64,000 nt of DNA, taken from sequence record PZ452609.1; one strand, written 5' to 3'. This stretch comes from a phage. Shown one piece after another: positions 1-64,000 of the stretch. The translations under genes and the position numbers were made by a program. The notes under the pieces are model-generated. The model did not search any database, had not been told where the DNA came from, and worked only from the letters and a program-made list of their open reading frames with translations. Numbering within the stretch: the first letter of the stretch is position 1; every line of letters begins with the position of its first letter.

Positions 1-1602
1 ATGGACTTAAATGCTGTTAAGCAGAAGCGAGTGGAAGATGTTAGGAAAGTCCTAGCTGGAGAGTTGGGGCTTTCTGATGAAGTAAAAGAAATTATCAAAT
101 CATTCGGTAAAGACCCCTCTAAATTCCTTCCAACTCAAATTCTGACTTTATTAAGATACACACCAGACCAAGTTCGCCTTATCTTTAAATTAATGACTGA
201 TAAGAACTATGTAGCCCCTCAGCCGGGTTCTCAAGAGGTCTTTTTAAACACTAATGCTGACTTGGTTCTCTATGGTGGTGCTGCTGGTGCTGGTAAGACT
301 GCTGCATTGTTAATGGACTCTTTAAGATTTATTGAAGACCCTAACTATAATGCTGTATATTTCCGTCGAAATACAACACAGTTACAAGGTGGTTTATGGC
401 CTGCTGCAAAGAAACTATTTGGTAAGTTTGGTGGGATTCCTCATGAGCAGAAGATGACTATCACATTCCCTTCTGGGGCGACTATCAAGTTTACCTACCT
501 AGAACTTGAAAAACACGCTGAAGGTCATCAGGGTATTGAATACTCAGCTATTTACTTTGACGAAGGTACACACTTCTCTGCTTCACAGATTTCATACCTA
601 CAAACCCGTCTACGTTCTGGTGCTGAAGGTGATTCATACATGAAGATTTCTATGAACCCAGACAGAGACCACTTTATTTACGATTGGGTAGAGCCATTCT
701 TAGATGAAGAAGGTTATCCAGACCCTGAAAAGTGTGGTCGTATTCGTTGGTATGTAATGAACGATGGTGTGATGGTTTCTGATTGGGAGAGAGACAAGAT
801 TCTTGAAATGTTCCCTCTTGAGATTCCTCAAACATACACCTTTATCTCTGGTACGATTGATGATAACCCAATCCTTGACTTCTTAGAGCCTAAGTACCGT
901 GGTAAGTTGGAAAACAACACCCCTGTAAACGTTGCAAGACTTCGTTTCGGTAACTGGAAGGCTCGTGCAGAAGGTTCAAACTATTGGCAAAGACAATGGT
1001 GTGAAATTGTTGATTCACTCCCAGAAGATGTATTTGATGTTAGAGCATGGGACTTAGCAGCAACTTTACCATCTGAGATTAACCCTAATCCAGACTGGAC
1101 AGCAGGTGTTAAGATGGGTAAATCTAAAAAAGACGGTTGCTATTATATCATTGATGTAGTAAGATTTAGAGATAGACCCTCTGGAGTCGAAACACAAATT
1201 AATTTGACTGCTGAAAGTGACGGTAAGCGAACTGGTATTTTTATCCCTCAAGACCCAGGCGCTGCTGGTAAATCCTACGCAACATCCCTCATCAGGAAAC
1301 TTGCCGAGAAAGGTTATCGTGCAAGAGCCAAACCAACAAATAAAGATAAAGTTACCCGCTTTGCGGGATTTTCTGCTGCTTCTGAAGCTGGACTTGTAAA
1401 AGTCTTGAGAGGTAGTTGGAATGAAGCTTACTTTCAAGAGCTTGAAGGCTTTTGTGGTGATGGTAAAACTAAAGATGACCAAGTGGATGCTACCAGTGAT
1501 GCTTTCAACAGTCTTAACGAAGTTAAATTATTCAAGCCACCATCAATGGGTGCTCACACAGATTTAGTGAGAGGAAACCCATATGAGGGGCTTAGACGTT
1601 GA
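1..1602 (+). CDS. terL: terminase large subunit (possibly 5'-truncated by window edge)
   Basis: Walker A P-loop YGGAAGAGKT near N-terminus; 533 aa; followed immediately by portal-size gene. Confidence 0.85.
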   Translation: MDLNAVKQKRVEDVRKVLAGELGLSDEVKEIIKSFGKDPSKFLPTQILTLLRYTPDQVRLIFKLMTDKNYVAPQPGSQEVFLNTNADLVLYGGAAGAGKTAALLMDSLRFIEDPNYNAVYFRRNTTQLQGGLWPAAKKLFGKFGGIPHEQKMTITFPSGATIKFTYLELEKHAEGHQGIEYSAIYFDEGTHFSASQISYLQTRLRSGAEGDSYMKISMNPDRDHFIYDWVEPFLDEEGYPDPEKCGRIRWYVMNDGVMVSDWERDKILEMFPLEIPQTYTFISGTIDDNPILDFLEPKYRGKLENNTPVNVARLRFGNWKARAEGSNYWQRQWCEIVDSLPEDVFDVRAWDLAATLPSEINPNPDWTAGVKMGKSKKDGCYYIIDVVRFRDRPSGVETQINLTAESDGKRTGIFIPQDPGAAGKSYATSLIRKLAEKGYRARAKPTNKDKVTRFAGFSAASEAGLVKVLRGSWNEAYFQELEGFCGDGKTKDDQVDATSDAFNSLNEVKLFKPPSMGAHTDLVRGNPYEGLRR

Positions 1603-1609
1603 TAGCTAG

Positions 1610-3085
1610 GTGAGAAGAATGGCAGATATTACAGAAACACAAGAAAGCTTACCACCATTTAGAATGGGTGAAGTAGGTTCTTTGGGTCTGAAGGTTAAGA
1701 ATGGAAGAATCTATGAAGAACCTCGTCAGGCACTAAGGTTCCCTGAAAGTATTAAAACTTTCCAATTAATGATGCGTGACCCTGCTGTAGCAGCATCTGT
1801 AAATATTATTAAGATGTTTGTCAGAAAAGTCAACTGGAGATTCGTACCTCCAAAGGGAAAAGAGCAAGACCCTAAAATGCTTGAAAGAGCAGACTTCTTT
1901 AATTCTTTAATGGATGACATGGAGCATGATTGGGCAGATTTTATTAATTCTGTAATGTCATTCTGCACTTATGGGTTCTGTGTTAACGAGAAAGTTTATA
2001 AGAAGCGACAGGGTAAAAAAGGAAAGTACCAGTCAAAATTTGATGATGGTCTAATTGGATGGGCTAAATTGCCAATCAGAAACCAATCAACACTTGATAA
2101 GTGGTATTTTGATGAAGACTTTAGAAAAGTTACAGGTGTTAGGCAGAATCTGAGAAATGTTTCACATATTGCTGGAGCAATTAATCTCGGAGAAAGACCA
2201 CTAACAAGAAAACTTCCACGAGCTAAATTCATGCTGTTCAAGTATGACGATGAATATGGAAATCCAGAAGGTCGTTCACCATTACTTAATGCTTATGTAC
2301 CGTGGAAGTATAAAGTTCAGATTGAAGAGTACGAAGCTGTTGGTGTTTCAAGAGACTTGGTAGGTATGCCAAAGATTGGTTTGCCACCAGATTATCTGGA
2401 TGAAAATGCAGAACCTGAAAAGAAAGCTTTCGTACAATACTGCAAAACTGTTGTTAATGATATGATTGCTAATGACAGAGCAGGTTTAATCTGGCCTAGA
2501 TATATCGACCCAGATACTAAAGAGGATATTTTCGAGTTCTCATTAGTTTCTAGACAGGGTGCTAAAGCATACGATACAGGTTCTATTATTGACAGATATT
2601 CCAAGCAGATTATGATGGCATTTATGTCAGATGTTCTTGCTATGGGTCAGTCAAAATACGGTTCATTCTCTCTTGCAGATTCTAAGACAAGCTTACTAGC
2701 GATGTCGGTAGATATTCTGCTGAAGCAAATTAAGAACGTAATTAACCGTGATTTAGTTGCACAGACTTATGCTCTTAATATGTGGGATGATGAAGAACAT
2801 GTACAAATCACATATGATGATATCGAAACTCCAGACCTTGAAGCAATTGGTTCTTATATTCAGAAGACTGTTGCAGTAGGTGCTTTGGAAGTTGACAAAG
2901 AGCTATCTAACAAGCTTAGAGAGCATATTGGTCTTCCTCCTGCTGATGAGTCTCAGCCAGTATCTGAAAAGCTTTCTCCAAATAGCCAAAGCCGCTCAGG
3001 AGATGGTTATAAGACCGCTGGAGAAGGTACTGCAAAGACACCTTCAGCGAAAGACCCAAGCACAGCAAATAAGGCAAATAAATAA
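1610..3085 (+). CDS. portal protein (putative); ATG at 1619 is a likelier start than GTG 1610
   Basis: 491 aa ORF directly downstream of terminase, upstream of protease and capsid; RBS aggtgag before ATG 1619. Confidence 0.55.
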   Translation: MRRMADITETQESLPPFRMGEVGSLGLKVKNGRIYEEPRQALRFPESIKTFQLMMRDPAVAASVNIIKMFVRKVNWRFVPPKGKEQDPKMLERADFFNSLMDDMEHDWADFINSVMSFCTYGFCVNEKVYKKRQGKKGKYQSKFDDGLIGWAKLPIRNQSTLDKWYFDEDFRKVTGVRQNLRNVSHIAGAINLGERPLTRKLPRAKFMLFKYDDEYGNPEGRSPLLNAYVPWKYKVQIEEYEAVGVSRDLVGMPKIGLPPDYLDENAEPEKKAFVQYCKTVVNDMIANDRAGLIWPRYIDPDTKEDIFEFSLVSRQGAKAYDTGSIIDRYSKQIMMAFMSDVLAMGQSKYGSFSLADSKTSLLAMSVDILLKQIKNVINRDLVAQTYALNMWDDEEHVQITYDDIETPDLEAIGSYIQKTVAVGALEVDKELSNKLREHIGLPPADESQPVSEKLSPNSQSRSGDGYKTAGEGTAKTPSAKDPSTANKANK

Positions 3086-3585
3086 TGGCTGAAGTTATCT
3101 CTATTTCAAATGCTACACGAGTGCATTCGTATAGAGGTGTTCTTATCGTTACTGACAAATTATCTGTAGAGGCTGGCTCAAGGGTCAGCCTTTCAGGTTA
3201 TGTAAGTGATGGTGGAACCTCTGACGTTTTCACTATTTGTAGGTTACTTGATGCACCAATGAGTGGAAAACCGTTTATTTTAGTGAATTGTAGTGAAATT
3301 GTTAAAATTCCATTTGACAGTTCATGCCTTTTGGGTGTAAAGTTATATAACTGCGAGAATAAACGTATCAATGTTAATAGCATTGAAGCCGCTTTCATTA
3401 CCCTCGATACTGCATTTCAATCTCCAATGACAGTTAATAAAGAAACAAACAGACTTGAATACATTTTTTCACAAAATGATTACAAAGTACTTGTCAAAGG
3501 TAAAGTATATGATATGATTGTAAATGTGGTAGATGAATCTGGTAACCATTCAACAGTCCTTAAACAAAAAGTAAGGTTTAATTAA
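3085..3585 (+). CDS. hypothetical head-module protein
   Basis: 166 aa ORF tightly packed (ATGA overlap) between portal and protease. Confidence 0.4.
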   Translation: MAEVISISNATRVHSYRGVLIVTDKLSVEAGSRVSLSGYVSDGGTSDVFTICRLLDAPMSGKPFILVNCSEIVKIPFDSSCLLGVKLYNCENKRINVNSIEAAFITLDTAFQSPMTVNKETNRLEYIFSQNDYKVLVKGKVYDMIVNVVDESGNHSTVLKQKVRFN

Positions 3586-3917
3586 TGGGAACATTAACTA
3601 TTGATGGTAAGAATAAAATCCTCGCCACGCTAACCCCAACGACTATTATTTTACACAATGTAGACCCAACGGCAGACCCTACAGCAAATAAGGTTACTCA
3701 GCCAGTGGCTATTTATTTTTCTGAACCGGATAACGGCTTAATTGCCTCAGAAGACACAGTTAATATTACTGTTCCAGCTTCTGCAACGGTCTCACACTAT
3801 AGCTTGTGGGATGCTAACGATAAATGCGTGGCAACTGGTGCTCTTAGCAAACCTCAATTCTTTGCTGAAGAAGGTATTTATGTTATCTCTTCAGTCTCTG
3901 TAGATTTAAACAAATAG
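3585..3917 (+). CDS. hypothetical head-module protein
   Basis: 110 aa ORF, start overlaps previous stop. Confidence 0.4.
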   Translation: MGTLTIDGKNKILATLTPTTIILHNVDPTADPTANKVTQPVAIYFSEPDNGLIASEDTVNITVPASATVSHYSLWDANDKCVATGALSKPQFFAEEGIYVISSVSVDLNK

Positions 3918-3928
3918 GGTGAGTAAAA

Positions 3929-5275
3929 ATGAGTTCGAATATCTTCAGACTTGCTGATAGATTATTCAACCAACCTTTACTAGCCACTGAATCATTAGCT
4001 CACTCAGCAGCAACTTATGTGAATAACAGATTGCTGGGTGATGTCCAAGCAGCAGTAAACTTTGATAAACCCAAAGGTGACGCAAGAAGTCTTTTAAAAG
4101 TAAAAGATGACATTGCTATTATCCCTATTATGGGTGGTTTAACCCATCGTATGACATTCATTGATGCAATGTGTACAGGTGGATTAAGCTCTTATGAAGG
4201 TTTGCGTAGAGGCTTTGACGAAGCTTTAGCAGATGAGTCAATTAAGACTATCGTTCTGCACATTGATTCTGGTGGTGGTGAAGCTTCAGGTTGCTTTGAA
4301 TTAGCACGTCACATTATGGCTTCAAGAGGCCAAAAGAAAATTATTGCTTATGTAGATGAGTTCGCTTGTTCCGCTGCATACGCTCTTGCATCTTCTGCTG
4401 AAGAAATTATTGCATCACCAGATGCAGATGTTGGTTCTATTGGTGTAATCATGGTTCATCAGGAATTAACTAAGGCATTTGAAAAGAATGGCGTAACAAT
4501 TAACGTCATCAAAGCTGGTGAGTTTAAAGGTATGGGTTCACCATTCCAAGCACTCTCAGAAGAAAGCAAAGAAAGACTTCAAAAGAGAATTAATGATACC
4601 TACGCAACCTTTACAGGTTTTGTAGCCGAATCTCGTAATCTCTCTGAAGAAGCTGTAAAGAATACTGAGGCGAATGTTTATTCTGCTCAGGAAGCTCTTG
4701 AACTTGGTTTAATTAACTCAATCATGTCTCAAGATGATTTCTTAAATTACTTACAAGGTTCTGAAGAGGCTCCTGTAAGTTTAAACGTTAACAATTCAGG
4801 TGAAGAAATGACTGAACAAGAAAAGCAAGAACTAGAGGCTTTGCGTCTTCAGGTTGCTCAAATGAAAGCCAAAGAACAGGAAGCTGCTTTGTCAGATTTG
4901 ACTAATAAGATTTCTGCTTCTGCTGAAGCTTTTGGATTTGATGCAAAAGAAGCTGCAACGACTATTTTAGGTGCTGGTCTTGATAACCCTCTGAGTGTTC
5001 TGTTTATGAATGCTATGGAAGGTGCTAACCAGAAACTTAATGAAACTATCGCGTCCCATGCTTCTGCAATGGAAGAAAAAGAATCAGAAATTACCAAGCT
5101 GAAAGAAACTGCTGGTGCTGTTCTTGAGCATTCTAATGCTATGGAAGAAATGGGTAATAACGGTGAAGCTGATTTGGTTGAAGAAGAAAAAGAACCAGCT
5201 AAGAATGCTTCCGAAGACACCGCTGAACAACGCAAACTGGCTCTCCAGAATGCTCTAAAATCTCTTATCAAATAA
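3929..5275 (+). CDS. prohead protease (S49/ClpP-type serine peptidase) with C-terminal coiled-coil scaffold-like tail
   Basis: IVLHIDSGGGEASG ... FACSAAYALASSAEEI ... SIGVIMVH motifs typical of SppA/S49; acidic Glu/Ala-rich coiled coil at C-terminus. Confidence 0.7.
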   Translation: MSSNIFRLADRLFNQPLLATESLAHSAATYVNNRLLGDVQAAVNFDKPKGDARSLLKVKDDIAIIPIMGGLTHRMTFIDAMCTGGLSSYEGLRRGFDEALADESIKTIVLHIDSGGGEASGCFELARHIMASRGQKKIIAYVDEFACSAAYALASSAEEIIASPDADVGSIGVIMVHQELTKAFEKNGVTINVIKAGEFKGMGSPFQALSEESKERLQKRINDTYATFTGFVAESRNLSEEAVKNTEANVYSAQEALELGLINSIMSQDDFLNYLQGSEEAPVSLNVNNSGEEMTEQEKQELEALRLQVAQMKAKEQEAALSDLTNKISASAEAFGFDAKEAATTILGAGLDNPLSVLFMNAMEGANQKLNETIASHASAMEEKESEITKLKETAGAVLEHSNAMEEMGNNGEADLVEEEKEPAKNASEDTAEQRKLALQNALKSLIK

Positions 5276-5286
5276 GGAACACAATA

Positions 5287-5664
5287 ATGGCATATCAAGG
5301 TTTTACTAAGTTAGGTAACAGAGAACCTCTGAATGATATCATTCTTTGGGAACAGATTACCCCAACAGGCCACTCTCGTAAAGAGTACACTCCAGTTGCT
5401 TCAACAGAATACCGTGTAGGTGAAGTTCTGAAAGCAGATGGTACTAAGGTACAAGCTAAAGAAGAAGCCCAAGCAGACTCTGTATGTATCGTTAATTTCT
5501 ACGCAGACCTGCAACTGTCTTATCATGGTCAGTTGAAAGTGGTAGGTATCCACCGTGATGCAGAACTGAAAGACCTGCTTACTCTTGAAGCGAACGTTGA
5601 TGCTGCTGCCGTCAAGACAGCTCTGGCTGCTAAAGGTATTGATTTCGTACCAACTGGCCTGTAA
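5287..5664 (+). CDS. small head protein (possible decoration protein)
   Basis: 125 aa ORF between protease and capsid gene. Confidence 0.35.
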   Translation: MAYQGFTKLGNREPLNDIILWEQITPTGHSRKEYTPVASTEYRVGEVLKADGTKVQAKEEAQADSVCIVNFYADLQLSYHGQLKVVGIHRDAELKDLLTLEANVDAAAVKTALAAKGIDFVPTGL

Positions 5665-5697
5665 TAACAATAATAAGACATTCTGGAGAATTTTACA

Positions 5698-6804
5698 ATG
5701 TTGACTAATTCTGAAAAAAGCAGATTTTTCCTTGCTGACCTTACTGGTGAAGTCCAGTCTATCCCAAATACTTATGGGTATATTTCCAACTTAGGTCTGT
5801 TCCGTTCAGCACCAATCACCCAAACTACTTTCCTTATGGACTTGACTGATTGGGATGTTAGCTTGCTTGATGCGGTAGACCGCGATAGCCGTAAAGCAGA
5901 GACTAGCGCACCTGAGCGTGTTCGTCAAATCAGCTTCCCAATGATGTACTTCAAAGAAGTTGAAAGCATTACTCCTGATGAGATTCAGGGTGTACGTCAG
6001 CCAGGAACTGCAAACGAACTGACTACTGAAGCTGTAGTACGTGCTAAGAAGCTGATGAAGATTCGTACCAAGTTCGATATTACTCGTGAGTTCCTGTTTA
6101 TGCAAGCTCTGAAGGGTAAAGTTGTTGATGCTCGTGGTACTCTGTATGCTGACCTGTACAAGCAGTTCGACGTTGAGAAGAAGACTGTTTACTTCGACCT
6201 TGACAACCCTAATGCTGACATTGACGCTGCTATTGAAGAACTGCGTATGCACATGGAAGACGAAGCTAAGACTGGCACTGTAATCAACGGTGAAGAAATT
6301 CACGTAGTTGTTGACCGCTTATTCTTCAGCAAACTGGTTAAACACCCTAAGATTCGTGACGCTTATCTTGCACAGCAGACTCCGCTGGCTTGGCAACAGA
6401 TTACTGGTTCTCTGAGAACTGGTGGTACTGACGGCGTTCAGGCTCACATGAACACTTTCTACTACGGTGGTGTTAAGTTTGTCCAGTACAACGGTAAGTT
6501 CAAAGACAAGCGTGGTAAGGTTCACACTCTGGTGAGCATTGATAGTGTAGCAGCAACTGTTGGTGTAGGTCATGCTTTCCCTAACGTTTCTATGCTGGGT
6601 GAAGCTAACAACATCTTCGAAGTGGCATATGGTCCATGCCCTAAGATGGGTTATGCAAATACACTTGGTCAGGAACTGTACGTATTCGAATACGAAAAAG
6701 ACCGTGACGAAGGTATTGACTTTGAAGCTCACTCTTACATGCTGCCATACTGCACACGTCCTCAGTTGCTGGTAGACGTTCGTTCTGACGCTAAACCAGA
6801 CTAA
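5698..6804 (+). CDS. major capsid protein (putative)
   Basis: 368 aa, strong RBS, position after prohead protease; size typical of HK97-fold capsid. Confidence 0.6.
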   Translation: MLTNSEKSRFFLADLTGEVQSIPNTYGYISNLGLFRSAPITQTTFLMDLTDWDVSLLDAVDRDSRKAETSAPERVRQISFPMMYFKEVESITPDEIQGVRQPGTANELTTEAVVRAKKLMKIRTKFDITREFLFMQALKGKVVDARGTLYADLYKQFDVEKKTVYFDLDNPNADIDAAIEELRMHMEDEAKTGTVINGEEIHVVVDRLFFSKLVKHPKIRDAYLAQQTPLAWQQITGSLRTGGTDGVQAHMNTFYYGGVKFVQYNGKFKDKRGKVHTLVSIDSVAATVGVGHAFPNVSMLGEANNIFEVAYGPCPKMGYANTLGQELYVFEYEKDRDEGIDFEAHSYMLPYCTRPQLLVDVRSDAKPD

Positions 6805-6825
6805 TATTCTTAAGGAGGGTTATGA

Positions 6826-7275
6826 ATGTGCTATACAGGCGACCCAGCCAATAACCCTCTTGATAGAGTAAGAATCCTCTGCACAGACACCAATAATGAT
6901 GAAATTCTTATTGAGCAGTCTGTGCTAGAGTGGTTCTATCTAGAATCTGGAAAGGATGAAAAGAAAGCAGCCATCAAAGCTCTTAAATATTTACTCTTTC
7001 AAGTAGCCAAGATGGGAGATGAGAAGGTTGGTGGTGTTTATTTACGTAACTCTTCCAGATTCAAATCTCTGAAAGCTGTTTATGACGACCTTGTTAAAAG
7101 CTCTGTTTCAGGACTACCCTATGCAGGTGGTATTAATCAGTGCGACATTGATATGCGTCGTCAAAATCCTTGCTCTGTCAAGAAATACACAGAATATGGT
7201 GATGCTGCCAGATACGAAGGCAGAGATTACTGCAACCGTGTTAATGGCGTATTTATTATCGAGCGAGATGAATAA
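6826..7275 (+). CDS. head-tail joining protein (putative)
   Basis: position between capsid and sheath genes. Confidence 0.35.
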   Translation: MCYTGDPANNPLDRVRILCTDTNNDEILIEQSVLEWFYLESGKDEKKAAIKALKYLLFQVAKMGDEKVGGVYLRNSSRFKSLKAVYDDLVKSSVSGLPYAGGINQCDIDMRRQNPCSVKKYTEYGDAARYEGRDYCNRVNGVFIIERDE

Positions 7276-7757
7276 TGGTTAAAAGGGTTATTCACCCCGC
7301 TAGAGCAAAATTAGTCGGGGCTATGAAGAACTTGCAAACGGCTAATGCTCAAGTTGGGTATTTTCAAGAACAAGGTCAACATAGCTCTGGTTTTTCTTAT
7401 CCTGCTTTAATGTATTTACAAGAAGTTATTGGGGTTCCTTCAGCTTCTGGTAAAGTATATCGTAGGTTGTTTGAAATCACTATGATGCTAAACAGACAGA
7501 CCTTGTTAGAGCAGACTAAGAAGAATCTCTATAAGCAACTTAGCAGTCTCAACACAGACCCTTCAAATACTTTAGAAGCATTTGCAAAGAATGCTCAGAA
7601 GGCAATTAAAAGGGGTTTTGGTAATTCTGCTATCCTCCCTCCTAACGCACCTTCCACAGTCAAGAAAAAAGGCTTTAACGCACCTCTTGTTGAGACAGGT
7701 GACTTAAGAGATAACCTTGCTTATAAAATTTCTACTAAGAAGGGTATTAAGAAATGA
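7275..7757 (+). CDS. head-tail joining protein (putative)
   Basis: position; overlapping start/stop. Confidence 0.35.
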   Translation: MVKRVIHPARAKLVGAMKNLQTANAQVGYFQEQGQHSSGFSYPALMYLQEVIGVPSASGKVYRRLFEITMMLNRQTLLEQTKKNLYKQLSSLNTDPSNTLEAFAKNAQKAIKRGFGNSAILPPNAPSTVKKKGFNAPLVETGDLRDNLAYKISTKKGIKK

Positions 7758-8155
7758 GACTCTTAAACAGACACAGCTTTGTAGTAAAGCGTAAAGTCTC
7801 TGAAGACGGTTATTACAATGATGATGGTGATTGGGTAGCTTCACAAGATATTGTAGAGGTTAACTGCAAAGGTAATATCCAGCCATATATCAAAGGTTCT
7901 GTAAAGAACGGTACACAGATTGCTTTACCGGAAGGTATCAGGCTTACCGATACAAGAATCCTGTATACTACATATAAACTTAGAACTTCAGATGATGTAG
8001 AGTGGAATGAGTCTGACATTGTTATGATTGATGGTCATGAGTATGAAGTATTTATGACTATGGATTGGTCACAGCAATTAGCCCATACGTCCCATTATGA
8101 ATATATCATTATTAGAAGGGATAAAATGAATGCAGTTAGAAACAGCAGAACTTGA
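7754..8155 (+). CDS. head-tail joining protein (putative)
   Basis: position; overlapping start/stop. Confidence 0.35.
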   Translation: MRLLNRHSFVVKRKVSEDGYYNDDGDWVASQDIVEVNCKGNIQPYIKGSVKNGTQIALPEGIRLTDTRILYTTYKLRTSDDVEWNESDIVMIDGHEYEVFMTMDWSQQLAHTSHYEYIIIRRDKMNAVRNSRT

Positions 8156-8729
8156 AAAAGGTCTAGTTAGAACCTTAGTGGATGTTATTGGTCACAGACT
8201 AGCTCGTGATAAAAATAATAGACCAAATGTAATTAGAGCTTACCCTTCTGATAACTCAAATGACAAAGGTTTAAAACCTGACCAGCCATTTATTACCGTA
8301 TATTGTCAAGATGCTGCAACACCTTATGGTTGGGTTCTTGATAAGTTTGTTGAGGATGATGTAGTTTGCTACAGAATTGCTTTTCAGATTCCAGTATTAA
8401 TTACGGTAAATGGTAAAGGTGCTCACAGTATTATGCTTGAGCTTAAACAACGATTAGAGATGAGTTCAGTCAGAGATTTAATTCTTGAAGAGACAGGAGC
8501 TACAGTTTTAGACACTGGAGCTATCCCGAATGACTATACCTATCTCAATACAGATTTCGAAAATTCTGCGCCTCTTGTTGTAACTCTTGTAAAAAATTCA
8601 GTCCTGAAAGATGAACGTGGGGGAATTATTGAACGTGTCATTGTTGATGGTGAATTAGTTTACGAAGAAGGACAAGAGCCACCAGAATATACTATCCATC
8701 TAGATGTAGACTCCAAAGGGGTAAAATAA
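8130..8729 (+). CDS. tail completion/neck protein (putative)
   Basis: position immediately upstream of sheath. Confidence 0.35.
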   Translation: MQLETAELEKGLVRTLVDVIGHRLARDKNNRPNVIRAYPSDNSNDKGLKPDQPFITVYCQDAATPYGWVLDKFVEDDVVCYRIAFQIPVLITVNGKGAHSIMLELKQRLEMSSVRDLILEETGATVLDTGAIPNDYTYLNTDFENSAPLVVTLVKNSVLKDERGGIIERVIVDGELVYEEGQEPPEYTIHLDVDSKGVK

Positions 8730-10082
8730 ATGTGGAATCCAATTGTTAATGTAGATATTACATTGAACACCGCAGGAACTACAAGAGAAGGTTTTGGGCT
8801 ACCACTATTTTTAGCTTCAACAGATAACTTTGAAGAAAGAGTCCGTGGTTACACTTCCTTAACTGAAGTTGCTGAAGATTTCGATGAAAACTCTGCTGCA
8901 TATAAGGCTGCTAAACAACTTTGGAGTCAGACTCCTAAAGTAACTCAGCTTTATATTGGTAGACGTGCTATGCAGTACACTGTATCAATTCCTGATGAGG
9001 TTACTGAGAGCACCGACTATTCTTTAACTGTAGCTGTGAGCGGTGGAGTTTCTCAGCCATTCCAGTACACTTCACAGTCAGAAGATACTGCTGAGAAGGT
9101 GCTACAGCAGCTTAAAACTCAGATTGAAGCAGAGCCTTCTGTAAAAGACCTTGTTACCGTCAATGTAACTGGTGCTGGTGGTTCAGCAACAATGGTAATC
9201 ACCAAAGCGGGTGACAATGACTTCGTGAAGGTTACCACTACAGCACAAACAGTGTCAATTGCAAGTACAACTGCTGACACAGCATCGACTGCTCTGGCAG
9301 CTATTGAGGCTTATTCAACTGACTGGTATTTCATTGCAGCAGAAGATAGAACTCAACAGTTTGTCTTAGCAATGGCTTCTGAGATTCAAGCTCGTAAGAA
9401 GATTTTCTTTACAGCTAACTCTGATGTAACAGCCCTACAAGGTACAGAATTAGCCAGTGCAAATGATGTTCCAGCACAGCTTGCTAAGAGTCAGTACACT
9501 CGTACCGTTTGCTTGTGGCATCACACAGCAGCAGAAGACTATCCAGAAATGGCATACATTGCTTATGGCGCTCCGTATGATGCAGGTTCAATTGCTTGGG
9601 GTAACGTACAGTTAACTGGCGTAGCTGCTTCTCTACAGCCATCTAATCAGAGACCTCTGACAAGTATTCAGAAGTCAGCTTTAGATGCACGTCACTGTAA
9701 CTTTATTGACCTTGATGGTGGTGTTCCAGTGGTTCGTAGAGGGATTACTTCTGGTGGGGAATGGATTGATATCATCCGTGGTGTTGACTGGTTAGAATCA
9801 GACCTGAAAACTTCTCTGAGAGACTTGCTAATTAACCAGAAGGGTGGTAAGATTACTTATGATGATACTGGTATTACCCGTATTCGTCAAGTCATTGAAA
9901 CCTCTCTGCAAAGAGCAGTCAACAGAAACTTCCTGTCATCTTACACAGTTAATGTTCCTAAAGCCTCTCAAGTTGCTTTGGCAGACAAGAAAGCTCGTAT
10001 CCTGAAAGACGTTACCTTCTCAGGTATCTTAGCAGGGGCTATCTTGGATGTTGACTTGAAAGGTACAGTGGCTTACGAATAA
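8730..10082 (+). CDS. tail sheath protein (putative)
   Basis: 450 aa ORF followed by ~150 aa tube-size ORF, then chaperone pair and tape measure: canonical myovirus order. Confidence 0.6.
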   Translation: MWNPIVNVDITLNTAGTTREGFGLPLFLASTDNFEERVRGYTSLTEVAEDFDENSAAYKAAKQLWSQTPKVTQLYIGRRAMQYTVSIPDEVTESTDYSLTVAVSGGVSQPFQYTSQSEDTAEKVLQQLKTQIEAEPSVKDLVTVNVTGAGGSATMVITKAGDNDFVKVTTTAQTVSIASTTADTASTALAAIEAYSTDWYFIAAEDRTQQFVLAMASEIQARKKIFFTANSDVTALQGTELASANDVPAQLAKSQYTRTVCLWHHTAAEDYPEMAYIAYGAPYDAGSIAWGNVQLTGVAASLQPSNQRPLTSIQKSALDARHCNFIDLDGGVPVVRRGITSGGEWIDIIRGVDWLESDLKTSLRDLLINQKGGKITYDDTGITRIRQVIETSLQRAVNRNFLSSYTVNVPKASQVALADKKARILKDVTFSGILAGAILDVDLKGTVAYE

Positions 10083-10097
10083 TAGAGGTAAATTGGA

Positions 10098-10544
10098 ATG
10101 GCTATGTATCAGCAATATTCCCCTAAAGACGTTGTGTGTAGCTGGAATGGTATTGCCATTGAAGGCTTTGCCCCAGACTCATTCTTACGTCTACAGAGAA
10201 CATCACCACTTGTGACACCAGTTGTAGGTGCAGGTGGTCAAGTTGCTCTGACAAGAAATGCAGACAAGACAGGTACTATTGAGATTGAGCTAATGCAGAC
10301 TTCTCTCTCTAACCAGATGCTTTCTGCAATTCAAGCTAAACAAGACAATATGGAACTTGAAGAAGATATCTCTTCTAACTTCGTAATCTACGACCCATCA
10401 GGCTCTGTTCTGGCAACTGGTATTAATGCTTGGTTGCAGGAATTACCACAGATTGAACTTGGTCGTGACCAGAACTCTAAAACTTGGATTTTTGGTTGTG
10501 AGAAGCTAGACTACACTTCTACAATTCCAGCGTCAAGTGTTTAA
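10098..10544 (+). CDS. tail tube protein (putative)
   Basis: 148 aa, follows sheath, followed by strong terminator. Confidence 0.55.
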   Translation: MAMYQQYSPKDVVCSWNGIAIEGFAPDSFLRLQRTSPLVTPVVGAGGQVALTRNADKTGTIEIELMQTSLSNQMLSAIQAKQDNMELEEDISSNFVIYDPSGSVLATGINAWLQELPQIELGRDQNSKTWIFGCEKLDYTSTIPASSV

Positions 10545-10554
10545 TAAATCCTAT

Positions 10555-10588
10555 AAGGGGGAGACTTTAAAAGGTCTTCCCCTTTTTT
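10555..10588 (+). terminator. intrinsic terminator after sheath/tube genes
   Basis: gggggagac-ttta-aaaggtcttcccc stem-loop followed by TTTTTT. Confidence 0.6.
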
Positions 10589-10617
10589 GTTTCTTTTAAA
10601 AGTATTAAGGAATCACA

Positions 10618-11016
10618 ATGAAAACAGAATCTAGAGTAATTAATGGTAAGAAAGTAAATATCGTTCTGCTTGGGGCGAGAGATGGTATTAAGATGTCTAT
10701 GAAGTTGGGTAAAATTGTTGTTCCAACCTTTGCACAGATGCTGTCAAGTCTGACTGATAAAGACAAGAAAGAAGCTCCAATGGTTCCATTTAAAGAACTT
10801 GTTGAAGCTTGTTTTGACAGAATTGAAGAAATTAACCTTGAAGAAATGGCTACATTACTATTTCAAGGGGCAACTGTCGATGACTTCCCACTTAATATTG
10901 ATACGTACTTCCAAGCAAACTACGGTGAGTTTATTGATTACTTAGCATTTGCGCTGGAGGCAAACTTCGGAAGTTTTTTCGAAGCAAGCATTTTCAAAAG
11001 CCTAACTTCTCAGTAA
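10618..11016 (+). CDS. tail assembly chaperone (G-like)
   Basis: 132 aa ORF between tube and tape measure; contains slippery heptamer T_TTT_TTC near its 3' end. Confidence 0.5.
   Translation: MKTESRVINGKKVNIVLLGARDGIKMSMKLGKIVVPTFAQMLSSLTDKDKKEAPMVPFKELVEACFDRIEEINLEEMATLLFQGATVDDFPLNIDTYFQANYGEFIDYLAFALEANFGSFFEASIFKSLTSQ
10974..10980 (+). other. putative programmed -1 ribosomal frameshift site (T TTT TTC)
   Basis: XXXYYYZ heptamer in frame with 10618 ORF; -1 frame runs stop-free into the 11019..11258 ORF. Confidence 0.5.
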
Positions 11017-11018
11017 AC

Positions 11019-11257
11019 ATGGGTAACACTCTACAGACACCACTAACTGATGCTGCTGTAGAGGCAACCTATGAAGAAGCAGACGAGATGAAATTTGTGC
11101 TTGCTATTTATGGTATGGAAGGGTGTAAAGAAACACTTGACCAACTCTTTGCTATGACATTCTCTGATTTATTATCATTGAGACAATTTCTTGAGATTCA
11201 GAGGTCGTATAAAGAGGAAATTGCTTACAACGAACTTAGAAGAGCAGGAAAAATGTA

Positions 11258-11258
<1 letters not shown>
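11019..11258 (+). CDS. tail assembly chaperone frameshift extension (GT-like) or independent small ORF
   Basis: 79 aa ORF in -1 frame relative to upstream chaperone, no intervening stop from slippery site. Confidence 0.45.
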
Positions 11259-16642
<5,384 letters not shown>

Positions 16643-16643
<1 letters not shown>

Positions 16644-18112
16644 TGGCAGGATTAACTACAACAGGATTACAAACTCTAAGATATCAGGAAATTTTTGATA
16701 ATATCAAATCAAGACTTCTTAGAGATATTTCACCAAACCTTGACGTCTCTGAAGATAGCCAATTAGGTCTCTTCCTAGCTTCAATTGCAAGGTCTTTAGC
16801 AGATACACACGAGATTCTATCAGAAATCTATGACGGCGGGACAATTGACAAGGCTGAAGGATTTAACCTTGATGATATTACAGCTTTGAATGCTGTATAC
16901 AGATATGTTGCTCAGGCAACAAGGGGTCAGGTTGAGTTCACTGGAACAACTGGTGCTACCATCTCTTCAACAACAAGATTGAGAAGTACTGCTGGAAATA
17001 TCTTTTATCCAGTTAACAATATTACCCTTACCCCATCATATTGTGTTGAAGCTGTTCTTGAAGTTAACTCTTTACGAACTGATGCAGATTATGTTATTAT
17101 TATTGATAACGTTATTTTCTCATATAAACCAACCTCATCAGACACAATTACCACACTCCTAACTAAATTAGCAGAGGCTATTAATGGTGGTATTGTAGCA
17201 AAAGCAGAAGTTATCAATGATGGAGCCGCATTAAGAGTCTATAAAGATGAGGGTGATATCATTGCAAGAACAAATCCTATGGTTGTCACTGCGACAACGT
17301 TTCTGACCTTTACAAAGATTACAACTATCTCAGATGTAGTAGCTGAAGAGGTTGGTGCTATTCCTGCTTTAGCTGGAACTCTTATTGAGATTGAGACAAC
17401 TGTTGATGGTCTTGACAGCATCTATAACAGGTATGACTTAACGACTGGTAGAAACGAAGAAACTGACACAGAACTTAGACAGAGATATTTAGAATCCTTA
17501 GCAGTTACTGGTGTAGGGACTTTGGATGCAATTGTAGCTGCTGTTAAAAGAGTTCAAGGTGTCTCAGATGCTTCAGGTGTTGAAAATGATACTGAAGAGA
17601 CAAACTCAGAAGGTCTTCCACCAAAATCTTTTAAGATTGTTGTAGTTGGTGGTCAAAATGATAATGTTGCTCAAGCAATCTGGGATACAAAACCTGCTGG
17701 TATCAGGGCTTATGGCTCAATTTTTGGTACAGCCTATGATTTAGGTGGTCTGGCACATAATATCTATTTTAGCAGACCAACACCAAAATACGCATTTGTT
17801 AAGGTGTCTTACTCATTATATGACGAAGAAAGTTTGACAATCCCTGAAGAAGATATCAGAGATAGTATTGTGCAAGGTATTAACGCCTACGGAAGAACTC
17901 TTAAGGTTGGTAATGATGTTATCCCTAACAGAATTTATGGGTACATCTATGACGTAATCAAAGGTATTGAGATTAATGAGGTGAAAGTAGCATTATCAAA
18001 CAGCCAATCAGTTCCACCTAGTGACGGACAATATACTACAGCAAGAATTACTGTTGACGGTGACCAATATACTGTTTGGGAAAGTAGCCAGTATGCCATC
18101 ACTAAGGAGTAA
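16643..18112 (+). CDS. baseplate wedge protein (gpJ-like, putative)
   Basis: 489 aa, position. Confidence 0.45.
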
Positions 18113-18114
18113 TA

Positions 18115-18698
18115 ATGTTTGAAAAGATTGATAGTGTTTATTATAAAACACTTGATGAAAGGACTGTAACACAGTTTAAAGATAAATTTATCTATACAAG
18201 TATCTTGAAAGCAATCACTGATGAGCTACAAACACTAGAGGATGTTTGCTGGCAGATGCACACAGAGAGAAATATCAGGACGTCAGTAGGTCAACAACTT
18301 GATAATATTGGCTCACTGATTAAAGTTCCTAGACCTTTAGGTGCTGATGATGAAACATACAGAGCTATGCTTTATATCCAAATCTTCCTAAGACGTTCTG
18401 ATACTACTCCAACATTCTTGCAAAAAGCAATTATGACATTGTATGGTGCAACTTTCTCTCAGATTTTTGAGCATATTACTCCTAAGACTGGTGGTATCGT
18501 TATCCGTATTAATACTAGAAAAAGCGTTCTTGATGCTGCATATACACTGTCAAAGATTTCTGCAACAACCACTGGTTCCGCTGTTATCTTAAGAGATGTT
18601 ACTTTAAATGGGACTGCTTGGACACCTGTAGAGGTTGCTGATTCATCACTTGCTATTGTTGATGATAAAGAGAACTGGTTTGTAACTGATGCTAACAG
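18115..18698 (+). CDS. baseplate/tail fibre-attachment protein, 3' end undetermined (runs into N gap)
   Basis: ORF open from 18115 into the N run; reading frame beyond the gap cannot be trusted. Confidence 0.4.
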
Positions 18699-18798
18699 NN
18701 NNNNNNNNNNNNNNNNNNNNNNNNNNNNNNNNNNNNNNNNNNNNNNNNNNNNNNNNNNNNNNNNNNNNNNNNNNNNNNNNNNNNNNNNNNNNNNNNNN
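18699..18798. other. 100-nt run of N (assembly gap or masked sequence)
   Basis: exactly 100 n characters. Confidence 0.95.
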
Positions 18799-18848
18799 CA
18801 AATTGTCAAAGGCAGAAAAGATAAATCACAACAAGAAGGAAATTCTTA

Positions 18849-19151
18849 ATGGCAGTTCTAAATTGGTCTACAAACGAAGTAGATACTGATGGTAATCAGT
18901 TAAAAGTTTTACCACCACCGGAAGTTCAAGAGACAGGTCTTTTAAAGGGTGAGCCTATGGGTAGACAGTGGTTCAACTATATTATCAACTACCTGCTGAA
19001 TAAAGTAAATGGCACTGTTGGTGAAGTTCGTTCATATGCAACTGAGCAACCAGATTTAGTGGCTAATGGCTGGAATCTCATTAAGTCTGAGACAGGGACT
19101 GCATCAACAAGTACAAGAAACCTTTACACATATGAATATGTAGGAGCTTAA
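18849..19151 (+). CDS. hypothetical tail protein
   Basis: 100 aa ORF between baseplate block and tail fibre. Confidence 0.3.
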
Positions 19152-19153
19152 TA

Positions 19154-20329
19154 ATGGCAGTAGGTGAAATTCAAATTAGTGCCTTGCCACAAGCGGCCTT
19201 ACCAGTTGATTTGAGTGATATCTTCCACCTTAAGCAAGGTGTTGAGGATAAAAGATGTACGCTTGAGCAGTTGTTAGCACCTCACGCATCTTTGAGGAAT
19301 AACCCTCATGGTGTAACTAAATCACAAGTAGGTCTTGATAATGTTATTAACTCTCTTCAATTAGTTGCAGCTAATAACTTGTCAGATATTGTAAGTGTTG
19401 CTGAGGCAAGAGCAAATCTACAAATTATGTCGTCAGAGGAAGTGAATAACTTAATTCAGCAACATATTGACGACAAAAGTAACCCACACAATACAACGAA
19501 AGCACAGGTTGGTTTAAGTAATGTTCAGAACTGGACAACATCTAATCTGTACAATGAAGATGCTGATAAGTATGCTACCGCGAAAGCAGTTAATAATTTA
19601 TACAAAGCTATCCAAGCGTCATATCCAGTAGGGACTATTCATCTATCTGTTAACTCTGCTAACCCATCCACTTACTTGCTTTGTGGAGGTACTTGGGAGT
19701 TAGTTTCTAAAGGTAGAGCACTAGTTGGTTATGATACAGATTCTAGACCTGTTGGTTCAACGTTTGGTTCTCAGACTGTAGCATTAACAAATAATAATTT
19801 ACCAGCACATACTCACTCTATCTATCTAACAGGTGGTGGTCATACACACTCTGCAAGTGTATCTATCTCTAGTTTTGATTATGGTTCAAAAAGTACATCA
19901 ACTTTTGATTACGGTACAAAAACGACTAATAGTGCTGGTGCTCACACTCACACGTTTAGTGGCACAACAAGTAATGCTGGTAACCACAACCATAGAGTCC
20001 CTATGAGGGGTAATGATAGGGGTGGCACAAACGCTATTACTGCATCTGCTGATGCTGGTGTTGGTAATGCTATGTATACTGATTTAGCTGGTGCTCACAC
20101 TCATAGCTTCTCAGGTACAACTGCATCATCTGGTGCTCATAGCCATACTGTCGCAATTGGTGCTCACAGCCACACTGTTAATATTGGTTCGCACAGTCAT
20201 ACAGGCACTGTTACTGTTTCTAGCTCTGAGCATACACACTCAGGGACATCTGGTTCTGTTGGTGGTGGTCAAGCTTTCAGTGTTGAGCAGCCATCTTTTG
20301 TAGTATATGTGTGGCAGAGAACAGCTTAA
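19154..20329 (+). CDS. tail fibre protein with tail-fibre repeats and His-box (HxH) C-terminal tip
   Basis: two NPHxxTKxQVGLxNVxN repeats; C-terminal GAHTHTFSG / GAHSHTV HxH repeats as in T-even distal fibre tips. Confidence 0.7.
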   Translation: MAVGEIQISALPQAALPVDLSDIFHLKQGVEDKRCTLEQLLAPHASLRNNPHGVTKSQVGLDNVINSLQLVAANNLSDIVSVAEARANLQIMSSEEVNNLIQQHIDDKSNPHNTTKAQVGLSNVQNWTTSNLYNEDADKYATAKAVNNLYKAIQASYPVGTIHLSVNSANPSTYLLCGGTWELVSKGRALVGYDTDSRPVGSTFGSQTVALTNNNLPAHTHSIYLTGGGHTHSASVSISSFDYGSKSTSTFDYGTKTTNSAGAHTHTFSGTTSNAGNHNHRVPMRGNDRGGTNAITASADAGVGNAMYTDLAGAHTHSFSGTTASSGAHSHTVAIGAHSHTVNIGSHSHTGTVTVSSSEHTHSGTSGSVGGGQAFSVEQPSFVVYVWQRTA

Positions 20330-20338
20330 TTTCTTTAC

Positions 20339-20361
20339 AGGGGCTTTATAGCCCCTTTTAA
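20339..20361 (+). terminator. stem-loop ggggct-ttat-agcccc followed by TTTT
   Basis: hairpin plus T-run between the two fibre genes; member of a recurring GGGGCTT..AAGCCCC element family. Confidence 0.5.
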
Positions 20362-20375
20362 GAGGAAAACTTATA

Positions 20376-22922
20376 ATGGCAGATTACAAATTGAGTCAAT
20401 TAAACTCAATCGACACAATTCGTTCAGAAGACCTATTGCACATCAGAGTTAAGAAAAGACCTGAAATGTTGGGTGACGAAGACCGTAGAATGACCTATCA
20501 AGACTTCTTAGCTTCCTTCAAACTAGAAAGGTTTGTTCAGATTGCTGGGAGTAATATGACTGGGGATTTAGGTATTGTCAAGTTACTTTACGGTGGTAAG
20601 GCAGTGTTTGACCCAACAGGTTCTTCTGAGATTACTATTGGGGATGTTTTAAAGACTTTTAAACTTAACGCAAGTGGTCTTAAACTAACTATTGCAGATG
20701 CTTCAAGGTCAGCAACTGTTTATCATACTCTGAATAAGCCAAGTCCTAATGAGCTTGGTATGAGAACTAATGAAGAGAATGACGCAAGATATGCAAGACT
20801 TGCTATCACAAACACATTCTCTGGGACTCAGAACATTCAAGGTGATGCTAACTTACTTCGCCTTAGAAACCAAAATGCAAATAATGCACAATATATTGAA
20901 GGTGTAAACCTAGATGGTTCGGCTAGATGGTGGGTTGGTATTGGTAGTAATGGCTCTGACGAAGTAAAGCTGTACAATAGCAAATACAACTCAGTCTTGA
21001 CTGTTGCAAGTAATATCTCTGTTAATAAGTCTTTAGCAATCACTGGTCAAGTTCAGCCTTCTGATTTCTCTAACTTAGATGCTAGATACTTTACTCAGAC
21101 GGCAGCTAATCAGAGATTTGCACAGTTAGCTGGCAATAATACTTTTACAGGTGCTAACACTTTCACTAACCTTGTTGCTAAGAAGAATGCTAATGCCATT
21201 ACTTTGCAGAATACTGATGCAAATACAGCACTTTACATTCTCGGTAAGAAGTCTGATGGAACAAATAAATGGTATGTTGGTACAGATTCTGACGAGACAC
21301 GTCTAAACATTTATAACTACCTTACAGGTTCACAGGTTTCACTAGGTACTACTATTGGTATCAATAAAACTGTGCAAATCACTGGACAAGTCCAACCTTC
21401 AGATTGGGCTAACATTGACTCTAGATATATTCCGGTAGCAACATTAAGTACGATTGCAAGAACTAATGCAAGGAATACTTTTAATGGTGTACAGACAGTT
21501 GTTACGGATAATGAAGGTCTGATTGTTAAAAACTCTACTCAGAATAGACCATTATATATTCGTGGTGTGGACACTACTAATGTATCAAGATGGTGGATTG
21601 GTGTTGGTGGTGCTGACACGAATGATGTTACCCTAAATAACAGTTATTCTGGAACCCAATTGGTTCTCGGGAATACAACATCATACATTAACAAAACATT
21701 GACTATTGCTGGACAAGTTCAACCTTCAGATTTCTCTAACTTAGATGCTAGATACTTTACGCAAAGTGCTAGTGATAGTAGATACCTAAGAATCAGAAGC
21801 ACTAGCTTCAATGTGGGAAACACTGATAAGTGGGCTAAAATTGCCACTGTTGTGATGCCACAATCAGCATCCACTGCTGTTATTGAGGTATTTGGTGGGT
21901 CAGGTTTTAATATTAATACACCAAACCAAGCAGGTAAATGTGAAATTGTTCTGCGAACTTCAAATAACAATCCAAAGGGCTTAAATGTTGTTGCTTGGAG
22001 AACATCAGAGAACACCATTGTCAGGGATATTGGTTATGTGAATACTTCTGGAGACACCTATGATATTTACTATCTTGCTGGTACGTATCAAAACAGCACA
22101 ACGACAAGGGTTCAGTCTTCTAGTAATGCAAGTGTACAGTTGTTTGAAGTCCCACAGACATTTGATGATGCTCCACAAGGTATTGTGAAGGGTACAATTG
22201 CAAAATACTACACAAGTTTGCAAAAACCAACCCCTTCAGATATTGGTGCATACACTAAAGCAGAGACTGACCAGAAGATTGCAGAAGCAATTAGTGACTC
22301 TACAGACCTGAATAAAATCTATCCAGTAGGTATTGTGACGTGGTTTAACAGTAATGTCAACCCAAACACAGCACTTCCTGGGTTAACTTGGACGTACCTG
22401 AATAATGGTGTTGGTAGAACTATTAGAATTGCAGCAGCAAACGGTTCAGATGTTGCTACAACTGGTGGTTCAGACTCTGTAACGTTGTCTGTTGGTAACT
22501 TACCTTCACACACGCACAGCTTCTCTGCTACTACTTCATCATTTGACTATGGTACTAAGACTTCTAGCACAACTGGTAACCACAACCACAACAGAGGTAC
22601 TATGGAGATTACTGGTTCATTTGGTTACTTCAGAAGTGACGCTAGTAGCTTCTACACAGCAAGTGGTGCATTCTACCTCGGTAGTCAGGCAGGTTCTAAA
22701 GGGTATACTGGTAACAACTTTACTAATGGTATCCCTGTCAACTTCAACGCATCAAGAAACTGGTCTGGTGTAACGAATACAACAGGTAACCACAGCCACA
22801 CTGTTGATATTGGTGCTCACAGCCACACAGTTAGCGGTAACACAGGTGGTACTGGTTCTGGTTCTGCATTTAGTGTTACTAACCAGTTCTATAAGTTAAT
22901 GGCTTGGGTAAGAACTGCTTAA
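20376..22922 (+). CDS. long tail fibre protein (receptor-binding), internal repeats and His-box tip
   Basis: 848 aa; repeated ITGQVQPSDFSNLDARYFTQ segments; C-terminal LPSHTHSFS / GAHSHTV motifs and SAFSV tail shared with the upstream fibre. Confidence 0.75.
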   Translation: MADYKLSQLNSIDTIRSEDLLHIRVKKRPEMLGDEDRRMTYQDFLASFKLERFVQIAGSNMTGDLGIVKLLYGGKAVFDPTGSSEITIGDVLKTFKLNASGLKLTIADASRSATVYHTLNKPSPNELGMRTNEENDARYARLAITNTFSGTQNIQGDANLLRLRNQNANNAQYIEGVNLDGSARWWVGIGSNGSDEVKLYNSKYNSVLTVASNISVNKSLAITGQVQPSDFSNLDARYFTQTAANQRFAQLAGNNTFTGANTFTNLVAKKNANAITLQNTDANTALYILGKKSDGTNKWYVGTDSDETRLNIYNYLTGSQVSLGTTIGINKTVQITGQVQPSDWANIDSRYIPVATLSTIARTNARNTFNGVQTVVTDNEGLIVKNSTQNRPLYIRGVDTTNVSRWWIGVGGADTNDVTLNNSYSGTQLVLGNTTSYINKTLTIAGQVQPSDFSNLDARYFTQSASDSRYLRIRSTSFNVGNTDKWAKIATVVMPQSASTAVIEVFGGSGFNINTPNQAGKCEIVLRTSNNNPKGLNVVAWRTSENTIVRDIGYVNTSGDTYDIYYLAGTYQNSTTTRVQSSSNASVQLFEVPQTFDDAPQGIVKGTIAKYYTSLQKPTPSDIGAYTKAETDQKIAEAISDSTDLNKIYPVGIVTWFNSNVNPNTALPGLTWTYLNNGVGRTIRIAAANGSDVATTGGSDSVTLSVGNLPSHTHSFSATTSSFDYGTKTSSTTGNHNHNRGTMEITGSFGYFRSDASSFYTASGAFYLGSQAGSKGYTGNNFTNGIPVNFNASRNWSGVTNTTGNHSHTVDIGAHSHTVSGNTGGTGSGSAFSVTNQFYKLMAWVRTA

Positions 22923-22929
22923 TCCCTTG

Positions 22930-22958
22930 TTGACTGATTGTTAAGATGGTGTTAATAT
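22930..22958 (+). promoter_or_regulatory. sigma70-like promoter TTGACT-N17-TAATAT flanked by 9-bp inverted repeat
   Basis: -35 ttgact 22930-35, -10 taatat 22953-58; inverted repeat aagatggtg / caccatctt (22943-51, 22975-83) brackets the -10. Confidence 0.45.
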
Positions 22959-23001
22959 TCTTTATGGGTATTCTCACCATCTTGGCTGATGAGGTGATTA
23001 A

Positions 23002-23196
23002 ATGCCTACAATCCTAGCAATTCTTCTAAAAAATCTAGGTAGCTTCTTCTGGAAACTCATTTTATCCCTTCTAAGTGAATACATGATTGAGAAAGTGTTC
23101 TTTAAGCTTGCAAGATACCTTGCGAGTAAAACAGATACACCTATTGATGATGAGTTCGTAGATAACTTAGAAAAAGCTTTTAAGGGGGAGAAATAA
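23002..23196 (+). CDS. small hydrophobic/amphipathic protein (possible holin-like or membrane protein)
   Basis: 64 aa, hydrophobic N-terminal half, RBS gaggtga. Confidence 0.35.
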   Translation: MPTILAILLKNLGSFFWKLILSLLSEYMIEKVFFKLARYLASKTDTPIDDEFVDNLEKAFKGEK

Positions 23197-23568
23197 ATGA
23201 AGTGGCTAGAGGAAGCTTTTAAAAATAATATTGGTGCAATTGTAGTTGGTATTTTTAGTGTTATTGGGATGTATACCACTATGCAAGTCTCAAGTGGTAA
23301 GCAGGAAGTGTCTGTCACAACAAAGTTACAGCAGCTAGATAATTATTCCAAAAGTAACTATTCAGCTATTCGTGATTTACAGTCTGACATGAGATTGATT
23401 CAGCTAGGGATGGAGAACCAGAAAGTTCAGTTAGAGAATGTTAAGGGTGAAAACGCAAAACTTACCAAAACCCTTGATAAATTCTCTGACAGTGTGAACA
23501 ATCTGGCTCAATCAGTATCAGCCTTGCAAGCTATTACTGAAAAGAACACAAAGAATACTGAAAAATAA
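23197..23568 (+). CDS. membrane-anchored coiled-coil protein
   Basis: single predicted TM (IGAIVVGIFSVIGMYTTMQV) followed by coiled coil; 123 aa. Confidence 0.4.
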   Translation: MKWLEEAFKNNIGAIVVGIFSVIGMYTTMQVSSGKQEVSVTTKLQQLDNYSKSNYSAIRDLQSDMRLIQLGMENQKVQLENVKGENAKLTKTLDKFSDSVNNLAQSVSALQAITEKNTKNTEK

Positions 23569-23573
23569 AATTT

Positions 23574-23603
23574 AAGGCTCCCGTAAAAAGGAGCCTTTTT
23601 TGT
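23574..23603. terminator. convergent-operon terminator (aggctcc-cgtaaaaa-ggagcct + T-run)
   Basis: perfect 7-bp stem, T-run on + strand; lies between convergent + and - gene blocks. Confidence 0.6.
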
Positions 23604-23605
23604 TT

Positions 23606-24505
23606 TTACTTACCTACTGACAGAGGTGCTTCAATCTTCCCTGCATGTTGGTAGTTGTTAATACCACCAATAAAATCACTTGCAGTAAGATGTTTCAGGT
23701 CACTCAGGGTGTTAAGCTGTACACCAATCTCAAAAGTAGGTGCATGGAACTCTTCATTGTTCATCAGTTCATAAACCTGTTTCATATGGTTCTGATAAAT
23801 CTGAGTATCTCCAAAGACACCTATCAAGTACCGTGGAGTGTATCCAGTCATCTTACAAAGAACTTCTAAGATGAAACCATAAGACGCAATATTAAACGGA
23901 AGTCCTAAAAAGGTGTCTACTGAACGTTGATACCACTGTAAGTCAACTTCACCCTCATTAGTGATATAAATCTGAAACAGAACATGACAAGGTGCTAAAG
24001 CCATTGAGTTTGCTGCAATATCTGCTGCATTCCAAGCATTAACAAGCATGTAACGGTCTGTGATATCACCCTTCATCTTCGTTACTAAGGCCTCTAGCTG
24101 GTCTACAACACAACCATTATGACCTTCAAAGTTTCTCCACTGAACCCCATAGATTCTCCCACCTGCATCTTCTAACCAATCTTGTTCAGAAGAATAATTA
24201 GAACTTAACCAGCGTTTAAAATCATCTGACCAGATAGTCCAGCGTTCCCCATCATTTTCACCCCAAGTGCGATAACGGAGTTCACCAAGTTTATTCTCAC
24301 CGTTCAGGAACCATAGAGCTTCCCCAATAACTTGCCGTGTAAACACCTGTTTAGATGTTAAAAGCGGGAAACCAGTTCGCATATCAAAACGAAACTTAGG
24401 TGGAGCAAATGCAGAGATAACATCTCCAGTTCGTGTAGTACGCAGTTCACCGACTGATAAAACATGGTTCAGGATATTTTTATAACTTGAATCTGCTTGT
24501 GACAT
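23606..24505 (-). CDS. thyA: thymidylate synthase
   Basis: active-site region APCHVLFQIY ... RSVDTFLGLPFNIASYG matches ThyA signature. Confidence 0.9.
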   Translation of the reverse strand: MSQADSSYKNILNHVLSVGELRTTRTGDVISAFAPPKFRFDMRTGFPLLTSKQVFTRQVIGEALWFLNGENKLGELRYRTWGENDGERWTIWSDDFKRWLSSNYSSEQDWLEDAGGRIYGVQWRNFEGHNGCVVDQLEALVTKMKGDITDRYMLVNAWNAADIAANSMALAPCHVLFQIYITNEGEVDLQWYQRSVDTFLGLPFNIASYGFILEVLCKMTGYTPRYLIGVFGDTQIYQNHMKQVYELMNNEEFHAPTFEIGVQLNTLSDLKHLTASDFIGGINNYQHAGKIEAPLSVGK

Positions 24506-24506
24506 A

Positions 24507-25052
24507 TCAAAAGTGTCCTTTTACTTGTGGAACATAAATCTCAAAGGTTGCTTTACCATCATCTGAGGGTCTTGACTGCACCTTTGCAAACACACGGCTA
24601 TCATACAGTTTATCGAAGAAGTTTTCAAAAGGTAAATACACAGTGGCCTCTTCAGTAACTTTATGGAAAACTGTATGGAAAACTACACCAGCATACGGCA
24701 AAGCATCGACAAGAACACCTGCACCACCAATTACAAAGACATCTTCATCAATAGAGCTATCAAGATACTTCAAAAATGCTCCAAAGGATTCTTTACTAGC
24801 CTTAGCATACATTACATCATCTTTGTCAAAGTCTATACCCAAATATGGAACAGAGTTCGTTAAGACGAGGTTTGTACGTTCTGGTAATGGTTTACTACCC
24901 AGAGTCTTAAAAGTTTCATTACCCATGACTACCAAGTTGCCTTTAGTGAGTCTCTTAAACTCTTGCATATCCTGTTTATGTCGAGGCCACGGCATACCAG
25001 TTGGAGTACCGAACTCCCCATGTTCACCACTTGCAAAGATTAATTTAATCAT
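24507..25052 (-). CDS. frd: dihydrofolate reductase
   Basis: N-terminal IKLIFASGEHGEFG..GMPW and VMGNETFKTLG..PLPER motifs typical of DHFR; adjacent to thyA. Confidence 0.8.
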   Translation of the reverse strand: MIKLIFASGEHGEFGTPTGMPWPRHKQDMQEFKRLTKGNLVVMGNETFKTLGSKPLPERTNLVLTNSVPYLGIDFDKDDVMYAKASKESFGAFLKYLDSSIDEDVFVIGGAGVLVDALPYAGVVFHTVFHKVTEEATVYLPFENFFDKLYDSRVFAKVQSRPSDDGKATFEIYVPQVKGHF

Positions 25053-25309
25053 TTTGTAAATCCTTTCTTAATGAACCAGTTGATAACATTCTTCACAGCT
25101 TTATTGCTATGGTATATTAAGTGTGGTGTAGGTTGGTATGAACCATAAGCCCAGAAAGCAATGATTTCATTACACTCTGTACACCTTGTACTCTCTTCAG
25201 CGATATGACCGTTGACTATTTCACTTACCTCGCCTTGCAAGTCTGTACACCCACAATGTGGACATCGGATAGGTGTTCCATCAGACTCATAGCAGTGTTC
25301 AATTTTCAT
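25049..25309 (-). CDS. zinc-ribbon protein
   Basis: CPHCGC ... CTEC pairs of Cys; 86 aa. Confidence 0.4.
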   Translation of the reverse strand: MKIEHCYESDGTPIRCPHCGCTDLQGEVSEIVNGHIAEESTRCTECNEIIAFWAYGSYQPTPHLIYHSNKAVKNVINWFIKKGFTK

Positions 25310-25825
25310 CTATTTAACCTCAAAAACTGGTTCAAGAACCAATATAAAGTCTACACAGTCATCTTCTTCATCCAGAATACCATCAAAGTTCTTAGGAACG
25401 AAGTCGAAGAGGCTCATCACAAAACAGTCAGAAGTAACCTTTATAGTTCCTCCCATGTTCTCTACAGTTAACACTGTACGACTTTCTTTTACCTCCCTCA
25501 GAAGATTACTCACAAAGTCATCTAAGAAGTACTTCATCAGTGACTTGAAACCTTTAGGGTAATCTGTACCAGAGTATGTTTCAATCTGAGGGACAAGCTT
25601 AACATTTATGCTAGTCTTTGTTAAGAATGCACTAGAGAACATACTGTCAGGTAGTTTACAAACAATCTTTCCAGTACCTTCATGTTCAATCTCAACAAAA
25701 CCAGCTTCATCGCCACATGTAACTATTTTAAAAGATGCTTCATTCTCATACTGTGAAGCCATAAACTTTTTAAGCATTTCTTTAAGGAAATCTGCATGAG
25801 CATCTTGTAAGTAGATATCAATCAT
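25310..25825 (-). CDS. hypothetical protein
   Basis: 171 aa ORF in tightly packed - strand operon. Confidence 0.4.
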   Translation of the reverse strand: MIDIYLQDAHADFLKEMLKKFMASQYENEASFKIVTCGDEAGFVEIEHEGTGKIVCKLPDSMFSSAFLTKTSINVKLVPQIETYSGTDYPKGFKSLMKYFLDDFVSNLLREVKESRTVLTVENMGGTIKVTSDCFVMSLFDFVPKNFDGILDEEDDCVDFILVLEPVFEVK

Positions 25826-25838
25826 AGTTAATCACCTA

Positions 25839-26198
25839 TTAAGGGAACAAACACTTAATGTCATCGTTTTTGAAAACGAAACTTGTGTAGTTGTGACCGT
25901 CAACATCCAGCCAAACAGCCTGAACATCTACACCATCAAGATTTTGGTAAAGCTCTTTGATGAAGTGGTCTTTTACAATCTGACTGCTAGTTGTTTCCAG
26001 CTTAATGTTCGAGATTGCTGAACCTACAGCCATGTAGCCCATGACACGTTTCTTCTCAGTGTGCTTAATCTTACCATCTTTGTAAGCCATAATGAGATTG
26101 GAAAGAATTTTTACACCGTAGTACTTTTCAAGGTGAGTAGGTGCACCATAAAAGCCTAATGCGAAGTTTTCAGAGTGGATAATGTTTTCACGTTTCAT
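25839..26198 (-). CDS. hypothetical protein
   Basis: 119 aa ORF. Confidence 0.4.
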   Translation of the reverse strand: MKRENIIHSENFALGFYGAPTHLEKYYGVKILSNLIMAYKDGKIKHTEKKRVMGYMAVGSAISNIKLETTSSQIVKDHFIKELYQNLDGVDVQAVWLDVDGHNYTSFVFKNDDIKCLFP

Positions 26199-26199
26199 A

Positions 26200-26499
26200 T
26201 TAATCTGCCAACCTTAAATTGAAATTAACACCAAATTTTTCACACACTTCCAACATATACTCAAGAGAGACATTCCCAGTGAGGTGGATTATGTTGGATA
26301 CACGAGCTTGAGAGATACCACAAATTTTAGCGACTTGTTCTTGAGAAAGACCTCTGGATTTAATCTCTCTCTTAAAACGATGTGCAACGAAGTCTCTCAT
26401 TTCGTCTACATCCATTGGACAAATATAACTCTCCATTTCAGCCTCTCTATCAGCCTCCCAATCATCTTGTGGAGCATAAGGGTCAAAAACCTCATTCAT
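26200..26499 (-). CDS. XRE-like helix-turn-helix DNA-binding protein
   Basis: LSQEQVAKICGISQARVSNI HTH motif at C-terminus; start at 26499 gives minimal overlap with upstream gene. Confidence 0.5.
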   Translation of the reverse strand: MNEVFDPYAPQDDWEADREAEMESYICPMDVDEMRDFVAHRFKREIKSRGLSQEQVAKICGISQARVSNIIHLTGNVSLEYMLEVCEKFGVNFNLRLAD

Positions 26500-26704
26500 C
26501 TTTCTTCTTCCGTTTACGTGAAGTATCAATTAATGAGTCTATGTTTGTAGCTCTGACCTTTTCACGTTCATCATTAAGATAATCATCAAGAGCCTTTTCA
26601 ATCTGTGAATCATCTTGACAGATGACTGTAAAGACTGTAAAGCCGTCTGTATCGTCAATTATCTTACCATAACCGCTTCTGGGATGTAACTTTTTAAGAG
26701 CCAT
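26492..26704 (-). CDS. hypothetical protein
   Basis: 70 aa ORF. Confidence 0.35.
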   Translation of the reverse strand: MALKKLHPRSGYGKIIDDTDGFTVFTVICQDDSQIEKALDDYLNDEREKVRATNIDSLIDTSRKRKKKDE

Positions 26705-26705
26705 A

Positions 26706-27089
26706 TCAAATACCTGTGCAGCTTCTGTTTTCTAAGAAATACTCAACACCATACATAGCTTTTTGCATCAAATCTTCTTTAAACTGGATACGGTGGTTGA
26801 GCATCGCCTGTACATCAATATCATCATGGTGCTTCTCTTTAATATTTGCAGATTGCAGGAAATACTCTGCAAGAACGCGATATTGATAGTCAGTCACCTT
26901 ATCAGTCATCTCTGTCAAAGACTCTTCAGAAATTGGTTTTAGTAGCTCACCATTAGCTAGAGCAACACCTTTTACAATCTGACAAGTATCCTCTGGGACA
27001 CCTGATAAGTTCACATTTGGCAGTTCTGTTGCATTGACTGGTAAATTCATTGCCATAACCATTGCAGCAGCTAATAAAATCTTTTTCAT
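26706..27089 (-). CDS. secreted/periplasmic protein with cleavable signal peptide
   Basis: N-terminus MKKILLAAAMVMAMNLPVNA-TE is a classic Sec signal peptide; 127 aa, two Cys. Confidence 0.45.
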   Translation of the reverse strand: MKKILLAAAMVMAMNLPVNATELPNVNLSGVPEDTCQIVKGVALANGELLKPISEESLTEMTDKVTDYQYRVLAEYFLQSANIKEKHHDDIDVQAMLNHRIQFKEDLMQKAMYGVEYFLENRSCTGI

Positions 27090-27134
27090 AATGACCTCAA
27101 AGTTATATTAAATTTTGTATTACATTGAGTATAA

Positions 27135-27181
27135 AAATAAGCTATAACACCTGACTTGTCAACAGATTTTATAGCTTATTT
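27135..27181 (-). terminator. 13-bp perfect inverted repeat (aaataagctataa / ttatagcttattt), terminator-like on - strand and operator-like
   Basis: stem 27135-47 / 27169-81, 21-nt loop containing ttgaca on - strand; followed on - strand by U-rich tail. Confidence 0.4.
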
Positions 27182-27205
27182 GGCAGATTTTTTATAAGGC
27201 TACTG

Positions 27206-27270
27206 CCATCCTTCCATACCAAACCCGACCTTACCTCACCTTATCTTACCTTACCCCACCCTACCAGACC
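27206..27270. repeat. tandem pentanucleotide array (NNACC)x13 on + strand, nearly G-free
   Basis: atacc aaacc cgacc ttacc tcacc ttatc ttacc ttacc ccacc ctacc agacc read directly. Confidence 0.8.
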
Positions 27271-27348
27271 TCATTAAAAGACCCTCTTCAAAGACCTTTT
27301 AAAAAGGTAAGTCTCATTTTAATGTAGCTGAGACTAACTACCCATACT

Positions 27349-27428
27349 GTACCGCACCTGACCCGACCTGACCAGACCTAACATTACCGTGCCACACCGT
27401 ACCGAACAGAACACTGCCATACCTCACA
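27349..27428. repeat. second tandem pentanucleotide array (NNACC)x16
   Basis: gtacc gcacc tgacc cgacc tgacc agacc ... acacc gtacc ... atacc; each array followed by a hairpin with conserved loop ACCCTCTT. Confidence 0.75.
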
Positions 27429-27495
27429 TCACTTAAAAACCCTCTTAGAAGACTCTTAAGTGATGCTGGTGAGTACCCGTTGGTTTATGCTGCTC

Positions 27496-27523
27496 AGTAT
27501 ACTCACCAAATTTTCTATGTCAA
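27496..27523 (-). promoter_or_regulatory. near-consensus sigma70 promoter TTGACA-N16-TATACT on - strand
   Basis: - strand reads ttgaca tagaaaatttggtgag tatact; fires leftward into repeat region. Confidence 0.5.
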
Positions 27524-27530
27524 CAACTTT

Positions 27531-27677
27531 TTATATAAAAGTCCTGATAGCTATATGTGTTACAAAACAGAATATTGTGAACAAAACACCCATTGCAAAA
27601 GATGTGTCCAAAAGCTTACTTGCAATGTATGACAATACAAAGACAACCAGTATAAACAGAATGACTGTACTGAACAT
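27531..27677 (-). CDS. small hydrophobic peptide (48 aa, not in ORF track)
   Basis: MFSTVILFILVVFVLSYIASKLL... begins 3 nt after ligase stop; two hydrophobic stretches. Confidence 0.25.
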   Translation of the reverse strand: MFSTVILFILVVFVLSYIASKLLDTSFAMGVLFTIFCFVTHIAIRTFI

Positions 27678-27680
27678 AGT

Positions 27681-28781
27681 TTACTCATAATCCCTAATAA
27701 CTAGCCCTACAGGAAACTGTAAAGAACCCTTACGAGTCATCTTCTGGAACTGAACCGTTAAAGGTTTCCCGATAAACTCATCAGGATGCTCAGCAAGGTA
27801 CTGTTTCTTCTCATGAGTAGTCTTCCATGAGACATCTACAAAGACGTTAGGAAGAGTCTCTACAACGAACTTACCATGACCACGTTTATCAGTCTTTACA
27901 CCAGTCACTTTAAACTCTTCAGTGTGCATCTTCTTGTGCTTAATCAAGAAGTATGAACGGTGACAACACTCATAGAAGGAGTCTTCAGAGATTGAACGGT
28001 ACATTGCACCTTCAAACTTAACTTCAACCCACTTATCATGAGCTTCATCAAATTCTTCCCAAGAGTTTACACGACGAGACTTAACAGGGACAACTTTACA
28101 GCCATCTCCCAAGTCATTCAATGGTGAAGTCTCAATAATATCCCTACGTTCAGGCCACGTCTTAGTGCTATCACAGATGTCATACCAGTAAAACTTAAGA
28201 AGATGTCTGTCTGGGTTGTCTTCATTTTTAATCATGGAGACAATATCTTCTAAGTCCCACCCATGAGCATAAACCTCCCCGTCAAACTCATCAACGTCTG
28301 CATGGAGTCTTAACATAGTCATAATGTCAGGTGTTAGCTCAGTAGGTATTTTATAAACAGTATTCTCACGAGAATAAGCCGTGAAACTAACTGAATCATC
28401 ACCTCTTGAAATTCTACAACGGACACCATCAAGTTTTGGTTGAGCATCAGCAGGGAACTTCAGATACTTTGCATGGCTAACCTTTGCAGCATCATGAGCA
28501 AGCTGTACACCTACCTTCTCAGTATTCTGTGCAGACTCTTTTGTGTAAGCGTAACCTTTACGGTCTACTTGTTTCTTATACTTAGCAGAAACTTCAAAGA
28601 GAGCTTGCTGTTCAGCGTTACGCTCATTCTTTTTACCGATGTTCTTAGGCTCTGCTGTGTACTCTTCAAACATCATCTTGCCATTTTCTTTACCATAGGT
28701 TGTGATAACTTTGTCACCTACAGCAACACATGACCAGACGTTGAAGGAACCATCTTTATTTTGTTTGTACAGAATTGTCAT
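27681..28781 (-). CDS. lig: ATP-dependent DNA ligase
   Basis: motif I KLDGVRC (KxDGxR adenylation site); ~366 aa like T7-type ligases; start 28781 has RBS gaggt. Confidence 0.8.
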   Translation of the reverse strand: MTILYKQNKDGSFNVWSCVAVGDKVITTYGKENGKMMFEEYTAEPKNIGKKNERNAEQQALFEVSAKYKKQVDRKGYAYTKESAQNTEKVGVQLAHDAAKVSHAKYLKFPADAQPKLDGVRCRISRGDDSVSFTAYSRENTVYKIPTELTPDIMTMLRLHADVDEFDGEVYAHGWDLEDIVSMIKNEDNPDRHLLKFYWYDICDSTKTWPERRDIIETSPLNDLGDGCKVVPVKSRRVNSWEEFDEAHDKWVEVKFEGAMYRSISEDSFYECCHRSYFLIKHKKMHTEEFKVTGVKTDKRGHGKFVVETLPNVFVDVSWKTTHEKKQYLAEHPDEFIGKPLTVQFQKMTRKGSLQFPVGLVIRDYE

Positions 28782-28986
28782 TTTTAACCTCTGAGTGATA
28801 CCAAGTGTCACAAGCATTACATGCGTAAAGCTCTAAGTCATTTTTATCTGGTTTATGGAAACAGTTTGACCCACAACGACACCGGAATAACTTACCATCA
28901 ACACGAAGAATGAATGTTTCAAGCTCACCCTCTTCTGTAAGGACGGCGTTATTATATTTGTTATCTTTATCCATTTGTACTCTCAC
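28756..28986 (-). CDS. zinc-finger protein
   Basis: CRCGSNC ... CNAC Cys pairs; 76 aa. Confidence 0.4.
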   Translation of the reverse strand: MRVQMDKDNKYNNAVLTEEGELETFILRVDGKLFRCRCGSNCFHKPDKNDLELYACNACDTWYHSEVKNDNSVQTK

Positions 28987-29130
28987 CTGTGTCAGATTTC
29001 ATATAAGACCTGTCGCTAAACCTTTTAATGAAATGTACAACGCATTTCGGTGTATCTTTTGCATCTTTGATGTGCAACCTTTCGAAACTGCGCACTGTGA
29101 AGGTTGCATCTGTCATTGTTTGCTTAGGTT

Positions 29131-29337
29131 TCATTTTCTCTTACCACCAATCTCTACGTCGATAACTTGAACATCACCAGCAACATCAAACTTATGAATG
29201 ATGCTCTCAACAGTATAAGTCCAACCATCAATGCGAACCAACTCACCTTCTCGTGGGACGATTGGATTACGTTGAGCTATGGTTGTAGTGGAGTGAACAA
29301 CATCATAACGATAGGTATAGTTTACTAATACTTCCAT
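29131..29337 (-). CDS. hypothetical protein (start chosen at 29337)
   Basis: RBS gaggt before ATG 29337; avoids long overlap with lipoprotein gene. Confidence 0.3.
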   Translation of the reverse strand: MEVLVNYTYRYDVVHSTTTIAQRNPIVPREGELVRIDGWTYTVESIIHKFDVAGDVQVIDVEIGGKRK

Positions 29338-29347
29338 CGTGAAAACC

Positions 29348-29605
29348 TCACTCAATAACCGTAGTATGTGATTGACCATTTTTGCCATAGCTATAAGATG
29401 TTGTTGTTTGAGAGTTTGGGCATCTGACAACAACAATATCTCTGCTTATAGCATCACCATTGAGTTTGTAGATTTTGCAGTCTTGCATCTCTGGAGGGAG
29501 GCTGTAAGAAGCATCTTTGTTTTCATAAGATGGGTTGCAGCCAGCCAGAAAAATTACTCCAAGTGCAACCATTGCTTTCACACAACTCTTAACCTTATTG
29601 TTCAC
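29348..29605 (-). CDS. lipoprotein (signal peptidase II substrate)
   Basis: MNNKVKSCVKAMVALGVIFLAGC: positively charged n-region, hydrophobic core, lipobox L-A-G-C; GTG start with RBS gagagg. Confidence 0.55.
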   Translation of the reverse strand: MNNKVKSCVKAMVALGVIFLAGCNPSYENKDASYSLPPEMQDCKIYKLNGDAISRDIVVVRCPNSQTTTSYSYGKNGQSHTTVIE

Positions 29606-29741
29606 GATAGTCTACCTCTCTGTATGTTTTTAAATAGTGAGTGATGAGTTCTGGTAAGTCACTACGTTTAACGTTTGAACGAAGAAGTGTCCAGTCAAAA
29701 CCTTTACCAACCCTTCCCCAGAGACTGTACATTTTCTTCAT
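29595..29741 (-). CDS. small basic protein (48 aa, not in ORF track)
   Basis: ATG overlaps upstream stop as ATGA; RBS ggag 6 nt upstream. Confidence 0.3.
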   Translation of the reverse strand: MKKMYSLWGRVGKGFDWTLLRSNVKRSDLPELITHYLKTYREVDYREQ

Positions 29742-29971
29742 AGCAACTCCAGAATATCAATACGTTCGCCTTTGAGTACTCCAGTACGGTCTTTTGCAAT
29801 CTTACCGTCAACGATAAGGATGTGTGTAGACCTTAAAGCGTCGTTGTTAAAGGTTTTTACGAACTTGCTAGGCATGACTACAATGGACATCTCCTGAATT
29901 AACTCTGGAGTGTAGCAGTTATCATGAAGTTGCTGAATAACGTCTGCAAGTGTCATTTTTGATGTCTCCAA
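29738..29971 (-). CDS. hypothetical protein
   Basis: 77 aa ORF. Confidence 0.35.
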   Translation of the reverse strand: METSKMTLADVIQQLHDNCYTPELIQEMSIVVMPSKFVKTFNNDALRSTHILIVDGKIAKDRTGVLKGERIDILELL

Positions 29972-30162
29972 TATTCAATATCTACAAGTTCTTGTGCAAT
30001 GCTTTTAAGGTTACTTTTAAGGAAAACTTTCTCACCACCAGACAGGGAAGTGTTATCAATGAGTCTACTCATTCTCTCAAACAACTTCTGCTTACGGTTC
30101 TTGATAGTTTCCTTTGAAGCACCTTTCATCATCGCTGCGTGGGTTCTTCCACGATGGCTCAT
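29953..30162 (-). CDS. hypothetical basic protein
   Basis: 69 aa ORF. Confidence 0.35.
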   Translation of the reverse strand: MSHRGRTHAAMMKGASKETIKNRKQKLFERMSRLIDNTSLSGGEKVFLKSNLKSIAQELVDIEYWRHQK

Positions 30163-30223
30163 AAGCCCTCCTATATAAGATATAGTATAAGGTACTCTTC
30201 CATGAGAACCTTGTCAATACTAA

Positions 30224-32933
30224 TTAGTGAACCTCAAGCCAGCTTTTACCAACCTTACCAGTACCTGTAACAAGTGTTTCTTTCTTAAGACCTAAGTTTT
30301 TAGAAGCTTGTCCATAATACCAGTCAGTAACTGCTTTCACTTCTGCCGTCATACTTTCTGGACATTCCCAACTTGTTTCATCGTGATATGCGCAGAGCAA
30401 ACGAGCACCAATAGCTGGTTGACGACCATTCAATTTCATCAAACCTTCGTCAATCATACGACGACAAGCAAGGTTGATTGCCTCATTTTGAATCTGAGCC
30501 TCTGAACCCATCAAAAGGTAGTTCAACAGTTTGTGTGGAGATTTACACCACAACCAAGCTCCAGCAACCTTTACGAAGCCCCCTTTAGAGATTGCAGCGG
30601 TCTTACCAAACACCTCTTCAAGTGCCTTCTTAGTTGCTTTGTAGTCAGCTTCCAAGTTATCTAATAGTTTCTTAATCTTTGGCAAACGCACAAAGTAAGT
30701 CTGTTTAGTTAATGCACCTTCCTGAGTAGTGGCTGCCTTAATAGTTTTAGCAAACTTTTCATCACCTGCACCGAACAGTAGTGCATAGATACCATTCTTA
30801 GCTTTCTTACGACCTTTGCTAATCTCATGAAGAAGATTCTCATCCTGAGTAGCTCGACAAGTCAAGATATCCTGCTCATCATTCAAGCTAAAGTAAATAC
30901 TGTTCAGTGTATGTGCATCAGTCCCTGAATAGACAACGTACAGGTCATTCTCAGAGTCATAGCGAAGGTACTTATCAATTTCTGGGTTTAGGTACTCATC
31001 AAAATGTTTGCAGTAATAGCGTCCATCTTCTTGACGAATAAACTCAATCTCTTCTTTACCTTGCGTTACCGCTTTGGTGAAGTCTTTGTCACCCATAAAG
31101 TTACAAAGGAGAACTAGCTGGGCTGAGTTCATGTCTACAGAGACAACATTAGTACCTTCTTCACAAATCCACACTGCCCTCATTGGTTCCCCATAGACAG
31201 CCGCACCAGACGGTACGTTTACAATACCATATTGTGTCATACGTCCAGTTGAAGTACCAAATACCATTGCACCAGCACTAAGGCGACCATCTGGACGAAT
31301 CTGGTTCAGCCAACCTTTCTCGTCATCCTTTGAGTTCTCAATAGTTCTGCGTCTGTGCATCAAAGTGTAGTACTTAGCAATCTTCTGTCCAAGCTCACCT
31401 TCAATCGTATCATAAGATGATTCAGTAAGTTTTGGTGAAGTACGGATTAAGCAAGGCTCAAGCAAATCTGTGTATTTCTTCACAGACCAGTTATGCTCAA
31501 TGTACTGTACACCTTCATGCTCAACATAGCTCAAACCACACCGCTCAACCATTTCCTGCCACTTAGGATGCTTTGTAATCATCTTTTTATTGTCTTTGAA
31601 ACGACAAACTTTGACAGGGCGACCATCTGAGTCTTTCTTGTAGTTCCAGTCATCTGGAATCCAACCAACTGATTTCAAGTAGTCTTTAACAACTGCTACC
31701 TGAGTCATACGAGAAACTTCAAACTCAATTGGTGTATATGGTGCATCAATCAAACCTGTGTAGCGACTCGACTCAAGCTCAAAGTGGTTAACAACGTGGC
31801 TATTATAGTACTTCACAGTTTTGACTGTTTTTACTGGCTTCCAGTCTTTGCATTTCTTACCAATCTTTGCGTTCAACTCATTGCAAATTGCACGAGCATC
31901 CTTCATTGCTACAAAGCCTTCCTTGTACTCTTCACCAGTTACAGAGTTGGTTGGTGTATAGCAATTTCTCTTTTCAATGTTAAAAATCTTTGTAGTTGGC
32001 TTACCAAATGGCTTGATTTCGTATGTCTGCATCTCACCGTTACGTACCTGTTGACGATACTTTGTTTTAGGGTACTTGGTAATTCTCTTCAGTCCATCTG
32101 CATGACCGAATGTTTCAACATACTCATTCCAAGCTTTTGCAAACTCTTCTCCAGTGACTTTACCTTTGGTCTTAATAGTTGGAGGTAGATGTGGTTCAAC
32201 CTCTGAAGCAAGTTCATTAGTCAATTTGTCAAGCTCCTTTACATGGAACTCCATAAGCTCTTTATCAGCTTTCCAACCATTGATAGCCTGTTGGCTCATC
32301 CAGAAAGATGTCTCTTTAGCTCGCATGTAAGTTTCATAAGTGTCTATACCACACTTCTTAAGCTTGAGATACTCGTTATCAAGTGCCCGTTTAGTTTTGG
32401 CGTTAATACGGATATCTTCTACAACACGAGTGAAGATTTCTGCATTCCACACACCCCAATGCTCAATCTCTGGTTTACGAACACCAACACGAGCACCCCA
32501 TGCAGCCAAACCATGAGCACCTTTATAACCCTTTGGAGTTGGTCTATCCATCCACTGAACACGAGACTGGATAAGAGAGTCCTGAAAGAAATTACTCCAC
32601 GGCTTACATTTTGGATTATCAAAGTTCCATAAATCCGGTGCAATGTGATTGAAAACCCACCAGTCATAACCGAGACCATTATGGATACAAAGTCGTTTTG
32701 CCTTCAACGCAAACTCAATACCTTCACGTAATCCACCCTTGATGTACTTAGTGTACTTGTGACCGAGAATAGGCTCATCAGTAAAGACCCATACTGGTGG
32801 TTCTTCGTCGTCAGATTTGTAGTCTGCAAAAGCCATTACGTGAACTTTAGTGAACTCAAGGAGTAAACCATCAGTTTCTGTATCACCAACCAAATGTAAG
32901 TTTTTAAAATCTACGTTTTCCATTTTTACTCCC
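30224..32933 (-). CDS. DNA polymerase, family A, with 3'-5' exonuclease domain
   Basis: Exo I motif DTETDGL near N-terminus; C-terminal CAYHDE (motif C HDE); start 32933 has RBS gagggag. Confidence 0.85.
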
Positions 32934-32983
32934 TCTAAAATCATTAACCCCATACATTACTGCAAAAAATTATAAAAAGCAAG

Positions 32984-33013
32984 TTGACAATGTACTTGAC
33001 AAGGTGTTAATCT
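32984..33013 (+). promoter_or_regulatory. putative promoter TTGACA-N18-TAATCT in divergent regulatory region
   Basis: A-rich UP-like tract upstream; lies between divergently oriented - and + gene blocks. Confidence 0.3.
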
Positions 33014-33118
33014 TTGCGAAGTGGGTTTTTACTTAAAAGGTTACTTAACAGTTTAACTATACAGATACTTTAAAACTCTTAAAAGATTATTTAATAGCTT
33101 TTAAAAAGCTTTAAAGTA

Positions 33119-33137
33119 TAACGTATAGAATACGTTA
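33119..33137. promoter_or_regulatory. perfect palindrome TAACGTAT-AGA-ATACGTTA (candidate operator)
   Basis: 8-bp arms, 3-bp spacer, ~45 bp upstream of ATG 33181; flanked by three TTACTTAA(A/C)AG repeats. Confidence 0.4.
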
Positions 33138-33180
33138 AGATAAAAGATTAAAACTTAATAGTTACTTAAAAGAGGCTTAC

Positions 33181-33603
33181 ATGCAGAAAATGTTTGTTCA
33201 CCCAGACATAGCTGACTTTGTTAGAGCTTTGCAGAAGTTGGAAGAACTTGACATTGCTGCTCAACGGGAATATGCTCACCATCACAGGAGAATGGTTGAT
33301 ATACAACATGAAATAGAGTTATCAGAAGACTATGAAGATGACTTAAAATGCTCTGTGTTCGAGCATATGAAAGACGTTGCTATAGCTAGACGTAAAGCTA
33401 AAGATACAGTTGCTTTACTAGATTCTCTTAAAAAGAGGTTGCAAAGTGGTACAGACCTGTGTAATCTAGCATCACTGATTAACGATGTTGAAACTTCTTG
33501 GGACAGGCATTACTATCCACGTTCTGAAAAGACACTTGACTTTTCTTCATCTGAAAACTTAAAATGCTCTAGAAAGAAACTTAACCAACTGAGAGAGAAA
33601 TAA
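33181..33603 (+). CDS. hypothetical protein
   Basis: 140 aa ORF, first gene of rightward block. Confidence 0.4.
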   Translation: MQKMFVHPDIADFVRALQKLEELDIAAQREYAHHHRRMVDIQHEIELSEDYEDDLKCSVFEHMKDVAIARRKAKDTVALLDSLKKRLQSGTDLCNLASLINDVETSWDRHYYPRSEKTLDFSSSENLKCSRKKLNQLREK

Positions 33604-33604
33604 T

Positions 33605-34405
33605 ATGAATACTACTGTAGACCAAATGCTTAAAGAAAAAGGTATTGATGAAGCATTTTTAATCAATGCTGTAGAAAGCATGGCTATGATTCTTCGTGGA
33701 AATAACTATACAGAACAGTTTATGCCAAAAAGCTATAACTTGCCTGAAGATAAAACTGATAACGGTGCTTTTGCAGAGCAGGTTAATATGATGTTGTCAG
33801 ATACTACACTTGCCCTTGCATCTATTGCAGTCGGTGTTGATGCGCTTGCAGAGTTCATTTTTTATGAAATGCAAAAGAATGACTATATCAGGATGTCAGA
33901 TGAAGAAAAGGAACTATTGCTGACTAAGGATACTGATTTCCTTATTGACACACTAATCTCATCAACAAGTGCTGTTATGGCAGTTCTTGAGAAGCGCATG
34001 GAAGAGAAACTTTCACGATATGAAAAACTTGATTGGGGCGTAGAAGAGTTAAGCCCACGAATCAAAGAAATTATCCAGCAAACTAAAGAGTCTTTGGAAG
34101 AAGCTGTTGAAAATGACTCTGTAGCTAATATAGAACCTCTTCAGGTGAAAGTTGCACTGATGATTCCAGCTATCTCTACGATGATGAATATCGTTGCACT
34201 AATCCAACTTTCACAGATGATGGGTGTAAGTATTGAGTTCATTGAAGAGATGACTGGTGGCGTTAGTATGCAAGCAATCAATGATGTTTTGGTGAACATC
34301 GGTGCTTCAATCATTGAAGAGAAACTACGCATTAACTTCGGTGATGATTTTGTGAAGCAAATCTCAGCTATGGCTGAAAAAGAGTCTGCTGAGCAACTGC
34401 ACTAA
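33605..34405 (+). CDS. hypothetical acidic protein
   Basis: 266 aa ORF. Confidence 0.4.
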   Translation: MNTTVDQMLKEKGIDEAFLINAVESMAMILRGNNYTEQFMPKSYNLPEDKTDNGAFAEQVNMMLSDTTLALASIAVGVDALAEFIFYEMQKNDYIRMSDEEKELLLTKDTDFLIDTLISSTSAVMAVLEKRMEEKLSRYEKLDWGVEELSPRIKEIIQQTKESLEEAVENDSVANIEPLQVKVALMIPAISTMMNIVALIQLSQMMGVSIEFIEEMTGGVSMQAINDVLVNIGASIIEEKLRINFGDDFVKQISAMAEKESAEQLH

Positions 34406-34422
34406 GTCTTTATAAATCTTAC

Positions 34423-34448
34423 AAGCCTCCTTAGTTGGGGGCTTTTTA
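34423..34448 (+). terminator. intrinsic terminator
   Basis: agccucc-uuaguu-gggggcu stem (one G-U) + TTTTT. Confidence 0.5.
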
Positions 34449-34466
34449 GTAATTAAGGGAGATAAA

Positions 34467-35210
34467 ATGAGTAATATTATCGCATTTACTGGAAAGGCAC
34501 GTTCTGGAAAAGACACCTCATGTTCTATTGTGAAGAACATCTTAGAGGATGAGTACGGCTACAATGTTGCTGTAATGGCCTTTGCAGACAACCTTAAACT
34601 GTCTGCATCAAAGATATTTGACCTGACTTGGAATGACCTGTATGGTGAAACTAAAGAGACTCCACAAGTATTTGACTTATCATATCCTGAACTGATGTTT
34701 AAAGTTACGGAAGCTATGGAGTTCACCTTCAGAGATGAACGTTACCATATGGACTTCAAGCTTATGTCAGAGTTAACCGGACGATTAATCATGGAGCTTA
34801 AGAAGGTTGCTAAACCTACCCTATTAACACGTCTGGGATTTAGTAAAAAGTATAAATTCTCATCAAGACAAATTCAACAGATTTGGGGTACTGAAGTTGT
34901 CCGTAAAGTAATGGGCGACAAGTTCTGGTCTAAAGACCTTGAAAAAAGAATGGTTAGATTCCATGAAATGTGCTCACTTAGAAATCAATATGGTTTTGTC
35001 TTAATCAGTGATTTAAGATTTGACTCTGAAGCTGAATGGCTGAGTAGATTTGCACACCAAACTATTGAAGTAAAAAGAGACAATGTGGACAAGGTTTCAT
35101 CACATGTTTCAGAAAATGGGATTTCTACAAAATATGAGCGTGACATTATTCATAATAATGGTACTCTTGCAGACCTTGAGAACAAGCTAAGAGCCATCAT
35201 TAAAGTTTAA
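34467..35210 (+). CDS. deoxynucleoside monophosphate kinase (T4 gene 1-like)
   Basis: N-terminal IIAFTGKARSGKDT P-loop and C-terminal IHNNGTLADLENKLR resemble T4 dNMP kinase. Confidence 0.7.
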   Translation: MSNIIAFTGKARSGKDTSCSIVKNILEDEYGYNVAVMAFADNLKLSASKIFDLTWNDLYGETKETPQVFDLSYPELMFKVTEAMEFTFRDERYHMDFKLMSELTGRLIMELKKVAKPTLLTRLGFSKKYKFSSRQIQQIWGTEVVRKVMGDKFWSKDLEKRMVRFHEMCSLRNQYGFVLISDLRFDSEAEWLSRFAHQTIEVKRDNVDKVSSHVSENGISTKYERDIIHNNGTLADLENKLRAIIKV

Positions 35211-35218
35211 AAGAGATA

Positions 35219-35419
35219 ATGAAGATGAGAGTAAAAGACAATTTTAAAGTTATTGACCACCGTTTAGTGGAACTCTCATCTCTTTCCAATGAGGTAATGA
35301 TTGAACGTCTTAAGAGAGTTGAATCACGAAGGAAAGAGATTGCAGATGAAATTCATGAACTGGACAAGATTGAAAATGGATTGAAGGCAGAACTACAACG
35401 AAGAGGTGCTAATGTCTAA
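35219..35419 (+). CDS. hypothetical coiled-coil protein
   Basis: 66 aa. Confidence 0.3.
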   Translation: MKMRVKDNFKVIDHRLVELSSLSNEVMIERLKRVESRRKEIADEIHELDKIENGLKAELQRRGANV

Positions 35420-37397
35420 AGGTCGTAAATTGAAAGAGGCTGGTCAGTTTGTTGGTCATTGCGCATGTCCACGTTGTGGTTCATCAGATGCTGGTTCAAT
35501 CTATCATCATGACGATGATTCTTATTCAATGACTTGCTTTAGTTGTAACAAAGGTTTCCCAGAGTGGGATTTTGATAAAGGACAAATCGTGAGCACTTAT
35601 TCTACTGGTTCAGACAATAAAAACCGTACTTTCCGTGGAATGGATTTAGACGATGTAAAAGAAAACCTAGAAGCAATGGACTTGAAAGATAGGAAGATTC
35701 CTGCAAAAGTCCTTGAACGCTTAGGTATCAAGGTTGACATTGACAGTGACGGTGAAATTGATGCGCACTTCTATCCAACTTACAAACGTAATGAAGATGG
35801 TAAGCTAGAACATGTTGGCTACCGTGTTCGTCACCGTTACCCAGAAGACCATCCAAAAGAGCACCTACGTGGTAAGCTAAAAGACTTTTCAGGTGGTGTT
35901 GGAGACATTAAAGGTGAACTGGCAATGTTCGGTTCATGGATTGCTCCAGAAGGTGGTAACCGTCTATTCATCTGGGAAGGTGAGATGGAATGTGCGACAG
36001 CAATCTATATGACCTCTCTTGCGATTAAAGACAAGTCTCGTCGTAAGAATTACTGTCATGTATCTGTTCCGTCAGGTGCAAACATTAAGTCTATCAAAGA
36101 TAACTATCAGTACATCACATCATTTGATGAAATTTACTTGTGCTTTGATAACGATGAAGCAGGTGCTAAAGCTACCAAAGAGGCTGCTGGTATCTTACCT
36201 ATTGAGAAGGTTCGTTTATTCCAGTATCCAGAGGGTGTAAAAGACCTTAACGAATGGTGGACAAAGTTCTATAAAGAGAAAGACACAGTTCTGGAAGGAT
36301 TTAAGCAGCGTATCTACAACGCACCTCGTTACTGTCCTGCTGGTATCAAGAACTTTGCAGATGGTTTTGAGGCAATGAAGAATCGTGGTCAGATTCCATT
36401 GATTCCTTTCCCAGAATCTTTCGGGGATTTGAACAGACTGACTTACGGTGGTTATGGTTTGGGTGAGATTACAACTATTGCAGCACCATCTTCAGTAGGT
36501 AAGTCAGCTTACACTCGTGAGATGATTTATTCAGCTTGGAAAGAAACTGATTACAATATCGGTGTAATTCCGGTTGAAGATACCTATGAAGAGTTGATGG
36601 AGATGCTCTGTGCAATCCACCTGAGCAAGCAGATTTCTGAGATTCCTTATGACGAACGTGATTGGGATGAATTGAAGGAGGCACACGCAGAACTGTCTAA
36701 AGGTCGTCGTATCCACATCGTTGACCATCAAGGGGCAATTGACCAAGATAACTTGCTGGAATTTGTTGATTATCTGGTTAACAGTTTAGACTGCAAGATT
36801 ATTATTCTTGACCCTATTACGTTGGCTCTGTCACGTTCAGATACGGATGAAGAGGAAGTTTTATCTGAGCTATTGCGTCGTTGCAAACGCTACCAGTATG
36901 CACAAGTGAACGTCTGTCACGTTCGTAAGAGTGCAGGTGGTCAGAAGGCTAACTCTGAAGGTGGGGATATCTCTGAAGAGGATATTAAAGGCTCTGGTGC
37001 GTATTTCCAGATTTCTATGAACAACATTCTGTTAATGCGTAACAAGGTTGACCCAGACCCTGTTAAGAAAAACTTGACAAAAATCAAGCTAACTAAATGT
37101 CGTCGTCATGGTAAGTCAACGGGTATTGCTGGTCATACTTGGTACAATCCAGATACAGGACGCCTCATCAAAGCATCTGGTTGCGGAGTTGACATTGATG
37201 GTGCAGCAGAAAATATTCGCCAACAGTTTGGTATTGGTGAAGCTGAAGACCATTATGATGACTCTTTGCCTCATTATGAGGATGAAGTGTTTGACCGTGA
37301 GACTGGTGAAGTCTATACTGAAGAGCAGCGTCAAAGCTCAACGATTCCACCTGTATTAAGTGAGGATGCAGATGACTGCCCATTCGAAACTGAGTGA
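35412..37397 (+). CDS. DNA primase-helicase (T7 gp4-like)
   Basis: N-terminal Zn ribbon CPRCGSSD...CFSC, TOPRIM LCFDNDEAG, helicase Walker A APSSVGKSAYT. Confidence 0.85.
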   Translation: MSKGRKLKEAGQFVGHCACPRCGSSDAGSIYHHDDDSYSMTCFSCNKGFPEWDFDKGQIVSTYSTGSDNKNRTFRGMDLDDVKENLEAMDLKDRKIPAKVLERLGIKVDIDSDGEIDAHFYPTYKRNEDGKLEHVGYRVRHRYPEDHPKEHLRGKLKDFSGGVGDIKGELAMFGSWIAPEGGNRLFIWEGEMECATAIYMTSLAIKDKSRRKNYCHVSVPSGANIKSIKDNYQYITSFDEIYLCFDNDEAGAKATKEAAGILPIEKVRLFQYPEGVKDLNEWWTKFYKEKDTVLEGFKQRIYNAPRYCPAGIKNFADGFEAMKNRGQIPLIPFPESFGDLNRLTYGGYGLGEITTIAAPSSVGKSAYTREMIYSAWKETDYNIGVIPVEDTYEELMEMLCAIHLSKQISEIPYDERDWDELKEAHAELSKGRRIHIVDHQGAIDQDNLLEFVDYLVNSLDCKIIILDPITLALSRSDTDEEEVLSELLRRCKRYQYAQVNVCHVRKSAGGQKANSEGGDISEEDIKGSGAYFQISMNNILLMRNKVDPDPVKKNLTKIKLTKCRRHGKSTGIAGHTWYNPDTGRLIKASGCGVDIDGAAENIRQQFGIGEAEDHYDDSLPHYEDEVFDRETGEVYTEEQRQSSTIPPVLSEDADDCPFETE

Positions 37398-37467
37398 TAG
37401 TTATAAAAGAGAGGGGTTCACACCCTTCTTTGAAGAAAAAAGTTTAAATAAATTTCAGGAAGAGTGT

Positions 37468-37496
37468 TTGACAAAGGTTGATAGGTTCTATAGAAT
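37468..37496 (+). promoter_or_regulatory. sigma70-like promoter TTGACA-N17-TAGAAT
   Basis: -35 37468-73, -10 37491-96; ATG 37504 lies ~8 nt downstream (possible leaderless small ORF). Confidence 0.45.
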
Positions 37497-37649
37497 GCTC
37501 TACATGAAATGTGATGGAGGTGTTGAGGTAGAAGAAAAGTTCCACCACAGTATTATCACAGTCACTATTACTATACCTCAGCATAATATTGGTTGGCTGT
37601 TTATAATGAAAGAAAATGTGTTTGAATATCAAGTATATCGGAGAATATC

Positions 37650-37799
37650 ATGAAACACTCTAAAGCATTTGAAAAAGTTTTTGGGGATTCCTTAAAAGCC
37701 ACTGCTGGAAAACCAGCAAAGTACTATGAAGAGAAGCGTGTAAGAACTGGAAAAACTGCACGTAAAGCAGCTTCTAAAGATAAGCACAACTTCCAGTAA
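37650..37799 (+). CDS. small basic protein (49 aa, not in ORF track)
   Basis: MKHSKAFEKVFGDSLKATAGKPAKYYEEKRVRTGKTARKAASKDKHNFQ; RBS ggag; start overlaps upstream stop as ATGA. Confidence 0.3.
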   Translation: MKHSKAFEKVFGDSLKATAGKPAKYYEEKRVRTGKTARKAASKDKHNFQ

Positions 37800-37806
37800 T
37801 TAATCT

Positions 37807-37835
37807 TTGACAATAGAGTATCAACAAATTAGAAT
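37807..37835 (+). promoter_or_regulatory. sigma70-like promoter TTGACA-N17-TAGAAT upstream of SSB gene
   Basis: -35 37807-12, -10 37830-35. Confidence 0.5.
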
Positions 37836-37871
37836 TGGTACTCTTCATAAATTGAGATAGAGGTTTAAATA

Positions 37872-38729
37872 ATGTCTAAAGTTGTTAAAATGAAAGCTCC
37901 GGTAGAGAAGTACAACGGTACTGAACGTCAAACTCTGCGTTACCTGCTGAAAGATGTATGGTTTTATTACCTGAATACTTCACCACGTCCGGGAAAAGGT
38001 AAGTCTATTGATAAGAAATTCCCAGGCAAAGACTGTAACTACAGCGTTTCAATTCTGGCAGAAGATGGTAACAAGCTGTTTAAAGAGTTTACTAAGTCTA
38101 AGAAAAACCCAGAAGGTTGGGATAAAGTTACTACTGAAGCAGTTGATGCAGATGACTTCGAAGAGAAGTTTGGTTGCAAACCACCATTTGAAGCAGACAC
38201 TTACTACATCTTGAAAGTAAGTCGTGCAGCAGCTTATAAAGATGGTGCTGTATGGACAGCTAAACAGTCATTCCCTGTAATGCTGATTGAAGAAGTAAAT
38301 GGTAAGCGTGTAGCTGTTAAGCAGCCGATGAAGAAAATCAAAGCTCAAGCATCTGACAAACATGAAGATGATAAGAACTATGATGTAATTCATCCAGATA
38401 TTGCAGTTGGTAACGGTTCTTTTGGTAGCGTGATTCTTTCTACTCACTTCTACACTTTTGAGAACAATGTTCTGACAAAACCTATTCAGGAACAGTTTAT
38501 CATTGATACTCTTGTACCTTACACTGGTGGTAACGGTGCTAACGGTGAACCTGAACTGGATGAAGACGAACTGGCTATGCTTGGTCTTGATGGTGTCGAA
38601 GATAACGGTGAAATCACTGAAGAAGACGCAACAGACCATAAATCTTCGAATGATTCTGATGATGGCGATGACGAAGATTTGCCAGACCCAGATGACGAAG
38701 AAGATGAAGACTTCGATACAGAAGACTAA
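37872..38729 (+). CDS. single-stranded DNA-binding protein (putative) with acidic C-terminal tail
   Basis: 285 aa, C-terminus DSDDGDDEDLPDPDDEEDEDFDTED typical of phage SSB tails; own promoter and terminator. Confidence 0.5.
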   Translation: MSKVVKMKAPVEKYNGTERQTLRYLLKDVWFYYLNTSPRPGKGKSIDKKFPGKDCNYSVSILAEDGNKLFKEFTKSKKNPEGWDKVTTEAVDADDFEEKFGCKPPFEADTYYILKVSRAAAYKDGAVWTAKQSFPVMLIEEVNGKRVAVKQPMKKIKAQASDKHEDDKNYDVIHPDIAVGNGSFGSVILSTHFYTFENNVLTKPIQEQFIIDTLVPYTGGNGANGEPELDEDELAMLGLDGVEDNGEITEEDATDHKSSNDSDDGDDEDLPDPDDEEDEDFDTED

Positions 38730-38746
38730 TCTCTAAAAGTTACTTT

Positions 38747-38775
38747 AAAGCCCTGTACTTAGTATGGGGCTTTTT
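38747..38775 (+). terminator. intrinsic terminator-like hairpin
   Basis: aaagccc-N13-gggcttt then TT. Confidence 0.4.
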
Positions 38776-38791
38776 CATATGGAGAGCCATA

Positions 38792-39832
38792 ATGGAGAAG
38801 TACACATTAACAAAGCTTCCCGATTCAGTTACACATGTCTTTATTGACTCTGACAGTATTGCCTATAAAGGTGCTTGTGTAGTTGAGAAAGCAAAGTATA
38901 AATACGTTAATAAACTCACAGCAGAAGAGTCTGAACCATTTGATAATGCGAAAGATGCTGCAAGATGGTTAGCAGACCAGAGAATCCTTGTGGAAGAGCT
39001 TGGCCTGACATTTGAGGAAGATGAATGGGAAAGACAAACTTGGAAAGAAGCTAAGAGTGAAAAAGAAGCTATCATGGCTACTCAACAGGTGCTTCAGGAA
39101 TGGCTTAAGATTGTTGGTAAAGAAAGAACTTGGGTAGGTTATTTAACAGAGAAGGGTGTGCATAAACATAAAGACATTAAAGGTCTTGAGCACCAATATC
39201 AAGGTAATCGTAAAGATGCTGTCACACCAACACACTTAGTCGCTTGTCGTGAATACCTTTTATCCAGACCAGAGTTCAAGCTCTTAAAGGGGGGCTTCGA
39301 AGCCGATTCAATCGTAATTGCTAAAGCTGAAAAGATGGGTAAGAAGGCTGCTCTTATGAGTATTGACAAAGACCTTCGACAAGCTGAAGGAACTTATTGT
39401 ATTGATATGACTTATGAAAAATCACCACTAATCTTTATTGCTGATAATAATGTTGGTGATATCTGGGATTGTCCTATCAAATCAAAACCAAAAGCTGCAA
39501 AAACAGTTGGTGTAGGTTTTAAATTCTTGTGCTATCAGGCTGTTGCTGGAGATAATGCAGACAACTACTTCGGACTTAAAGGTGCTGGTAAAGTGGCTGT
39601 GATGAATGCTTTAGATGGTAAAGAGACCTACAAAGAGTGTCTTGATGCTATCTATGAACTCTATGCTAAAAAAGACTCTTACACCTATGTATCATGGGAT
39701 GGACAGACAGTTACAAAGACACCGTTAGAGCTAATGGAACAGCATTTCTGGATAGCTTATCAAGAAAGAAATCCAAAAGATAATTTCTCTTTTAAGAAAT
39801 ATAATTGGGAGCCGTGTATGAATGAAGATTAA
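38792..39832 (+). CDS. 5'-3' exonuclease / flap endonuclease (FEN/RNase H-like, putative)
   Basis: N-terminal VFIDSDSIAYKGA resembles the hh-D-G/S-x-x-h-A-Y-R motif of 5' nuclease domains. Confidence 0.45.
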   Translation: MEKYTLTKLPDSVTHVFIDSDSIAYKGACVVEKAKYKYVNKLTAEESEPFDNAKDAARWLADQRILVEELGLTFEEDEWERQTWKEAKSEKEAIMATQQVLQEWLKIVGKERTWVGYLTEKGVHKHKDIKGLEHQYQGNRKDAVTPTHLVACREYLLSRPEFKLLKGGFEADSIVIAKAEKMGKKAALMSIDKDLRQAEGTYCIDMTYEKSPLIFIADNNVGDIWDCPIKSKPKAAKTVGVGFKFLCYQAVAGDNADNYFGLKGAGKVAVMNALDGKETYKECLDAIYELYAKKDSYTYVSWDGQTVTKTPLELMEQHFWIAYQERNPKDNFSFKKYNWEPCMNED

Positions 39833-40319
39833 AGGATTTGGCAATTGCCCCACCTATGGTCATTGGGTGTCTTTATGTGGGGAAGTTGACCCCACTAAAC
39901 ATTTTGGTTTTGTCTATTTAGTACACTGTAAGAAAACCGGACAATATTATATCGGAAAGAAACAGCTTAATAGTGTGACTAAAAGAAAAGTTGCTGGCAA
40001 GACTCGGAAGAAGGTAGTCACTAAGGAGAGTGATTGGATGACTTATGAAACTTCTTCTGAGTATATTAAAAAAGATATTGAGAGCTTTGGAAAAGAATTT
40101 TTTGACTTTTACATTATTCAGACCTACTACACAAAAGGTGGCCTAGTCTATGGTGAAGCAAATCTTCAACATAAATTCGATGTAATGACAAAAAGGATTG
40201 ACTCTAAGCTCAGACTCTTCTACAATGCCAATATTGCAGCAATTAAGTTTATTACTAAAGAAACTTATGAAGATGCTGAAAAAAGAATCCATAAGGTAAT
40301 GAAAGCAAACTGTGCTTGA
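39822..40319 (+). CDS. GIY-YIG domain endonuclease-like protein
   Basis: FGFVYLVHCKKTGQYYIGKK matches GIY-(x10)-YIG spacing. Confidence 0.4.
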   Translation: MKIKGFGNCPTYGHWVSLCGEVDPTKHFGFVYLVHCKKTGQYYIGKKQLNSVTKRKVAGKTRKKVVTKESDWMTYETSSEYIKKDIESFGKEFFDFYIIQTYYTKGGLVYGEANLQHKFDVMTKRIDSKLRLFYNANIAAIKFITKETYEDAEKRIHKVMKANCA

Positions 40320-40325
40320 TAACTA

Positions 40326-40589
40326 TTGAGAGAGAATAAAATGTTTAATAAAAGCAAAGCTGTGAGTCATGTAGCAAAAGTTGACAGTAAGATTGAAGAA
40401 CTTGAGCGCATTCTTGCAAATGCTAGAGAGTCGATAATTAAAGAAGTTGAAGCTGTTGAATCTCAAATGCAGCACCTAATGCTTAAACGCCAAGAGCTAC
40501 GTGAACATCTGGAATATATTGAAACACGAGAGCTAAAGGTTAACAGATATTTTAAGGAGTCCAAATGTTTAACTCAAGAGAATCAGTAA
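40326..40589 (+). CDS. hypothetical coiled-coil protein
   Basis: 87 aa. Confidence 0.3.
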   Translation: MRENKMFNKSKAVSHVAKVDSKIEELERILANARESIIKEVEAVESQMQHLMLKRQELREHLEYIETRELKVNRYFKESKCLTQENQ

Positions 40590-41320
40590 AAAACTGGAAT
40601 CTTCGTTGCGGAAAAACTCAAAAACAACCATACAGTAATGAGTATTGGGAGTCTTTGAAATCTCAATCTCTGTGTATGCTTGAAGAAGCAAAAGAGCTTG
40701 TAAAAGCGATTGAAGAGAAAGACCCCATTGAGACACTGGATGCTCAGGCAGATTTGCAATATGTTCTTGACGGTTTGATTTACCTGTCACAACATGACCA
40801 TAACGGTGCTATGAAAGCTGTTTGCCATAATAATGACCTGAAATACACAGACGATTATGAAGAAGCTTTAAAACGTCTTGCAGATATTGAGAAGCGTACT
40901 GGTCAAGATTGTATTGTCAGAATGTCAGTAGTTGATGGTAAAGAGTGGTACGCAATTGTTCGTGTAGCCGATGGGAAGATTATGAAGCAATCGAATCTCC
41001 CAAAAGTACAGCTTGGTGAATACATTGTAGAACTTGAAAGCCAAGAACTTTTTGTGGTAGTATCTGAGACATGCGTTATCTGCAAAGGTATTGTAGGTAG
41101 CTTAAAGGATTTGGGTGTAGATGGTTTTGTAGAAGTTAATCCAATTACCTCTAAAGCAGATAAAGATTTCTGTAAAGAGAACGGACTATGGATTGCAGAT
41201 ATTGTCTACTATGATGGTGAGCAGTTCCATGTAACCTCATACCCGAAACTGAATTATGATGCTAATAACCTGAAGTGCTGGTTAAAAGGGGTTGGTTATA
41301 ATGGATTCACAGAACATTAA
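40565..41320 (+). CDS. MazG-like nucleotide pyrophosphohydrolase domain protein (putative)
   Basis: EEAKELVKAIEE...DAQADLQYVLDGLIYL resembles the EExxE...ExxD pattern of all-alpha NTP pyrophosphatases. Confidence 0.4.
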   Translation: MFNSRESVKNWNLRCGKTQKQPYSNEYWESLKSQSLCMLEEAKELVKAIEEKDPIETLDAQADLQYVLDGLIYLSQHDHNGAMKAVCHNNDLKYTDDYEEALKRLADIEKRTGQDCIVRMSVVDGKEWYAIVRVADGKIMKQSNLPKVQLGEYIVELESQELFVVVSETCVICKGIVGSLKDLGVDGFVEVNPITSKADKDFCKENGLWIADIVYYDGEQFHVTSYPKLNYDANNLKCWLKGVGYNGFTEH

Positions 41321-41624
41321 TAAAGAAGGTGTGGCTCAGAAGAGCCACTTCTCAAACTACAATATTTCTATGACGGTGTTTATGAATGACCCGTTACTAG
41401 AAAAATATGGTGAGACTCCAGATACACTTCTGGACAATGAACAAGTTTTAAAAGCAGTCCTGTACAAATACGGGATTGATATTGAGAAAGAATATTCTTT
41501 TGAAATCTGCCAACACAGGAATACTTTTGGTAAAGTTGTAATGGCTCCACTATTCATGGGTGTAGAAAGAACTGACTATGGTTGGTTATATCTAAAAAGA
41601 AACTTGGAGAAATACCGTGTCTAA
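41292..41624 (+). CDS. hypothetical protein
   Basis: 110 aa. Confidence 0.35.
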   Translation: MVIMDSQNINKEGVAQKSHFSNYNISMTVFMNDPLLEKYGETPDTLLDNEQVLKAVLYKYGIDIEKEYSFEICQHRNTFGKVVMAPLFMGVERTDYGWLYLKRNLEKYRV

Positions 41625-41952
41625 AGCAAAAAAGCTATCTTATGATGACATTATCTCAGGTGCTAAATTAGGTGTTGATAGTATCGGACAAGATGTTAAG
41701 CACGGTGACACAGTTATGTACTGTGACGACCGAAGAGGCAGAAGCGCAATCTTGTTTGGAAGAATTGTTTGCAAAATGCGAGGCAATTACGTTGTTGCAG
41801 ACATGGATGTGAATGTCACACAAAAACTTGAAACAATTATGGATGATAGTACACCATCATGGTTCCTGAATTGTATGCACACCTCTTCAGTCACAAAGGT
41901 AAGTGATAAGTTTTACGATATGTGGCAGAATGAGCAAATTTTCAAGATTTAA
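41617..41952 (+). CDS. hypothetical protein
   Basis: 111 aa. Confidence 0.35.
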   Translation: MSKAKKLSYDDIISGAKLGVDSIGQDVKHGDTVMYCDDRRGRSAILFGRIVCKMRGNYVVADMDVNVTQKLETIMDDSTPSWFLNCMHTSSVTKVSDKFYDMWQNEQIFKI

Positions 41953-41958
41953 ACTAGG

Positions 41959-41980
41959 GAGCCTCTTCGGAGGCTCTTTT
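41959..41980 (+). terminator. intrinsic terminator (gagcctc-UUCG-gaggctc + TTTT)
   Basis: perfect stem with UUCG tetraloop and T-run. Confidence 0.65.
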
Positions 41981-41998
41981 CATCTGTAGGATTTAAAA

Positions 41999-44233
41999 AT
42001 GATTAAGACAATTAAAAAATCAAACGGCACAGTAGTAAGCTTTGACCCAGAAAGACTGAATAAGTGGGCATCATGGGCAGACAAGCGTGGAATTATCTGG
42101 TCAGAAGTCACTATGGAAGCTATGAAACGTGTCTATGAAGGTTGCACCACAAAAGAGATGCACCAAGCCATGATTGATGTTTGTGTTGATAAACAAACTC
42201 AAGAGTACTCAGATATGGCTGGACGGCTACTTCTGGGTATTATCTACAAAGAAGCCTTTGGAGGCTTTACTAAGGTTCCTACGCTGATTACCTTCGTTAA
42301 AAATATGGAGAGAGCAGGACTTTGGGAGAAGATGGATTATTCACAGGAAGAGCTTGAATATCTGCAAGGTTACATCGTACACTCAAAAGATATCTCTTAC
42401 GGCTATGCAGTATTGAAACAGTTCAGAGACAAGTATGGTATCCGTGATATTAAAACTGGAAGACTTTTTGAGTCACCACAATTTATGTTTATGGGCATGG
42501 CTATGAAAGCCTTTGAGAAGCAACCAAAGCACCGTAGACTACAAGATGTTATCAAGCTGTACACTTACCTATCTGACCTGAAGATTAACGCTCCTACGCC
42601 TTATTTAAACGGTTTAAGAGCAACTAAATCAGGCTATGCGTCATGCTGTTTGATTAAGGCAAATGATACTGCTGAATCACTTGGTATTGCTGCAAAGGTT
42701 GCTTATGATATGACTACAAAGCAAGCTGGTATTGGTATGCTGATGGAGACTCGCACTATTGGTGATGGTATCCGTCAAAATACGATTGAGCACATGGGTA
42801 AGCTACCTTATTACAAGCTTGTACGTTCATCTGTAGAGGCAAACAAACAGAAGAGTCGTGGTGGTTCAGCTAATAACTTCTACACTGCTCTAGACCCGCA
42901 GATTGAAGATTTACTGCGTTTGAAGCACCCTACAACGGTTCCTTCTAAACGTATTAATGAGATGGACTACTCATTCGGTACAAACGATTATTTCTGGCAG
43001 TGTGTTCAGTATGATACAGATTGGTTGCTATTCTCTTACAAAGATGCACCAAAACTCTATGACATGTTCTACACAGCATCTGCTGATGAGTTTGCTATGG
43101 CAGTTGGTCATGCAGTACATTCAGGTGTTAAACACAGACGAGTCAAGGCTCGTGAAATTGCTAAGCTGTTTATTCAACAGCGTTATGCTACAGGTCGTGT
43201 GTATCCATTCTTCACTAACAATGCAAACACACATACACCATTTAAAGAACCATTGAAGATGTCAAATCTTTGTATGGAAATTGTATTGCCAGTGTATGGT
43301 TTTGAGAAAGAGACAGACCTTTACAGAGACGATGCTGTGAAAGAGGATGGTGAGGTAGCTCTTTGCTTCCTAGCTAGTTTGGTTGCAGGGAGAATTTCAG
43401 AAGATGAATACGCTGACGTTGCTTATTATGCTCTTGCAATGGTTGACTCCGTTATTGACCTTATGGATTATCCGTATCCGTCGATGCGTAACCATGTTCA
43501 GAAGCGTCGTTCTGTTGGGATTGGCCTTACAAATGTGGCTCATTACCTTGCGAAGAACTACGTGAACTATTCTTCAAGAGCAGGTAAGACGAAGCTTCAT
43601 GAGCTTGCTGAAATGCACTCTTACTACTTACACGAAGCTTCTTTGAGACTTGCTAAAGAACGTGGTGTACCTGAGTATATGAAGTTCACTAAGTATCCTG
43701 AAGGGTGGGTTCCTCCAAAGACAGCTAACAAGAAGATTGATGAAAAGCATGATGCGAAACTACGATATGATTGGGATGACTTAGCACAACGTATCAAAGA
43801 GAATGGTGGAATCCGAAACTCTGTATTAGAAGCTTACATGCCTAATGAGAGTTCTTCACTAGCAACTAATACGACAAATGGCTTGTACCCAATTCGTGAC
43901 TTTATTTTAACTAAAAAGTCTGCAACTGGTAACGTACTGTTTATTGTTCCAGATTATGAAGAGTTGAAGTATGTCTATGAAATTGCTTGGGATATTGACA
44001 CCTTTGATATGATTGATTGTTATGCAATTGTTCAAAAGTTCACTGGTCAAGCTATCTCTTCAGACTTCTATGTTGACTATGCAAAGTCTAAGAAGGTATC
44101 ATTGGCTCAAGCTCTGAAGTACATGATTTATGCCAACTCGGTAGGTATGAAAACCATGTACTACCTTAACAGTCGCATTGGTGTAGGTAAATCTGCACTG
44201 CAAGATGCTTATTGCGAGGGCTGCGGTGTTTAG
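41999..44233 (+). CDS. nrdA: ribonucleotide reductase class Ia large subunit
   Basis: 744 aa; N-terminal ATP-cone-like region; followed by nrdB and glutaredoxin-like gene. Confidence 0.85.
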   Translation: MIKTIKKSNGTVVSFDPERLNKWASWADKRGIIWSEVTMEAMKRVYEGCTTKEMHQAMIDVCVDKQTQEYSDMAGRLLLGIIYKEAFGGFTKVPTLITFVKNMERAGLWEKMDYSQEELEYLQGYIVHSKDISYGYAVLKQFRDKYGIRDIKTGRLFESPQFMFMGMAMKAFEKQPKHRRLQDVIKLYTYLSDLKINAPTPYLNGLRATKSGYASCCLIKANDTAESLGIAAKVAYDMTTKQAGIGMLMETRTIGDGIRQNTIEHMGKLPYYKLVRSSVEANKQKSRGGSANNFYTALDPQIEDLLRLKHPTTVPSKRINEMDYSFGTNDYFWQCVQYDTDWLLFSYKDAPKLYDMFYTASADEFAMAVGHAVHSGVKHRRVKAREIAKLFIQQRYATGRVYPFFTNNANTHTPFKEPLKMSNLCMEIVLPVYGFEKETDLYRDDAVKEDGEVALCFLASLVAGRISEDEYADVAYYALAMVDSVIDLMDYPYPSMRNHVQKRRSVGIGLTNVAHYLAKNYVNYSSRAGKTKLHELAEMHSYYLHEASLRLAKERGVPEYMKFTKYPEGWVPPKTANKKIDEKHDAKLRYDWDDLAQRIKENGGIRNSVLEAYMPNESSSLATNTTNGLYPIRDFILTKKSATGNVLFIVPDYEELKYVYEIAWDIDTFDMIDCYAIVQKFTGQAISSDFYVDYAKSKKVSLAQALKYMIYANSVGMKTMYYLNSRIGVGKSALQDAYCEGCGV

Positions 44234-44287
44234 TTTTAACAACTATGAGGGTCGTAAAAGACCCTCTAAAAATAACTTTGGAGAGAG

Positions 44288-44546
44288 TATGAAGGACTTA
44301 ATAGCAAATCATGAGTGGCCAATTTATCTGCTCTACAAACCTCGGAAAACGTTGTACTATGTAAGTAGCACAGATATGATGATAAAACAAAATGATGACT
44401 CATGGGTTGATGGTGTGTCATACATCTCTACAGCAGATGGTAAAATCTATGCAAGACCATATGAAATGTTCAATGAAGAAAATTGGGAAGTTCTAGACCG
44501 AAAACAAGCCTTAGAAATGATAAAGAAAGGAGAAATCACACTATGA
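44288..44546 (+). CDS. hypothetical protein between nrdA and nrdB
   Basis: RBS ggagagag before ATG 44288; stop overlaps nrdB start as ATGA. Confidence 0.35.
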
Positions 44547-45616
44547 TTAACCAACACCCAATCTTTTTAGGTGGTGAGAGAAAGACATTTGACTCACTTA
44601 ATAAGCACTACCCAAAAATCTTTGAGCTATATAAACAACAAAAAGCGCAAGACTGGTCAGAAGATGAGTTTCCTTTTGAACAATCACGTCTTGATTTTGA
44701 GAGTGTGCCAGCATCAATGTCAGGTGTAATGCTTGAGATTCTTAAGTGGCAGTGGGAAGCAGATACCCAAGTTGCTAAGAGCTTGGCATTCGCCTTTGCA
44801 CCATTCATCTCTGATGACATCTATGCAACTGCAATTATGAAGCAGTCTGAGATTGAAAACCTACATGCTCTTACTTACTCAGAGATTGTAAGGCAATGTA
44901 TTAAAAACCCTGAAACAATCTTAGATGAGATTAACCAGAATGTTGCTGTACAAGACCGATTAAAAACTGTGAATCGTGTTCTTGAAGAATTACTGGATGA
45001 AGGTATAAACTATCGCCTGAGTTATGTCCGTGATTCACTTCTTGACAAAGACCCTTTACACTTCCATAAAGTGATTCTGAAAGGGCTGTTTGCAGTGACT
45101 GCACTTGAAGGTATATCTTTTATGGCATCCTTTGCATGTACTTTTGCACTTGATGCTCAAGATAAATTTCAGGGTATTGCTCAAGCTGTCCAGAAAATTA
45201 TGCTTGACGAAATCCTTCACACTAAAATTGATATTGAAGTTTTAAAAGAAACTTTAAGAGATGATGAGTGGCAGAAAGCTTTTCAACAAATTCTTCCAGA
45301 GATTAAAGTAATCTTAGATGAAGTAGTTGAAAGTGAAGAGAAATGGTCGTATTATATCTTCTCTGAAGGACGTGCTGTAGTTGGGTTAAATACAAAACTT
45401 CTTCATGAGTGGGTTTACTATAATGCTGCCCCACTGTATGATATGTTTGGTATTCCCAGAGATTTTGTAGCTCCTAAAGAACCACCTTTGAAGTATATGA
45501 TTAAGAAGATGGAAATTGATAAAGAGCAGAATGCTAATCAGGAGCAACAGAACGGTGCGTACCTGTTGAATACTGTTGTAGATGATTTGAATAGTGGATT
45601 TTTAGAGGTTCCTTAA
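44543..45616 (+). CDS. nrdB: ribonucleotide reductase class Ia small subunit
   Basis: 357 aa from ATG 44543 with RBS aaaggag; position after nrdA. Confidence 0.8.
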   Translation: MINQHPIFLGGERKTFDSLNKHYPKIFELYKQQKAQDWSEDEFPFEQSRLDFESVPASMSGVMLEILKWQWEADTQVAKSLAFAFAPFISDDIYATAIMKQSEIENLHALTYSEIVRQCIKNPETILDEINQNVAVQDRLKTVNRVLEELLDEGINYRLSYVRDSLLDKDPLHFHKVILKGLFAVTALEGISFMASFACTFALDAQDKFQGIAQAVQKIMLDEILHTKIDIEVLKETLRDDEWQKAFQQILPEIKVILDEVVESEEKWSYYIFSEGRAVVGLNTKLLHEWVYYNAAPLYDMFGIPRDFVAPKEPPLKYMIKKMEIDKEQNANQEQQNGAYLLNTVVDDLNSGFLEVP

Positions 45617-45858
45617 TGACTTATGTGATTTACTCCAAAACTGGATGCCCTCAGTGTGAGACTGCAAAGAATTTTGCAAAAACTCGTGGTATTGACCATG
45701 TTGTGAGAATGTTAGGGCAGGATTATGAACTGTCAGACCTGATGGATATTGCACAGATGCCAGTTCGTCAGATGCCATTCATCATGAAAACTGATGGACA
45801 AAACCTAAAGCCTGTTGGGACGCTACAGAATTTTATGGCAGAGGTGAATAATGCTTAA
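45616..45858 (+). CDS. nrdH: glutaredoxin-like protein (NrdH-type)
   Basis: SKTGCPQCETAK CxxC redox motif near N-terminus; 80 aa; adjacent to nrdB. Confidence 0.6.
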   Translation: MTYVIYSKTGCPQCETAKNFAKTRGIDHVVRMLGQDYELSDLMDIAQMPVRQMPFIMKTDGQNLKPVGTLQNFMAEVNNA

Positions 45859-46057
45859 ACGCATTTGGGAAGGTTTGGTTGTTGATGCACCAGCTATTGT
45901 GATTGGTATGCTGATTGTTAACCTATTTACTGATTTTGAACAAGGTTCATTGTTTGGGGCCATGTTACTATGGGTTATCTTTGAAATATTAGAGATACAG
46001 TTAGGCATCACTGAAAAACTTAGAAAACTCGTTTCTAAGTTTTCTAAAAAGATTTAA
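45851..46057 (+). CDS. small membrane protein (two predicted TM segments)
   Basis: 68 aa, hydrophobic stretches AIVIGMLIVNLF and LFGAMLLWVIF, charged C-terminus. Confidence 0.35.
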   Translation: MLKRIWEGLVVDAPAIVIGMLIVNLFTDFEQGSLFGAMLLWVIFEILEIQLGITEKLRKLVSKFSKKI

Positions 46058-46064
46058 AATGAAA

Positions 46065-46086
46065 GGGTCTCTTCGGAGACCTTTTT
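46065..46086 (+). terminator. intrinsic terminator (gggtctc-UUCG-gagacc + TTTTT)
   Basis: stem with UUCG tetraloop and T-run. Confidence 0.65.
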
Positions 46087-46105
46087 AGCATGTAAAGGGG
46101 CAATA

Positions 46106-48250
46106 ATGAACAAAGTACAGATTATTAAAAAGAACGGCTCACTTGAAGAACCCGATATCAAAAAAGTTTTAGCAGCAGTAGCTAAGTCAGCTAACAGGGT
46201 TGGATATAAAGAACTTCCACCAGATGTTACCCAAGCTCTTGAGTCAGCATTTATGAGGATTTTGGTAAAGTCCACTAAGCAGAATAATTTGCTTATCTCG
46301 GTAAATGATATTCACAGTATTGTTGAAGGTGCTTTGGCAGAGGTCAATCACGAGATTTATGAGTCTTACTCAACATACAGAAATTACCGTAAAGAGGTTG
46401 CTCAAAATTGGGACGAACTCTACCAGAAGACTAAAGATACACTCTTCTTAGGTGACCGTGAAAATGCTAACTTTGACAGCAGTTTAATTTCTACGAAAGG
46501 TTCAATTATCCGTGGTTACCTGACTAAAGAAATCTTTAAACAGTATCATCTAACACCAGAGGAACTTGAAGCCATTGAGAAAGGCTTTATCTATATCCAC
46601 GATTTGAGAGACCTGATTTTTGGTGGTATTAACTGTTGCCTGTTTGACATTGGTAAAGTACTAAAAGGTGGCTTTGAAATGTCCGGCATTGAGTACTGTG
46701 AACCTAAATCTGTACTGTCAGCGTTGCAGGTTATTGGTGACGTAGTACTTTCAGCAACTGCACAGCAATTTGGTGGTTTTACTTTAGCAGAGATTGATAA
46801 GGTACTTGTACCGTATGCTAAGAAGTCTCTACGCTATCATGCTGAGAAAGCATCATCTTATGGTATTCCTAAAGAGCATTACCACAATTATGTAATGGAG
46901 CAGTTACAAATTGAACTGACTCAAGGTTTTCAGTCACTTGAGATGAAACTAAATACCGTACCTTGTAGCCGTGGTGATTTTGCATTCACAACTTTAACAT
47001 TTGGTTTACTTGACTCAGATATGTCTAATGAGGATAATCGACTACAATACATGATTGCAAGTACTCTCCTAGATGTTCGTATGAATGGACAAGGCAAGAG
47101 TAAAAAACCTGTTGTATTCCCTAAACTGGTTTATATTTATGACCAGAAGAGACATGATGAGAATATCTGTCAAGGTCACCTGTACAGTAAAGCTATTGAG
47201 TGTTGCTCTAAAGCAATGTACCCAGATTTCTTAAGTGTGTCTGGTCATGGTGCTGTAGCAGAGGCTTTTGAGCGTTCTGGTAAGGTAATTTCACCGATGG
47301 GTTGCAGAGCCTTCTTATCTCCATATTTTAATGAGGATGGGGAAGAGTTTTACGTTGGTCGTGCTAACATTGGTGCTGTATCTTTGAACTTGCCAATGAT
47401 TTACCAGTACTCTAAAGAGAATGGTTTAGATTTCTGGAAAGAGCTTGATAAGTACCTAGAGATGATTCGCAACTTCCACAAGAAACGCTACGAAATGATT
47501 GCTAATATGCCAGCAAGTTCTAACCCTCTTGCGTTCACACAAGGTGGTCTGTACAAAGGAACTAAGAAACCTACTGACAAGGTTGGTTGGGATATTGTGA
47601 AGTCCTTCACAGCTTCTTTTGGTGTTACTGCGCTTGATGAGTTGTCTGTTCTTGCTGAAGGTAAACGACTTCATGAAGTTGGAAGCTATAGTTTTGCATA
47701 TGATGTTCTGGCATACATTAACATGAAAACCGAAGAGTTTAAAAATGAAGATGGCTTCTTATATGCCGTCTATGGTACTCCAGCAGAATCACTATGTGGG
47801 ACTCAGCTAAAACAGTTCAGAGATATGTTTGGGGTTATCAAAGGTGTTTCCGATAAGGAATACTTTACAAACAGTTTCCATATGAATGTTGCAGCAGACA
47901 TCTCACCATTTGAGAAGCAGGACTTAGAAGAGCCATTCTTCCATATCTGTAGAGGCGGTAGAATCCAGTATGTAAGAGTAGCTAACCCAGAAAACTTATC
48001 AGCACTTAAGAGCTGTATTACAAGAGGGATGTTGAAAGGTTTCTATCAGGGACTTAACTTTGACTTAGCAATCTGTGAACATTGTGGTAACAGGCCAAAG
48101 GCTGATGTTGAAGAATGTGAAGTTTGTCACTCACATGATATCTCTGTGATTAACAGGGTGTGTGGGTATCTTGGATGGACTAAGATTAAAGGTGAATCCC
48201 GAATGAACGATGCAAAAATCGCTGAGATTCGTGACAGAGTTTCTATGTAA
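46106..48250 (+). CDS. nrdD: anaerobic ribonucleotide reductase (class III)
   Basis: C-terminal Zn ribbon CEHC...CEVC followed by glycyl-radical motif RVCGYLG. Confidence 0.85.
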   Translation: MNKVQIIKKNGSLEEPDIKKVLAAVAKSANRVGYKELPPDVTQALESAFMRILVKSTKQNNLLISVNDIHSIVEGALAEVNHEIYESYSTYRNYRKEVAQNWDELYQKTKDTLFLGDRENANFDSSLISTKGSIIRGYLTKEIFKQYHLTPEELEAIEKGFIYIHDLRDLIFGGINCCLFDIGKVLKGGFEMSGIEYCEPKSVLSALQVIGDVVLSATAQQFGGFTLAEIDKVLVPYAKKSLRYHAEKASSYGIPKEHYHNYVMEQLQIELTQGFQSLEMKLNTVPCSRGDFAFTTLTFGLLDSDMSNEDNRLQYMIASTLLDVRMNGQGKSKKPVVFPKLVYIYDQKRHDENICQGHLYSKAIECCSKAMYPDFLSVSGHGAVAEAFERSGKVISPMGCRAFLSPYFNEDGEEFYVGRANIGAVSLNLPMIYQYSKENGLDFWKELDKYLEMIRNFHKKRYEMIANMPASSNPLAFTQGGLYKGTKKPTDKVGWDIVKSFTASFGVTALDELSVLAEGKRLHEVGSYSFAYDVLAYINMKTEEFKNEDGFLYAVYGTPAESLCGTQLKQFRDMFGVIKGVSDKEYFTNSFHMNVAADISPFEKQDLEEPFFHICRGGRIQYVRVANPENLSALKSCITRGMLKGFYQGLNFDLAICEHCGNRPKADVEECEVCHSHDISVINRVCGYLGWTKIKGESRMNDAKIAEIRDRVSM

Positions 48251-48404
48251 AACTTGACATGGTGGTGTGAGTCTTGATAGGCTTACATCACCTTTTTTAT
48301 TGGATGTTAGATATGGCAGAGAGTATTATTGGGTTGTTCATAGGTTCTGTCTTACTAGGGTTCTTTTTAGGACTCTCTTATTGTGAATTAAGAGGCAAGT
48401 TAAA

Positions 48405-48605
48405 ATGTTTAAAATATCAAAAGCGTTGATATACATTCTCCACATTCTAATCTTCTTCTTTGGGGTTAGTGTTATGGTATGGGGTTTTTCAGACCCACAA
48501 TGGAGTTTCGCATATCAGGGTCAGATGGATTTATGGTCATGCTTCAAACCATTTTTAGGGTTAGTCATAGCATTCAGTGCATTGCCAACTAAGGTGAAAT
48601 TATGA
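48405..48605 (+). CDS. small membrane protein
   Basis: 66 aa with two hydrophobic segments. Confidence 0.3.
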   Translation: MFKISKALIYILHILIFFFGVSVMVWGFSDPQWSFAYQGQMDLWSCFKPFLGLVIAFSALPTKVKL

Positions 48606-48997
48606 TTAAGTTGAACAAAAAACAGTTAGAGTGGATTAAAGATTATGCCTCAGAGTGTGGCTCTTGCGAAAAGAATCACGTAAGATATTCAACATTCCAT
48701 ACGACCTTCACATTGTACATCAGCGACAACGTTCTAAGTGATTCCGTAGAAGATGGCGTAGCGTTACCTAATGAATTGCTTGACAAATTAGCTGTAGTCT
48801 CTGGAACTTGGTCTGAAGAAGACGGTCATGAATTATCTAACGATGTTGTCTTCTACACTCTTGAAAACATTATGAATCCAGAGTACATTATACTAATGAC
48901 TTGTGCACAAGATTGTGTGCCATTACAAAACTTCATTAAAGAACACTGCGAAGAATTTATTACTAAACAGGTTCCTTGTCAGGTGGTGTTTGAATGA
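48602..48997 (+). CDS. hypothetical protein
   Basis: 131 aa. Confidence 0.35.
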   Translation: MIKLNKKQLEWIKDYASECGSCEKNHVRYSTFHTTFTLYISDNVLSDSVEDGVALPNELLDKLAVVSGTWSEEDGHELSNDVVFYTLENIMNPEYIILMTCAQDCVPLQNFIKEHCEEFITKQVPCQVVFE

Positions 48998-49293
48998 GTA
49001 AAACAATTCGAAGAAAAGGTTTAAAGAACGTTCATGGACTCTATGAGTGGAGAAATGAGGTACGTAACAGAGAAAATGCTTCAGATGTCTACTTCCATTC
49101 TGATATGATGTCCAGAAAAGGTGGCTCTTACGACTTCACAAGCCAGCCTTGTAGAGAGATTAAGAAGGCCACTAAACGTCTTACAAGAACACAAATAAGG
49201 CAGCTTTCTAAGACATCCTTCTTAGATGAAGATTTTGATATTGATAGCAAGTCTCCAAAGAAAGCCGCTAAGAACACTTATATGTATTGGTGA
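48994..49293 (+). CDS. hypothetical protein
   Basis: 99 aa. Confidence 0.35.
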   Translation: MSKTIRRKGLKNVHGLYEWRNEVRNRENASDVYFHSDMMSRKGGSYDFTSQPCREIKKATKRLTRTQIRQLSKTSFLDEDFDIDSKSPKKAAKNTYMYW

Positions 49294-49302
49294 GGTAACT
49301 AG

Positions 49303-49788
49303 ATGAATTACATGGAGATTCGACCATTTGACACAGCTAATGGTGAAGGGGTTCGTGTAAGCCTCTTCGTAGCTGGTTGTAAGCATCACTGTGAAGGTTG
49401 CTTTAATAAGGAATCTTGGAAGTTTAATGCTGGTAAAGAGTTCACTTATGCAAACCTTTATGGCATCATTAAGTTAATGGATGATAATGCCATCAGTGGG
49501 CTGTCAATACTTGGTGGAGAACCTCTAGATGATAGAAATATTCAAGAGGTTACCAACATATGCAAACGTATTAAAACCGTTTACCCAGAAAAATCTATCT
49601 GGCTCTGGACAGGTTTTCAGTTACATGAAAAAATTCACCTTGATGTGATGAAATATGTTGACGTGGTGATTGATGGTAAGTATGATTCATCTAAACCAAC
49701 AGTTAAACCGTATCGTGGTTCAGATAACCAAAACCTCTGGAGAAAAGAGTACGGATGGCAAGGTGATTGTCAGTGGAGAGCAGAGTAA
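49303..49788 (+). CDS. nrdG: anaerobic ribonucleotide reductase activating protein (radical SAM)
   Basis: CKHHCEGC (CxxxCxxC) radical-SAM cluster motif; 161 aa; near nrdD. Confidence 0.75.
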   Translation: MNYMEIRPFDTANGEGVRVSLFVAGCKHHCEGCFNKESWKFNAGKEFTYANLYGIIKLMDDNAISGLSILGGEPLDDRNIQEVTNICKRIKTVYPEKSIWLWTGFQLHEKIHLDVMKYVDVVIDGKYDSSKPTVKPYRGSDNQNLWRKEYGWQGDCQWRAE

Positions 49789-49912
49789 ATCTCGTTATAA
49801 AGTAGGTTATCGGTAAAAGCCACTTTACAATGTTCTACAGAACAAACTTAACCGTTGGTATCACTGAAGAAGAACTTAAAACATTTTGTGAAAAGATTGA
49901 GAGAGATATGAA

Positions 49913-50176
49913 ATGGGACTCTGGAATAGTTTTAAATCAAAAGTGAAAGCAGCACTAGCTTCATTAGGTATGCTCACTGGTGTTGATGTGACTCATCTTA
50001 TGCAGAACTTCAAGATGGATGAGAAACTGGCTAATGAGATTATGAAAAGCATCTATGTAGGCCGTGGCAAAGGTGGTAAGAAGCAAGCCCATCGTCCGAC
50101 TGGTGCAGCAGCAATTAAACGCGCAGCTAAGAAAGCTCGTAACCGTAACCGTAAACGTAATAAGAAGGCTAAATAA
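49913..50176 (+). CDS. small protein with highly basic C-terminal tail
   Basis: C-terminus KRAAKKARNRNRKRNKKAK. Confidence 0.35.
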   Translation: MGLWNSFKSKVKAALASLGMLTGVDVTHLMQNFKMDEKLANEIMKSIYVGRGKGGKKQAHRPTGAAAIKRAAKKARNRNRKRNKKAK

Positions 50177-50178
50177 TC

Positions 50179-50499
50179 ATGAGCAAAGTTTATAACACTC
50201 GTAAATTACAGATTTTCTTACTGTGCCAGTTTATGGCTAGAGAACATAACTCCTACTATTGTGGTACAGGATTCATTAGTGATAATGATGGCTCATATCT
50301 CCCATTCAAAGAGGCTGTAAAACTCTTCAATGAAGAGAAAAGCTCTGAGAAAGATATTGAAAAGGTTAAATTAACCTATAGTAAGAAAGATAAGAAGATT
50401 ATCTGCCTAGATAACTTTGTGAAAGTTACCAAAGAAACTAAAGAGTTAATGGAAGAAAGTGAAATTCCATTCACAAGAATCTTGAAAGTAGCTCAGTAA
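50179..50499 (+). CDS. hypothetical protein
   Basis: 106 aa. Confidence 0.35.
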   Translation: MSKVYNTRKLQIFLLCQFMAREHNSYYCGTGFISDNDGSYLPFKEAVKLFNEEKSSEKDIEKVKLTYSKKDKKIICLDNFVKVTKETKELMEESEIPFTRILKVAQ

Positions 50500-50550
50500 A
50501 CAGATACTATAAGGGGACTGTAAAGGTTCCCTTTTTATTTTGGAGGTAAA

Positions 50551-51066
50551 ATGTATCTGTCAAACCTGAAACGTTCGGTTGCAATGTCAGTTCTAAGACT
50601 CAGCTTTGATGAGCGTCAAGAGTTTATAGACTCCCACAAATATGACCCTTCAAATTCTAATCACATGGTTCTTTGGAATCGTGGTAACTTACGTGAAAGA
50701 GCACTTGTCCGTTATTACCCACACTACACAATAGATAACCTGTATGAATGGTGTGTTGTGAAGAACACCATTGCAACACTGAACAATCTTTGCAGGTATA
50801 CGGGTAAGCAAATATTTACATTAGGTCATCACAAACCTGTTACAAAAGGTGGTGAACATCACTGTGCAAACTGGTTTATCCAAACTAAAGCTGATAACCA
50901 GAAGCAAGGAGATAGCCTCCTAAGTATCCCTAAGATGACCTATGAAGAGCAAGAGAAATATATCAAAAATAATATGCCAGATGTGCTTGACAACAACTAT
51001 ACAGATTTGGCAATATCTCTCCTGTTGAAGTTCGAGACAGTTTATAGGGCAACTTATAATGACTAA
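50551..51066 (+). CDS. HNH endonuclease-like protein
   Basis: GHHKPVTKGGEHHCANWFIQTKADNQKQ resembles HNH/His-Me finger core. Confidence 0.4.
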   Translation: MYLSNLKRSVAMSVLRLSFDERQEFIDSHKYDPSNSNHMVLWNRGNLRERALVRYYPHYTIDNLYEWCVVKNTIATLNNLCRYTGKQIFTLGHHKPVTKGGEHHCANWFIQTKADNQKQGDSLLSIPKMTYEEQEKYIKNNMPDVLDNNYTDLAISLLLKFETVYRATYND

Positions 51067-51337
51067 AGAAAAGTGGGAGATTTTACCATTAGTCAGTGAA
51101 GGAGGTAATGGTTGTGAAATGTACATGATACGTGGTCATGTTCCAGAGCCAATTGCACTTGAGATGGTAAACAACTTTACAGATGGTTCTTACAAAGACT
51201 TAGGCGAACCAACTGTCAAGCAACAATGGGTTAAACCTGTACCAGACAGCACAGGTAACTGTAGTGTACTTTATCACGTTGTAGACCCTGCAAAATGCAA
51301 ATCTGCAATGGCAGTAACAAACGTAACTTTTGATTGA
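51059..51337 (+). CDS. hypothetical protein
   Basis: 92 aa. Confidence 0.35.
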   Translation: MTKEKWEILPLVSEGGNGCEMYMIRGHVPEPIALEMVNNFTDGSYKDLGEPTVKQQWVKPVPDSTGNCSVLYHVVDPAKCKSAMAVTNVTFD

Positions 51338-52230
51338 GAGAGAAAACTATGAAAACATCTATCCGTGTTACAGTTCATTCACCAACTAAAGGGACTCATG
51401 AAGAAGAGTTTAACATCGTCCAATTCCCTTCTGGTGAGATTGGTGGACACTTTTCGCCAGAGTTTGTTGATTTTACTGCTTATGCAGCATCATCCATCAA
51501 CAATGTGATTATGATTGTAAAAGGTTATGACAAGGACACATTGTTTGCTGTGGCACTTGCTAAAGAAGCAATTGATGATTTAATTCCTCATGATTATGCT
51601 TTAAAGACTGTCATCTTTTACTACTTACCAAATGCACGATATGACCGTCACATGTTTAAAGGTGACGCAGCAGCTTTAAAGGTTTTTGCTAAACAGATTA
51701 ATGCAATGGGATTTGGCGCAGTCTGTGCAGTTGACCCTCACAGCTATGTACCAGATAACCTGTTTAACTGCTTCCAGAGTATTCCTCAAAAGGAGATTGC
51801 AGTCCACTATGCAAATGACCCACTGGTTGATTACTTAGTAGCCCCAGATGCAGGTGCTGCTAAGAAGGTTGCAGAGACCGCTAAAGAGGTGGATAAACCA
51901 TATATCACAATGTCTAAGGTGCGTAACCTTAAGACTGGTGAAATTACTGGTATGCGAATCCTTGATGATGTTGATTTGACAGATAAAACCGTCATGATTC
52001 TGGATGATATCTGTGATGGTGGTCGAACCTTCATAGAAGCAGCTAAGCATCTCCGTGAAGCAGGTACAAAACGTGTGGAACTCTATGTAACACATGGTAT
52101 CTTCTCTAAAGATGTTGAAAACCTTCTTGACAATGGTATTGACCATATCTACACTACAAACTCTTTAGGGGAAGCTAAAGACCGTGGCTTAACACATTAT
52201 GGTCAAGTTACTGTAGCAAACCTTGATTGA
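51334..52230 (+). CDS. ribose-phosphate pyrophosphokinase-like enzyme (PRPP synthetase family; possible ADP-ribose pyrophosphokinase)
   Basis: PRTase-type binding motif VMILDDICDGGRTF; 298 aa; immediately upstream of Nampt-like gene. Confidence 0.7.
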   Translation: MREKTMKTSIRVTVHSPTKGTHEEEFNIVQFPSGEIGGHFSPEFVDFTAYAASSINNVIMIVKGYDKDTLFAVALAKEAIDDLIPHDYALKTVIFYYLPNARYDRHMFKGDAAALKVFAKQINAMGFGAVCAVDPHSYVPDNLFNCFQSIPQKEIAVHYANDPLVDYLVAPDAGAAKKVAETAKEVDKPYITMSKVRNLKTGEITGMRILDDVDLTDKTVMILDDICDGGRTFIEAAKHLREAGTKRVELYVTHGIFSKDVENLLDNGIDHIYTTNSLGEAKDRGLTHYGQVTVANLD

Positions 52231-52239
52231 AACTTTATA

Positions 52240-52260
52240 GGGGCTTAAAAGCCCCATTTT
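52240..52260 (+). terminator. stem-loop ggggc-ttaaaa-gcccc + ATTTT between the two NAD-module genes
   Basis: hairpin and T-run; member of recurring GGGGCTT..AAGCCCC family. Confidence 0.4.
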
Positions 52261-52275
52261 GAGAGAGATTAAAAG

Positions 52276-54057
52276 ATGACTAAATCACTTTATGCAGTAC
52301 CAGCAGGTTTAAATGCAGATGCTTACAAATCTGGTCATGTTTACCAGTATCCTAGTGCAACAGAATACTTGATGTTCAACCTGACACCACGTAGTGATAA
52401 ATGGTTTAACAGCCCTTTAGCAATTGACGGTGTAGTGGCTTTTGGTATTCAACGTTTTGTTAAAGATTACTTGATAGACCACTGGAATGCCACTTTCTTT
52501 GAACGTGATAAAAAAGAAGCCATTGATGAAATCTTAGAAGTCATGAATGGTGTTCTGGGTAAAGATGCTATCGGTCGAGAGCATTGGGAAGCACTTCACG
52601 ACTTAGGTTATCTACCAGTTGAAGTATACGCTGTAGAAGAAGGCACAGTTGTTCCAATGCGTGTCCCGATGATTGTCTTTCAGAACACTGTTTCAGGTTT
52701 TCATTGGGTAGCAGGTTATCTGGAAGATGCTTTCTCTGCTGAAATTTGGAAGGCTTGCACCATTGCAACTATTGCATTGCATTACAAACGCATCTGTAAG
52801 AAGTGGGCTGACCTTACTTGTGACAATGACTTACATTTACCTTATCAGTGCCATGATTTTGCTATGCGTGGTATGTCCGGCTTTACTGATGACGCATTTA
52901 ACGCTGTAGGTCACTTAACCAGCTTTAAAGGGACTGATAGCTTCCCTGCTGTATACACGGCTAAACGAATCTATGGACAGTCCTACCCAATCTCTGATAT
53001 TGGTAGCTCTGTACCAGCCACTGAGCACTCTGTAATGTGTGCAAACATTGCTTGGGAAGGTGGTAATGAGTTGATTGAAGAAGAAAGACGCTTTAAAGGT
53101 GAGTTACAAACCTTCCGTCGTTTCTTAACAGAAACTTACCCAACAGGTATTGCAAGTATTGTTTCAGATACTTATAACTTCTGGAGAACTGTGTCAGAAA
53201 TCTTACCAGCACTTCGTAAAGAAATTATGGAACGTGATGGCAAACTGGTAATTCGCCCTGACTCTGGAGACCCTGTACATATTGTCACAGGTTATAAAGC
53301 AATCCACTTAGAATGTGCTAAGAAGGCTTATTACGAGCACCTAAGCAAGCTGGAAGTCAGTGACACAATGTTGAATGCTGTTCTTAACATGAAGCTTGAA
53401 AACATCAACTATGGTATTGCTGGATGGCTACTGTCAGAAGGCTACGAAATGGTTGTTGACAGAGAAGACTTTGAAGTTGCTGATACAGTGATGTTGAAGA
53501 ACGCTTATATGGTTGGTTCTGCAAACGTTGTAACACGCCCTGTAGCAGAGATTGATGGAGCTATTAAGACCTTGTATAACATCTTTGGAGGAACTATCAA
53601 CTCTAAAGGTTTTAAGGTACTGGATGAGCACATTGGACTTATCTATGGCGACTCTATCACGTTGGAACGTGCAAACGAAATCCTGAAGCGTCTGTATGAA
53701 ATGGGGTTTGCAAGCTCTAACGTGGTGTTTGGTGTAGGCTCTTACACTTACCAGTACATGACTCGTGACACCTTTGCATTTGCTGTCAAAGCAACTCTTG
53801 CAAGCATTGGTGGCAAAGAGATTATGCTTGCAAAAGACCCTAAAACAGATAGTGGTGTTAAGAAATCTGCCTTTGGTGGTGTAGCACCTATGTGGGATGG
53901 TGAGAATTTGAAAGCTGTAGATGGCTATGGATTCCAGAGCTTTGCAGATGCACTTGAACATCCAGCTTGTGCTTTACGTTTAGTCTTTAGCGACTCTGAG
54001 CAGTACGGTTACACAACTCTTGGTGATATTCGAAATAATATTGACAAGCAGCTTTAA
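52276..54057 (+). CDS. nadV: nicotinamide phosphoribosyltransferase-like enzyme (Nampt/NadV family)
   Basis: 593 aa; family assignment by overall similarity of pattern (e.g. VSDTYNFW) and by pairing with Prs-like gene. Confidence 0.6.
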   Translation: MTKSLYAVPAGLNADAYKSGHVYQYPSATEYLMFNLTPRSDKWFNSPLAIDGVVAFGIQRFVKDYLIDHWNATFFERDKKEAIDEILEVMNGVLGKDAIGREHWEALHDLGYLPVEVYAVEEGTVVPMRVPMIVFQNTVSGFHWVAGYLEDAFSAEIWKACTIATIALHYKRICKKWADLTCDNDLHLPYQCHDFAMRGMSGFTDDAFNAVGHLTSFKGTDSFPAVYTAKRIYGQSYPISDIGSSVPATEHSVMCANIAWEGGNELIEEERRFKGELQTFRRFLTETYPTGIASIVSDTYNFWRTVSEILPALRKEIMERDGKLVIRPDSGDPVHIVTGYKAIHLECAKKAYYEHLSKLEVSDTMLNAVLNMKLENINYGIAGWLLSEGYEMVVDREDFEVADTVMLKNAYMVGSANVVTRPVAEIDGAIKTLYNIFGGTINSKGFKVLDEHIGLIYGDSITLERANEILKRLYEMGFASSNVVFGVGSYTYQYMTRDTFAFAVKATLASIGGKEIMLAKDPKTDSGVKKSAFGGVAPMWDGENLKAVDGYGFQSFADALEHPACALRLVFSDSEQYGYTTLGDIRNNIDKQL

Positions 54058-54069
54058 AAGTATATGATA

Positions 54070-54094
54070 AGAGGCTCCTACGGGAGCCTTTTTA
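54070..54094 (+). terminator. intrinsic terminator (aggctcc-UACG-ggagcct + TTTT)
   Basis: perfect stem and T-run. Confidence 0.65.
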
Positions 54095-54110
54095 ATTTCT
54101 GGAGAATGCT

Positions 54111-54455
54111 ATGGACAACCTTTCCATATGGTTTAACAATAAACCTGTACAACCGAAATACTTACAAGTTGCCTATACAGACATCCTTAAAGTTCTCGGT
54201 AAAGAAAAGTTTGAAAAGTTTTGTGAAGGTATCTACAATCACCACTGCCAATTTGCTACAAAAGAAGGTATGTTTGTCATAGAACAGTTCTTTGGCAGAG
54301 ACCCAGATGACTACGAAGAGATTAGCTTTGTAATGAAATACATGATAGAGTATATTGAAAATCGTGGATTCGAAGTTAATCCTGAATTTTATGAACATGA
54401 GGGTGTACCTTTAGCAAAAGGTTTCGATGGCATACTCATTAACTGGACTTGGTGA
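54111..54455 (+). CDS. hypothetical protein
   Basis: 114 aa. Confidence 0.35.
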   Translation: MDNLSIWFNNKPVQPKYLQVAYTDILKVLGKEKFEKFCEGIYNHHCQFATKEGMFVIEQFFGRDPDDYEEISFVMKYMIEYIENRGFEVNPEFYEHEGVPLAKGFDGILINWTW

Positions 54456-54796
54456 AAACTATGAAAATCAAAGAGATGAACATCAACATTATCTTAGAAG
54501 AACGTTGGGAGAACATTAAGAAACCTGAAGATGGTAAAAAGTTCCTTAACAAAATTTTAGTAGCAGCTAAAGAAGAACTGACTGGCAAGATTGCAGCAGC
54601 AATCACAATAAAAGTTTGTGTAAAAGGTCTTCCAGACCATCACCAATTTGCACTTGACGAGTTTAAAAAAAGCTTCTACAATCCAAACAAACAGATGCTT
54701 GAAAGTAACTTTGCAGTATCTACAAGTATCGTCCATGACAGAAGCTTTATCCTTTACAAAAACATGAGGGGTGAGTCATGCAAGCATATTGGGTAG
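54449..54796 (+). CDS. hypothetical protein
   Basis: 115 aa. Confidence 0.35.
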   Translation: MVKTMKIKEMNINIILEERWENIKKPEDGKKFLNKILVAAKEELTGKIAAAITIKVCVKGLPDHHQFALDEFKKSFYNPNKQMLESNFAVSTSIVHDRSFILYKNMRGESCKHIG

Positions 54797-54954
54797 AAAT
54801 TTTACTGTCACTTGGTAGTGTAGCAGTCCTTGTTTATCTTCTTTGTAAGTACTTTGCAGAACACAAGAAGTGTGACTACTGTAACGGAGAAGGGTATACA
54901 AGAGCAGGTTGTTGCCCTATGTGTGGTGGTTCTGGTAAAATGTTTAATAAGTAA
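54778..54954 (+). CDS. small membrane-anchored zinc-finger protein (58 aa, not in ORF track)
   Basis: N-terminal hydrophobic helix, C-terminal CDYCNGEG...CPMCGGSG (two CxxCxGxG-like units); RBS gaggggtgag. Confidence 0.3.
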   Translation: MQAYWVEILLSLGSVAVLVYLLCKYFAEHKKCDYCNGEGYTRAGCCPMCGGSGKMFNK

Positions 54955-54982
54955 TTTAACAGTAAACTAAGAGGAAAGTATT

Positions 54983-57349
54983 ATGCGCATGGTAAATGAC
55001 CACGCAGAAGTGATTAAGAGTTCAACTTCTTTAGAGACGTCTCAAGCACAGATTACAATGACACCTGAGATGTTCAGCCTTTTGAGTTCTGGTGTATATA
55101 CCTTTAAAGAAAGGGCAGTGATTCGTGAACTGTCATGTAACGCAGTAGATGCTCAGAAAGAAGCTGGAAAAGAGAACATTCCGTTCCATGTGCATTTACC
55201 TACTCGTTTTGAGCCTTACTTTGAAGTTCGTGATTTTGGAACTGGATTGACTCATGATAAAGTTATGAGTTTGTACCTAAACTACGGGGCTTCTACGAAG
55301 AATGACTCTAATGACTACATTGGTGCAATGGGTATCGGCTCAAAATCCCCATTTGCAATTGCTCAGTCATTCACAGTATCTAGCTATGTTGATGGTGTTG
55401 TTAATAAGTACTCTGTTTATCTTGAGAATGGTATCCCTCAAGTAACTAAGCTGACCACTAACCCAACAAAAGAACCTAATGGTTTAGCTGTACGTGTGGC
55501 AGTTGCTGACCACCGTATCTCAAAGTTCTTTGAAGAAGCTGGAAATGTGTACTCATACTTCACTGTAAAACCAGAAAGTAATATTGAGTACGACGATGTA
55601 TTAGCAGATATGAACGTCATTGCCCGTGAAGAAGGTGTTTATGATGCCATGATTCATAAGCAAAGCTGGCGTTCTAGTGGTAACAGGACAGAGTTTAATG
55701 TGGTGATGGGTAATATTGCCTATCCAGTGAACATGGAAGCATTACTTGGTGATGATTTCTTCAAAGTCTTGCCAGAGTTTTTCCGTAGGAGCGTAGACCT
55801 TGTAAACATCTACATGCCTATTGGTTCAGTTGCTATAGCAGCTTCTCGTGAAGCATTGCAGATGAATGATACGACAAAAAATGTTATCATCGAGGCTACC
55901 AAAAAGATAACTGAAGCAATTACAAAGGATGTTATCAAGAAAGTTAATAGCCAACCTACACTCATGGATGCTGCACAGGCTTATGCAGAGCTACGTTTGA
56001 ACTCACGAGAGATGTTTAATGCTGTGTGTCCAAAGCTAGAGTGGGGAGGCATTAAGCTTGATTCTCTGGAAGAAGAATTGTTAAACATTCGTCGTGGAAT
56101 TATCTACGCAGAAGACGGCTCAGTCATTTATGAACGTGACGGTAAAGGCAATATTAAGGTTGATAGGAACGGGAACAATATCCCTAAAGTAGATTATCTT
56201 TATGACCCAGTTGCTTATGTCAAGTTCAACTCTTTAGAGAGTAAGATTCGTGCAACAGCACTTTCCTACACTCAAGAGGCAAGCATGTTCAATATCTTTG
56301 GTGCAATGCGTAAAAGCCAAATTGAACAGTTTTTGTTCGTGATTAATGACCGTCGCAATAAAAACGGTACTGAGAAGACTGTAGGACGCAATCAAATTTT
56401 GCGTGGTGCATGTCGAGACTACGCCAGTGAGTCAAATCTGTTTCACAGATACAATGGTATTGTCTTTGTATTCTCGACTGAAAAAGAGTTAGATGATTTA
56501 ATCAATCTACACAAACTTGATAAAAGCTTGTTAAAGATTGTGAAGATGTCTGATAAGGAACACCACTATCAGCGTAAAGAAGCTGTAAGGGGTGTTGTAA
56601 AACTCTGGAAAGCTGTTCCAGCAGAAACTAAAGCTTCATACAAAGAGGTGTCAGAAGACTTAGACACAATTGAAGAGCCTCAGCTTTATATTAAGGCAGT
56701 AGGTGACACAGTTGATGGTAGATGTTTTTGCTCATCTCCAGAGGATGTAGCTAAGTCAGTTGCTAATGTTACAGGCAAGACAGTCTATGTTTTCCGAAAA
56801 GCAAATTGGAAAAAGATACCAGAAGACTGGATTGAAGTAGATGAGAAGCTCTTGAACGACAGCTTAACTGATGTTCATTGGATTAACCATAACAGGTATA
56901 TGACACGCATCTACATGGATGGTGTCCTCGACCTTACAAGCAGTTGGATTATTGCCAGAAACTTTACGTTCAATAACAGGAAGATTTCTCGCGGGTATTG
57001 TTATTCAAGGGATACTATTAAGACAATCTTCTTAGAAGGGAATGAAGATGCTGTTGAGGCAATGTTCGGTAAGATTCAGTATGTGGCTGCACCGTTTGCA
57101 TACACTTACACTATCAGTGTTCTTCAGGATTTGAAGTCATGCCTTGATAATGACACAAAACTGTACAAAAAGATTAAAAAAGCAGGTGACCGCATGGTTA
57201 TCAAGCTGACAAACTATCTTTCAAAAAGAAAACAAGAAAACTTCTTGCTTTCACACTTAGATTGGAATAAAGTATCACCTATCGAAGTGAGTAAGTTTTT
57301 AGGCTTTAATGTGAAATGTGTTCCAGAAGGTACAACAATTTACGATTAA
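54983..57349 (+). CDS. rIIA: rIIA-like protein with N-terminal GHKL-type ATPase domain
   Basis: GHKL N-box IRELSCNAVDA, G1 DFGTGLT, G2 GAMGIGSKSPF; 788 aa, followed by rIIB-size gene. Confidence 0.45.
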   Translation: MRMVNDHAEVIKSSTSLETSQAQITMTPEMFSLLSSGVYTFKERAVIRELSCNAVDAQKEAGKENIPFHVHLPTRFEPYFEVRDFGTGLTHDKVMSLYLNYGASTKNDSNDYIGAMGIGSKSPFAIAQSFTVSSYVDGVVNKYSVYLENGIPQVTKLTTNPTKEPNGLAVRVAVADHRISKFFEEAGNVYSYFTVKPESNIEYDDVLADMNVIAREEGVYDAMIHKQSWRSSGNRTEFNVVMGNIAYPVNMEALLGDDFFKVLPEFFRRSVDLVNIYMPIGSVAIAASREALQMNDTTKNVIIEATKKITEAITKDVIKKVNSQPTLMDAAQAYAELRLNSREMFNAVCPKLEWGGIKLDSLEEELLNIRRGIIYAEDGSVIYERDGKGNIKVDRNGNNIPKVDYLYDPVAYVKFNSLESKIRATALSYTQEASMFNIFGAMRKSQIEQFLFVINDRRNKNGTEKTVGRNQILRGACRDYASESNLFHRYNGIVFVFSTEKELDDLINLHKLDKSLLKIVKMSDKEHHYQRKEAVRGVVKLWKAVPAETKASYKEVSEDLDTIEEPQLYIKAVGDTVDGRCFCSSPEDVAKSVANVTGKTVYVFRKANWKKIPEDWIEVDEKLLNDSLTDVHWINHNRYMTRIYMDGVLDLTSSWIIARNFTFNNRKISRGYCYSRDTIKTIFLEGNEDAVEAMFGKIQYVAAPFAYTYTISVLQDLKSCLDNDTKLYKKIKKAGDRMVIKLTNYLSKRKQENFLLSHLDWNKVSPIEVSKFLGFNVKCVPEGTTIYD

Positions 57350-57354
57350 AGTGT

Positions 57355-57384
57355 TTGACAAGGGGCTTTGAAGCCCCTTAGAAT
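57355..57384 (+). promoter_or_regulatory. promoter TTGACA-N18-TAGAAT with hairpin in spacer
   Basis: -35 57355-60, spacer is aggggct-ttga-agcccct palindrome, -10 tagaat 57379-84. Confidence 0.45.
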
Positions 57385-57428
57385 AGCCTCACAAATTGAT
57401 TGATTAACTAACAAGAGAGAGTAATAAG

Positions 57429-58538
57429 ATGACTACTAAAACTAAAGCACAGATTGACGCAGAAATTTACAAACTGGTTAAAGAAGGTAAGCTGACTAAA
57501 ACAGCTATTGCACAGAAGTTCAATACTTCAACCCGTTCAGTTGGTCGTGCTGTAGAGCGTCATGAAGCAACCTTAAAAGGCAAGAAGAAGGCAACTTCTA
57601 CACCAGCTACGAAGACTTTGAAACAATTTGCTAAGACTTTTAAAAAGAAAGCTGGCAAACCAGTTGAAAAGGTCGTTAAAGACACTGTACAGAAAGCTCC
57701 AGTAAATAAACTGCACGAAGCTATGCAGAAAGATGACAAGATTGAGTACATGATTACTGGTGATTCTGTAATTATGACTTATGGTTCAGAATCTGAAATT
57801 GTTGAGTCTACTCATCCGAACTATCAAGAGATTGTAGTTCATGTTGTGAAAGGTCAGTTCAAGAAAGCATTTGAACTGATGAACATTCGTAAGTCTATCG
57901 AAAACTTCACTCAGGGTGCTATCACAATCAAAGGCGACAAGCTATTCTACGGTGCTGTTGAGATGCGTTCTACTCTGGTTGACCGTATTCTTCACATGAT
58001 GAAAACTGGCGATAAAGGTTTTGAACGACTTGTAATGTTCTTCGAAAAACTGATGGAAAACCCATCTAAAGATTCTGTAGAACAACTTTGGGGATTTGTA
58101 TCTCACCTTGATGTTGAAATTGATGAAGAAGGCTACATCATTGGTTGGAAGAAAGTCTCTACTCGTGAAGGCAAGCTGGTTGACTCTCACACCTACAAAG
58201 TGCCTAATGATTTGGGTAACATTGTAGAAATGCCACGTTGGATGGTTGATAATAACCGTAACGTAACTTGCTCTCAAGGTCTTCATGTTGGTGCTTGGGA
58301 TTATGTTCGTTGCTTCTCAGGTGATACAATCCTGAAGGTTCGCGTACATCCACGAGATGTTGTATCTGTTCCAACTGATTACAATGATATGAAGATGCGT
58401 TCCTCTCGTTATGAAGTTGCAGCAATCGTTGATAATCAACGTAAAGTGCTGGAAGCATGGGACGGTAAGACTGAAGCTTTGCATGTCATCGTTGGCACTG
58501 CTGGTGAACTCATCTCTCAACGTAAACGTGAAATCTAA
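57429..58538 (+). CDS. rIIB-like protein (putative), N-terminal HTH-like region and basic linker
   Basis: 369 aa directly downstream of rIIA-like gene; assignment by synteny only. Confidence 0.35.
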   Translation: MTTKTKAQIDAEIYKLVKEGKLTKTAIAQKFNTSTRSVGRAVERHEATLKGKKKATSTPATKTLKQFAKTFKKKAGKPVEKVVKDTVQKAPVNKLHEAMQKDDKIEYMITGDSVIMTYGSESEIVESTHPNYQEIVVHVVKGQFKKAFELMNIRKSIENFTQGAITIKGDKLFYGAVEMRSTLVDRILHMMKTGDKGFERLVMFFEKLMENPSKDSVEQLWGFVSHLDVEIDEEGYIIGWKKVSTREGKLVDSHTYKVPNDLGNIVEMPRWMVDNNRNVTCSQGLHVGAWDYVRCFSGDTILKVRVHPRDVVSVPTDYNDMKMRSSRYEVAAIVDNQRKVLEAWDGKTEALHVIVGTAGELISQRKREI

Positions 58539-58544
58539 TAAGTA

Positions 58545-58568
58545 ATTTCTTAAAAGGCTGCTTCGGCG
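58545..58568 (+). terminator. intrinsic terminator (aggcugc-UUCG-gcggccu + T-run)
   Basis: stem with one G-U pair, UUCG loop, TTTTTT. Confidence 0.6.
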
Positions 58569-58579
58569 GCCTTTTTTAT

Positions 58580-58607
58580 TTGTATTTTGTGCAGAGTGCT
58601 GTATAAT
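58580..58607 (+). promoter_or_regulatory. putative promoter TTGTAT-N16-TATAAT
   Basis: perfect -10 tataat 58602-07. Confidence 0.35.
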
Positions 58608-58638
58608 TGATGTCACGATAAACTAAACAGGAGAACCA

Positions 58639-59187
58639 ATGAAGAAATTGATTCTAGGTTTGTGCTTAATGTTTACAGCACACTTATCTTATGCAGTTGA
58701 CTGCCCAGAACTATCAATTAGCCAAAAAGTGAACATGTTAAAAGCTTACCAGTATGGTGAGAATAACATGGGTAAAGGTTGGGGTATCACTCTAGCAGCT
58801 ATAGCCTTACAAGAGTCAGAGTTAGGTCTGAAGGTAGAAAATAAAAAGACCCATGACTATGGTATCTTCCAGAATCACTTGAAGACTGTTGTAAAGCGTA
58901 ACAAAATTAGTCCTAATGTTGCTAAAAAGAAACTCTTAAAAGATTTTGACTATGCCGCAAAAGAAACACATAAAGAGCTTGAGTTTTGGACGAAGGTGCA
59001 TGGTCACCCAAAGTCAAAGAAGACTTTACAAAAAGTTTTAGCATCATATAATGCTGGGTATTCGTACAGAATCCCTAAAGCTAAGAAATATTCTCAAGAT
59101 GTCTATAACAACATGAAAGTTATTGCTCAATGTGAATTTGCAACAAACATTTCTAAGGTAAACCATGAAAAAATTAAAAAAGTCTGA
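58639..59187 (+). CDS. secreted lytic transglycosylase-like protein (putative endolysin)
   Basis: signal peptide MKKLILGLCLMFTAHLSYA; SLT-like core AIALQESELG...DYGIFQ. Confidence 0.5.
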   Translation: MKKLILGLCLMFTAHLSYAVDCPELSISQKVNMLKAYQYGENNMGKGWGITLAAIALQESELGLKVENKKTHDYGIFQNHLKTVVKRNKISPNVAKKKLLKDFDYAAKETHKELEFWTKVHGHPKSKKTLQKVLASYNAGYSYRIPKAKKYSQDVYNNMKVIAQCEFATNISKVNHEKIKKV

Positions 59188-59860
59188 TGAAGTCCTGTGC
59201 CACGCTTATGACTTACATCCTCATGAGTTAGGTCTTGATTCCTGTGTATGGACTCCAGAACAGTGTAGGGATTTTGAAGACACTGCAAGAGAAGTTGTAT
59301 GTTCACTGGAAGAGTTCCACACATCAGAACCAATTGTGAACGTTGTGGACAAAGAGACTGGACAAACTATAGGTGTAAGGCGCGATAGTTTAGTCATAGT
59401 CAATAAAGACCTTGTAGAAAAAGGTAACCTCATCTTAGCAGATATTGATGGTGTTCTTACAAATTTTAATCACGAAGATTGCTCAACGGAATTGACTGAT
59501 GGTTCATTCTCACAGTACACTAATCTTCTTGATTCTGTAAGAGCAAAGCCAACATATGTTTTCAACATTATTGATGCAATTGCAAATCATGCAGCAGTTG
59601 GACTCTTGACAGCAAGAGGTGAATCTCAGAGAATACCTACTGAGATGTTTTTAAGGCACAATATAGAGCATGATTACTTGCTTTTTATGCGTGGTTTTGG
59701 AACTAACTCTATAAGTGCAGAAAGTTTGAAAGTGAGGATGATTCAGTCTTGCATTCTTCCTTACTTTAATATAGTATGCTTTATAGAAGATACAGAGAAT
59801 AATGTTCAGAAGGTAAACAGAATCCTTCCACACATTAAAACTATGTTAGTTAAACATTGA
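59165..59860 (+). CDS. HAD-superfamily phosphatase-like protein
   Basis: motif I ADIDGVLT, motif II LLTARG, later FIEDTENN. Confidence 0.45.
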   Translation: MKKLKKSDEVLCHAYDLHPHELGLDSCVWTPEQCRDFEDTAREVVCSLEEFHTSEPIVNVVDKETGQTIGVRRDSLVIVNKDLVEKGNLILADIDGVLTNFNHEDCSTELTDGSFSQYTNLLDSVRAKPTYVFNIIDAIANHAAVGLLTARGESQRIPTEMFLRHNIEHDYLLFMRGFGTNSISAESLKVRMIQSCILPYFNIVCFIEDTENNVQKVNRILPHIKTMLVKH

Positions 59861-60336
59861 GAGAAGAACTTATGAACAATATTATTACGGTAGCACTGGA
59901 CGATACGGCAAACAAATCTGAAGTAGTTCGTAAAATGATTCAAGGTAACTTTGAAGGTAAAATTTTCCGTGCTGTTAATGTAAAAGCTGATGGTAGCATT
60001 CGTGAATATCGTGCATTGTTGAACGTTAAGAAGCACGTAAAAGGTGTTGGTTCAACGACTGCACACAAAGAAAACCTGATGACTATCTATGATATGGGTA
60101 AGGCTTCAGAGTTAGGTGCTGAAGGTATCGTTAAAGAAGGTGCTCCGTATCGCTCTTTCAATCTGGAAACTACTCTTATGCTTTCCTTTACAAGTGGTTC
60201 CAAAACAATCACTTATCTCTTTACTGATGCTGCAACGGTATCTGCTATTAAGGATAGCACTGTCAAAGCTGGCGTAGTTGCTGCTGCAAAAGCTTCTTCG
60301 ATGGCTGCAAATATCCTTGCTAAAGTCCTCGGTTAA
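59857..60336 (+). CDS. hypothetical protein
   Basis: 159 aa. Confidence 0.35.
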   Translation: MREELMNNIITVALDDTANKSEVVRKMIQGNFEGKIFRAVNVKADGSIREYRALLNVKKHVKGVGSTTAHKENLMTIYDMGKASELGAEGIVKEGAPYRSFNLETTLMLSFTSGSKTITYLFTDAATVSAIKDSTVKAGVVAAAKASSMAANILAKVLG

Positions 60337-60347
60337 GGTTAAGATAC

Positions 60348-60370
60348 AGGCTCCTTCGGGAGCCTTTTTC
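60348..60370 (+). terminator. intrinsic terminator (aggctcc-UUCG-ggagcct + TTTT)
   Basis: perfect stem, UUCG loop, T-run. Confidence 0.65.
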
Positions 60371-60388
60371 ATTTCAGGAGATTGTTAA

Positions 60389-60736
60389 ATGACATTTAAA
60401 GAGTTCTGTCAAGCTACTTTCATAATTGTTTTCTTAGTTGGGGCAGGTGTCTGGGGAGGATACTCTTACAGAGACTACCAAGTTGCTGAAACTGAGCTAA
60501 ACAACCAGAAGCTAATAAGTGTTGCTAAAGATGCTTATCAGGAAGGATTAGCTACACTGAGCACCAATTACAAAAATGATTTGAAAGACGTGCTTGCTAA
60601 GAATAAGCACACAAAAGAGGTACTGACATATGAAAAGACTAAGCCAGAGTTTTATAATGTTTGTGTTACTGATAACTATGTCAGGGTGTTCAACGAACAA
60701 AGTGAGCAATACATTCAAAAACTCCCAAGTAAGTGA
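60389..60736 (+). CDS. i-spanin-like protein (Rz-like, putative)
   Basis: N-terminal TM anchor FIIVFLVGAGVWGG then helical periplasmic domain; 3' end overlaps a lipoprotein ORF in another frame. Confidence 0.4.
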   Translation: MTFKEFCQATFIIVFLVGAGVWGGYSYRDYQVAETELNNQKLISVAKDAYQEGLATLSTNYKNDLKDVLAKNKHTKEVLTYEKTKPEFYNVCVTDNYVRVFNEQSEQYIQKLPSK

Positions 60737-60896
60737 AAGTGATAAGTACACTCAGGAAGATGTAAGATATGCTGTCAAAGGTAACACTGGTGCAGACTTA
60801 TCAGAAGCCCTTGAGTTTTATCGTGACGGGTACTATCAGTGTACTATGAAAGCTAACAACTTGATTGATATGATTTTATTAGGGAATAAGCAGTAA
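60630..60896 (+). CDS. o-spanin-like lipoprotein (Rz1-like, putative), embedded/overlapping
   Basis: MKRLSQSFIMFVLLITMSGC lipobox-like signal; begins inside the preceding gene in +1 frame. Confidence 0.35.
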   Translation: MKRLSQSFIMFVLLITMSGCSTNKVSNTFKNSQVSESDKYTQEDVRYAVKGNTGADLSEALEFYRDGYYQCTMKANNLIDMILLGNKQ

Positions 60897-61168
60897 TGAC
60901 ACAAAGTAATGATGAAACTTTCTACACAGAAGGTTACTTACTTCTACCGAGACCGAAAGATACTTACATGAGGATTGATTTCTTACCTACGATTATGGAT
61001 AATGTAATGTGTCACATCTTTATGCAAGGTATCACAGCACAGCTTAAGCATGTTGGTAAAGAGTGCAAAATAAAGGTTGACACTCATCCAGAAATCAAAG
61101 AGAATCACTACACATGGTTCCTACCAGACTCTAAAGAAATCTTAGCAGTTCTTAAAACGAGGAAATGA
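60896..61168 (+). CDS. hypothetical protein
   Basis: 90 aa. Confidence 0.3.
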   Translation: MTQSNDETFYTEGYLLLPRPKDTYMRIDFLPTIMDNVMCHIFMQGITAQLKHVGKECKIKVDTHPEIKENHYTWFLPDSKEILAVLKTRK

Positions 61169-61479
61169 TTATGCAATTCCAGCCAACAAATCGTGGATTT
61201 TCTTATGCAGAATTTAAAGATGCTAAAGGGGAAATTTGTACTTTACAAGAGAGTTCATCATACGAACCATGTATCTGGTTAGGTGCTAAAGAGGTCTCTG
61301 TTCAGTACCTAGATAATGGCTGGAAAACACTTGATATCCCAGCATTAGTTGGTAAAGATTTTATAGGTAATCAAAGAATGAAGCTCAATCAAGAACAGGT
61401 AAAAGAGTTGTTGCCGTACCTTCAATACTTTGCTGAAAATGGTGAATTACCAACAGAGGAACTTACAAATGCAGATTAA
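61165..61479 (+). CDS. hypothetical protein
   Basis: 104 aa. Confidence 0.3.
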   Translation: MIMQFQPTNRGFSYAEFKDAKGEICTLQESSSYEPCIWLGAKEVSVQYLDNGWKTLDIPALVGKDFIGNQRMKLNQEQVKELLPYLQYFAENGELPTEELTNAD

Positions 61480-61795
61480 TGGAAGAGACTTTGTAGCCGT
61501 TTACTACGAGAAAGGTAAAGAAGTTGGCGTAGCGCAAGTATCTTATGGCAATGGTGGGTGGCTATATGGAACAATCGCAGTAGTTGGAACGAGAAGTGAT
61601 ACAAAAACTTTTAAAGATTGTGTTGACCTTCTTGAAGAATCCATTCAGAATCATTGGTGTCTGATATGGATGACTGACAACGAAGTGATAGAACGCTTCA
61701 AAAAGATTGATATCAACATTGATAGTATTGAGCATGTTGATTTATATGAGCTAACTGAGAAGGTAAACTATGAGAGTAATTCTAGCCAGAGATAA
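61469..61795 (+). CDS. hypothetical protein
   Basis: start ATG 61469 with RBS gagga. Confidence 0.3.
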   Translation: MQINGRDFVAVYYEKGKEVGVAQVSYGNGGWLYGTIAVVGTRSDTKTFKDCVDLLEESIQNHWCLIWMTDNEVIERFKKIDINIDSIEHVDLYELTEKVNYESNSSQR

Positions 61796-61997
61796 AAAGA
61801 CACGGAAACTCATCCGGTCAGCAGTATTCATTGGAAGAAATGAAGTCATCCCGTTTACAGCAAACGATGTGATAGCCTACAGGAAAAACTTAGTGTTTAG
61901 TGATTGCTTGCGTGGCTTCATCTCCCAACCGTTGGAAGATTTTAAAAGCCGTTGTGGTAAAGGTATCATCATTCAAGAGGCAATTATCAATGGCTGA
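61770..61997 (+). CDS. hypothetical protein
   Basis: 75 aa. Confidence 0.3.
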   Translation: MRVILARDKKTRKLIRSAVFIGRNEVIPFTANDVIAYRKNLVFSDCLRGFISQPLEDFKSRCGKGIIIQEAIING

Positions 61998-62190
61998 CTT
62001 CTGCAAAGACTGTTCTATCGAAATGTTCGGACGTGATACAGGTGACTTAAAAGGTCTTATCACTGAAGATGACTTTAAAGCTGGTTATGCAATGCCAGTA
62101 ATCTGTGAAGGTTGTGGGTGCATCTGGGTAGACCACGAAGGACAACGTGTAAAACCTTCAGAAGACAAAGAATCTTGGGAGAGATGTTAA
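61990..62190 (+). CDS. small zinc-binding protein
   Basis: CKDC ... CEGCGC Cys clusters; RBS agagg. Confidence 0.3.
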   Translation: MADFCKDCSIEMFGRDTGDLKGLITEDDFKAGYAMPVICEGCGCIWVDHEGQRVKPSEDKESWERC

Positions 62191-62976
62191 ATGGGTATTG
62201 TAAAAATAATTAATGGTGATATCTTTGCCGCATTTGATAAAGGTAAGTTTGACATCATCGGTCACGGTTGCAACTGTATGAATTTAATGGGTGCAGGTAT
62301 CGCTGACAAGATTTCTAAACTTTACCCAAAAGCATATGAGACCGATACAGAAGTTTATCTGTATGCAGGTGGTATAGGACACAAACCCTGTGAAAATTTA
62401 CTGGGTAATTTCTCTGTAGCACGTTTAAAACAAGGTCGTATAGCTAACCTTTACACTCAGCTTAAGACTGGTAAAGATGCCCGATACAGTGCTTTAGAGT
62501 CATCTTTGAAACAGCTTAACAGATACTGTGAAGTTAATCAGTTGAAGAAGGTTGGTTTACCTATGATTGGTGCAGGTATCGGTGGACTTGACCCTCAAGC
62601 CGTCACAGTTATCATTAATCAGGTGATGAAGAGTGTAGATGTTTATCTGTATGTCTACGAAGGAGAGATGTACCACAAGTTACGCTCAGGTTGGAATAAC
62701 TACTGTGAACCAGAATACTTTGCAGGTGTAGTAACGTTCAAAGATGATACAGTTACCCTCTTCAGACGAAGAAAAGGTAAGATACATCAAAGTAACCCTC
62801 CGGTTGAGAAGATGTCTCTAAGTAACGCTCTAGTTACCCACCTGTCGAAGAGCAATCACAGGATAGCCGTAACATTTGGCAGTGATGCAGATACATATAT
62901 TTATGCAAGAACTGATGAGGATATCGAGACGGTCTTCTCTTCACCAGAAGTTACCTTCTTAGACGCAAAGAACTAA
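62191..62976 (+). CDS. macro domain-like protein (ADP-ribose binding/processing, putative)
   Basis: N-terminal INGDIFAAF..FDIIGHGCNCMNLMGAGIADKI and later GLPMIGAGIGG resemble macro-domain Gly-rich motifs. Confidence 0.4.
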   Translation: MGIVKIINGDIFAAFDKGKFDIIGHGCNCMNLMGAGIADKISKLYPKAYETDTEVYLYAGGIGHKPCENLLGNFSVARLKQGRIANLYTQLKTGKDARYSALESSLKQLNRYCEVNQLKKVGLPMIGAGIGGLDPQAVTVIINQVMKSVDVYLYVYEGEMYHKLRSGWNNYCEPEYFAGVVTFKDDTVTLFRRRKGKIHQSNPPVEKMSLSNALVTHLSKSNHRIAVTFGSDADTYIYARTDEDIETVFSSPEVTFLDAKN

Positions 62977-63045
62977 GAAACTCTGTATAATATTCACAAT
63001 AGACTAAGCCTTCTTTATCTGGTAAATTTTTCAGGTAAGGAGGGC

Positions 63046-63230
63046 TTTTTCATTTCAGGATTGTGCAGGTAGAGTTCTGTAGAGAAATCTGTAGAGAGAA
63101 TTTTGAACTCCAAAGAGAAAATTCATTTTCAAACTGTGCAGGTAATCTCCAAAGAGCTTTTTCATTTTCAAAACGTGCAGACCCCGCTCAGGTCGGGCAA
63201 GAAAAATCATTTTAGAATCGTGCAGGTAGG
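63046..63230. repeat. four direct repeats of a ~22-nt motif TTCATTT(T)CAnAnnGTGCAGGTA
   Basis: copies at about 63049, 63122, 63162, 63207 with unequal spacing (73, 40, 45 nt). Confidence 0.7.
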
Positions 63231-63404
63231 TTTTTATAGAGAGCCAGACCAACCCCTCTCCCCCTCTTACTCCACCTCTCCCCAAAAGTCAAGAGAAAAA
63301 TTTGTAGCGGGTTGAAAAATAATTCTTGATTTGTGTTCTGTTTTGTGGTAGTCGTGCGCGCCCGTTCATTTCCCAACCTTACAAAAAATATTTAATAAAA
63401 ACCG

Positions 63405-63433
63405 TTGACACGCCAAACAAGTTTACGTACTAT
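63405..63433 (+). promoter_or_regulatory. near-consensus sigma70 promoter TTGACA-N17-TACTAT with A/T-rich UP-like tract
   Basis: -35 63405-10, -10 63428-33, upstream acaaaaaatatttaataaaaa. Confidence 0.55.
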
Positions 63434-63482
63434 TTGCATCAGACGGGCAAGCAAGCCCACTTCCTAAACTGGAGAATCGAAA

Positions 63483-63689
63483 ATGCTTTATAGTCGTGAA
63501 TTGATGGTTACAACTAACGTTAACACAAAGGTAAAACGTTTTTACATGCAAGTATGTGGCGCATGGTCTAGAATATCAGAGGCTGACTATTGCAACTATG
63601 TAGAAACAGCTATAAACTCTAATTGCTACCTTACAAGAAATACAAGAAAGTACATAAGACAGACAGCAGTTTATTACTACGATGCCTAA
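63483..63689 (+). CDS. hypothetical protein
   Basis: 68 aa, RBS ggaga. Confidence 0.35.
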   Translation: MLYSRELMVTTNVNTKVKRFYMQVCGAWSRISEADYCNYVETAINSNCYLTRNTRKYIRQTAVYYYDA

Positions 63690-63780
63690 TAAAGTACTTT
63701 ACAAGGGGCTTAAAAGCTGATATCTTAAGCCCCAGATAAAGAGCTTTACCAAATCAACCCTTAAACTAGGAGATTCAAAA

Positions 63781-64000
63781 ATGGCATATCGTGCACCTAA
63801 ATTCATCAACAAAGACAACTTTCGCAACGCACTGGAGAAGTCACTTGATGAGAATTTTAAAGGTAACGTTATTGTTGTTCACTCGTTTAATTTTAAGTAT
63901 GATATCAATGGGAATAAAATTAACCATTACACGGCGACAATGCTAGATGGTACTCTTTCAAGTGAAAAAGCCATTTTACATGCACTTGCTGGACGTGGTA
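63781..64000 (+). CDS. hypothetical protein, 3'-partial at window edge
   Basis: ATG 63781 with RBS aggag, open to end of window. Confidence 0.35.
   Translation, partial: MAYRAPKFINKDNFRNALEKSLDENFKGNVIVVHSFNFKYDINGNKINHYTATMLDGTLSSEKAILHALAGRG

Follow-up and report, generated by a model that had tools for sequence, protein, structure and literature searches.

A Felixounavirus gene pair that very probably constitutes the NAD+ reconstitution pathway NARP1

Introduction

Why would a phage carry a PRPP-synthetase-like gene directly beside a Nampt-like gene? A first-pass annotation of a 64,000-nucleotide stretch of phage DNA (sequence record PZ452609.1; hereafter the window) proposed that such a pair forms a two-enzyme route from ADP-ribose to NAD+ and serves as an anti-defence module. 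Our analysis supports this proposal: the route is that of NAD+ reconstitution pathway 1 (NARP1), shown for the orthologues of phage Bas63, to which the two products are 77% and 98% identical. We conclude with great confidence that the locus is the NARP1 operon of a Felixounavirus. The system is already published and structurally characterised and the genes of this phage are already catalogued; the window adds nothing new in this respect.

NARP1, a 2024 discovery whose two reactions were new to biology at that time, is a two-gene operon that lets phages turn the products of NAD+ cleavage back into NAD+; the study by Osterman et al. reportedly appeared in Nature in 2024. In the proposed mechanism, SIR2-HerA, DSR, type I Thoeris and other host defences split NAD+ into ADP-ribose (ADPR) and nicotinamide. 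Adps would move the beta,gamma-pyrophosphate of ATP to the 1'' hydroxyl on ADPR's terminal ribose, yielding ADPR-PP, and Namat, by Nampt-type chemistry, would then let nicotinamide displace the pyrophosphate of ADPR-PP, giving NAD+ directly. An NMN intermediate and an NMN adenylyltransferase (NMNAT) would both be unnecessary, and by recycling the defence products the phage would hold NAD+ high enough for replication. NARP1 is useful in engineering therapeutic phages, and it matters because NAD+-depleting defences occur in at least 7% of sequenced bacteria (bioRxiv 10.1101/2024.02.11.579819).

Organization of the locus

The locus and its surroundings contain the following features.

50511..50533, + strand: terminator-like hairpin preceding the unit (terminator scan: 9 pairs, T-run)
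50551..51066, + strand: context gene, homologue of Bas63 gp77, 171 aa (89% identity to gp77)
51059..51337, + strand: context gene, homologue of Bas63 gp78, 92 aa (98% identity to gp78)
51349..52230, + strand: adps, ADP-ribose diphosphokinase, PRPP-synthetase-like, 293 aa
52240..52255, + strand: intergenic stem-loop GGGGCT-TAAA-AGCCCC followed by A-UUUU, with a 6-bp GC-rich stem, in the 45-nt spacer
52276..54057, + strand: namat, nicotinamide ADP-ribose transferase, Nampt-like, 593 aa
54069..54092, + strand: intrinsic terminator closing the unit (ten-pair stem and a T-run, terminator scan)

The ORF list and Pfam confirmed the two adjacent same-strand genes of the first-pass annotation: ORF 1 at 51334..52230 (+; 298 aa counted from TTG) and ORF 2 at 52276..54057 (+; 593 aa). 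Both reading frames are intact and of full length, and the reported 45-bp gap is exact (52231-52275). The earlier length of 298 aa for the first product holds for the ORF and its coordinates, but not for the start of the gene, which is almost certainly ATG 51349 (293 aa) and not TTG 51334. This ATG is located 5-6 nt 3' of GAGAGAG, a Shine-Dalgarno-like run that also lies ahead of the Namat ATG, and the 293-aa product agrees with the deposited protein (MKTSIRV...) and with the 293-aa Bas63 orthologue. Antisense ORFs within adps and namat (e.g. 53434..53961, - strand, 175 aa) were set aside as genes, given the strong purifying selection on the + frames and their full-length orthologues.

The 45-nt spacer has a folding energy of -12.6 kcal/mol (z=-2.9), and its hairpin stem is invariant relative to Bas63 and Salmonella phage PC79-13, with changes confined to loop bases. 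The hairpin noted earlier was thus present; the T-run said to accompany it proved weak, and the terminator scan did not call the hairpin at 52240-52255 because merely four T's follow the stem. It might terminate transcription weakly or leakily, or else stabilise the transcript. An Rfam search of the whole window yielded zero matches at the gathering threshold; the intergenic hairpin therefore lies outside every described RNA family. The strong terminator reported after the second gene was recovered at 54069-54092. It folds at -16.6 kcal/mol and is identical in sequence in Bas63 and PC79-13; at the equivalent position after Namat, the terminator of a Hafnia phage differs in sequence.

The hairpin at 50511-50533, which is kept in Bas63 and PC79-13, probably marks where the transcription unit containing NARP1 is bounded on its 5' side. 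The gene at 50551-51066 lies within the same apparent transcription unit but has no part in NARP1 chemistry; Pfam gave no significant match for its product, and Bas63 gp77 has been reported to counter retron Ec67 (10.1101/2024.10.10.617714). Nothing in Pfam matched the product of 51059-51337.

Identity, conservation and selection

Escherichia typing phage 1, a Felixounavirus, matches the DNA of the locus at 100% identity. Bas63 (JohannRWettstein; accession MZ501086), whose NARP1 genes are 79-80, belongs to the same genus and shares the nrdG-to-rIIA gene order, the 45-bp spacer length, the hairpin and the terminator. The namat product is 98% identical to Bas63 gp80, and each functional residue checked is the same in both. 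The adps product differs more: its identity to gp79 is 77% overall and 66% over the N-terminal 170 residues, the lower value arising because adps carries in its 5' half a distinct allele of ancient divergence.

With coverage of at least 80%, the two-gene block of 2.7 kb occurs in 229 phage records, and because it recurs in this way the adps-namat pairing is not due to chance. Both genes are under purifying selection, with dN/dS of 0.12-0.13 for adps and 0.04 for namat. The adps 5' half is a mosaic and strongly diverged; even there dN/dS was 0.13.

Could the genes be decayed, non-functional metabolic remnants that the phage carries passively? The strong divergence of the adps 5' half is the sole hint in this direction. 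Set against it are the intact, full-length frames, the presence of every catalytic residue tested, the low dN/dS in the diverged half as well as in namat, and the conservation of the block across the 229 phage genomes. We regard this explanation as extremely improbable.

Both products already appear in the supplementary tables of the NARP1 study (bioRxiv 10.1101/2024.02.11.579819). The exact adps sequence is entered among the Adps homologues of Table S1 and flagged 'Yes', which we read as Namat-associated, and the namat product is entered by accession in Table S2 as 'Adps-associated'. The GenBank/RefSeq names 'ribose-phosphate pyrophosphokinase' and 'nicotinamide/nicotinate phosphoribosyltransferase' should become Adps and Namat.

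The first enzyme belongs to the phage Adps clade

The main alternative to NARP1 is a booster of classical salvage, in which a true PRPP synthetase and a true Nampt would supply PRPP and NMN and host NadR, NadD or PncC would complete NAD+. Generic profile names and the PRPP-synthetase/Nampt-style annotation of database records agree with it. ORF 1 matched Pfam Pribosyltran (E=4e-11) and Pribosyl_synth (E=2e-9) and contains the PRTase motif VMILDDICDGGRTF, as previously noted; ORF 2 matched NAPRTase. Among NCBIfam models, the general ribP_PPkin subfamily (120.6 bits vs. a cutoff of 113) and NF006629 (469 bits vs. a cutoff of 405) were exceeded. However, ribP_PPkin was the only such cutoff that the adps product cleared; it fell below all Prs equivalog cutoffs (e.g. 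103 bits vs. 296), which argues against a true PRPP synthetase. The product also matched PHROG 619 (E=2e-96). Sequence identity and profile scores (77% to Bas63 Adps, the Table S1 listing and the failed Prs equivalogs) place it in the phage Adps clade and not with cellular Prs.

A PDB sequence search with Adps revealed no solved Adps, the top match being Sulfolobus Prs (4twb, E=1e-17), and residues were therefore mapped through an alignment with ICP1 Adps, of a Vibrio phage. The functional residues of that enzyme are K185, R87, H121, D161, D212, D213 and D216, together with a conserved PP loop, as described with its solved structure (PMC13586617). The two proteins share only 31% identity; F26, R97, H131, D167, K190, D219-D220-I221-C222-D223, T227 and F228 are conserved in the window protein. 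K190 corresponds to the catalytic beta-hairpin lysine K185 of ICP1, and the acceptor residues R97, H131, D167, D219 and D220 are kept. The adenine contact F92 of ICP1 Adps aligns to M102, the residue that Bas63 also carries.

Two features set the protein apart from cellular Prs, and the first of them counts against the salvage explanation. The PP loop is remodelled to DDICDGG, of the DDICDG type found in ICP1 Adps, vs. DDMIDTGGT in Prs. In the sequence alignment Adps ends ~20 residues short of the E. coli Prs C-terminus, and the C-terminal alpha11-alpha12 module of canonical PRPS thus appears to have been lost; absence of this module is a described Adps feature (PMC13586617).

The second enzyme carries the adenine clamp of Namat

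ORF 2 matched Pfam NAPRTase with E=7.5e-35 and also NAMPT_N, and scored 431 bits against the solved SpbetaL1 Namat (9w5w/9w5x). Alignment to 9w5x showed that the Nampt-like catalytic core is intact: D15, Y17, F195, R198, D221, H251, R327 and D329. The core residues of SpbetaL1 Namat are D13, Y15, F189, R192, D215, H245, R306 and D308 (PMC12774641). Two ligand contacts are conservatively changed relative to SpbetaL1 (S190 to A196 and A362 to S460), and Bas63 has the same residues at both.

The adenine clamp, present in Namat and absent from Nampt, counts against the salvage explanation. Its SCH half is G488-S-Y-T-Y-Q-Y-M-T-R-D498, in keeping with the SpbetaL1 motif GSX.X.X.TRD, whereas a KVP40-type Nampt, aligned alongside, reads GGGLLQQSDRD at this position, with no clamp motif. 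The selectivity-clamp loop (SCL) is S40-D41-K42-W43, identical to Bas63. Adenine stacking in the SCL is by Arg at position 3 or by the residue following Lys/Tyr, and in Bas63 the stacking role is given to the fourth residue (PMC12774641). The window protein and Bas63, with K42-W43, differ here from SpbetaL1, which has R40.

Two lineage features of the protein were also seen. An insertion of 70-80 aa (residues about 343-427) is lineage-specific, and a second insertion of 15 aa lies near residue 260; the SpbetaL1, FADO and ICP1 proteins have neither. Pfam found nothing significant in the larger insertion when it was searched in isolation.

No NMNAT was detected in the phage genome

The first-pass annotation found no NMNAT in the window and called for a search of the remaining genome. 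The result held when the search was extended to the whole genome NC_041979. Six-frame stop-to-stop ORFs of at least 40 aa from the window and NC_041979 contained no H-x-G-H motif, and when E. coli NadD and NadR were used as phmmer queries against these sequences, the best hit had only E=1.9. A scan of 88 chosen window ORFs for the HxGH motif likewise returned zero; the Pfam scan of these 88 ORFs has 25 of 55 families listed. The NMNAT queries were E. coli enzymes for want of a KVP40-type NatV near the NadV of Vibrio phage D482, and Pfam revealed no NMNAT among the proteins flanking that NadV. One RefSeq 'NAD synthetase', FDI04_gp057 (39822-40319), was rejected because Pfam assigned it a SegE-type GIY-YIG domain.

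Experiments on orthologues favour NARP1

NARP1 was found in the Bas63 operon and shown there experimentally: Bas63 without genes 79-80 did not grow on SIR2-HerA cells, and ADPR-PP was detected in Bas63-infected cells (bioRxiv 10.1101/2024.02.11.579819). In an independent screen, deletion of either gene alone cost 1e4-1e6 in plating. The two reactions, ADPR + ATP to ADPR-PP and ADPR-PP + nicotinamide to NAD+, were demonstrated in vitro for SpbetaL1, ICP1, DyoEdafos and Paenibacillus enzymes.

These experiments bear directly on the salvage explanation. Bas63, whose genes are near-identical, still beat SIR2-HerA when both pncC and nadR were deleted from the host, and ADPR-PP accumulated; the study concludes that Adps evolved toward ADPR in place of ribose-5-phosphate, and Namat given both donors yielded NAD+ alone (bioRxiv 10.1101/2024.02.11.579819). 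Because the double-deletion host was overcome, the classical route from nicotinamide through NMN to NAD+, which the first-pass annotation had kept as an alternative, is not needed. We consider a salvage booster very unlikely at this locus. Since Namat enzymes keep some PRPP-dependent NMN synthesis in vitro (PMC12774641), a minor classical (PRPP/NMN) contribution may exist alongside NARP1. By analogy with the orthologues, we infer that this exact Adps/Namat allele pair would have the same chemistry and anti-defence role. Points that weigh against it are the 66% identity of the Adps N-terminal 170 residues to the tested Bas63 protein, M102 in place of ICP1 F92, and the two changed ligand contacts of Namat, although Bas63 shares the residues at these last three positions.

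Comparison with other NAD+ pathways

The folds of NARP1 enzymes are those of cellular Prs and Nampt, and both systems use pyrophosphoryl transfer from ATP followed by displacement of pyrophosphate by nicotinamide. In NARP1, however, the acceptor is ADPR and not ribose-5-phosphate, and the donor is ADPR-PP and not PRPP. NARP2 (KVP40 NadV Nampt and NatV NMNAT/Nudix) also uses a Nampt-family enzyme to rebuild NAD+ against NAD+-depleting defences, but it requires an NMNAT and PRPP; the locus here has a Prs-like Adps and an adenine clamp, and no NMNAT was found in the window or NC_041979. NARP3 (a PnuC-like transporter and a NadR-like enzyme, as in Bas30; PMC13464706) shares the biological purpose but consists of unrelated enzymes, and the phmmer search found no NadR-like ORF in the phage genome.

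A distant Macro-domain gene and the NARP1-AP variant

A further feature lies about 8.1 kb, roughly 15 ORFs, downstream of the NARP1 pair.

62191..62976, + strand: gene for a Macro-domain protein, 261 aa, possibly an unlinked accessory, which is uncertain (Pfam Macro E=1e-7)

This protein belongs to the same broad family as the Macro-domain ADPR-1''-phosphate phosphatase Adpp of NARP1-AP, an Adps - Adpp - Namat arrangement known from Vibrio phage Gary, which shares the core pair with the locus (bioRxiv 10.64898/2026.01.28.702374). It is 27% identical (E=2e-13) to the biochemically tested Gary Adpp and 24-36% identical to five NARP1-linked macro proteins, the alignment with Adpp proteins running end to end, and its H25 corresponds to the mutated Adpp residue H24. 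It differs in being extended at the C-terminus by about 105 additional aa, in which Pfam found nothing significant.

The published rule for NARP1-AP places the Adpp gene at most 2 genes from the Adps/Namat pair (bioRxiv 10.64898/2026.01.28.702374). There is no Macro gene within this distance here; Pfam found no Macro domain in the flanking ORFs 50551-51066, 51059-51337, 54111-54455 and 54449-54796. The NARP1-AP table of that study contains no Escherichia- or Salmonella-host phage and none of the Felixounavirus names searched. The Macro family occurs in 2848 phage records, those of T2 and other T-even-type phages included, which counts against a specific link to NARP1; to our knowledge, these phages are without NARP1. 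Besides an Adpp-type function, the protein could have a DarG-like one, removing ADP-ribose from DarT-modified DNA.

We hold it doubtful, though conceivable, that Felixounaviruses run a 'split' NARP1-AP, in which the 62191-62976 protein would turn ADPR-1''-phosphate, which RES-type NAD+ phosphorolysis produces, into ADPR and so feed Adps and Namat. Under this reading, the Macro gene would have been missed by the two-genes-either-side rule because it lies ~8 kb from the operon. If the split arrangement were true, Felixounaviruses would also resist aRES-type defence, and the ~105-aa C-terminal extension would be a new accessory element.

Gene pair and transcription unit

ORF listing, Pfam and PHROGs confirmed two same-strand ORFs with PRPP-synthetase-like and Nampt-like assignments.

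Reading frames of the pair (ORF listing of the window)
51334..52230, +, first ORF (adps), 298 aa from TTG
52276..54057, +, second ORF (namat), 593 aa

Pfam detected Pribosyltran and Pribosyl_synth in the first ORF and NAPRTase and NAMPT_N in the second; the PHROGs matches were 'ribose-phosphate pyrophosphokinase' (E=2e-96) and 'nicotinamide phosphoribosyl transferase' (E=2e-202), respectively. The first-pass annotation had read the first ORF from 51334. The ORF exists, but its start and length are almost certainly ATG 51349 and 293 aa. This ATG lies 5-6 nt 3' of a GAGAGAG run, an identical run precedes the Namat ATG, and the 293-aa length is that of the database-record protein and of the protein of Felixounavirus Bas63. 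TTG 51334, which shares bases with the stop of the preceding gene, is probably not used.

Three hairpins, one of them in the 45-bp adps-namat spacer, are common to the window, Bas63 and the more distant Salmonella phage PC79-13.

Conserved hairpins
50511-50533, upstream terminator, kept in Bas63 and PC79-13
52240-52255, intergenic hairpin, GGGGCT-TAAA-AGCCCC, then A-TTTT
54069-54092, terminator 3' of namat, ten pairs plus T-run

In these phages the intergenic stem is invariant and the loop alone varies. A hairpin with T-run between the genes and a strong terminator after them had been described previously; hairpin and terminator stand, but the intergenic T-run has just four T's and the terminator scan made no call there. 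This hairpin could either set the Adps:Namat ratio as a leaky terminator or act as a stabiliser. Because of the conserved hairpins, including the two flanking terminators, the gp77-like gene, the gp78-like gene, adps and namat likely form one transcription unit. At the position equivalent to 54069-54092, Hafnia phage vB_HpaM_SarahDanielle, a more distant member of Ounavirinae, carries a terminator with another sequence. In this phage, adps is separated from namat by two small ORFs, possibly NARP1 accessory genes not yet characterised.

ORFs between adps and namat in the Hafnia phage locus (L008)
L008:1577-1963, 128 aa, no Pfam match
L008:2047-2424, 125 aa, no Pfam match

Identity of the pair as NARP1

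In NAD+ reconstitution pathway 1 (NARP1), Adps makes ADPR-PP from ADP-ribose (ADPR) and Namat makes NAD+ from ADPR-PP and nicotinamide. Work on NARP1 began with genes 79-80 of Bas63; their deletion resulted in SIR2-HerA sensitivity and deeper NAD+ loss, their effect was independent of host pncC and nadR, and ADPR-PP was a new metabolite in infected cells (bioRxiv 10.1101/2024.02.11.579819). In the same study, purified SpbetaL1 Adps converted ADPR and ATP to ADPR-PP, and SpbetaL1 Namat converted ADPR-PP and nicotinamide to NAD+. An independent knockout screen showed a 1e4-1e6 plating drop on Sir2-HerA cells when either gene was lost. Window Adps and Namat are 77% and 98% identical to the Bas63 proteins in gap-free alignments. 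By this orthology the pair is very probably NARP1, with predicted Adps and Namat activities, which bears out the first-pass reading of a putative two-enzyme anti-defence route from ADPR straight to NAD+.

Generic annotation points instead to classical salvage, in which Prs would make PRPP, Nampt would make NMN and the host would complete NAD+, and Namat does retain some PRPP activity. We consider this route highly improbable: the Bas63 effect persists in a pncC nadR double-deletion host, the metabolite ADPR-PP was found and in vitro substrate preferences are contrary (bioRxiv 10.1101/2024.02.11.579819), and the window proteins bear Adps- and Namat-specific sequence features. The reported lack of an NMNAT in the window holds, and none was found in the rest of the genome as represented by NC_041979 (Escherichia typing phage 1). 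In both sequences, six-frame stop-to-stop ORFs of at least 40 aa contained no H-x-G-H motif, and phmmer with E. coli NadD and NadR gave a best E of 1.9. Because NARP1 needs no NMNAT, nothing is missing.

One further gene with an NAD-related name was rejected as an NAD enzyme; the name is a misannotation, since its Pfam match is to the SegE-type GIY-YIG endonuclease domain.

39822-40319, +, RefSeq 'NAD synthetase' FDI04_gp057, 165 aa, SegE-type GIY-YIG domain (E=9e-28)

The supplementary tables of bioRxiv 10.1101/2024.02.11.579819 contain KP869100_00096, the window's exact 293-aa sequence, as an Adps homologue with flag 'Yes' (which we read as Namat-associated), and KP869100_00095 as an 'Adps-associated' Namat; the gene pair is thus already catalogued. 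The system is already known, having been found in sister phage Bas63; both enzymes of NARP1 have been explained structurally, and the remaining value lies in correction of database annotation and in small leads.

Adps residues and allele history

Window, Bas63, Suspvirus, Hafnia-phage, JSF12 and ICP1 homologues were aligned with E. coli Prs, and residues were mapped from the ICP1 Adps structure paper (PMC13586617).

Window Adps residues and their ICP1 Adps equivalents
F26, F18
R97, R87
H131, H121
D167, D161
K190, K185 (catalytic)
D219-D220-I221-C222-D223, D212-D213-I214-C215-D216
T227, S220
F228, F221

The mapped residues are all present except the ICP1 adenine contact F92, which is replaced by M102 in the window, and by M also in Bas63. 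All aligned phage proteins have DDICDGG, whereas E. coli Prs has DDMIDTGGT and a C-terminal tail that they do not reach. Window Adps scored just above the general NCBIfam ribP_PPkin subfamily cutoff (120.6 vs 113) and fell far short of every NCBIfam Prs equivalog cutoff.

The 5' half of adps (about 51351-51850) has 60-79% DNA identity to Bas63, whereas the flanks have 90-99%. Synonymous sites in this half are saturated (dS 1.9, dN/dS 0.13). It looks like an old functional allele obtained by recombination rather than a product of rapid adaptive change, and the segment appears to encode the N-terminal, hexamer-core domain. Decay of the pair, to which we give practically no credence, is excluded by the intact frames and dN/dS of 0.04-0.13. 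Adps identity is bimodal across phage records (155 at ≥90%, 94 at 60-80%), with two allele classes in Felixounavirus (≥90% and about 75-78%); Namat identity is ≥95% in 208 records.

Namat residues and insertion

The best solved relatives of window Namat were 9w5w/9w5x (431 bits), whose numbering agrees with the SpbetaL1 Namat residues named in PMC12774641. Alignment to them showed an intact catalytic core (D15, Y17, F195, R198, D221, A248, H251, R327, D329, G458, D459). The clamp helix is G488-S-Y-T-Y-Q-Y-M-T-R-D498, in place of which a KVP40-type Nampt in the alignment has GGGLLQQSDRD, lacking the aromatics. The clamp loop is K42-W43, as in Bas63, where the stacking role is assigned to the fourth residue.

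Ounavirinae Namats, including those of Bas63 and the Hafnia phage, carry a 70-80-aa insertion at about residues 343-427 (window 53302-53556); Vibrio phage JSF12 has a shorter version, and ICP1, FADO and crystallised SpbetaL1 Namat lack it. The insertion had no Pfam match, and the word 'insertion' is absent from the Namat structure paper (PMC12774641). Window Namat also carries another insertion, of roughly 15 aa, near residue 260.

Distribution and neighbourhood

Escherichia typing phage 1 (KP869100/NC_041979) and typing phage 15 match the 2.7-kb block at 100% identity, and wV8 and many further Felixounavirus genomes match it at 96-98%; 229 records hold at least 80% of the block. The window's first 20 kb match the same group, and its Pfam content (terminase, capsid, tail, NrdAB/NrdDG, ThyA, DHFR) fits a Felix O1-like myovirus. 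Window position 1 is exactly the start of the terminase large-subunit start codon, and the window is circularly permuted relative to NC_041979. By coordinate sums, ~1.6 kb of NC_041979 between two matched regions lacks a counterpart in the window, which could reflect record ends, a terminal repeat or an indel.

Gene order is that of Bas63: nrdG, two small ORFs, the pair, three small ORFs, rIIA/rIIB.

Neighbouring genes
50551-51066, +, gp77 homologue, 89% identical to Bas63 gp77
54983-58538, +, rIIA/rIIB homologues of the Bas63 genes, just downstream of the pair

Bas63 gp77 is reported to counter retron Ec67 (10.1101/2024.10.10.617714), and Bas63 rIIA/rIIB to counter QatABCD, so that the pair has anti-defence neighbours. 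An H-N-H-like stretch (GHHKPVTKGGEHHCANW) occurs in the gp77 homologue, which gave no significant Pfam match.

Macro-domain protein

A Macro-domain gene lies about 8.1 kb 3' of Namat.

62191-62976, +, Macro-domain protein, 261 aa, annotated 'phosphatase' or 'macro domain protein', equivalent to Bas63 gp95

Over its first 155 residues it shows an end-to-end alignment to NARP1-associated Adpp proteins (ADPR-1''-phosphate phosphatases); identity is 27% with the tested Vibrio phage Gary Adpp (E=2e-13) and reaches 36% with other Adpp proteins. The Adpp His replaced in the H24A mutant is conserved; the C-terminal extension of about 105 aa had no Pfam match. The survey of NARP1 with associated Adpp (NARP1-AP) covered two genes either side of NARP1 only, a range that this gene falls outside, and its table contains no phage of Escherichia or Salmonella hosts and none of the searched Felixounavirus names (bioRxiv 10.64898/2026.01.28.702374). 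An unlinked Adpp is possible but unproven, and a weak DarG-like score hints equally at a de-ADP-ribosylating role. Members of this Macro family were found in 2848 phage records, among them T2 and further T-even-type phages, which are not known to carry NARP1; because the family is common in such phages, a specific link to NARP1 is unproven. Vibrio phage JSF12 has a Macro-domain gene of 157 aa (L006:1968-2441), annotated just 'hypothetical protein', between adps and namat, an arrangement like that of the NARP1-AP of Vibrio phage Gary.

Follow-up and report, generated by a model that had tools for sequence, protein, structure and literature searches.

Promoter-early stem-loops (PeSLs) were described in the phages RB49/phi1, PST/T4 and nt-1/KVP40 (Arbiol 2010, PMC2839356; Comeau 2014, PMC4122927). 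They sit between ORFans in hyperplastic regions and mediate indels, and both promoter and attenuator activities were demonstrated with lacZ fusions; the promoters were very strong, and one stem-loop cut lacZ expression about as much as rrnB T1 (PMC2839356, PMC4122927). In the RB49 genome, the elements include TTGACA-GGGGATC..GATCCCC-TATAAT and taaAAAGTTGTTGACAGGGGATCACCGATCCCCTATAAT..., and another class has the -10 hexamer in the loop. PeSLs are described only in T4-like phages in the searchable literature.

Felix O1-like phages are widely used for typing and biocontrol, and their transcriptional control is essentially undescribed. The Felix O1 genome paper stated that the transcriptional and temporal regulation of the phage was unknown, and listed the same sequences that are analyzed here as 57-bp and 39-bp 'direct repeats', with no function (Whichard 2010, PMC3185647). 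Promoters and terminators are not mentioned in the wV8 genome paper, and no reports of transcript starts or ends, or of RNA-seq, were found for Felix O1-like phages in the searchable literature. The record of phiEa21-4, a Felix O1-like phage, holds 12 exact copies of GGACTCTTCGGAGTCC, annotated as terminators. Lehman and colleagues reportedly described, in 2009, a repeated and precisely conserved Rho-independent terminator of this phage in 24 copies. A further known class is formed by the terminal stabilizing stem-loops of E. coli and phage mRNAs, e.g. the ompA 5' hairpin and REP elements.

The window analyzed here is the whole 64,000-nt stretch of phage DNA (sequence record PZ452609.1). It holds four copies of a GGGGCT...AGCCCC hairpin (sites 1 to 4), which were assigned, with moderate confidence, to composite PeSL-type promoter/stem-loop cassettes in a Felix O1-like (Felixounavirus) genome. 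Sequence anatomy, conservation pattern, covariation and indel boundaries were read directly from the sequences.

Four copies of one hairpin at gene boundaries

The 2-kb stretch around site 3 matched E. coli O157 typing phage 1 (NC_041979, whose minus strand corresponds to the plus strand of the window) at 100% identity and phage wV8 at 99.9%, both of them Felix O1-like myoviruses (Ounavirinae, Felixounavirus). Between 10098 and 56500 the coordinate offset to NC_041979 (L001/L002) shifted by ~1.3 kb, so the window represents a very near relative that carries at least one indel, and not that exact record.

A pattern search for GGGGCT-N(2-20)-AGCCCC returned exactly four matches in the window, all on the plus strand, against a shuffle mean of 0.02 (0/100 shuffles reached four). 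When up to 2 mismatches were allowed, no additional convincing copy was found in the window. The original prediction had listed four such elements and held that they were not due to chance; their sequences were verified at all four coordinates, the excess of matches agrees with the second point, and the copies are related. It had also proposed a genome-wide motif search, for which the count of four holds within the window only, as the series goes on past the window end with at least six near-identical cassettes.

All genes adjoining the four sites lie on the plus strand. Site 1 separates two tail-fibre genes, site 2 prs and a nicotinamide phosphoribosyltransferase gene, site 3 rIIA and rIIB, and site 4 small early ORFs (Table 1). 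The stop codon of the upstream gene lies 4-13 nt before each copy, and a hexamer TT(T/G)A(C/T)A stands 0-1 nt before each hairpin. The predicted RNA hairpins ranged from -11.5 to -21.1 kcal/mol, comparable to the evident terminators of this phage. A scan of the whole window with Rfam covariance models gave 0 matches at the gathering score. The recurring hairpin was confirmed as real, and it is assigned to a family of compact, putative promoter/stem-loop cassettes between genes.

Table 1. Positions of the hairpin copies, their flanking signals and other elements in the window
Site	Feature	Position	Strand	Remarks
1	Stop codon, tail-fibre gene	20327-20329	+	
1	TTTACA + hairpin + TTTT	20334..20359	+	
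1	Hairpin GGGGCT-TTAT-AGCCCC	20340-20355	+	loop at 20346-20349
1	ATG, next tail-fibre gene	20376	+	
2	Stop codon, prs	52228-52230	+	
2	TTTATA + hairpin + ATTTT	52234..52260	+	
2	Hairpin GGGGCT-TAAA-AGCCCC	52240-52255	+	
2	ATG, nicotinamide phosphoribosyltransferase gene	52276	+	
3	Stop codon, rIIA	57347-57349	+	
3	Putative -35 hexamer TTGACA of rIIB promoter	57355..57360	+	6 nt past rIIA stop codon
3	Promoter spacer, 18 nt	57361..57378	+	wholly palindromic
3	Core hairpin GGGGCT-TTGA-AGCCCC	57362-57377	+	
3	Predicted RNA stem	57360-57379	+	8 bp, -13.3 kcal/mol
3	Putative -10 hexamer TAGAAT	57379..57384	+	
3	Predicted transcript start, rIIB	~57391	+	
3	ATG, rIIB	57429	+	
4	Stop codon, upstream gene	63687-63689	+	
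4	Type I early cassette, extended dyad	63690..63750	+	between stop codon and ORF ATG
4	-35-like hexamer TTTACA	63698..63703	+	CTTTACA invariant in 64 distinct cassette sequences
4	Hairpin GGGGCTTAA-AAGCTGATATC-TTAAGCCCC	63705..63733	+	9-bp stem
4	Putative -10 hexamer TATCTT	63721..63726	+	in loop + 3' arm
4	Predicted transcript start	~63734	+	
4	ATG, downstream ORF	63781	+	
	TTGACT-N17-TAATAT in hairpin loop	22930-22958		
	TTGACA-N17-TAGAAT, -10 in hairpin loop	37807-37845		upstream of ORF at 37872
	TTGACA next to terminator hairpin	48254-48298		TTGACA at 48254; after nrdD
	TTGACA-N16-TATGAT with terminator	54041-54092		hairpin + T-run at 54069-54092
	Four ~24-nt direct repeats	63049-63230		at 63049, 63122, 63161, 63207
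	C-rich tract	63245-63283		after the ~24-nt repeats
	Main early promoter TTGACA-N17-TACTAT	63405-63433		

At site 1 (-16.5 kcal/mol) the outer helix extends into the Shine-Dalgarno sequence AAGAG; the hairpin is conserved in relatives, the upstream hexamer and the T-run are not. At site 2 (-11.5 kcal/mol) an invariant stem is preceded by a hexamer that is not conserved and followed by the tail A(T/C)T(A)TTGAGAGAG. In phiEa21-4 the site 2 genes overlap and the hairpin is absent. No -10 hexamer was found at sites 1 and 2, so the sigma70 -35/-10 pair of a PeSL is lacking at both. Neither site 2 nor a rIIB promoter is mentioned in the Felix O1 genome paper (PMC3185647).

The original prediction took the two copies with T-runs for terminators or attenuators, and all the hairpins might be weak Rho-independent terminators, with the -35-like hexamers and TTGACA-N18-TAGAAT incidental. 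For site 1 a terminator or attenuator is plausible: its Felix O1 homologue t76 (gggggctgtacagccctcttt) was predicted by TransTerm (PMC3185647), and phiEa21-4 has its canonical, precisely repeated terminator at the corresponding tail-fibre boundary. Short T-runs follow sites 1 and 2. As canonical intrinsic terminators, however, sites 1 and 2 were not upheld, because their T-runs are only TTTT and ATTTT and are not conserved in other genera, where TAGAAAG, TATAAAG or ACTATTG stands in their place and the hairpin stays. The sequence 3' of the hairpins is TTTT-AAG at site 1, A-TTTT-G at site 2, TTAGAAT at site 3 and AGATAAAG at site 4; a hairpin with a U-run of the usual length (at least 5-6) was found at none of sites 1-4, sites 3 and 4 are without any T-run, and a terminator scan of 44001-64000 did not pick up sites 2-4. 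The evident terminators of the genome are different hairpins with long T-runs. The phiEa21-4 hairpin is similar in that one near-identical hairpin is reused at many boundaries, including the tail-fibre boundary; it differs in being a canonical terminator with a UUCG loop and a long T-run that does not lie inside promoters, whereas the GGGGCT hairpins lack a proper T-run. As a -35/-10 pair is also conserved at exact spacing at site 3 and in 122/123 cassettes (below), terminators throughout were considered unlikely.

Because the hairpins lack a proper U-run, efficient intrinsic termination is not expected by E. coli rules. Sites 1 and 2 are hairpin-only relatives, whose most likely role would be to attenuate read-through or to stabilize the upstream mRNA; the stabilizing stem-loops of E. 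coli and phage mRNAs are likewise short, G+C-rich hairpins at an mRNA end, without a U-run.

The putative rIIB promoter region

The original prediction had placed the third hairpin exactly in the spacer of TTGACA-N18-TAGAAT, and this was borne out, with strong comparative support. The two hexamers give an 11/12 sigma70 match, among the three best in 44001-64000, and the predicted transcript start was derived from normal sigma70 geometry. For comparison, 30 related loci around rIIB were taken from IMG/VR. TTGACA (or TTGACT), the spacer hairpin and TAGAAT (or TAAAAT) were kept in 29/30 of these, down to 76% rIIB amino-acid identity. In the 29 loci, TTGACA-(A)GGGGCT-loop-AGCCCC-T-TAGAAT is the longest conserved block in the rIIA-rIIB spacer, with divergence on either side, in the rIIA 3' end and in the rIIB 5'UTR. 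The stem is invariant save for AACCCC in 2 loci, and the loop is free (with a TTGA/TCAA flip). The spacer measures 18 nt in Felixounavirus and 17 nt in more distant genera.

Two of the more distant phages differ. One locus (L032, 60% identity) combines TTGACA with a wholly unrelated-looking hairpin (AAGTGGTC..GGCCACTT) in the corresponding position. In phiEa21-4 the junction between rIIA and rIIB retains a hairpin, GGGCTGGAAACAGCCC, and lacks a promoter, which suggests that the hairpin may serve the upstream transcript. When the 30-nt element of site 3 was compared by BLAST with 50,697 phage records, full-length matches came only from Ounavirinae, and the remaining matches were hairpin-only chance matches; in the matching public records the element is never annotated.

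In Felix O1 the RT-PCR maximum of rIIB came at 10 min and that of rIIA at 25 min (PMC3185647), which fits rIIB having its own promoter. Site 3 is accordingly best described as a putative sigma70-type promoter of rIIB whose spacer forms a stem-loop.

Early cassettes and single-gene shuffling

The fourth element of the original prediction was also found, with two corrections: a candidate -10 hexamer lies inside its loop, 17 nt from TTTACA, and the element is not a single copy. It is the first in a near-identical series that continues just past the window end, with at least six further copies downstream in NC_041979, between consecutive small early ORFs. These cassettes (type I) share the sequence AAAGTAC-TTTACA-N-GGGGCTTA-loop-TAAGCCCC-AGATAAAGAGCTTTACC...CCTAAACTGGAGATTCAAAAATG, with ATAAAGTAC upstream of TTTACA. 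Altogether 123 type I cassettes were counted in 30 IMG/VR loci, and there were 3-8 cassettes per locus in 25 loci. When 64 distinct type I cassettes were aligned, the invariant columns were CTTTACA, GGGG, 'TA' in the loop and CCCCAGATAAA. In 122/123 cassettes a TAnnnT hexamer follows TTTACA at a distance of 17 nt (115 copies) or 18 nt, and at least 12 different hexamers occupy this -10 position in otherwise variable loops. A conserved TAAAGT before TTTACA was rejected as an alternative -10 of type I, as -35 scores further upstream equalled background.

Type II cassettes alternate with type I and read TTGACA-N17-TAAATT-N10-GGGGAGGG..CCTTCCCC, the 3' part being common to both types. In NC_041979 (L001) they lie on the minus strand at 33180-27100, just beyond the window end, where the -35 is TTGACA or TAGACA and N17, TAAATT and exactly 10 nt precede the hairpin GGGGAGGGAATGACCTTCCCC. 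Starting 10 nt past the -10, this hairpin would fall near +4 of the transcript and so resemble a 5'-terminal stabilizing stem-loop. In Felix O1, CTTTACATGGGGCTTAAAAGTCTGTAAAGTAAGCCCCAGATAAAGAGCTTTACCACT corresponds to the type I cassette and TTGACACTGG...TAAATTACACATCAAC to the type II promoter (PMC3185647), and the cassettes thereby explain the 'direct repeats' reported in 2010. Site 4 is one of this family of putative early promoter/stem-loop cassettes, its promoter being predicted from the hexamers and their spacing.

The dyad of site 4 extends beyond the hairpin, as TAAAGT.CTTTA - CAA - GGGGCTTAA(loop 11)TTAAGCCCC - AGA - TAAAG.GCTTTA, giving 6+5+9 bp and -21.1 kcal/mol (z -4.2). Across the 64 distinct cassettes 97.6% of cells were paired, compared with 30-60% in slid controls, and one outer pair covaries (GC 43, UA 11, GU 2, other 8), although covariation of the cassette flanks could partly be linkage within 50 nt. 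Such a ~20-bp helix with internal loops, between every pair of small early genes, might be an RNase III-type processing site like those between the T7 early genes, whose cleavage would yield stable monocistronic early RNAs. The dyad, its pairing and the compensatory outer pair are what this proposal draws on. It would apply to the long cassettes only, since the stems of sites 1-3 (6-8 bp) are too short; the outer helix is A/U-rich and overlaps a -35 and a 5'UTR that are conserved for other reasons, and the covariation is thin (1 pair). The dyad gives RNA processing some scope, and RNase III processing was rated improbable.

Gene order was mapped by clustering the ORFs downstream of rIIB in 31 genomes. 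Clusters 13, 16, 19, 20, 21, 23, 28 and 32 were present or absent as units of one ORF plus one cassette; one ORF was duplicated in one genome (L026), and ORF 23 was found at two positions. Junction sequences placed the breakpoints inside cassettes, and the loops of orthologous cassettes differed from phage to phage. Cassettes thus bound the indels between related phages, as for PeSLs. The repeats could be selfish or neutral scars of duplication and gene conversion, with a hairpin that has no role: besides the indel boundaries and exchanged loops, the sequences 5' of sites 1 and 3 look like the 5' halves of cassettes, and loop flips (below) mark the palindromes as mutationally active. The same three boundaries nevertheless retain the hairpin from genus to genus, amid diverging non-coding sequence, and wobble and compensatory changes preserve its pairing, which makes a roleless scar very doubtful indeed.

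The features common to PeSLs and these cassettes are a sigma70-type promoter with a G-run...C-run stem-loop between -35 and -10 or over the -10, many copies among small ORFans, and indels between relatives that are bounded by the elements. Hexamers ~17 nt apart were found at sites 3 and 4 and in type I; the stem-loop occupies the spacer at site 3, and its 3' arm and loop cover the -10 at site 4. The 3' ends are GGAGAATCAAAatg in RB49 PeSLs and GGAGATTCAAAAatg here. The early cassettes lie in a hyperplastic region; as a counterpoint, sites 1-3 are at conserved genes, outside the plastic region typical of PeSLs. Other differences are the lineage (Ounavirinae here, Straboviridae there), the stem word GGGGCT(TA), TTTACA in place of TTGACA and an extra outer dyad in type I, and the promoter-less, hairpin-only copies at conserved genes (sites 1 and 2). 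Mini-circle formation is a further character of PeSLs. For the cassettes here, promoter and attenuator functions are predicted from the sequence.

Between RB49 and the cassettes here, 12-14 10-mers were shared (shuffle mean ~2), mostly promoter and Shine-Dalgarno words. An 18-mer, CCCATCGAAACGAAACAA, is common to RB49 and phiEa21-4 (null maximum 14). It lies at 131945-132013 in RB49 (L111) and at 10072-10109 in phiEa21-4 (L112), in the 5'UTR part of a PeSL and an early cassette, respectively, and both copies are followed by (G)GA(G)AATCAAAA-ATG. The shared 18-mer may reflect exchange of a regulatory cassette between unrelated phage families, or convergence; homology of RB49 PeSLs and the cassettes is suggestive and not separable from convergence. 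On the common layout, the similar 5'UTR/Shine-Dalgarno ends and this 18-mer, a wider proposal can be based, in which PeSL-type cassettes are a shared, horizontally exchanged module of unrelated virulent enterobacterial phages (Krischvirus RB49, Ounavirinae) and a dedicated processing or recombination factor could read the hairpin (~20 bp in the long cassettes). As a joint proposal this was considered unlikely.

For the favored PeSL-type cassettes, a mechanism can be outlined in which promoter activity, transcript start points and the effect of the hairpin on RNA are inferred. The DNA would carry a host sigma70 promoter whose neutral spacer (site 3) is a G-run...C-run inverted repeat; in site 4 and its sister cassettes the inverted repeat would span the spacer plus the -10 region. 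Polymerase starting from the embedded promoter would begin just 3' of the hairpin and produce the mRNA of the next gene (rIIB or a small early ORF). Polymerase that comes in from the preceding gene would transcribe the entire inverted repeat, so that the upstream mRNA would end in, or be trimmed to, a stable sense-strand hairpin, which may attenuate read-through and/or protect the 3' end. The role of the hairpin would thus be that of an attenuator or 3'-end stabilizer, and sites 1 and 2 would be promoter-less relatives that keep only this function. As ~60-90 nt of near-identical sequence lies between the small early genes, the cassettes could also act as recombination points and serve the gain, loss and shuffling of single genes.

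If so, the PeSL concept, in which a self-contained cassette of promoter and attenuator lets single genes be shuffled, would extend to a second, unrelated phage lineage. The analysis yields testable predictions of promoters and RNA ends for rIIB and for all of the early ORFan region. In phage engineering, genes could be safely inserted or deleted at the cassettes, which would also supply compact, insulated units of expression.

Probable RNA pairing, loop inversions and other elements

Non-Watson-Crick pairs, counted in type I and type II cassettes only, were asymmetric: type I stems had 25 sense-strand G.T and 2 A.C, and the dominant type II hairpin also has a sense-strand G.U. The bias falls mostly on one position (pair 5), whose 3' partner is also in the promoter discriminator, so a promoter constraint could mimic it. 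As the aligned sequences are related to one another, significance is overstated by shuffle controls. Stems were swapped between genera with pairing kept (GGGGTTTATA/TATAAACCCC, GGGGCTA/TAGCCCC and, in L032, GGGGTCT/AGACCCC); L032 carries different stems at the same places, and in the phiEa21-4 stem GGTGTTTA/TAAGCACC pair 3 changed from G-C to U-A, again with pairing kept. Wobbles and compensatory changes together favor a sense-strand RNA hairpin. A palindromic operator for a dimeric DNA-binding protein was rejected as a candidate: half-site spacing is not fixed (4 nt between the arms at sites 1-3, 11-14 nt in the cassettes), and one-strand wobbles are common.

The GGGGCT...AGCCCC sequence could be the site of one specific phage or host factor acting on all copies, such as an RNA-binding protein or antiterminator, a processing nuclease or a recombinase; Arbiol et al. 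speculated likewise for GGGG..CCCC. A sequence-specific reader would fit the 6-bp core, which hardly varies between three unrelated gene boundaries and the cassettes of ~30 Felixounavirus-like genomes while the loops vary freely, and it would fit the 'house' hairpins that other genera have of their own (GGGGTCT in L032, GGACTC in phiEa21-4). The range of half-site spacing, 4 to 14 nt, cannot be reconciled with a single dimeric DNA operator, the stems tolerate wobble and compensatory variants, no candidate protein emerged, and invariance within the genus can stem from low divergence and gene conversion among copies; a single factor is quite improbable. The drift of the stem between genera by compensatory changes (GGGG/CCCC to GGTG/CACC; GGGGTCT/AGACCCC) points to structure rather than a recognition word. 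The original prediction had proposed a phage-specific regulatory or RNA-processing signal. Its regulatory part stands, in that the hairpin cassettes appear to be regulatory; a phage-specific word was not supported by the comparison between genera, and a new class of signal is not called for, as an ordinary host sigma70 promoter in the published PeSL design, here in Ounavirinae, would account for them.

Six pairs of loop variants at sites 1-3 were exact reverse complements, with ~0.4 expected by chance: TTGA/TCAA, TAAA/TTTA, TGAA/TTCA (two sites), TTAT/ATAA and TGAT/ATCA. The flips occur between near-identical genomes; the loop of site 1 is TTAT in the window and ATAA in NC_041979/wV8, and sites 2 and 3 flip in L003-L061. 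They bear the signature of the template-switch inversion known for short palindromes; the loop sequence is accordingly free of constraint, and a DNA hairpin forms during replication. The flips carry no information on function.

Horwitz and Loeb are said to have switched off an engineered E. coli promoter by a cruciform in 1988. The palindrome fills the site 3 spacer exactly and loop inversions imply DNA hairpins at least during replication, and the spacer might thus extrude under negative supercoiling and turn the promoter off. Arms of 6-9 bp are very short for extrusion, however, G.T wobbles are tolerated on one strand only, and the same hairpin occurs where the promoter is absent (sites 1 and 2 and the phiEa21-4 rIIA-rIIB junction), so that a cruciform switch is scarcely credible.

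Sigma70-like matches in intergenic sequence of the window folded no better than those in coding sequence (Mann-Whitney p = 0.32, 13 vs 96), and strong embedded hairpins within the tested span were only those at 63698, 57355 and 37807. The last of these has an 11/12 sigma70 match, and the loop that holds its -10 belongs to AGAGTATC...GGTACTCT (-9.6 kcal/mol), a hairpin with a sense-strand G.U. A further promoter-like pair lies, with its -10, inside the loop of AAGATGGTG...CACCATCTT (22930 in Table 1). Promoter-in-hairpin embedding is thus not limited to the GGGGCT word. At two other places a -35-like hexamer is joined to a terminator, and both are candidate promoters: at 54041 the promoter-like pair runs into a canonical terminator hairpin and T-run, and at 48254 TTGACA lies directly next to a terminator hairpin of 14 bp.

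Upstream of the main early promoter, a 506-nt non-coding stretch contains the four ~24-nt direct repeats, (T)TCATTT(T)CA..GTGCAGGTA, followed by the C-rich tract. At the equivalent place in phiEa21-4 (L112, 9265-9723) a like repeat, TTTTCATTTTCAATTTGTGCATAGG, was found in four copies. The ~24-nt repeats could be origin iterons or regulator binding sites.

Follow-up and report, generated by a model that had tools for sequence, protein, structure and literature searches.

The window, which is the whole stretch of 64,000 nucleotides that was analysed, is from the genome of a Felixounavirus, a Felix O1-like phage of E. coli, and shows 99-100% identity to Escherichia typing phage 1. All open reading frames (ORFs) considered in the original prediction for this DNA are present at the coordinates given there. 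The locus of interest (58639-60896) is part of the Felixounavirus region located downstream of rIIA and rIIB, and it includes three unrelated functional units. The genes and transcription signals described for this locus are all located on the plus strand.

An intrinsic terminator is found after rIIB (58552-58575), where a GC-rich hairpin is followed by a run of T residues, and a terminator is annotated in phage AYO145A as well. Further downstream is a sequence resembling a sigma-70 promoter (TTGTAT-N16-TATAAT, 58580-58607), which was read off the sequence and is located upstream of the first gene of the locus. The -35 hexamer falls below the criteria of the scan tool, and phage AYO145A has an annotated promoter at the corresponding position. 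We infer that this element functions as a promoter, and the first two genes of the locus would then form an early unit that it drives.

The first of these genes (58639-59187; hereafter the SLT gene) is preceded by the ribosome binding site AGGAG at 58629-58633 and encodes a 182 amino acid protein of the Vs.1 family, as indicated by a match to phrog_600 (E 1e-57), by its motifs and predicted fold, and by homology to the Vs.1 protein of phage T4. It overlaps by 23 nucleotides the second gene (59165-59860), which encodes a HAD-type phosphatase of 231 amino acids (phrog_3970, E 2e-134). This protein carries a DxDGxL motif that aligns with T4 PseT, and it aligns to the phosphatase half of both the phrog_415 and phrog_505 profiles. 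A faint match to PF25109 (HAD_PNKP) is also seen for the homologue in a related context, L008. Together, these alignments identify the product as a predicted HAD phosphatase akin to the half of polynucleotide kinase that acts as a 3'-phosphatase.

The next gene (59872-60336) encodes a conserved protein of 154 amino acids when translated from its ATG, although a TTG at 59857 is an alternative start. The protein belongs to a family of unknown function (phrog_2267, E 4e-50), and hydropathy analysis reveals no membrane helix. On any evidence gathered, it does not appear to be a lysis protein. Thus, the HAD gene is located between the SLT gene and the spanin genes as originally described, but it shares this interval with a further gene. 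A second intrinsic terminator (60348-60365), which is also annotated in AYO145A, separates the SLT/HAD unit from the spanin genes. These encode an i-spanin of 115 amino acids (60389-60736; phrog_1152, 'Rz-like spanin', E 9e-42) and an o-spanin of 88 amino acids (60630-60896; phrog_4180, E 2e-47). Meaningful NCBIfam matches were found for none of the seven proteins tested, and Pfam gave only noise for the HAD protein, gp085 and both spanins.

The N-terminus of the SLT protein is composed of a basic MKK sequence, a 13-residue leucine-rich hydrophobic core (LILGLCLMFTAHL) and a cleavage-type site, S-Y-A|V, and the signal sequence spans residues 1-19. This arrangement looks like a cleavable Sec signal, unlike the Gly/Ala-rich anchors of SAR proteins, and this argues against the SAR/pinholin mechanism that had been suggested for this protein. 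The proposal of an SLT-like protein with an export signal is borne out. We also considered whether the protein could be a lipoprotein, and this was rejected because the candidate L-G-L-C9 carries a leucine at -1, which is unfit for a lipobox, and is not conserved.

Three motifs are evident in the SLT protein, E59-S60, G75-x-F-Q78 and S136-Y-N-A-G140. Positions E59, Q78, Y137, N138 and G140 are invariant in the alignment of homologues, S60 and G75 are kept in at least 90% of the sequences, and Glu59 is the predicted catalytic residue. There is also a possible disulfide between Cys22 and Cys165, and both residues are present in close relatives. The match to the Pfam SLT family (PF01464; E 9e-4, 19.2 bits) does not reach the curated gathering cut-off of 21.3, and precomputed matches to this same family are present on more distant homologues (P0015-P0020). 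Single-sequence searches of the PDB with the SLT protein and with the HAD protein found nothing. A profile search of the PDB with the SLT protein matches EtgA (best, E 7e-4) and goose lysozyme. An AF2 model of the protein (pLDDT 84.6) matches GH23 folds in Foldseek, including g-type lysozyme, a GH23 chitinase, EtgA, Slt Cj0843, MltE and MltF. The Foldseek probability is 1.00 for the best of these matches and 0.75-0.85 for MltE and MltF, with TM values of 0.35-0.53, and viral SLT proteins match the model at TM 0.66-0.73. These observations suggest that the protein is a GH23/SLT lytic transglycosylase-like protein whose export, cleavage and enzymatic activity can be predicted. Some records label it a 'putative lysin'.

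The SLT protein and T4 Vs.1 (NP_049725) share 32% identity over 174 amino acids (E 2e-16 by pairwise BLASTP). They are connected by a bridging homologue (P0017), whose gene immediately precedes vs in a T4-like contig and which matches vs.1 of T4, RB32 and Acinetobacter phage 133. There are at least 1266 clusters of the Vs.1 family at 50% identity (E<=1e-3), and representatives are seen in Felixounavirus, T4-like phages, Ackermannviridae and a contig of a chimallin-encoding jumbo phage. We examined a sample of 165 members of 150-300 amino acids, which combines the earlier homologues with the best matches of the 1266-cluster search. An N-terminal hydrophobic signal is kept in 154 of these, and the E-S motif is kept in 160. 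A marginal SLT similarity of the family was already published in 2006 (PMC1524935), and this comparative-genomics note is the only work on Vs.1 found in the literature searched, which yielded no functional study.

One possibility is a role without catalysis, in which the SLT protein would be a periplasmic binder or inhibitor similar to T4 Spackle and would block incoming tail lysozymes or host autolysins through its lysozyme-like fold, perhaps in superinfection exclusion. Such a role would fit the periplasmic location predicted from the signal sequence, the position of the gene beside rIIA and rIIB, and T4 Vs.1, which is not known to be essential. However, there is little or no variation in the catalytic glutamate, the adjacent serine and the substrate-binding motifs across a very large family, and this is the pattern expected of an active enzyme rather than of a decoy. 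Thus, we consider an inhibitory function very unlikely.

It is harder still to credit that the protein is a virion-associated transglycosylase that pierces the wall for DNA injection, in the manner of T7 gp16, PRD1 P7 or the muralytic enzymes of phiKZ. Its fold resembles phiKZ gp144 and PRD1 P7 at low score. However, virion assembly in the cytoplasm cannot be reconciled with a cleavable export signal, the protein is small with a single domain, and its gene is located among non-structural genes. In addition, the protein is absent among the virion proteins in the accessible portion of the list for the related phage Sf14.

The locus had been described as a lysis cluster built around the SLT protein as endolysin. 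This description fails, because the real endolysin is located elsewhere in the genome. A canonical soluble lysozyme carrying an E-x8-D-x5-T triad (NC_041979.1, 19881-20345; phrog_7 endolysin, E 7e-58) is encoded in the same genome, about 12.3 kb past the end of the window. A tblastn search for an endolysin homologue inside the window gave only noise. Thus, the region at 58639-60896 is not a lysis cassette, nor is the SLT protein the endolysin. The organization of the locus likewise argues against a cassette, as the SLT gene is set apart from the spanin genes by two unrelated genes and an intrinsic terminator. In a relative with 38% identity (L008), the SLT-HAD pair is kept and the spanin genes are not beside it. 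In another context (L009), an SLT homologue coexists with a Phage_lysozyme gene, and the linkage of SLT and spanin genes is not conserved among the contexts examined. The neighbours of the SLT gene are rIIB upstream and the HAD phosphatase gene downstream, which agrees with the original prediction in that no holin or pinholin gene adjoins it. Published descriptions of Felix O1-like phages also report lysis genes that are scattered rather than gathered in a cassette (PMC4319497, PMC6486253).

Nonetheless, the conservation of the catalytic motifs and export signal causes us to weigh whether the SLT protein could be a functional Sec-exported or SAR endolysin, freed when a distant holin or pinholin collapses the membrane potential, and acting as a module with the spanins. 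The SLT gene is located only 1.2 kb upstream of the spanin genes on the same strand, and the lysin label in some records would fit this function. Two small membrane-protein ORFs immediately upstream of the homologue in L008 also might point to a holin-like partner in that relative. A conserved partner of this kind was sought, and no such ORF is found here or in the other contexts examined. However, the presence of the canonical soluble lysozyme weighs heavily against an endolysin role, as do the 13-residue leucine-rich core with its cleavage-type site, which is unlike SAR anchors, and the terminator, intervening genes and unconserved spanin linkage noted above. Moreover, phage T4 carries Vs.1 in addition to gene e and yet needs gp e for lysis, since T4 e mutants fail to lyse even with vs.1 intact. 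An endolysin function is therefore unlikely, although the SLT protein could conceivably add to lysis as a second lytic enzyme delivered by Sec.

The two spanin genes form a genuine two-component i-spanin/o-spanin pair, as judged from the encoded proteins and their arrangement. The i-spanin has an N-terminal hydrophobic segment at residues 5-26 by hydropathy, with a membrane helix at about residues 9-26, followed by a polar remainder, and there is a single cysteine (Cys92) in its periplasmic domain. The o-spanin begins with a lipoprotein signal sequence that ends in the lipobox MKRLSQSFIMFVLLITMSG|C20-S-T (TMSG|C20), wherein serine rather than aspartate occupies the +2 position. Cys20 is invariant in six diverse homologues, and both Cys20 and a second cysteine, Cys71, are invariant across Ounavirinae, Kuravirus, Sashavirus and P2-like phages. 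Both proteins recur in conserved form in over 360 phage records, which is far beyond chance. Relative to the i-spanin gene, the o-spanin gene is shifted to the +1 frame, and the two overlap by 107 nucleotides. Thus, the spanin pair that had been proposed is real, but its genes are overlapped rather than embedded.

An AAGAGG sequence similar to a Shine-Dalgarno (SD) element is located 9 nucleotides upstream of the o-spanin ATG at 60630. The RefSeq start at 60678 was rejected as an alternative, since no SD sequence precedes it and the conserved signal sequence would be lost. An internal ATG serves as the o-spanin start in RefSeq and in several GenBank records, which thereby lose the lipoprotein signal, and this is an annotation error. 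The pair is already annotated as i-spanin and o-spanin in the GenBank records of many relatives. Homologues of the pair directly follow holin and endolysin genes in phages Solent and vB_YenM_324, but this is not so in the present genome.

Three candidate holins with two transmembrane segments had been nominated elsewhere in the window, and only the product of 45851-46057 clearly has two hydrophobic segments. The product of 48405-48605 has one strong segment and a weaker stretch at residues 47-61, which is seen by eye and is below the threshold of the script. The interval 23002-23568 consists of two ORFs, one for a 64 amino acid product without a strong membrane helix and one for a 123 amino acid product with a single N-terminal helix. 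The latter (23197-23568, plus strand) belongs to a family of unknown function, phrog_4038, and its relatives are annotated as holins in phages Moogle (CPT_Moogle54) and heid. Mass spectrometry found the homologue of phage Sf14 in virions, and therefore we regard this protein as no more than a putative holin, one that is part of the scattered lysis system and not of this locus.

In our judgement, it is highly probable that there is no cassette at this locus, and that it instead carries an accessory Vs.1-type enzyme with a HAD phosphatase, a conserved gene and genuine spanins, while the endolysin is encoded elsewhere. The first unit would be the promoter-proximal, overlapping pair of SLT and HAD genes. 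Presumably, the SLT protein is exported by the Sec pathway and cut by signal peptidase I after Ala19, and it then folds into a small periplasmic GH23/SLT enzyme. It could then cleave the glycan strands of peptidoglycan via Glu59, and would serve as an accessory muralytic or remodelling enzyme rather than as the endolysin. The HAD protein would be a cytoplasmic phosphatase of the polynucleotide-kinase type. The second unit would be the conserved gene at 59872-60336 with the terminator that follows it. In the third unit, the spanins would bridge the periplasm as an inner-membrane type II protein and an outer-membrane lipoprotein, by analogy with lambda Rz/Rz1. Following the same analogy, lysis would be completed when the spanins fuse the inner membrane with the outer one, once the sacculus has been destroyed by the endolysin. 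The spanins need an endolysin for this, and it is the soluble lysozyme whose separate gene is found about 12 kb past the window.

Databases or papers already contain the spanin pair, the scattering of lysis genes in Felix O1-like phages and the similarity of the Vs.1 family to SLT proteins. For the role of the periplasmic, apparently active transglycosylases of this family, there is a speculative reading that we consider rather unlikely. In this reading, the family is a second muralytic system that is widespread among large virulent phages infecting Gram-negative hosts, and Sec delivers the enzyme to the periplasm in the course of infection, where it would have a defined role. If this were true, then the possible roles include priming of the sacculus for a rapid, spanin-dependent fusion of the envelope, a back-up endolysin gated by the proton motive force, and remodelling of the wall against superinfection. 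In that event, the conserved translational overlap of the SLT and HAD genes in Ounavirinae would be a hint that the two act together. Felix O1-like phages, which are in use for biocontrol, or T4, with its tractable genetics, would be convenient systems for establishing what Vs.1 does.

Among known enzymes, the SLT protein is similar to the specialised small periplasmic lytic transglycosylases of secretion systems, which include EtgA, IagB/IpgF, VirB1 and P19. They likewise have about 150-190 amino acids, a Sec signal and one GH23 domain, and EtgA is the best PDB profile match of the SLT protein as well as a fold match. However, the SLT protein comes from virulent phages rather than from secretion-system loci, and the similarity to these enzymes is remote. 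The Sec-exported endolysin Lys44 of Oenococcus phage fOg44 and the SAR endolysins P1 Lyz and phage 21 R also gain access to the wall compartment with no need of a canonical holin hole. In contrast to the SLT protein, each is the sole endolysin of its phage and is encoded within a lysis cassette, whereas a separate soluble endolysin is present here. In addition, SAR anchors are rich in Gly and Ala and remain uncleaved, but the signal of the SLT protein looks cleavable.

The closest parallel in a well-studied phage is T4 Vs.1, which is a single-domain protein of nearly the same length (181 versus 182 amino acids) that also has an N-terminal signal sequence and shares the E-S, F-Q and S-Y-N-x-G motifs. 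In both T4 and the Felixounavirus phage, the protein coexists with a separate canonical endolysin. However, T4 Vs.1 lacks the Cys22/Cys165 pair, and its gene is located between regB and vs, whereas the SLT gene comes after rIIB and shares an overlap with the HAD phosphatase gene.

The authors who described phage Mushroom called the Felix O1-type lysis system 'T4-like'. As with T4 PseT.3/PseT.2, the spanin genes are apart from the endolysin and holin genes, and they likewise lie near a polynucleotide-kinase/phosphatase gene. Direct BLASTP comparison reveals no similarity of the spanins to PseT.3 and PseT.2, and therefore the T4 parallel is one of organization only. Even here there are differences, as the T4 spanin genes overlap by 4 nucleotides at their junction rather than by 107, and the gene order is not the same.

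Compared with lambda, the o-spanin gene is partly overlapping rather than fully embedded, and the o-spanin is without proline whereas Rz1 is proline-rich. Similarity to lambda-type families is limited to weak PHROG matches (phrog_456, E 1e-4) and is otherwise not detectable. The spanin pair also differs from those of both lambda and P2 in being located away from the holin and endolysin genes. However, like lambda Rz/Rz1 and P2 LysB/LysC, it combines a type II inner-membrane protein with an outer-membrane lipoprotein whose gene is in the +1 frame, and LysB/LysC reportedly have the same overlapped arrangement as the pair found here.

There are two lysines, a leucine-rich core of 13 residues and a small-x-small site at the N-terminus (MKKLILGLCLMFTAHLSYA followed by VDCPE) of the 182 amino acid SLT protein, which is encoded at 58639-59187. 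The Pfam SLT model matches this protein with 19.2 bits (E 9e-4), below its cut-off of 21.3 bits, and no function is assigned to the corresponding PHROG family, phrog_600. PF01464 is carried by more distant homologues from a large protein collection. Residues E59, Q78, Y137, N138, G140 and Y151 are invariant in the alignment and S60 and G75 are nearly so; judged from sequence, they make up the family 1 lytic transglycosylase signatures E-S, G-x-x-Q and A/S-Y-N-x-G. Searched against the PDB, the alignment profile finds EtgA, a T3SS transglycosylase (E 7e-4), as well as goose lysozymes. An AlphaFold model (pLDDT 84.6, pTM 0.79) has structural matches only to GH23 proteins, namely g-type lysozyme, a GH23 chitinase, EtgA, Slt Cj0843, MltE/F/D and phiKZ gp144, and in a viral structure library its matches (TM 0.66-0.73) are proteins named 'Transglycosylase SLT domain-containing', from T4-like phages and others. 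Thus, the motifs, profile matches and GH23 fold, along with the N-terminal signal, bear out the original prediction of a signal-bearing SLT-like protein.

This protein is a member of the T4 Vs.1 family. A bridging homologue from a T4-like contig is encoded directly upstream of vs (valyl-tRNA-synthetase modifier) and near an RI antiholin gene. By tblastn it matches 2019 phage records, including vs.1 of T4, RB32 and Acinetobacter phage 133, as well as T2, Felixounaviruses and Ackermannviridae. Compared directly, the SLT protein and T4 Vs.1 are 32% identical over 174 residues (E 2e-16), and the N-terminus of Vs.1 is likewise a signal sequence (MRKALLAGLLAISMMAHS). An exhaustive profile search returned 1266 clusters at 50% identity (E <= 1e-3), and its best matches are nearly all 160-195 amino acids long. 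Among 165 sampled members of 150-300 amino acids, comprising the earlier homologues and the best profile-search matches, a strongly hydrophobic N-terminal stretch is present in 154 and the E-S motif is retained by 160. A literature search found no functional work on this very large family.

The proposed lysis cluster with a signal-peptide endolysin at its centre is not supported, given a separate lysozyme, a terminator, spanins that are unlinked in a relative, and scattered lysis genes. Elsewhere, this genome has a gene for a canonical lysozyme of 154 amino acids, a soluble protein with an E-x8-D-x5-T triad (phrog_7 endolysin, E 7e-58) and no membrane helix. Its gene is located at positions 19881-20345 of the Escherichia typing phage 1 (TP1) record, 12.3 kb past the window end, and no counterpart was found within the 64-kb window. 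Similarly, T4 has vs.1 besides the endolysin gene e. T4 e mutants do not lyse, and therefore Vs.1 is no substitute for the endolysin. One unrelated phage contig carries a homologue of the SLT protein alongside a Phage_lysozyme gene, and a further homologue is found in a chimallin-encoding jumbo phage contig. With a sigma-70-like promoter of its own, the SLT gene is also set apart from the spanins by an intrinsic terminator and two unrelated genes. In L008, a diverged Ounavirinae-like contig whose SLT protein is only 38% identical, the gene order rIIA, rIIB, SLT, HAD phosphatase is retained and a phrog_2267-like gene is present, yet no spanin pair lies behind it. Genome papers by the Center for Phage Technology (PMC4319497, PMC4392139, PMC6486253) credit Felix O1-like phages with a soluble lysozyme as endolysin, both an i-spanin and an o-spanin, and no more than a putative holin, with lysis genes 'scattered around the genome', and one of the three terms the system 'T4-like'. 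The original observation is sound, and databases or published work already cover everything substantive on the locus.

What the evidence shows is the order of the genes, their signals and motifs, the fold and the homology; the mechanistic steps that follow are inferred. The Vs.1-like SLT protein would be exported by Sec and cleaved after Ala19, possibly with a Cys22-Cys165 disulfide, and would use Glu59 to cut glycan strands, acting as a periplasmic accessory enzyme with a role other than lysis itself. The HAD protein would be a cytoplasmic phosphatase with no relation to lysis. The spanins would bridge the periplasm and fuse the membranes once the sacculus had been removed by the separately encoded lysozyme, let out by a putative holin.

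The spanin pair is real and already known. Every ORF named in the original prediction is found where it was placed, and these two genes do overlap in different frames, although they are of the overlapped rather than the embedded class. The i-spanin gene (60389-60736) encodes 115 amino acids with a single N-terminal hydrophobic helix and belongs to phrog_1152, 'Rz-like spanin' (E 9e-42). The o-spanin gene (60630-60896) shares 107 nucleotides with it in the +1 frame and encodes 88 amino acids, beginning with a lipoprotein signal and lipobox (MKRLSQSFIMFVLLITMSG followed by CST); it matches phrog_4180 (E 2e-47) and, weakly, a spanin family. By tblastn, the i-spanin is found in 405 phage records and the o-spanin, full-length from residue 1, in 365, and many of these records label the genes as i-spanin or o-spanin. 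In an alignment covering Felixounavirus, Kolesnikvirus, Kuravirus, Sashavirus and one P2-like Yersinia phage, the o-spanin's signal-sequence leucines, lipobox Cys20 and a second cysteine, Cys71, are invariant. Homologous pairs directly follow holin-endolysin-holin in Salmonella phage Solent and follow holin-peptidase in Yersinia phage vB_YenM_324, which is classical guilt-by-association support.

The sequence AAGAGG is located 9 nucleotides upstream of the o-spanin ATG at 60630. The RefSeq start at 60678 has no such Shine-Dalgarno-like sequence upstream and would delete the signal sequence. The originally predicted coordinates are better than those of RefSeq. RefSeq NC_041979 and several GenBank records, fjerdesal, AYO145A, ShigP1 and phiEa104 among them, begin the o-spanin at an internal ATG or give a truncated ORF, and the lipoprotein signal sequence is lost. 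Identity to the i-spanin is 95% or higher in 212 records. For the o-spanin it is 80-90% in 222 records, and just 3 reach 99% or more. Where the o-spanin visibly differs from that of fjerdesal, the changes are mostly in the non-overlapping part (around residues 46-60).

Three scattered two-TM proteins had been put forward as holin candidates. The first, at 23002-23568, is instead two ORFs, one of 64 amino acids (23002-23196) and one of 123 (23197-23568), small genes that close the tail-fibre operon. A clear membrane helix is seen in the second alone, which has just one. This N-terminal helix precedes a long polar C-terminus, in keeping with the holin reported for Mushroom, which is of class III (one membrane helix, N-in/C-out). 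Relatives annotate the 123 amino acid product as 'putative holin' (Moogle) or 'holin' (heid, Sf13 and others); the Mushroom record labels both homologous ORFs hypothetical, and PHROGs gives no function. The Sf14 homologue gp55, 'Holin or lysozyme', was found in purified virions by mass spectrometry. Holin status is therefore unproven, and the product may be a virion- or tail-fibre-associated protein instead of a holin, or both. Two hydrophobic segments are indeed present at 45851-46057; at 48405-48605 a single strong one is accompanied by a weaker stretch (residues 47-61, judged by eye and under the script threshold). Both genes are located among nucleotide-metabolism genes, and the evidence gathered supports neither as a holin. 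Between rIIB and the SLT gene, L008 has two small ORFs with hydrophobic, membrane-like segments (7398-7905), one of 92 amino acids with a TTG start and one of 75 that is holin-like, in which two hydrophobic stretches can be made out by eye; neither ORF has an equivalent in the window.

A sigma-70-like promoter for the SLT gene (TTGTAT-N16-TATAAT, 58580-58607) is located directly past the rIIB terminator. The HAD phosphatase gene (59165-59860) does lie between the SLT gene and the spanins, as predicted, although the SLT gene does not merit its 'endolysin' label and a second gene also intervenes. This is the conserved phrog_2267 gene (59872-60336), annotated without function and followed by the intrinsic terminator at 60348-60365. 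The SLT and HAD genes overlap by 23 nucleotides in the window (58639-59860) and by 20 in L008 (7998-9162), and the retained overlap suggests conserved translational coupling of a predicted periplasmic enzyme with a cytoplasmic one. The HAD protein, with the motif DIDGVL, matches polynucleotide-kinase families across the phosphatase half of their profiles and aligns with T4 PseT at HAD motifs I and IV. The database label 'polynucleotide kinase' is probably only half right, because no kinase P-loop motif is evident by eye. An N-terminal extension of about 85 residues (59165-59420) matched no family; it contains four cysteines (C12, C27, C34 and C46) and several histidines and may bind metal.

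The 2.8 kb spanning the locus is 100% identical to TP1 (KP869100 / NC_041979, genus Felixounavirus), and over 200 further Felix O1-like phages, with hosts in E. coli, Salmonella, Shigella and Citrobacter, share 90-99% identity with it. Aligned at full length, the window follows the reverse strand of NC_041979, from 9753 down to 1 and on from 88531 down to 32662. Record positions 9754-32661, with the tRNA cluster and the annotated endolysin gene, are therefore absent from it. Identity to TP1 is 99.2-99.9% except at 27180-29956, around the DNA ligase gene and the small ORFs next to it, where it is only 83-87%. This patch is a mosaic replacement, and the phage is thus a close relative of TP1 and not TP1 itself. 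The 293 bp at 9461-9753, present once in the window, align to the TP1 record twice, at positions 1-293 and at its final 293 bp, consistent with terminal redundancy in the TP1 assembly.

The organisation of 58639-62976 resembles that of two T4 loci. In T4, vs.1 is two genes away from the macro-domain gene tk.4, and the window has a macro-domain gene at 62191-62976. The T4 spanin genes pseT.3 and pseT.2 adjoin the polynucleotide kinase/phosphatase gene pseT, although the spanin sequences of the window are unrelated to those of T4. This parallel hints at an old block of non-structural genes common to T4-like and Felix O1-like phages.

Follow-up and report, generated by a model that had tools for sequence, protein, structure and literature searches.

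A Tk.4-type macrodomain protein with an orphan C-terminal module in an Escherichia coli O157 typing phage, a candidate counter-defence factor against DarT2

Two phage proteins have been named AdfM, for anti-DarT factor Macrodomain. The first is the product of T4 tk.4, which was long called a phosphatase because of its "A1pp motif". tk.4 was the single significant match in HIDEN-SEQ (transposon sequencing) on a DarTG2 host, and a clean tk.4 knockout made T4 sensitive to DarTG2; the evidence for this anti-DarTG2 role is purely genetic and was released as a preprint in November 2025 (10.1101/2025.11.20.689424). The second is PhiKZ gp104, a DarG2-like macrodomain that strips DarT2-made ADP-ribose from DNA in vitro (2026 Cell Reports, PMC13309987). 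The active-site residues named in that paper are Asn22 and Lys80 of DarG (Thermus aquaticus numbering) and K78 of PhiKZ AdfM. DarTG has been recorded in pathogenic E. coli (PMC7003065). A search of the literature on Felixounavirus in connection with DarTG or macro domains yielded nothing usable.

The gene described here lies at positions 62191..62976 (plus strand) of the window, the whole 64,000-nucleotide stretch of phage DNA that was analysed (record PZ452609.1). It was read from the open reading frame list as a complete coding sequence of 261 aa with an ATG start, and is 100% identical to ECTP1_00078 (AKE44958.1) of Escherichia coli O157 typing phage 1 (KP869100; Ounavirinae, Felixounavirus). 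Positions 50191-64000 of the window are 100% identical to that record; an apparent indel of ~630 bp between the two was spurious and arose from an intergenic element that is repeated. The recorded host of Escherichia typing phage 1 is E. coli O157:H7. The earlier assumption that the gene had gone unrecognised had to be dropped, as it is labelled 'macro domain protein' in GenBank and RefSeq and belongs to a large PHROG. RefSeq and related phages carry the further labels 'phosphatase', 'putative phosphatase', 'macro domain-containing protein', 'Poa1p_like' and 'O-acetyl-ADP-ribose deacetylase'. Because the gene was already annotated as encoding a macro-domain protein, the present work is a refinement and not a discovery. 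The gene and its domain-level annotation were known, and the function of the T4 homolog has been newly assigned; what is new is the explicit placement in the Gln-type Tk.4 clade instead of the Lys-type, DarG2-like one, together with the characterization of the C-terminal module, an orphan domain that evolves fast and occurs only in fusions.

The gene was found at no less than 90% identity in about 200 phage records. Relatives detected by tblastn were spread over 2,794 phage records, including T-even-type and other large myoviruses, in which the matches fall on tk.4 or adjoin vs. Homologs with both domains extend down to 33% identity with conserved synteny, and this architecture was observed in Felixounavirus, Mooglevirus, SUSP2-type and Si3-type phages and in metagenomic relatives.

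That this is a real gene is supported by its translational coupling and by the presence of both a Shine-Dalgarno-like element and a terminator. The TAA of an upstream 66-aa ORF (62188-62190) immediately abuts the ATG, and a Shine-Dalgarno-like GGGAGAG was read directly from the sequence 7 nt 5' of the ATG (62177..62183, plus strand). The co-directional gene block ends in a terminator-like hairpin (63006..63047, plus strand), whose 17-pair stem leads into a T-run. The annotated start codon is correct, since the N-terminus, MGIVKIINGD, lines up with the T4 Tk.4 start, MIVKYIKGD. The motifs quoted in the earlier note (GDIFAAF, FDIIGHGCNCMNLMGAGIADKI and GLPMIGAGIGG) were all found in the 261-aa ORF, and the repeat-rich intergenic region that it had described 3' of the gene was recovered as four exact copies of TCATTT-N7-GTGCAG at 63050-63225, compared with 0.66 matches expected over the entire window. 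This repeat region lies beyond the terminator-like hairpin and is a separate feature. For the macro gene and its surroundings, Rfam returned no credible structured-RNA match.

Residues 1-156 (62191..62658, plus strand) form a macro domain of α/β/α fold, assigned to the Tk.4/AdfM clade from Pfam, PHROG, AlphaFold2, Foldseek and identity to Tk.4. The proposal that the N-terminal ~150 aa were macro-domain-like was confirmed by Pfam, by PDB sequence matches and by Foldseek. Pfam PF01661 (Macro) scored 32.3 bits (E 1e-7) over residues 25-141, corresponding to model positions 2-117 of 118, and 34.2 bits on the N-terminal half alone, against a gathering threshold of 22 bits. PHROG 335 ("phosphatase") matched the whole protein with an E value of 4e-113, and the matches in a PDB sequence search included TARG1/OARD1, DarG macrodomains, coronavirus nsP3 Mac1 and Poa1p. 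Structure prediction, the check that had been proposed for the macro fold, agreed with these assignments. The full-length AlphaFold2 model, built from an input of 29 homologs, had a mean pLDDT of 89.4 and a pTM of 0.88. Foldseek found 240 matches in the PDB at E<=0.001, the best 50 of which were all macrodomains except for one designed protein; the target TM scores were 0.85-0.87 for TARG1, 0.79-0.81 for DarG from T. aquaticus and Mycobacterium tuberculosis, and 0.76 for Poa1p, all with a probability of 1.00.

Within this fold, comparison with T4 Tk.4 identifies the domain as a member of the phage Tk.4 clade (T4 AdfM, PHROG 335). BLASTP aligned residues 3-157 with residues 2-152 of Tk.4 at 35% identity (E 3e-24), and the family profile gave T4 Tk.4 a score of 154 bits versus 52-66 bits for TARG1, DarG and Poa1p. 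The motifs HGCNC, MGxG[IV]A, NLYTQ and PxIGAGIG are common to the two phage proteins. Two distinct phage macro clades have therefore been given the name AdfM, and the macro gene belongs to the T4 one, identity to the PhiKZ protein being only 23%.

In an alignment of 29 sequences, the positions that are invariant or show conservation of 90% or more are concentrated in four motifs, HGCNC (aa 25-29), MGAGIA (33-38), NLYTQ (86-90) and PxIGAGIGG (124-132). The active site was compared with those of DarG, TARG1 and Poa1p through MAFFT and hmmalign alignments, for which the M. tuberculosis DarG and Poa1p reference sequences were checked in the PDB (100% to 5M3I and 6LFQ, respectively) and T. aquaticus DarG was taken alongside. 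The first two motifs make up loop 1, HGCNC-x3-MGAGIA (aa 25-38; 62263..62304, plus strand), and the fourth is the phosphate-binding loop 2, PMIGAGIGG (aa 124-132; 62560..62586, plus strand). The Gly-rich loops MGAGIA and PMIGAGIGG line up with their counterparts in DarG, TARG1 and Poa1p. Those expected to hold the ADP-ribose diphosphate and distal ribose are intact, and ADP-ribose binding is predicted from them. Loop 1 nearly matches HSCNCNGSWGGGIA of Poa1p, and H23 of Poa1p corresponds to the invariant H25; S30, the other residue compared from the Poa1p mutant structures, aligns with Leu32.

The earlier note had also called for a check of the catalytic residues, and here the outcome was divided. 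Asn22 of DarG aligns with Asn28, which is invariant in the 29 homologs and is thus retained. The NLYTQ motif (62446..62460, plus strand) places Gln90 at the position of DarG Lys80, TARG1 Lys84 (which we take to be the catalytic lysine of that enzyme) and PhiKZ AdfM Lys78. Gln90 is invariant in 29/29 family members, and T4 Tk.4 has Gln84 there. The position of TARG1 Asp125 is occupied by Gly131 in both the HMMER and the MAFFT alignments, and DarG likewise has Gly. Of the DarG pair Asn22 and Lys80, then, the Asn is kept as N28 and the Lys is replaced by Gln90. Because Gln replaces the catalytic Lys of DarG and TARG1 throughout the Tk.4 clade, DarG chemistry is not simply transferable, and hydrolysis of thymidine-linked ADP-ribose by this clade is only putative. 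On these alignments the Tk.4 clade is a sister of TARG1, DarG and Poa1p with an active-site signature of its own, and Asn28 and His25 are its candidate catalytic residues.

DarG was the only match in PADLOC and the only match in NCBIfam, and in both cases the macro half alone was covered. The NCBIfam DarG equivalog NF048014 scored 47.5 bits, against a cutoff of 250 bits, over model positions 4-152 of 338, and the PADLOC DarG model aligned over positions 18-145 of 329. No darT gene adjoins the macro gene, whose neighbours are the 66-aa Cys-rich ORF upstream (PHROG 2210) and, past the terminator and a 500-bp spacer, a 68-aa ORF downstream (PHROG 5293).

The remainder of the protein, residues 157-261 (62659..62973, plus strand), is a C-terminal orphan module, delimited from structural models, negative domain searches, an HMM search and sequence divergence. 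An earlier description of this part as a ~110-aa extension of unknown fold agrees with the present results, in that it was confidently modelled and has no known-domain match. The predicted fold consists of one helix, six β-strands and a terminal helix, with pLDDT values of 84-93 by block in the full-length model and 78 when modelled alone (core 84-90). Pfam searches with 16 homologs gave only scattered single matches to the module at E 0.025 or weaker, a PDB sequence-profile search gave nothing better than E 0.08, and a structure search of BFVD matched only phage SUSP2, a member of the same family. When 1.84 billion representative proteins were searched with a profile of the module, 12 matches were obtained. 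The family matches were macro-fused homologs and fragments, including matches of 114 aa and 54 aa that are truncated pieces of the same gene. Occurrence of the module in other contexts was considered and rejected, as the non-family matches, all of which were scanned except for one large protein, proved to be artefacts of repeat or β-propeller proteins (a YDG/MBG adhesin, a PQQ propeller, a tandem-repeat protein, a Sortilin-type protein and a reverse-transcriptase polyprotein). The module thus occurs only fused to a Tk.4-type macro domain, in Ounavirinae-type phages, and neither a paralog in the window nor a stand-alone counterpart near T4 tk.4 was found at E<0.8.

The module evolves faster than the macro domain. 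Compared with Moogle and SUSP2 types, identity is 47-52% for the module versus 76-81% for the macro domain; the corresponding values are 22% versus 53% for the Si3 type and 13-21% versus 38-47% for the most distant homologs. The only conserved residues in the module are Pro174, Gly179 and Tyr236. The idea that the module is uniformly acidic, as a DNA mimic would be, or uniformly basic, as a DNA-binding domain would be, was rejected, the pI ranging from 4.6 to 9.5 across homologs with no consistent net charge. The DarT-binding, ssDNA-mimicking C-terminal domain of DarG, which is helical (7YK3_B), is absent by both sequence and fold. Judged by this pattern of conservation and charge, the module is more readily understood as a scaffold or as a partner-binding element than as an enzyme, a mimic of DNA or a general DNA-binding domain. 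A targeting or partner-binding role would be the most plausible, because no conserved polar residues hint at an enzyme.

The macro gene is the last in a long co-directional replication and metabolism block with the order helicase, nrdAB, nrdD, prs and a phosphoribosyltransferase, a rIIA/rIIB-like pair, a HAD/PNK-like gene and small ORFs; the rIIA/rIIB-like assignment of the two large genes was made by synteny. In two metagenomic relatives a rIIA-sized gene and rIIB are followed by a HAD-like gene and then, at a greater distance downstream, by the macro gene. The PHROG 2210 ORF was considered as a conserved partner and rejected, since it is missing in distant homologs, where the upstream position is held by PHROG 4446 or by an ORF of no family. 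A functional link to the NAD module of this phage, as suggested in the earlier note, was not borne out. prs and the phosphoribosyltransferase lie ~8 kb upstream with the rIIA/rIIB-like genes between, no NAD-related Pfam label was found in the 8 kb upstream of two distant two-domain homologs, and the tk-vs neighbourhood of Tk.4 in T4 has no NAD genes.

Since its homolog Tk.4 is the anti-DarTG2 factor of T4, the macro protein most likely removes DarT2-installed ADP-ribose from phage DNA and carries an accessory C-terminal module, a reading to which we assign a probability of a little over one half. That the substrate would be ADP-ribose on DNA, and that the protein would act in counter-defence, are both carried over from the genetics of T4 Tk.4. 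The gene would probably be expressed early in infection. Host DarT2 would place ADP-ribose on thymidine of single-stranded phage DNA, the macro domain would bind this thymidine-linked ADP-ribose and remove it, and the phage would thereby be able to replicate in hosts carrying DarTG2. Catalysis would proceed without the lysine of DarG and TARG1, with Asn28 and His25 as candidates. The lineage-specific, β-rich C-terminal module, probably packed on the macro domain, would most plausibly be an accessory domain for targeting or partner binding, with DNA, the replisome or the toxin as possible partners; its function is something we purely infer. The DarT-type activity proposed in the earlier note therefore stands in part. 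It is supported indirectly, by homology to Tk.4, the T4 tk.4 knockout and the DarG-only matches, and the replacement of the catalytic Lys by Gln counts against it.

A more elaborate version, which we consider tentative and rather improbable, is that of a two-mode factor that combines Gln-based, lysine-independent macro chemistry with a new-fold module for DarT2, ssDNA or the replisome. If true, it would mean that the arrangement seen in DarG, an enzyme joined to a toxin-binding domain, had been reinvented convergently from unrelated parts. If the module were to bind ssDNA or the replisome, the eraser would be concentrated at replication forks.

Insofar as the family profile scores TARG1, DarG and Poa1p about alike, the substrate is not fixed by sequence, and the ADP-ribose removed may be attached to targets other than those of DarT2, such as RNA or protein modified by other ADP-ribosylating defences of the host (for example mRNA in CmdTAC-type systems) or nucleic-acid ends, or may belong to marks made by the phage itself. 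The closest solved structure is that of TARG1, an enzyme of broad specificity that erases ADP-ribose from protein as well as from DNA, the latter activity being described in PMC11102865, and in the AdfN paper the existence of further defences that ADP-ribosylate RNA or DNA is expected. We nevertheless judge this unlikely. T4 Tk.4, the closest relative for which function has been tested, shows a phenotype specific to DarTG2, and the annotations of the phage record, in which most genes are labelled 'hypothetical', name no ADP-ribosyltransferase.

A small-molecule enzyme of the Poa1p type (an ADP-ribose-1''-phosphate phosphatase or O-acetyl-ADP-ribose deacetylase), acting in nucleotide or NAD metabolism and not in defence evasion, appears decidedly unlikely. 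The public labels 'phosphatase', 'Poa1p_like' and 'O-acetyl-ADP-ribose deacetylase' would suit such an enzyme, but the first of these comes from the name of the domain and from no test. Loop 1, H-x-C-N-C-x4-G-x-G-I-A, is close to that of Poa1p and includes the His of the H23A mutant structure, yet Leu32 stands in place of S30 and the profile score of Poa1p (53 bits) is not above those of DarG or TARG1. The position of the gene at the end of a block with nucleotide and NAD-precursor genes is likewise offset by the T4 tk-vs neighbourhood and by the 8 kb upstream of the distant homologs, in neither of which a NAD gene is found or labelled.

Least likely is a non-catalytic ADP-ribose reader or sponge of DNA, toxin or signal (including the Thoeris-type signals raised in the earlier note), with the module as effector or anchor: the invariant Lys-to-Gln replacement across the Tk.4 clade, the intact binding loops and the accessory C-terminal domain would suit it, but the invariance of Asn28 and His25 is what a conserved active site would show, T4 Tk.4 is protective although it lacks a C-terminal module, many active macrodomains (MacroD and viral Mac1 types) hydrolyse their substrates without a catalytic Lys, the known anti-Thoeris proteins are unrelated sponges, and we know of no macrodomain that binds or cleaves cyclic ADPR isomers. 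No finding pointed to the degradation of Thoeris or cyclic ADPR signals.

If the reading as an eraser of DarT2-installed ADP-ribose is correct, Felix O1-type phages, which are widely used in Salmonella and E. coli typing, biocontrol and therapy, would carry a built-in answer to DarTG2. The gene would help to explain and predict host range, because DarTG2 occurs in pathogenic E. coli. Two features offer an entry point to mechanism, namely the clade-wide change from Lys to Gln at the catalytic position of DarG and TARG1, and the lineage-restricted C-terminal domain without detectable relatives.

Among the known systems, the best structural matches, TARG1/OARD1 (4J5R/4J5S) and Poa1p (6LFQ/6LFR), are cellular enzymes with a different biology. 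The Lys84-Asp125 dyad of TARG1 is replaced by Gln90 and Gly131 in the Felixounavirus protein, which also lacks an insert of ~22 residues found in Poa1p and does not conserve Poa1p S30. DarG shares the fold (TM ~0.8; PDB 5M3E, 5M3I), the active-site Asn and the Gly-rich loops, at 23-24% identity. PhiKZ gp104 offers a parallel as a phage-encoded, single-gene macrodomain counter-defence, a function that for the Felixounavirus protein we only infer. It differs in belonging to the other, DarG2-like clade, in keeping Lys78 (23% identity over 128 aligned residues), in being imported into the phage nucleus and in having no C-terminal module. T4 Tk.4 belongs to the same macro clade, aligns end-to-end over its 155 aa and also has Gln at the position of the DarG Lys, and both are non-structural genes of virulent enterobacterial myoviruses. 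The neighbourhoods differ, Tk.4 lying in the tk-vs region and the Felixounavirus gene 3' of the rIIA/rIIB-like genes, and the Felixounavirus protein has a longer insert at aa 53-71. Whereas T4 Tk.4 is a bare macro domain of ~155 aa, the Felixounavirus protein, at 261 aa, adds a structured C-terminal module of ~105 aa, and represents a variant of the stand-alone Tk.4 architecture found in Ounavirinae-type phages.

The 500-bp spacer located 3' of the macro gene's terminator contains four exact direct repeats of the form TCATTT-N7-GTGCAG, each 19 nt long, at window positions 63050-63242 (starting at 63050, 63123, 63162, and 63207). Only 0.66 chance matches to this motif are expected in the whole window, against the four exact copies observed here. 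In a longer register the copies grow to 34-36 nt, and an additional copy with one mismatch is found at 58576. The repeats could constitute a protein-binding array, for example iterons or operators. Past this array, at 63250-63285, comes a C-rich, pyrimidine-rich tract, ccaacccctctccccctcttactccacctctcccc; it precedes the next promoter-like site (63405-63433), which reads TTGACA-17-TACTAT. Further downstream is an intergenic element of ~98 nt (63686-63783). A second copy, 92% identical, lies ~660 bp further along the phage genome, at 14347-14441 of L001, a stretch of the Escherichia typing phage 1 genome (KP869100) that reaches past the end of the window. The element, whose copies are placed between successive small genes, resembles a promoter/terminator cassette that is repeated along a run of small ORFs and separates one from the next. 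The apparent match of the window to KP869100 in 'two pieces' is misleading and is caused by this recurring element.

Adjoining the macro start codon on the upstream side is a 66-aa ORF (61990-62190, + strand) of PHROG 2210, a family without a function label, with a zinc-ribbon-like CxxC...CxxCxC spacing. In L004, the locus of a distant two-domain homolog, the same position is held by a different 63-aa two-CxxC protein, PHROG 4446; in L003, the locus of a second such homolog, no PHROG 4446 protein was found before the macro gene. A 231-aa protein (59165-59860, + strand), encoded within the block that ends with the macro gene, is assigned to PHROG 3970 ('polynucleotide kinase', E 2e-134). Weak HAD_PNKP Pfam matches are found in its syntenic homologs, and it may represent the phosphatase half of an enzyme that repairs RNA/DNA ends. 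The 182-aa protein of PHROG 600, again without a function label (58639-59187, + strand), has a signal-peptide-like N-terminus, MKKLILGLCLMFTAHLSYA, and its syntenic counterpart in L004 gives a weak Pfam match to SLT (lytic transglycosylase). A gene with such features is unusual among the replication and metabolism genes of the block. The NAD-related pair to which the earlier note linked the macro gene consists of a 593-aa protein annotated as 'putative nicotinate phosphoribosyltransferase' (~52276-54057; L001 2086-3867) and prs, annotated as ribose-phosphate pyrophosphokinase (~51349-52230; L001 1159-2040). This pair precedes the macro gene by ~8 kb, with the rIIA/rIIB-like genes in between.

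Two proteins have independently been named AdfM. One is T4 Tk.4 (preprint 10.1101/2025.11.20.689424), the closest tested relative of the macro gene, which is Gln-type (Gln in place of the catalytic Lys of DarG); the other is PhiKZ gp104 (PMC13309987), a DarG2-like, Lys-type macrodomain. Each shares just 23-24% identity with members of the other type. The two are non-orthologous phage macrodomains, and their shared name is a nomenclature collision that deserves flagging.

Follow-up and report, generated by a model that had tools for sequence, protein, structure and literature searches.

A candidate protein-binding array of four direct repeats at the end of the long operon of Felix O1-like phages

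The stretch of phage DNA analysed here (64,000 nucleotides, record PZ452609.1; hereafter the window) belongs to Felixounavirus and matches E. coli O157 typing phage 1 (TP1) and wV8 at 99–100%; identity to typing phage 1 (KP869100) is 99.2% over positions 62000–64000 and 100% over the 506-bp gap that is the subject of this study. This non-coding gap, 62977–63482, lies between a macro-domain gene on the left and a 68-aa ORF on the right, and some GenBank records annotate small ORFs within it. The macro-domain protein is identical in wV8, and its gene, the conserved left neighbour of the repeats described below, is the final gene of a rightward operon of about 30 kb, which on the TP1 map carries genes of replication and nucleotide metabolism (helicase, ribonucleotide reductases, NAD salvage and macro). 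To the right of the gap the same map has about 17 small early genes, each with its own sigma-70 promoter and about 90 nt apart, reaching up to a non-coding region of 1.6 kb; the first of them in the window, the 68-aa gene, is accessory, and wV8 and many relatives are without it. The features of the locus are as follows.

62191–62976, plus strand: macro-domain gene (261 aa), from the ORF list; Pfam Macro PF01661, E = 1e-7.
63006–63050, plus strand: intrinsic terminator with a 17-pair stem, an 8-nt loop and a T-run, from the terminator scan.
63045–63071, plus strand: repeat copy 1, cttttTCATTTCaggattGTGCAggta.
63076–63085 and 63088–63097, plus strand: duplicated TCTGTAGAGA, in the 73-nt gap between copies 1 and 2.
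63108–63144, plus strand: repeat copy 2 with the upstream CTCCAAAGAG, together ctccaaagagaaaatTCATTTTcaaactGTGCAggta.
63147–63183, plus strand: repeat copy 3, ctccaaagagcttttTCATTTTcaaaacGTGCAgacc, whose 3' end is the least canonical of all copies.
63202–63228, plus strand: repeat copy 4, aaaaaTCATTTTagaatcGTGCAggta, the copy aligned by BLAST with the Erwinia phage.
63248–63287, plus strand: G-free C/T-rich tract of 40 nt.
63264–63292, minus strand: possible leftward sigma-70-type promoter, TTGACT-N17-TAAGAG, read from the alignment.
63286–63335, no strand assigned: near-invariant 50-bp block AAAAGTCAAGAGAAAAATTTGTAGCGGGTTGAAAAATAATTCTTGATTTG, with 38 of 50 columns (76%) invariant in three genera.
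63365–63403, plus strand: A/T-rich, G-free UP-like stretch upstream of the early promoter.
63405–63433, plus strand: early promoter TTGACA-N17-TACTAT, 10/12 with a 17-nt spacer.
63483–63689, plus strand: first early cassette gene (68 aa), from the ORF list and the alignment.

The array consists of four co-oriented copies of W5-TCATTTY-N6-GTGCA, with cores at 63050–63068, 63123–63141, 63162–63180 and 63207–63225 and a start-to-start spacing of 73/39/45. A preliminary description made from the letters of the window had reported four direct repeats at irregular spacing and a duplicated motif near them, and both were recovered, the repeats exactly where it had placed them or within a few bases and the duplicated motif as the TCTGTAGAGA pair, which is conserved in Felixounavirus and only loosely in Mooglevirus. 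Two properties had escaped that description: the repeat unit is longer than the approximately 22 nt given there, extending to about 40 nt with CTCCAAAGRG on the 5' side of copies 2 and 3, and the motif is bipartite, its middle 6–7 nt being free. The units are 68–89% alike, the half-sites lie about 13 bp apart, and the A/T run may be A5 or T5. The form TCATTT-N7-GTGCAG has four exact matches in the window, all at this locus. When one mismatch is allowed, a fifth match appears at 58576, which we counted as chance because 0.66 matches are expected; this near-copy follows another terminator and overlaps a promoter. A search with the 22-mer and up to three mismatches gave 3 matches against 0.00 expected, and in the complete 88.5-kb genome of TP1 the motif occurs only at this locus, four times and on one strand. 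If there is a leftward transcript, a motif acting in RNA would show a constant orientation as well. The heptamer CCAGACC, by which the preliminary description had connected the array with a repeat locus at 27.2 kb, is indeed present at both places (63244; 27264 and 27372); as a specific link it was rejected, because the heptamer occurs 13 times in the window, where 4.2 occurrences are expected, and thus links nothing.

The array is framed by transcription signals. On its left, the T-tail of the strong terminator, placed at 63006–63047 by the scan and missed in the preliminary description, runs into repeat copy 1. In the alignment the 3' half of the terminator stem and the T-tail are near-invariant, and the changes fall in the 5' arm opposite the conserved 3' arm; the same structure is found in L008 and in the Erwinia phage, and it is annotated as a terminator in AYO145A. 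On the right, the consensus early promoter that had been predicted at 63405–63433 holds, since it scores 10/12 and its TTGAC and TAnTAT are conserved in three genera; a rightward early promoter is conserved in all lineages, and the Erwinia phage has the same arrangement. Between the array and this promoter, the alignment suggests a promoter of opposite direction, whose −35 is the reverse complement of 63287–63292 and whose −10 is that of 63264–63269, the left end of the 50-bp block being the reverse complement of TTGACT. This −35 is invariant in the three genera; the −10 is poor in the allele of the window and reads TAGCCT preceded by TG in the other allele, TA being kept in both. The promoter scan called it neither in the window nor in L008. 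Downstream of its array, and in the same orientation, the Erwinia phage carries a leftward TTGACG-N18-TATACT (10/12). A leftward transcript across the array is possible because of the invariant −35, the kept TA and this 10/12 promoter of the Erwinia phage.

Comparison with related genomes, which the preliminary description had proposed as a check, shows that the repeats are conserved across genera. From 29 IMG/VR contigs we took the sequence that follows the macro gene, and we scanned all viral contigs for two adjacent motif copies. In every match within Ounavirinae the array lies directly behind a macro gene (27 of 27 loci, together with the Si3-like phages, the Erwinia phages of Kolesnikvirus, and lineage L061), and it is present in all eight of the Ounavirinae lineages sampled, Erwinia phages included. 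The spacing is 73/39/45 in Felixounavirus and 73–77/39–41/45 in Mooglevirus and Suspvirus, whose macro protein is 64–69% identical. The Si3-like phages keep the array with a macro protein of 41% identity, the Erwinia phages have four copies spaced 37/37/39 with TCATTTT-N6-GTGCATAG, and L061 has four matching copies and one degenerate copy with a macro protein of 37% identity; the array is thus kept in three groups whose macro proteins are merely 37–45% identical. Outside Ounavirinae, a search for counterparts in bacterial genomes, plasmids and metagenome contigs gave only unrelated exact tandem duplications.

The 31 units from the eight lineages yield the consensus W5-TCATTTY-N6-GTGCA, in which T-C-A-T-T-T carries 2 bits per position and G-T-G-C-A 1.8–2 bits, while the positions between them carry 0.8–1.3. 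When 20 gaps of three genera are aligned, invariant columns make up 41 of 44 in the core, against 7 of 28 in the spacer and 57 of 128 in the remainder of the array (Fisher p = 1e-10). Within Felixounavirus the diversity of the core is 0.007, compared with values of 0.020 and 0.140 for codon positions 2 and 3, respectively, of the macro gene; therefore, the 11 core bases are more constrained than the second codon positions, i.e. the non-synonymous sites, of that gene. Across the subfamily, purifying selection is shown to be very strong and to fall exactly on the two half-sites. No other non-coding element of the region was found to be as constrained as the array, which is a signature of the subfamily.

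Several simple readings of the array were rejected. A coding repeat is incompatible with the frame-breaking differences of 2 and 4 nt in spacing between genera (39/41 and 73/75/77), with a 2-nt deletion in copy 3 of wV8, and with open frames that vary in frame and extent among lineages. A structured RNA was discarded on folding z-scores of 0.11 for the plus strand and 0.66 for the minus strand relative to shuffled controls, and the Rfam search gave no match with E below 0.3. The preliminary description was right that the irregular spacing speaks against a CRISPR array; the degenerate units and the orthologous conservation of the whole array across genera, intervals included, count against it too, and the only CRISPR match in Rfam was below threshold and lay inside the macro gene. 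Copies 1, 2 and 4 can be read as tandem promoters with a weak −35, N17 and TAnnnT; copy 3 and all copies of the Erwinia phage do not keep this register, and none of the other promoters in the genome contains the motif. The array is not a dispersed promoter or terminator motif, because it occurs at one locus per genome. In this it differs from the T4-type PeSL cassettes, in which an early promoter and stem-loop repeats surround small early genes: the block downstream of our gap likewise consists of repeated terminator/promoter modules that surround small variable genes, whereas the four-repeat array has no second occurrence in the genome and is not itself a promoter or a terminator. The formats of Tus/Ter, sigma-54, CRP, Fis, NtrC and type I restriction sites, compared by eye, gave no match.

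The C/T-rich tract to which the preliminary description had given weight is present at 63248–63287, and its 16 uninterrupted pyrimidines at 63253–63268 are the longest such run in the window; a G-free run of 40 nt is not extreme, ranking about eighth in the window, and the weight is reduced in that many Felixounaviruses have an unrelated sequence of the same length in its place. The tract, or a C-rich and G-poor equivalent, follows the array in a subset of Felixounavirus, in Suspvirus, in Mooglevirus and in the Erwinia phages, and lies inside the array in L061; it is ancestral but dispensable. In the genomes that have it, its minus strand usually reads GGGGAGAGGGGGAGTAAGAGGGGGAGAGGGG, a canonical G-quadruplex (G4) motif, and the plus strand of that allele is a homopyrimidine mirror repeat, CCCCTCTCCCCCTC-TTA-CTCCCCCTCTCCCC. 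The canonical motif (four runs of G3+ separated by N1-7) is found in wV8, L013, L018, L021, L025 and L026–L032 and nowhere in the window, whose tract reads GGGGAGAGGTGGAGTAAGAGGGGGAGAGGGG, with three full G-runs and one bulged or broken run (GGTGG). With GGGG-N3-GGGGG-N7-GGGGG-N3-GGGG and mirror arms of 14 nt, the tract of the relatives resembles G4 and H-DNA mirror repeats such as CSBII and the G-run of ColE1 RNA II; as in such elements, it lies just downstream of a possible promoter and acts as a block in sequencing libraries. The interrupted run of the window copy and the unrelated replacement in many Felixounaviruses set it apart from them. A Chi-like reading of the G-rich strand was dropped, an exact GCTGGTGG being found in L061 only and the orientation and sequence being inconsistent elsewhere.

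The block in sequencing libraries is seen in assemblies that break at the tract. Contig 009833 ends in ...CTCTTACTC plus the Nextera mosaic-end adapter, contig 004180 begins with the adapter and then CTCTTACTC..., i.e. the same 9-bp Tn5 target, contig 003641 begins with the adapter and then CCCCAAAAGTC, and two circular assemblies, 001525 and TH10, have their opening point within the tract; contigs L013 and L027, which have the G4 allele and come from the same metagenome, assemble through it. A physical end or packaging site at this locus was rejected on three grounds: TH10 and contig 001525 are circular, with overlaps of 79 and 55 nt; at the remaining contig ends there are Nextera adapters, attached at Tn5 target sites; and the real terminal repeat, about 0.6 kb long, lies about 6.4 kb downstream. 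The simplest reading is that the breaks are technical, fragments with the whole tract being lost in amplification or sequencing and only fragments cut inside it surviving. The breaks are thus indirect evidence of a stable structure of the tract in vitro and do not point to a physical end.

The best explanation of the array, to which we give about an even chance, is that it is a single-copy set of cis-acting, co-oriented sites for one sequence-specific DNA-binding protein. This reading was chosen because of the invariant half-sites, the free middle, the constant orientation, the single locus and the tolerance to inter-site distance. Each site would be bipartite, composed of an A/T run, TCATTTY, six free bases and GTGCA, and would offer two base-specific half-sites within about 1.5–2 helical turns. 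The partner protein is probably encoded by the phage, because no similar sequence is found in host genomes. The array lies directly behind the terminator that ends the operon of about 30 kb and ahead of the early block of about 17 genes. In our working model the bound protein would form a nucleoprotein complex that marks the junction of the two, and this complex may control what crosses the junction, namely read-through transcription, the leftward promoter, or replication or DNA entry. We favour such a role at the junction or boundary between the long operon and the early cassettes. Counting against the protein-binding reading, a Pfam search of the flanking genes gave no DNA-binding domain. 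The loose inter-site spacing (36–45 nt, plus 73–77 and 148 nt) counts against tightly phased cooperative iterons, and the distance of the array from both nearby promoters, which varies between genera, counts against classical operators. In the preliminary description the repeats were taken as protein-binding iterons of an origin or a regulator array; the protein-binding part of this view is supported by the half-sites, the orientation, the single locus and the cross-genus conservation, and the origin part failed the tests given below.

The alternative that ranks highest, although we regard it as unlikely, is that a phage initiator or helicase loader uses the repeats as its iterons, with assistance from the flanking promoters and the G-rich/C-rich tract, for example by R-loop priming from a leftward transcript. 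Comparison cases for priming of the R-loop type are ColE1 RNA II, T4 oriF/oriG and mitochondrial CSBII. The array has what is expected of iterons in the repeats themselves, namely four 19–22-bp units, where at least three co-oriented direct repeats of about 17–22 bp at one locus are looked for; in being co-oriented, non-palindromic and confined to one non-coding locus per replicon, it resembles the iterons of lambda ori/O, P1 oriR/RepA, R6K/pi and pSC101, and the recognition looks bipartite, as for Rep monomers with two winged helices. The adjoining tract with its purine/pyrimidine asymmetry, G4-competent in most relatives, the position between a possible leftward promoter and a strong rightward one, and the stronger conservation of the non-coding gap than of the neighbouring genes are also consistent with an origin, and a replication origin of Felix O1 is not described in the literature searched. 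The array is unlike those iteron origins, however, in lacking an adjacent or overlapping initiator gene, DnaA and IHF sites, and a marked AT-rich unwinding element. The Pfam search of the genes flanking the gap gave no initiator or Rep domain and no DNA-binding domain, and neither the DnaA box TTWTNCACA nor the IHF consensus WATCAANNNNTTR occurs within 62977–63482. The AT maximum of the gap in 40-nt windows is 75%, at the 97.8th percentile and hence not exceptional; the most AT-rich windows lie elsewhere, at 27.07–27.10 kb (next to a second repeat locus, which belongs to the replication module) and at 33.06 kb, the latter near a GC-skew switch at about 33 kb. Moreover, the DNA polymerase and helicase genes are about 26–30 kb away, the spacing is wide and variable (36–45 nt and more, differing between genera, against about 22 nt centre-to-centre in iteron origins), the G-rich tract is dispensed with in many Felixounaviruses, and the array has no sequence similarity to any plasmid scanned. 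We do not think that the array is a classical iteron origin, and the origin reading is weak.

A transcriptional switch or insulator, in the manner of phi29 p4/p6, is a rather improbable alternative: a phage regulator bound at the four sites would repress or activate neighbouring promoters, or would be a polar roadblock that reinforces the terminator and prevents transcription of the long operon from running on into the early cassettes. In the switch region of phi29, four p4 sites (inverted repeats CTTTTT-N15-AAAATG) overlap the regulated promoters, and p6 forms a nucleoprotein complex. Our array likewise has four sites rich in T/A runs between two temporal transcription blocks, and it sits exactly between the terminator and the first early promoter. 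Its units, however, are asymmetric direct repeats located 30–180 nt or more from promoter elements; some 180 nt separate copy 4 from the −35 of the early promoter, a distance that is not the same in the Erwinia phage or in L061. The motif is also absent from the other approximately 16 early promoters, and therefore the array does not serve a general regulator of early genes. In Felix O1, RT-PCR has placed genes 16 and 20–22, which belong to the downstream block, in the 5-min class, and the genome paper states that temporal regulation is not understood (PMC3185647).

It is quite doubtful that the motif functions in RNA, i.e. that the leftward promoter produces a non-coding RNA of about 250–300 nt with four UGCAC-N6-RAAAUGA-W5 elements, which would bind or titrate an RNA-binding protein or be antisense to the 3' end of the macro mRNA. 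The co-orientation of all copies, the −35 with an A/T-rich upstream block invariant in three genera, TA at −12/−11 in both alleles, the leftward promoter of the Erwinia phage downstream of its array, and a strong terminator that shields the array from plus-strand transcription would all suit such an RNA. Against it, the −10 of the window, TAAGAG, has no T at −7 and escapes the promoter scan, folding of the minus strand gave no signal (z = 0.66) and Rfam no family, no conserved terminator for a leftward transcript was found, and the distance from promoter to array differs by about 100 nt between genera.

The position of the array relative to the genome end gives the last alternative. PhageTerm analyses of two Felixounaviruses have given direct terminal repeats of 613 bp and 581 bp (PMC6454146, PMC8303462). 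The record of Ro111lw starts in a TGTTAA-rich non-coding region that it repeats at its end; this region corresponds to wV8 14351–15041 and to the 1.6-kb gap of TP1, outside the window. From Ro111lw, wV8, TP1 and PhageTerm together, the array would lie about 6.4 kb from the terminal repeat and about 7.0 kb (about 7.9%) from the right physical end, with the whole early block between the array and that end and transcribed towards it. That the array and the polypyrimidine tract, on the inner side of the early, host-takeover block, are a boundary signal for stepwise genome entry or another end-related process has little probability. Its specific form, a T5-like pause in which the right end enters first and stops at the array and the structure-prone tract, so that the early block of about 7 kb is expressed first, we consider a very slim chance. 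The terminal repeat of about 0.6 kb does lie in a 1.6-kb non-coding gap downstream of the early block, the distance of the tract from the right end (about 7.9%) matches the 7.9% of the T5 first-step DNA, and the stop signal of T5 (repeat region 3) is also non-coding, rich in repeats and more strongly conserved than the genes beside it (bioRxiv 10.1101/866236); it occupies the inner edge of the terminal early block, about 8% from the end. The agreement in percentage may, however, be a coincidence, and the T5 region, of about 1.2 kb, lies inside a terminal repeat of 10 kb and has paired DnaA boxes in large inverted repeats, whereas our gap has neither such boxes nor such repeats and the array stands about 6.4 kb from the short terminal repeat. 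If this reading were true, Felix O1-like myoviruses would be a second, unrelated case of first-step transfer in the T5 style, with a simple and mutable stop signal.

Returning to the protein-binding reading, the array is likely a further case of a known kind, a cis-acting array of direct repeats predicted to bind a protein. The Felix O1 genome paper and the other literature searched gave no prior description of it, and neither an origin of Felix O1, nor these repeats, nor transcriptomes were covered in what we found. The intergenic scores of the PhageMaP knockout data are for T7, with none for the Felixounavirus Bas63. Phages of the Felix O1 type are long-standing tools of Salmonella diagnostics and are widely used in biocontrol and in therapy cocktails, and those who engineer their genomes should not take this apparently empty gap for a neutral insertion site, while for those who assemble them the tract explains the tendency of short-read assemblies to open or break here. 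The array is also a precise and small target for mutagenesis and for pull-down of the putative binding protein, and whether it proves to be an origin, a switch, an insulator or an entry signal, any of these outcomes would fill a gap in our knowledge of replication, temporal transcription or DNA entry in this group of phages.

As a candidate for an origin or a centromere-like site, the repeat locus at 27.2 kb is better than the four-repeat array, the four co-oriented copies of W5-TCATTTY-N6-GTGCA at 63050-63225 that follow the macro-domain gene, when both are judged by repeats and AT content. The positions of this locus and of a near-copy of the array motif are:

27090-27530, repeat locus with repeat blocks at 27208-27275 and 27336-27423
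58553-58611, near-copy of the array motif (TTATTT-N7-GTGCAG, one mismatch)

The first is rated above the array for its repeat layout and the adjoining AT-rich maximum. Its two blocks consist of G-free ACCNNACCNN repeats with a periodicity of 10 bp, each block being followed by a similar sequence of about 35 nt, and they lie inside a 440-bp non-coding gap that adjoins the ligase gene and is flanked on both sides by minus-strand genes. The highest AT content of the whole window at the 40-60-nt scale is found at 27072-27099, next to these repeats. The near-copy at 58553-58611 is the single such match and is compatible with chance, 0.66 matches being expected. A terminator hairpin lies directly 5' of it, and it overlaps the promoter, with a perfect TATAAT, that precedes the gene for a 182-aa protein at 58639; this setting resembles that of array copy 1. 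Two further copies of GTGCAGGTA, in the macro gene (62565-62578 and about 62286), encode its Gly-Ala-Gly-Ile motif; they are a coding coincidence and have nothing to do with the array.

Contigs of several related phages start or stop within the CT-rich tract 3' of the array, at places equivalent to 63250-63290 (L019/L044, L020/L055, L115, L118, L132, L026 from IMG/VR metagenome 3300045988, and GenBank MT446388, stored as L003 and L006). Nextera adapter remains are present on some of these contig ends, and two of the ends have in common an identical 9-bp Tn5 target, CTCTTACTC; the breaks are probably amplification and sequencing dropout related to a G-quadruplex or triplex. In the final ~200 nt of contig 3300045988_004180 (L022/L064), the phage sequence stops at CAGGTCGGG, between array copies 3 and 4, and is followed by unrelated sequence of higher G+C, which looks like a chimeric join. 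The window itself comes from a scaffold containing a gap, 100 consecutive N at 18699-18798, and its coordinates are therefore offset from those of the complete relative TP1.

In L061, a further Ounavirinae lineage, an exact Chi octamer, GCTGGTGG, is present on the minus strand of the stored locus at about 895-915, on the G-rich strand of a C-rich patch within the array. It is probably a coincidence, because other lineages are inconsistent in orientation and sequence; the corresponding position in Mooglevirus reads GATGGTGG. A TTAACA-rich stretch (620-760) lies immediately 3' of the L061 array. Outside the window, the physical end of the genome and its terminal repeat lie at the start of Ro111lw (MH571750; L005 1-1100), a region dense in CTTAACA / CTTGTTAA(G) motifs spaced 11-12 bp apart in both orientations. 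Its TGTTAA direct repeats phased at 11 bp are, we presume, reminiscent of ArcA-type response-regulator sites.

Terminator-plus-promoter modules are repeated between the small variable genes of the early block (63690-63760 onward; L001 4690-8100), and the 2-kb query (62000-64000) matched 3-7 places per genome. Phage wV8 lacks the first cassette gene (63483-63689). These modules are of the same kind as the published 57-bp and 39-bp repeats of Felix O1, and their layout is similar to that of the T4-type PeSL cassettes.
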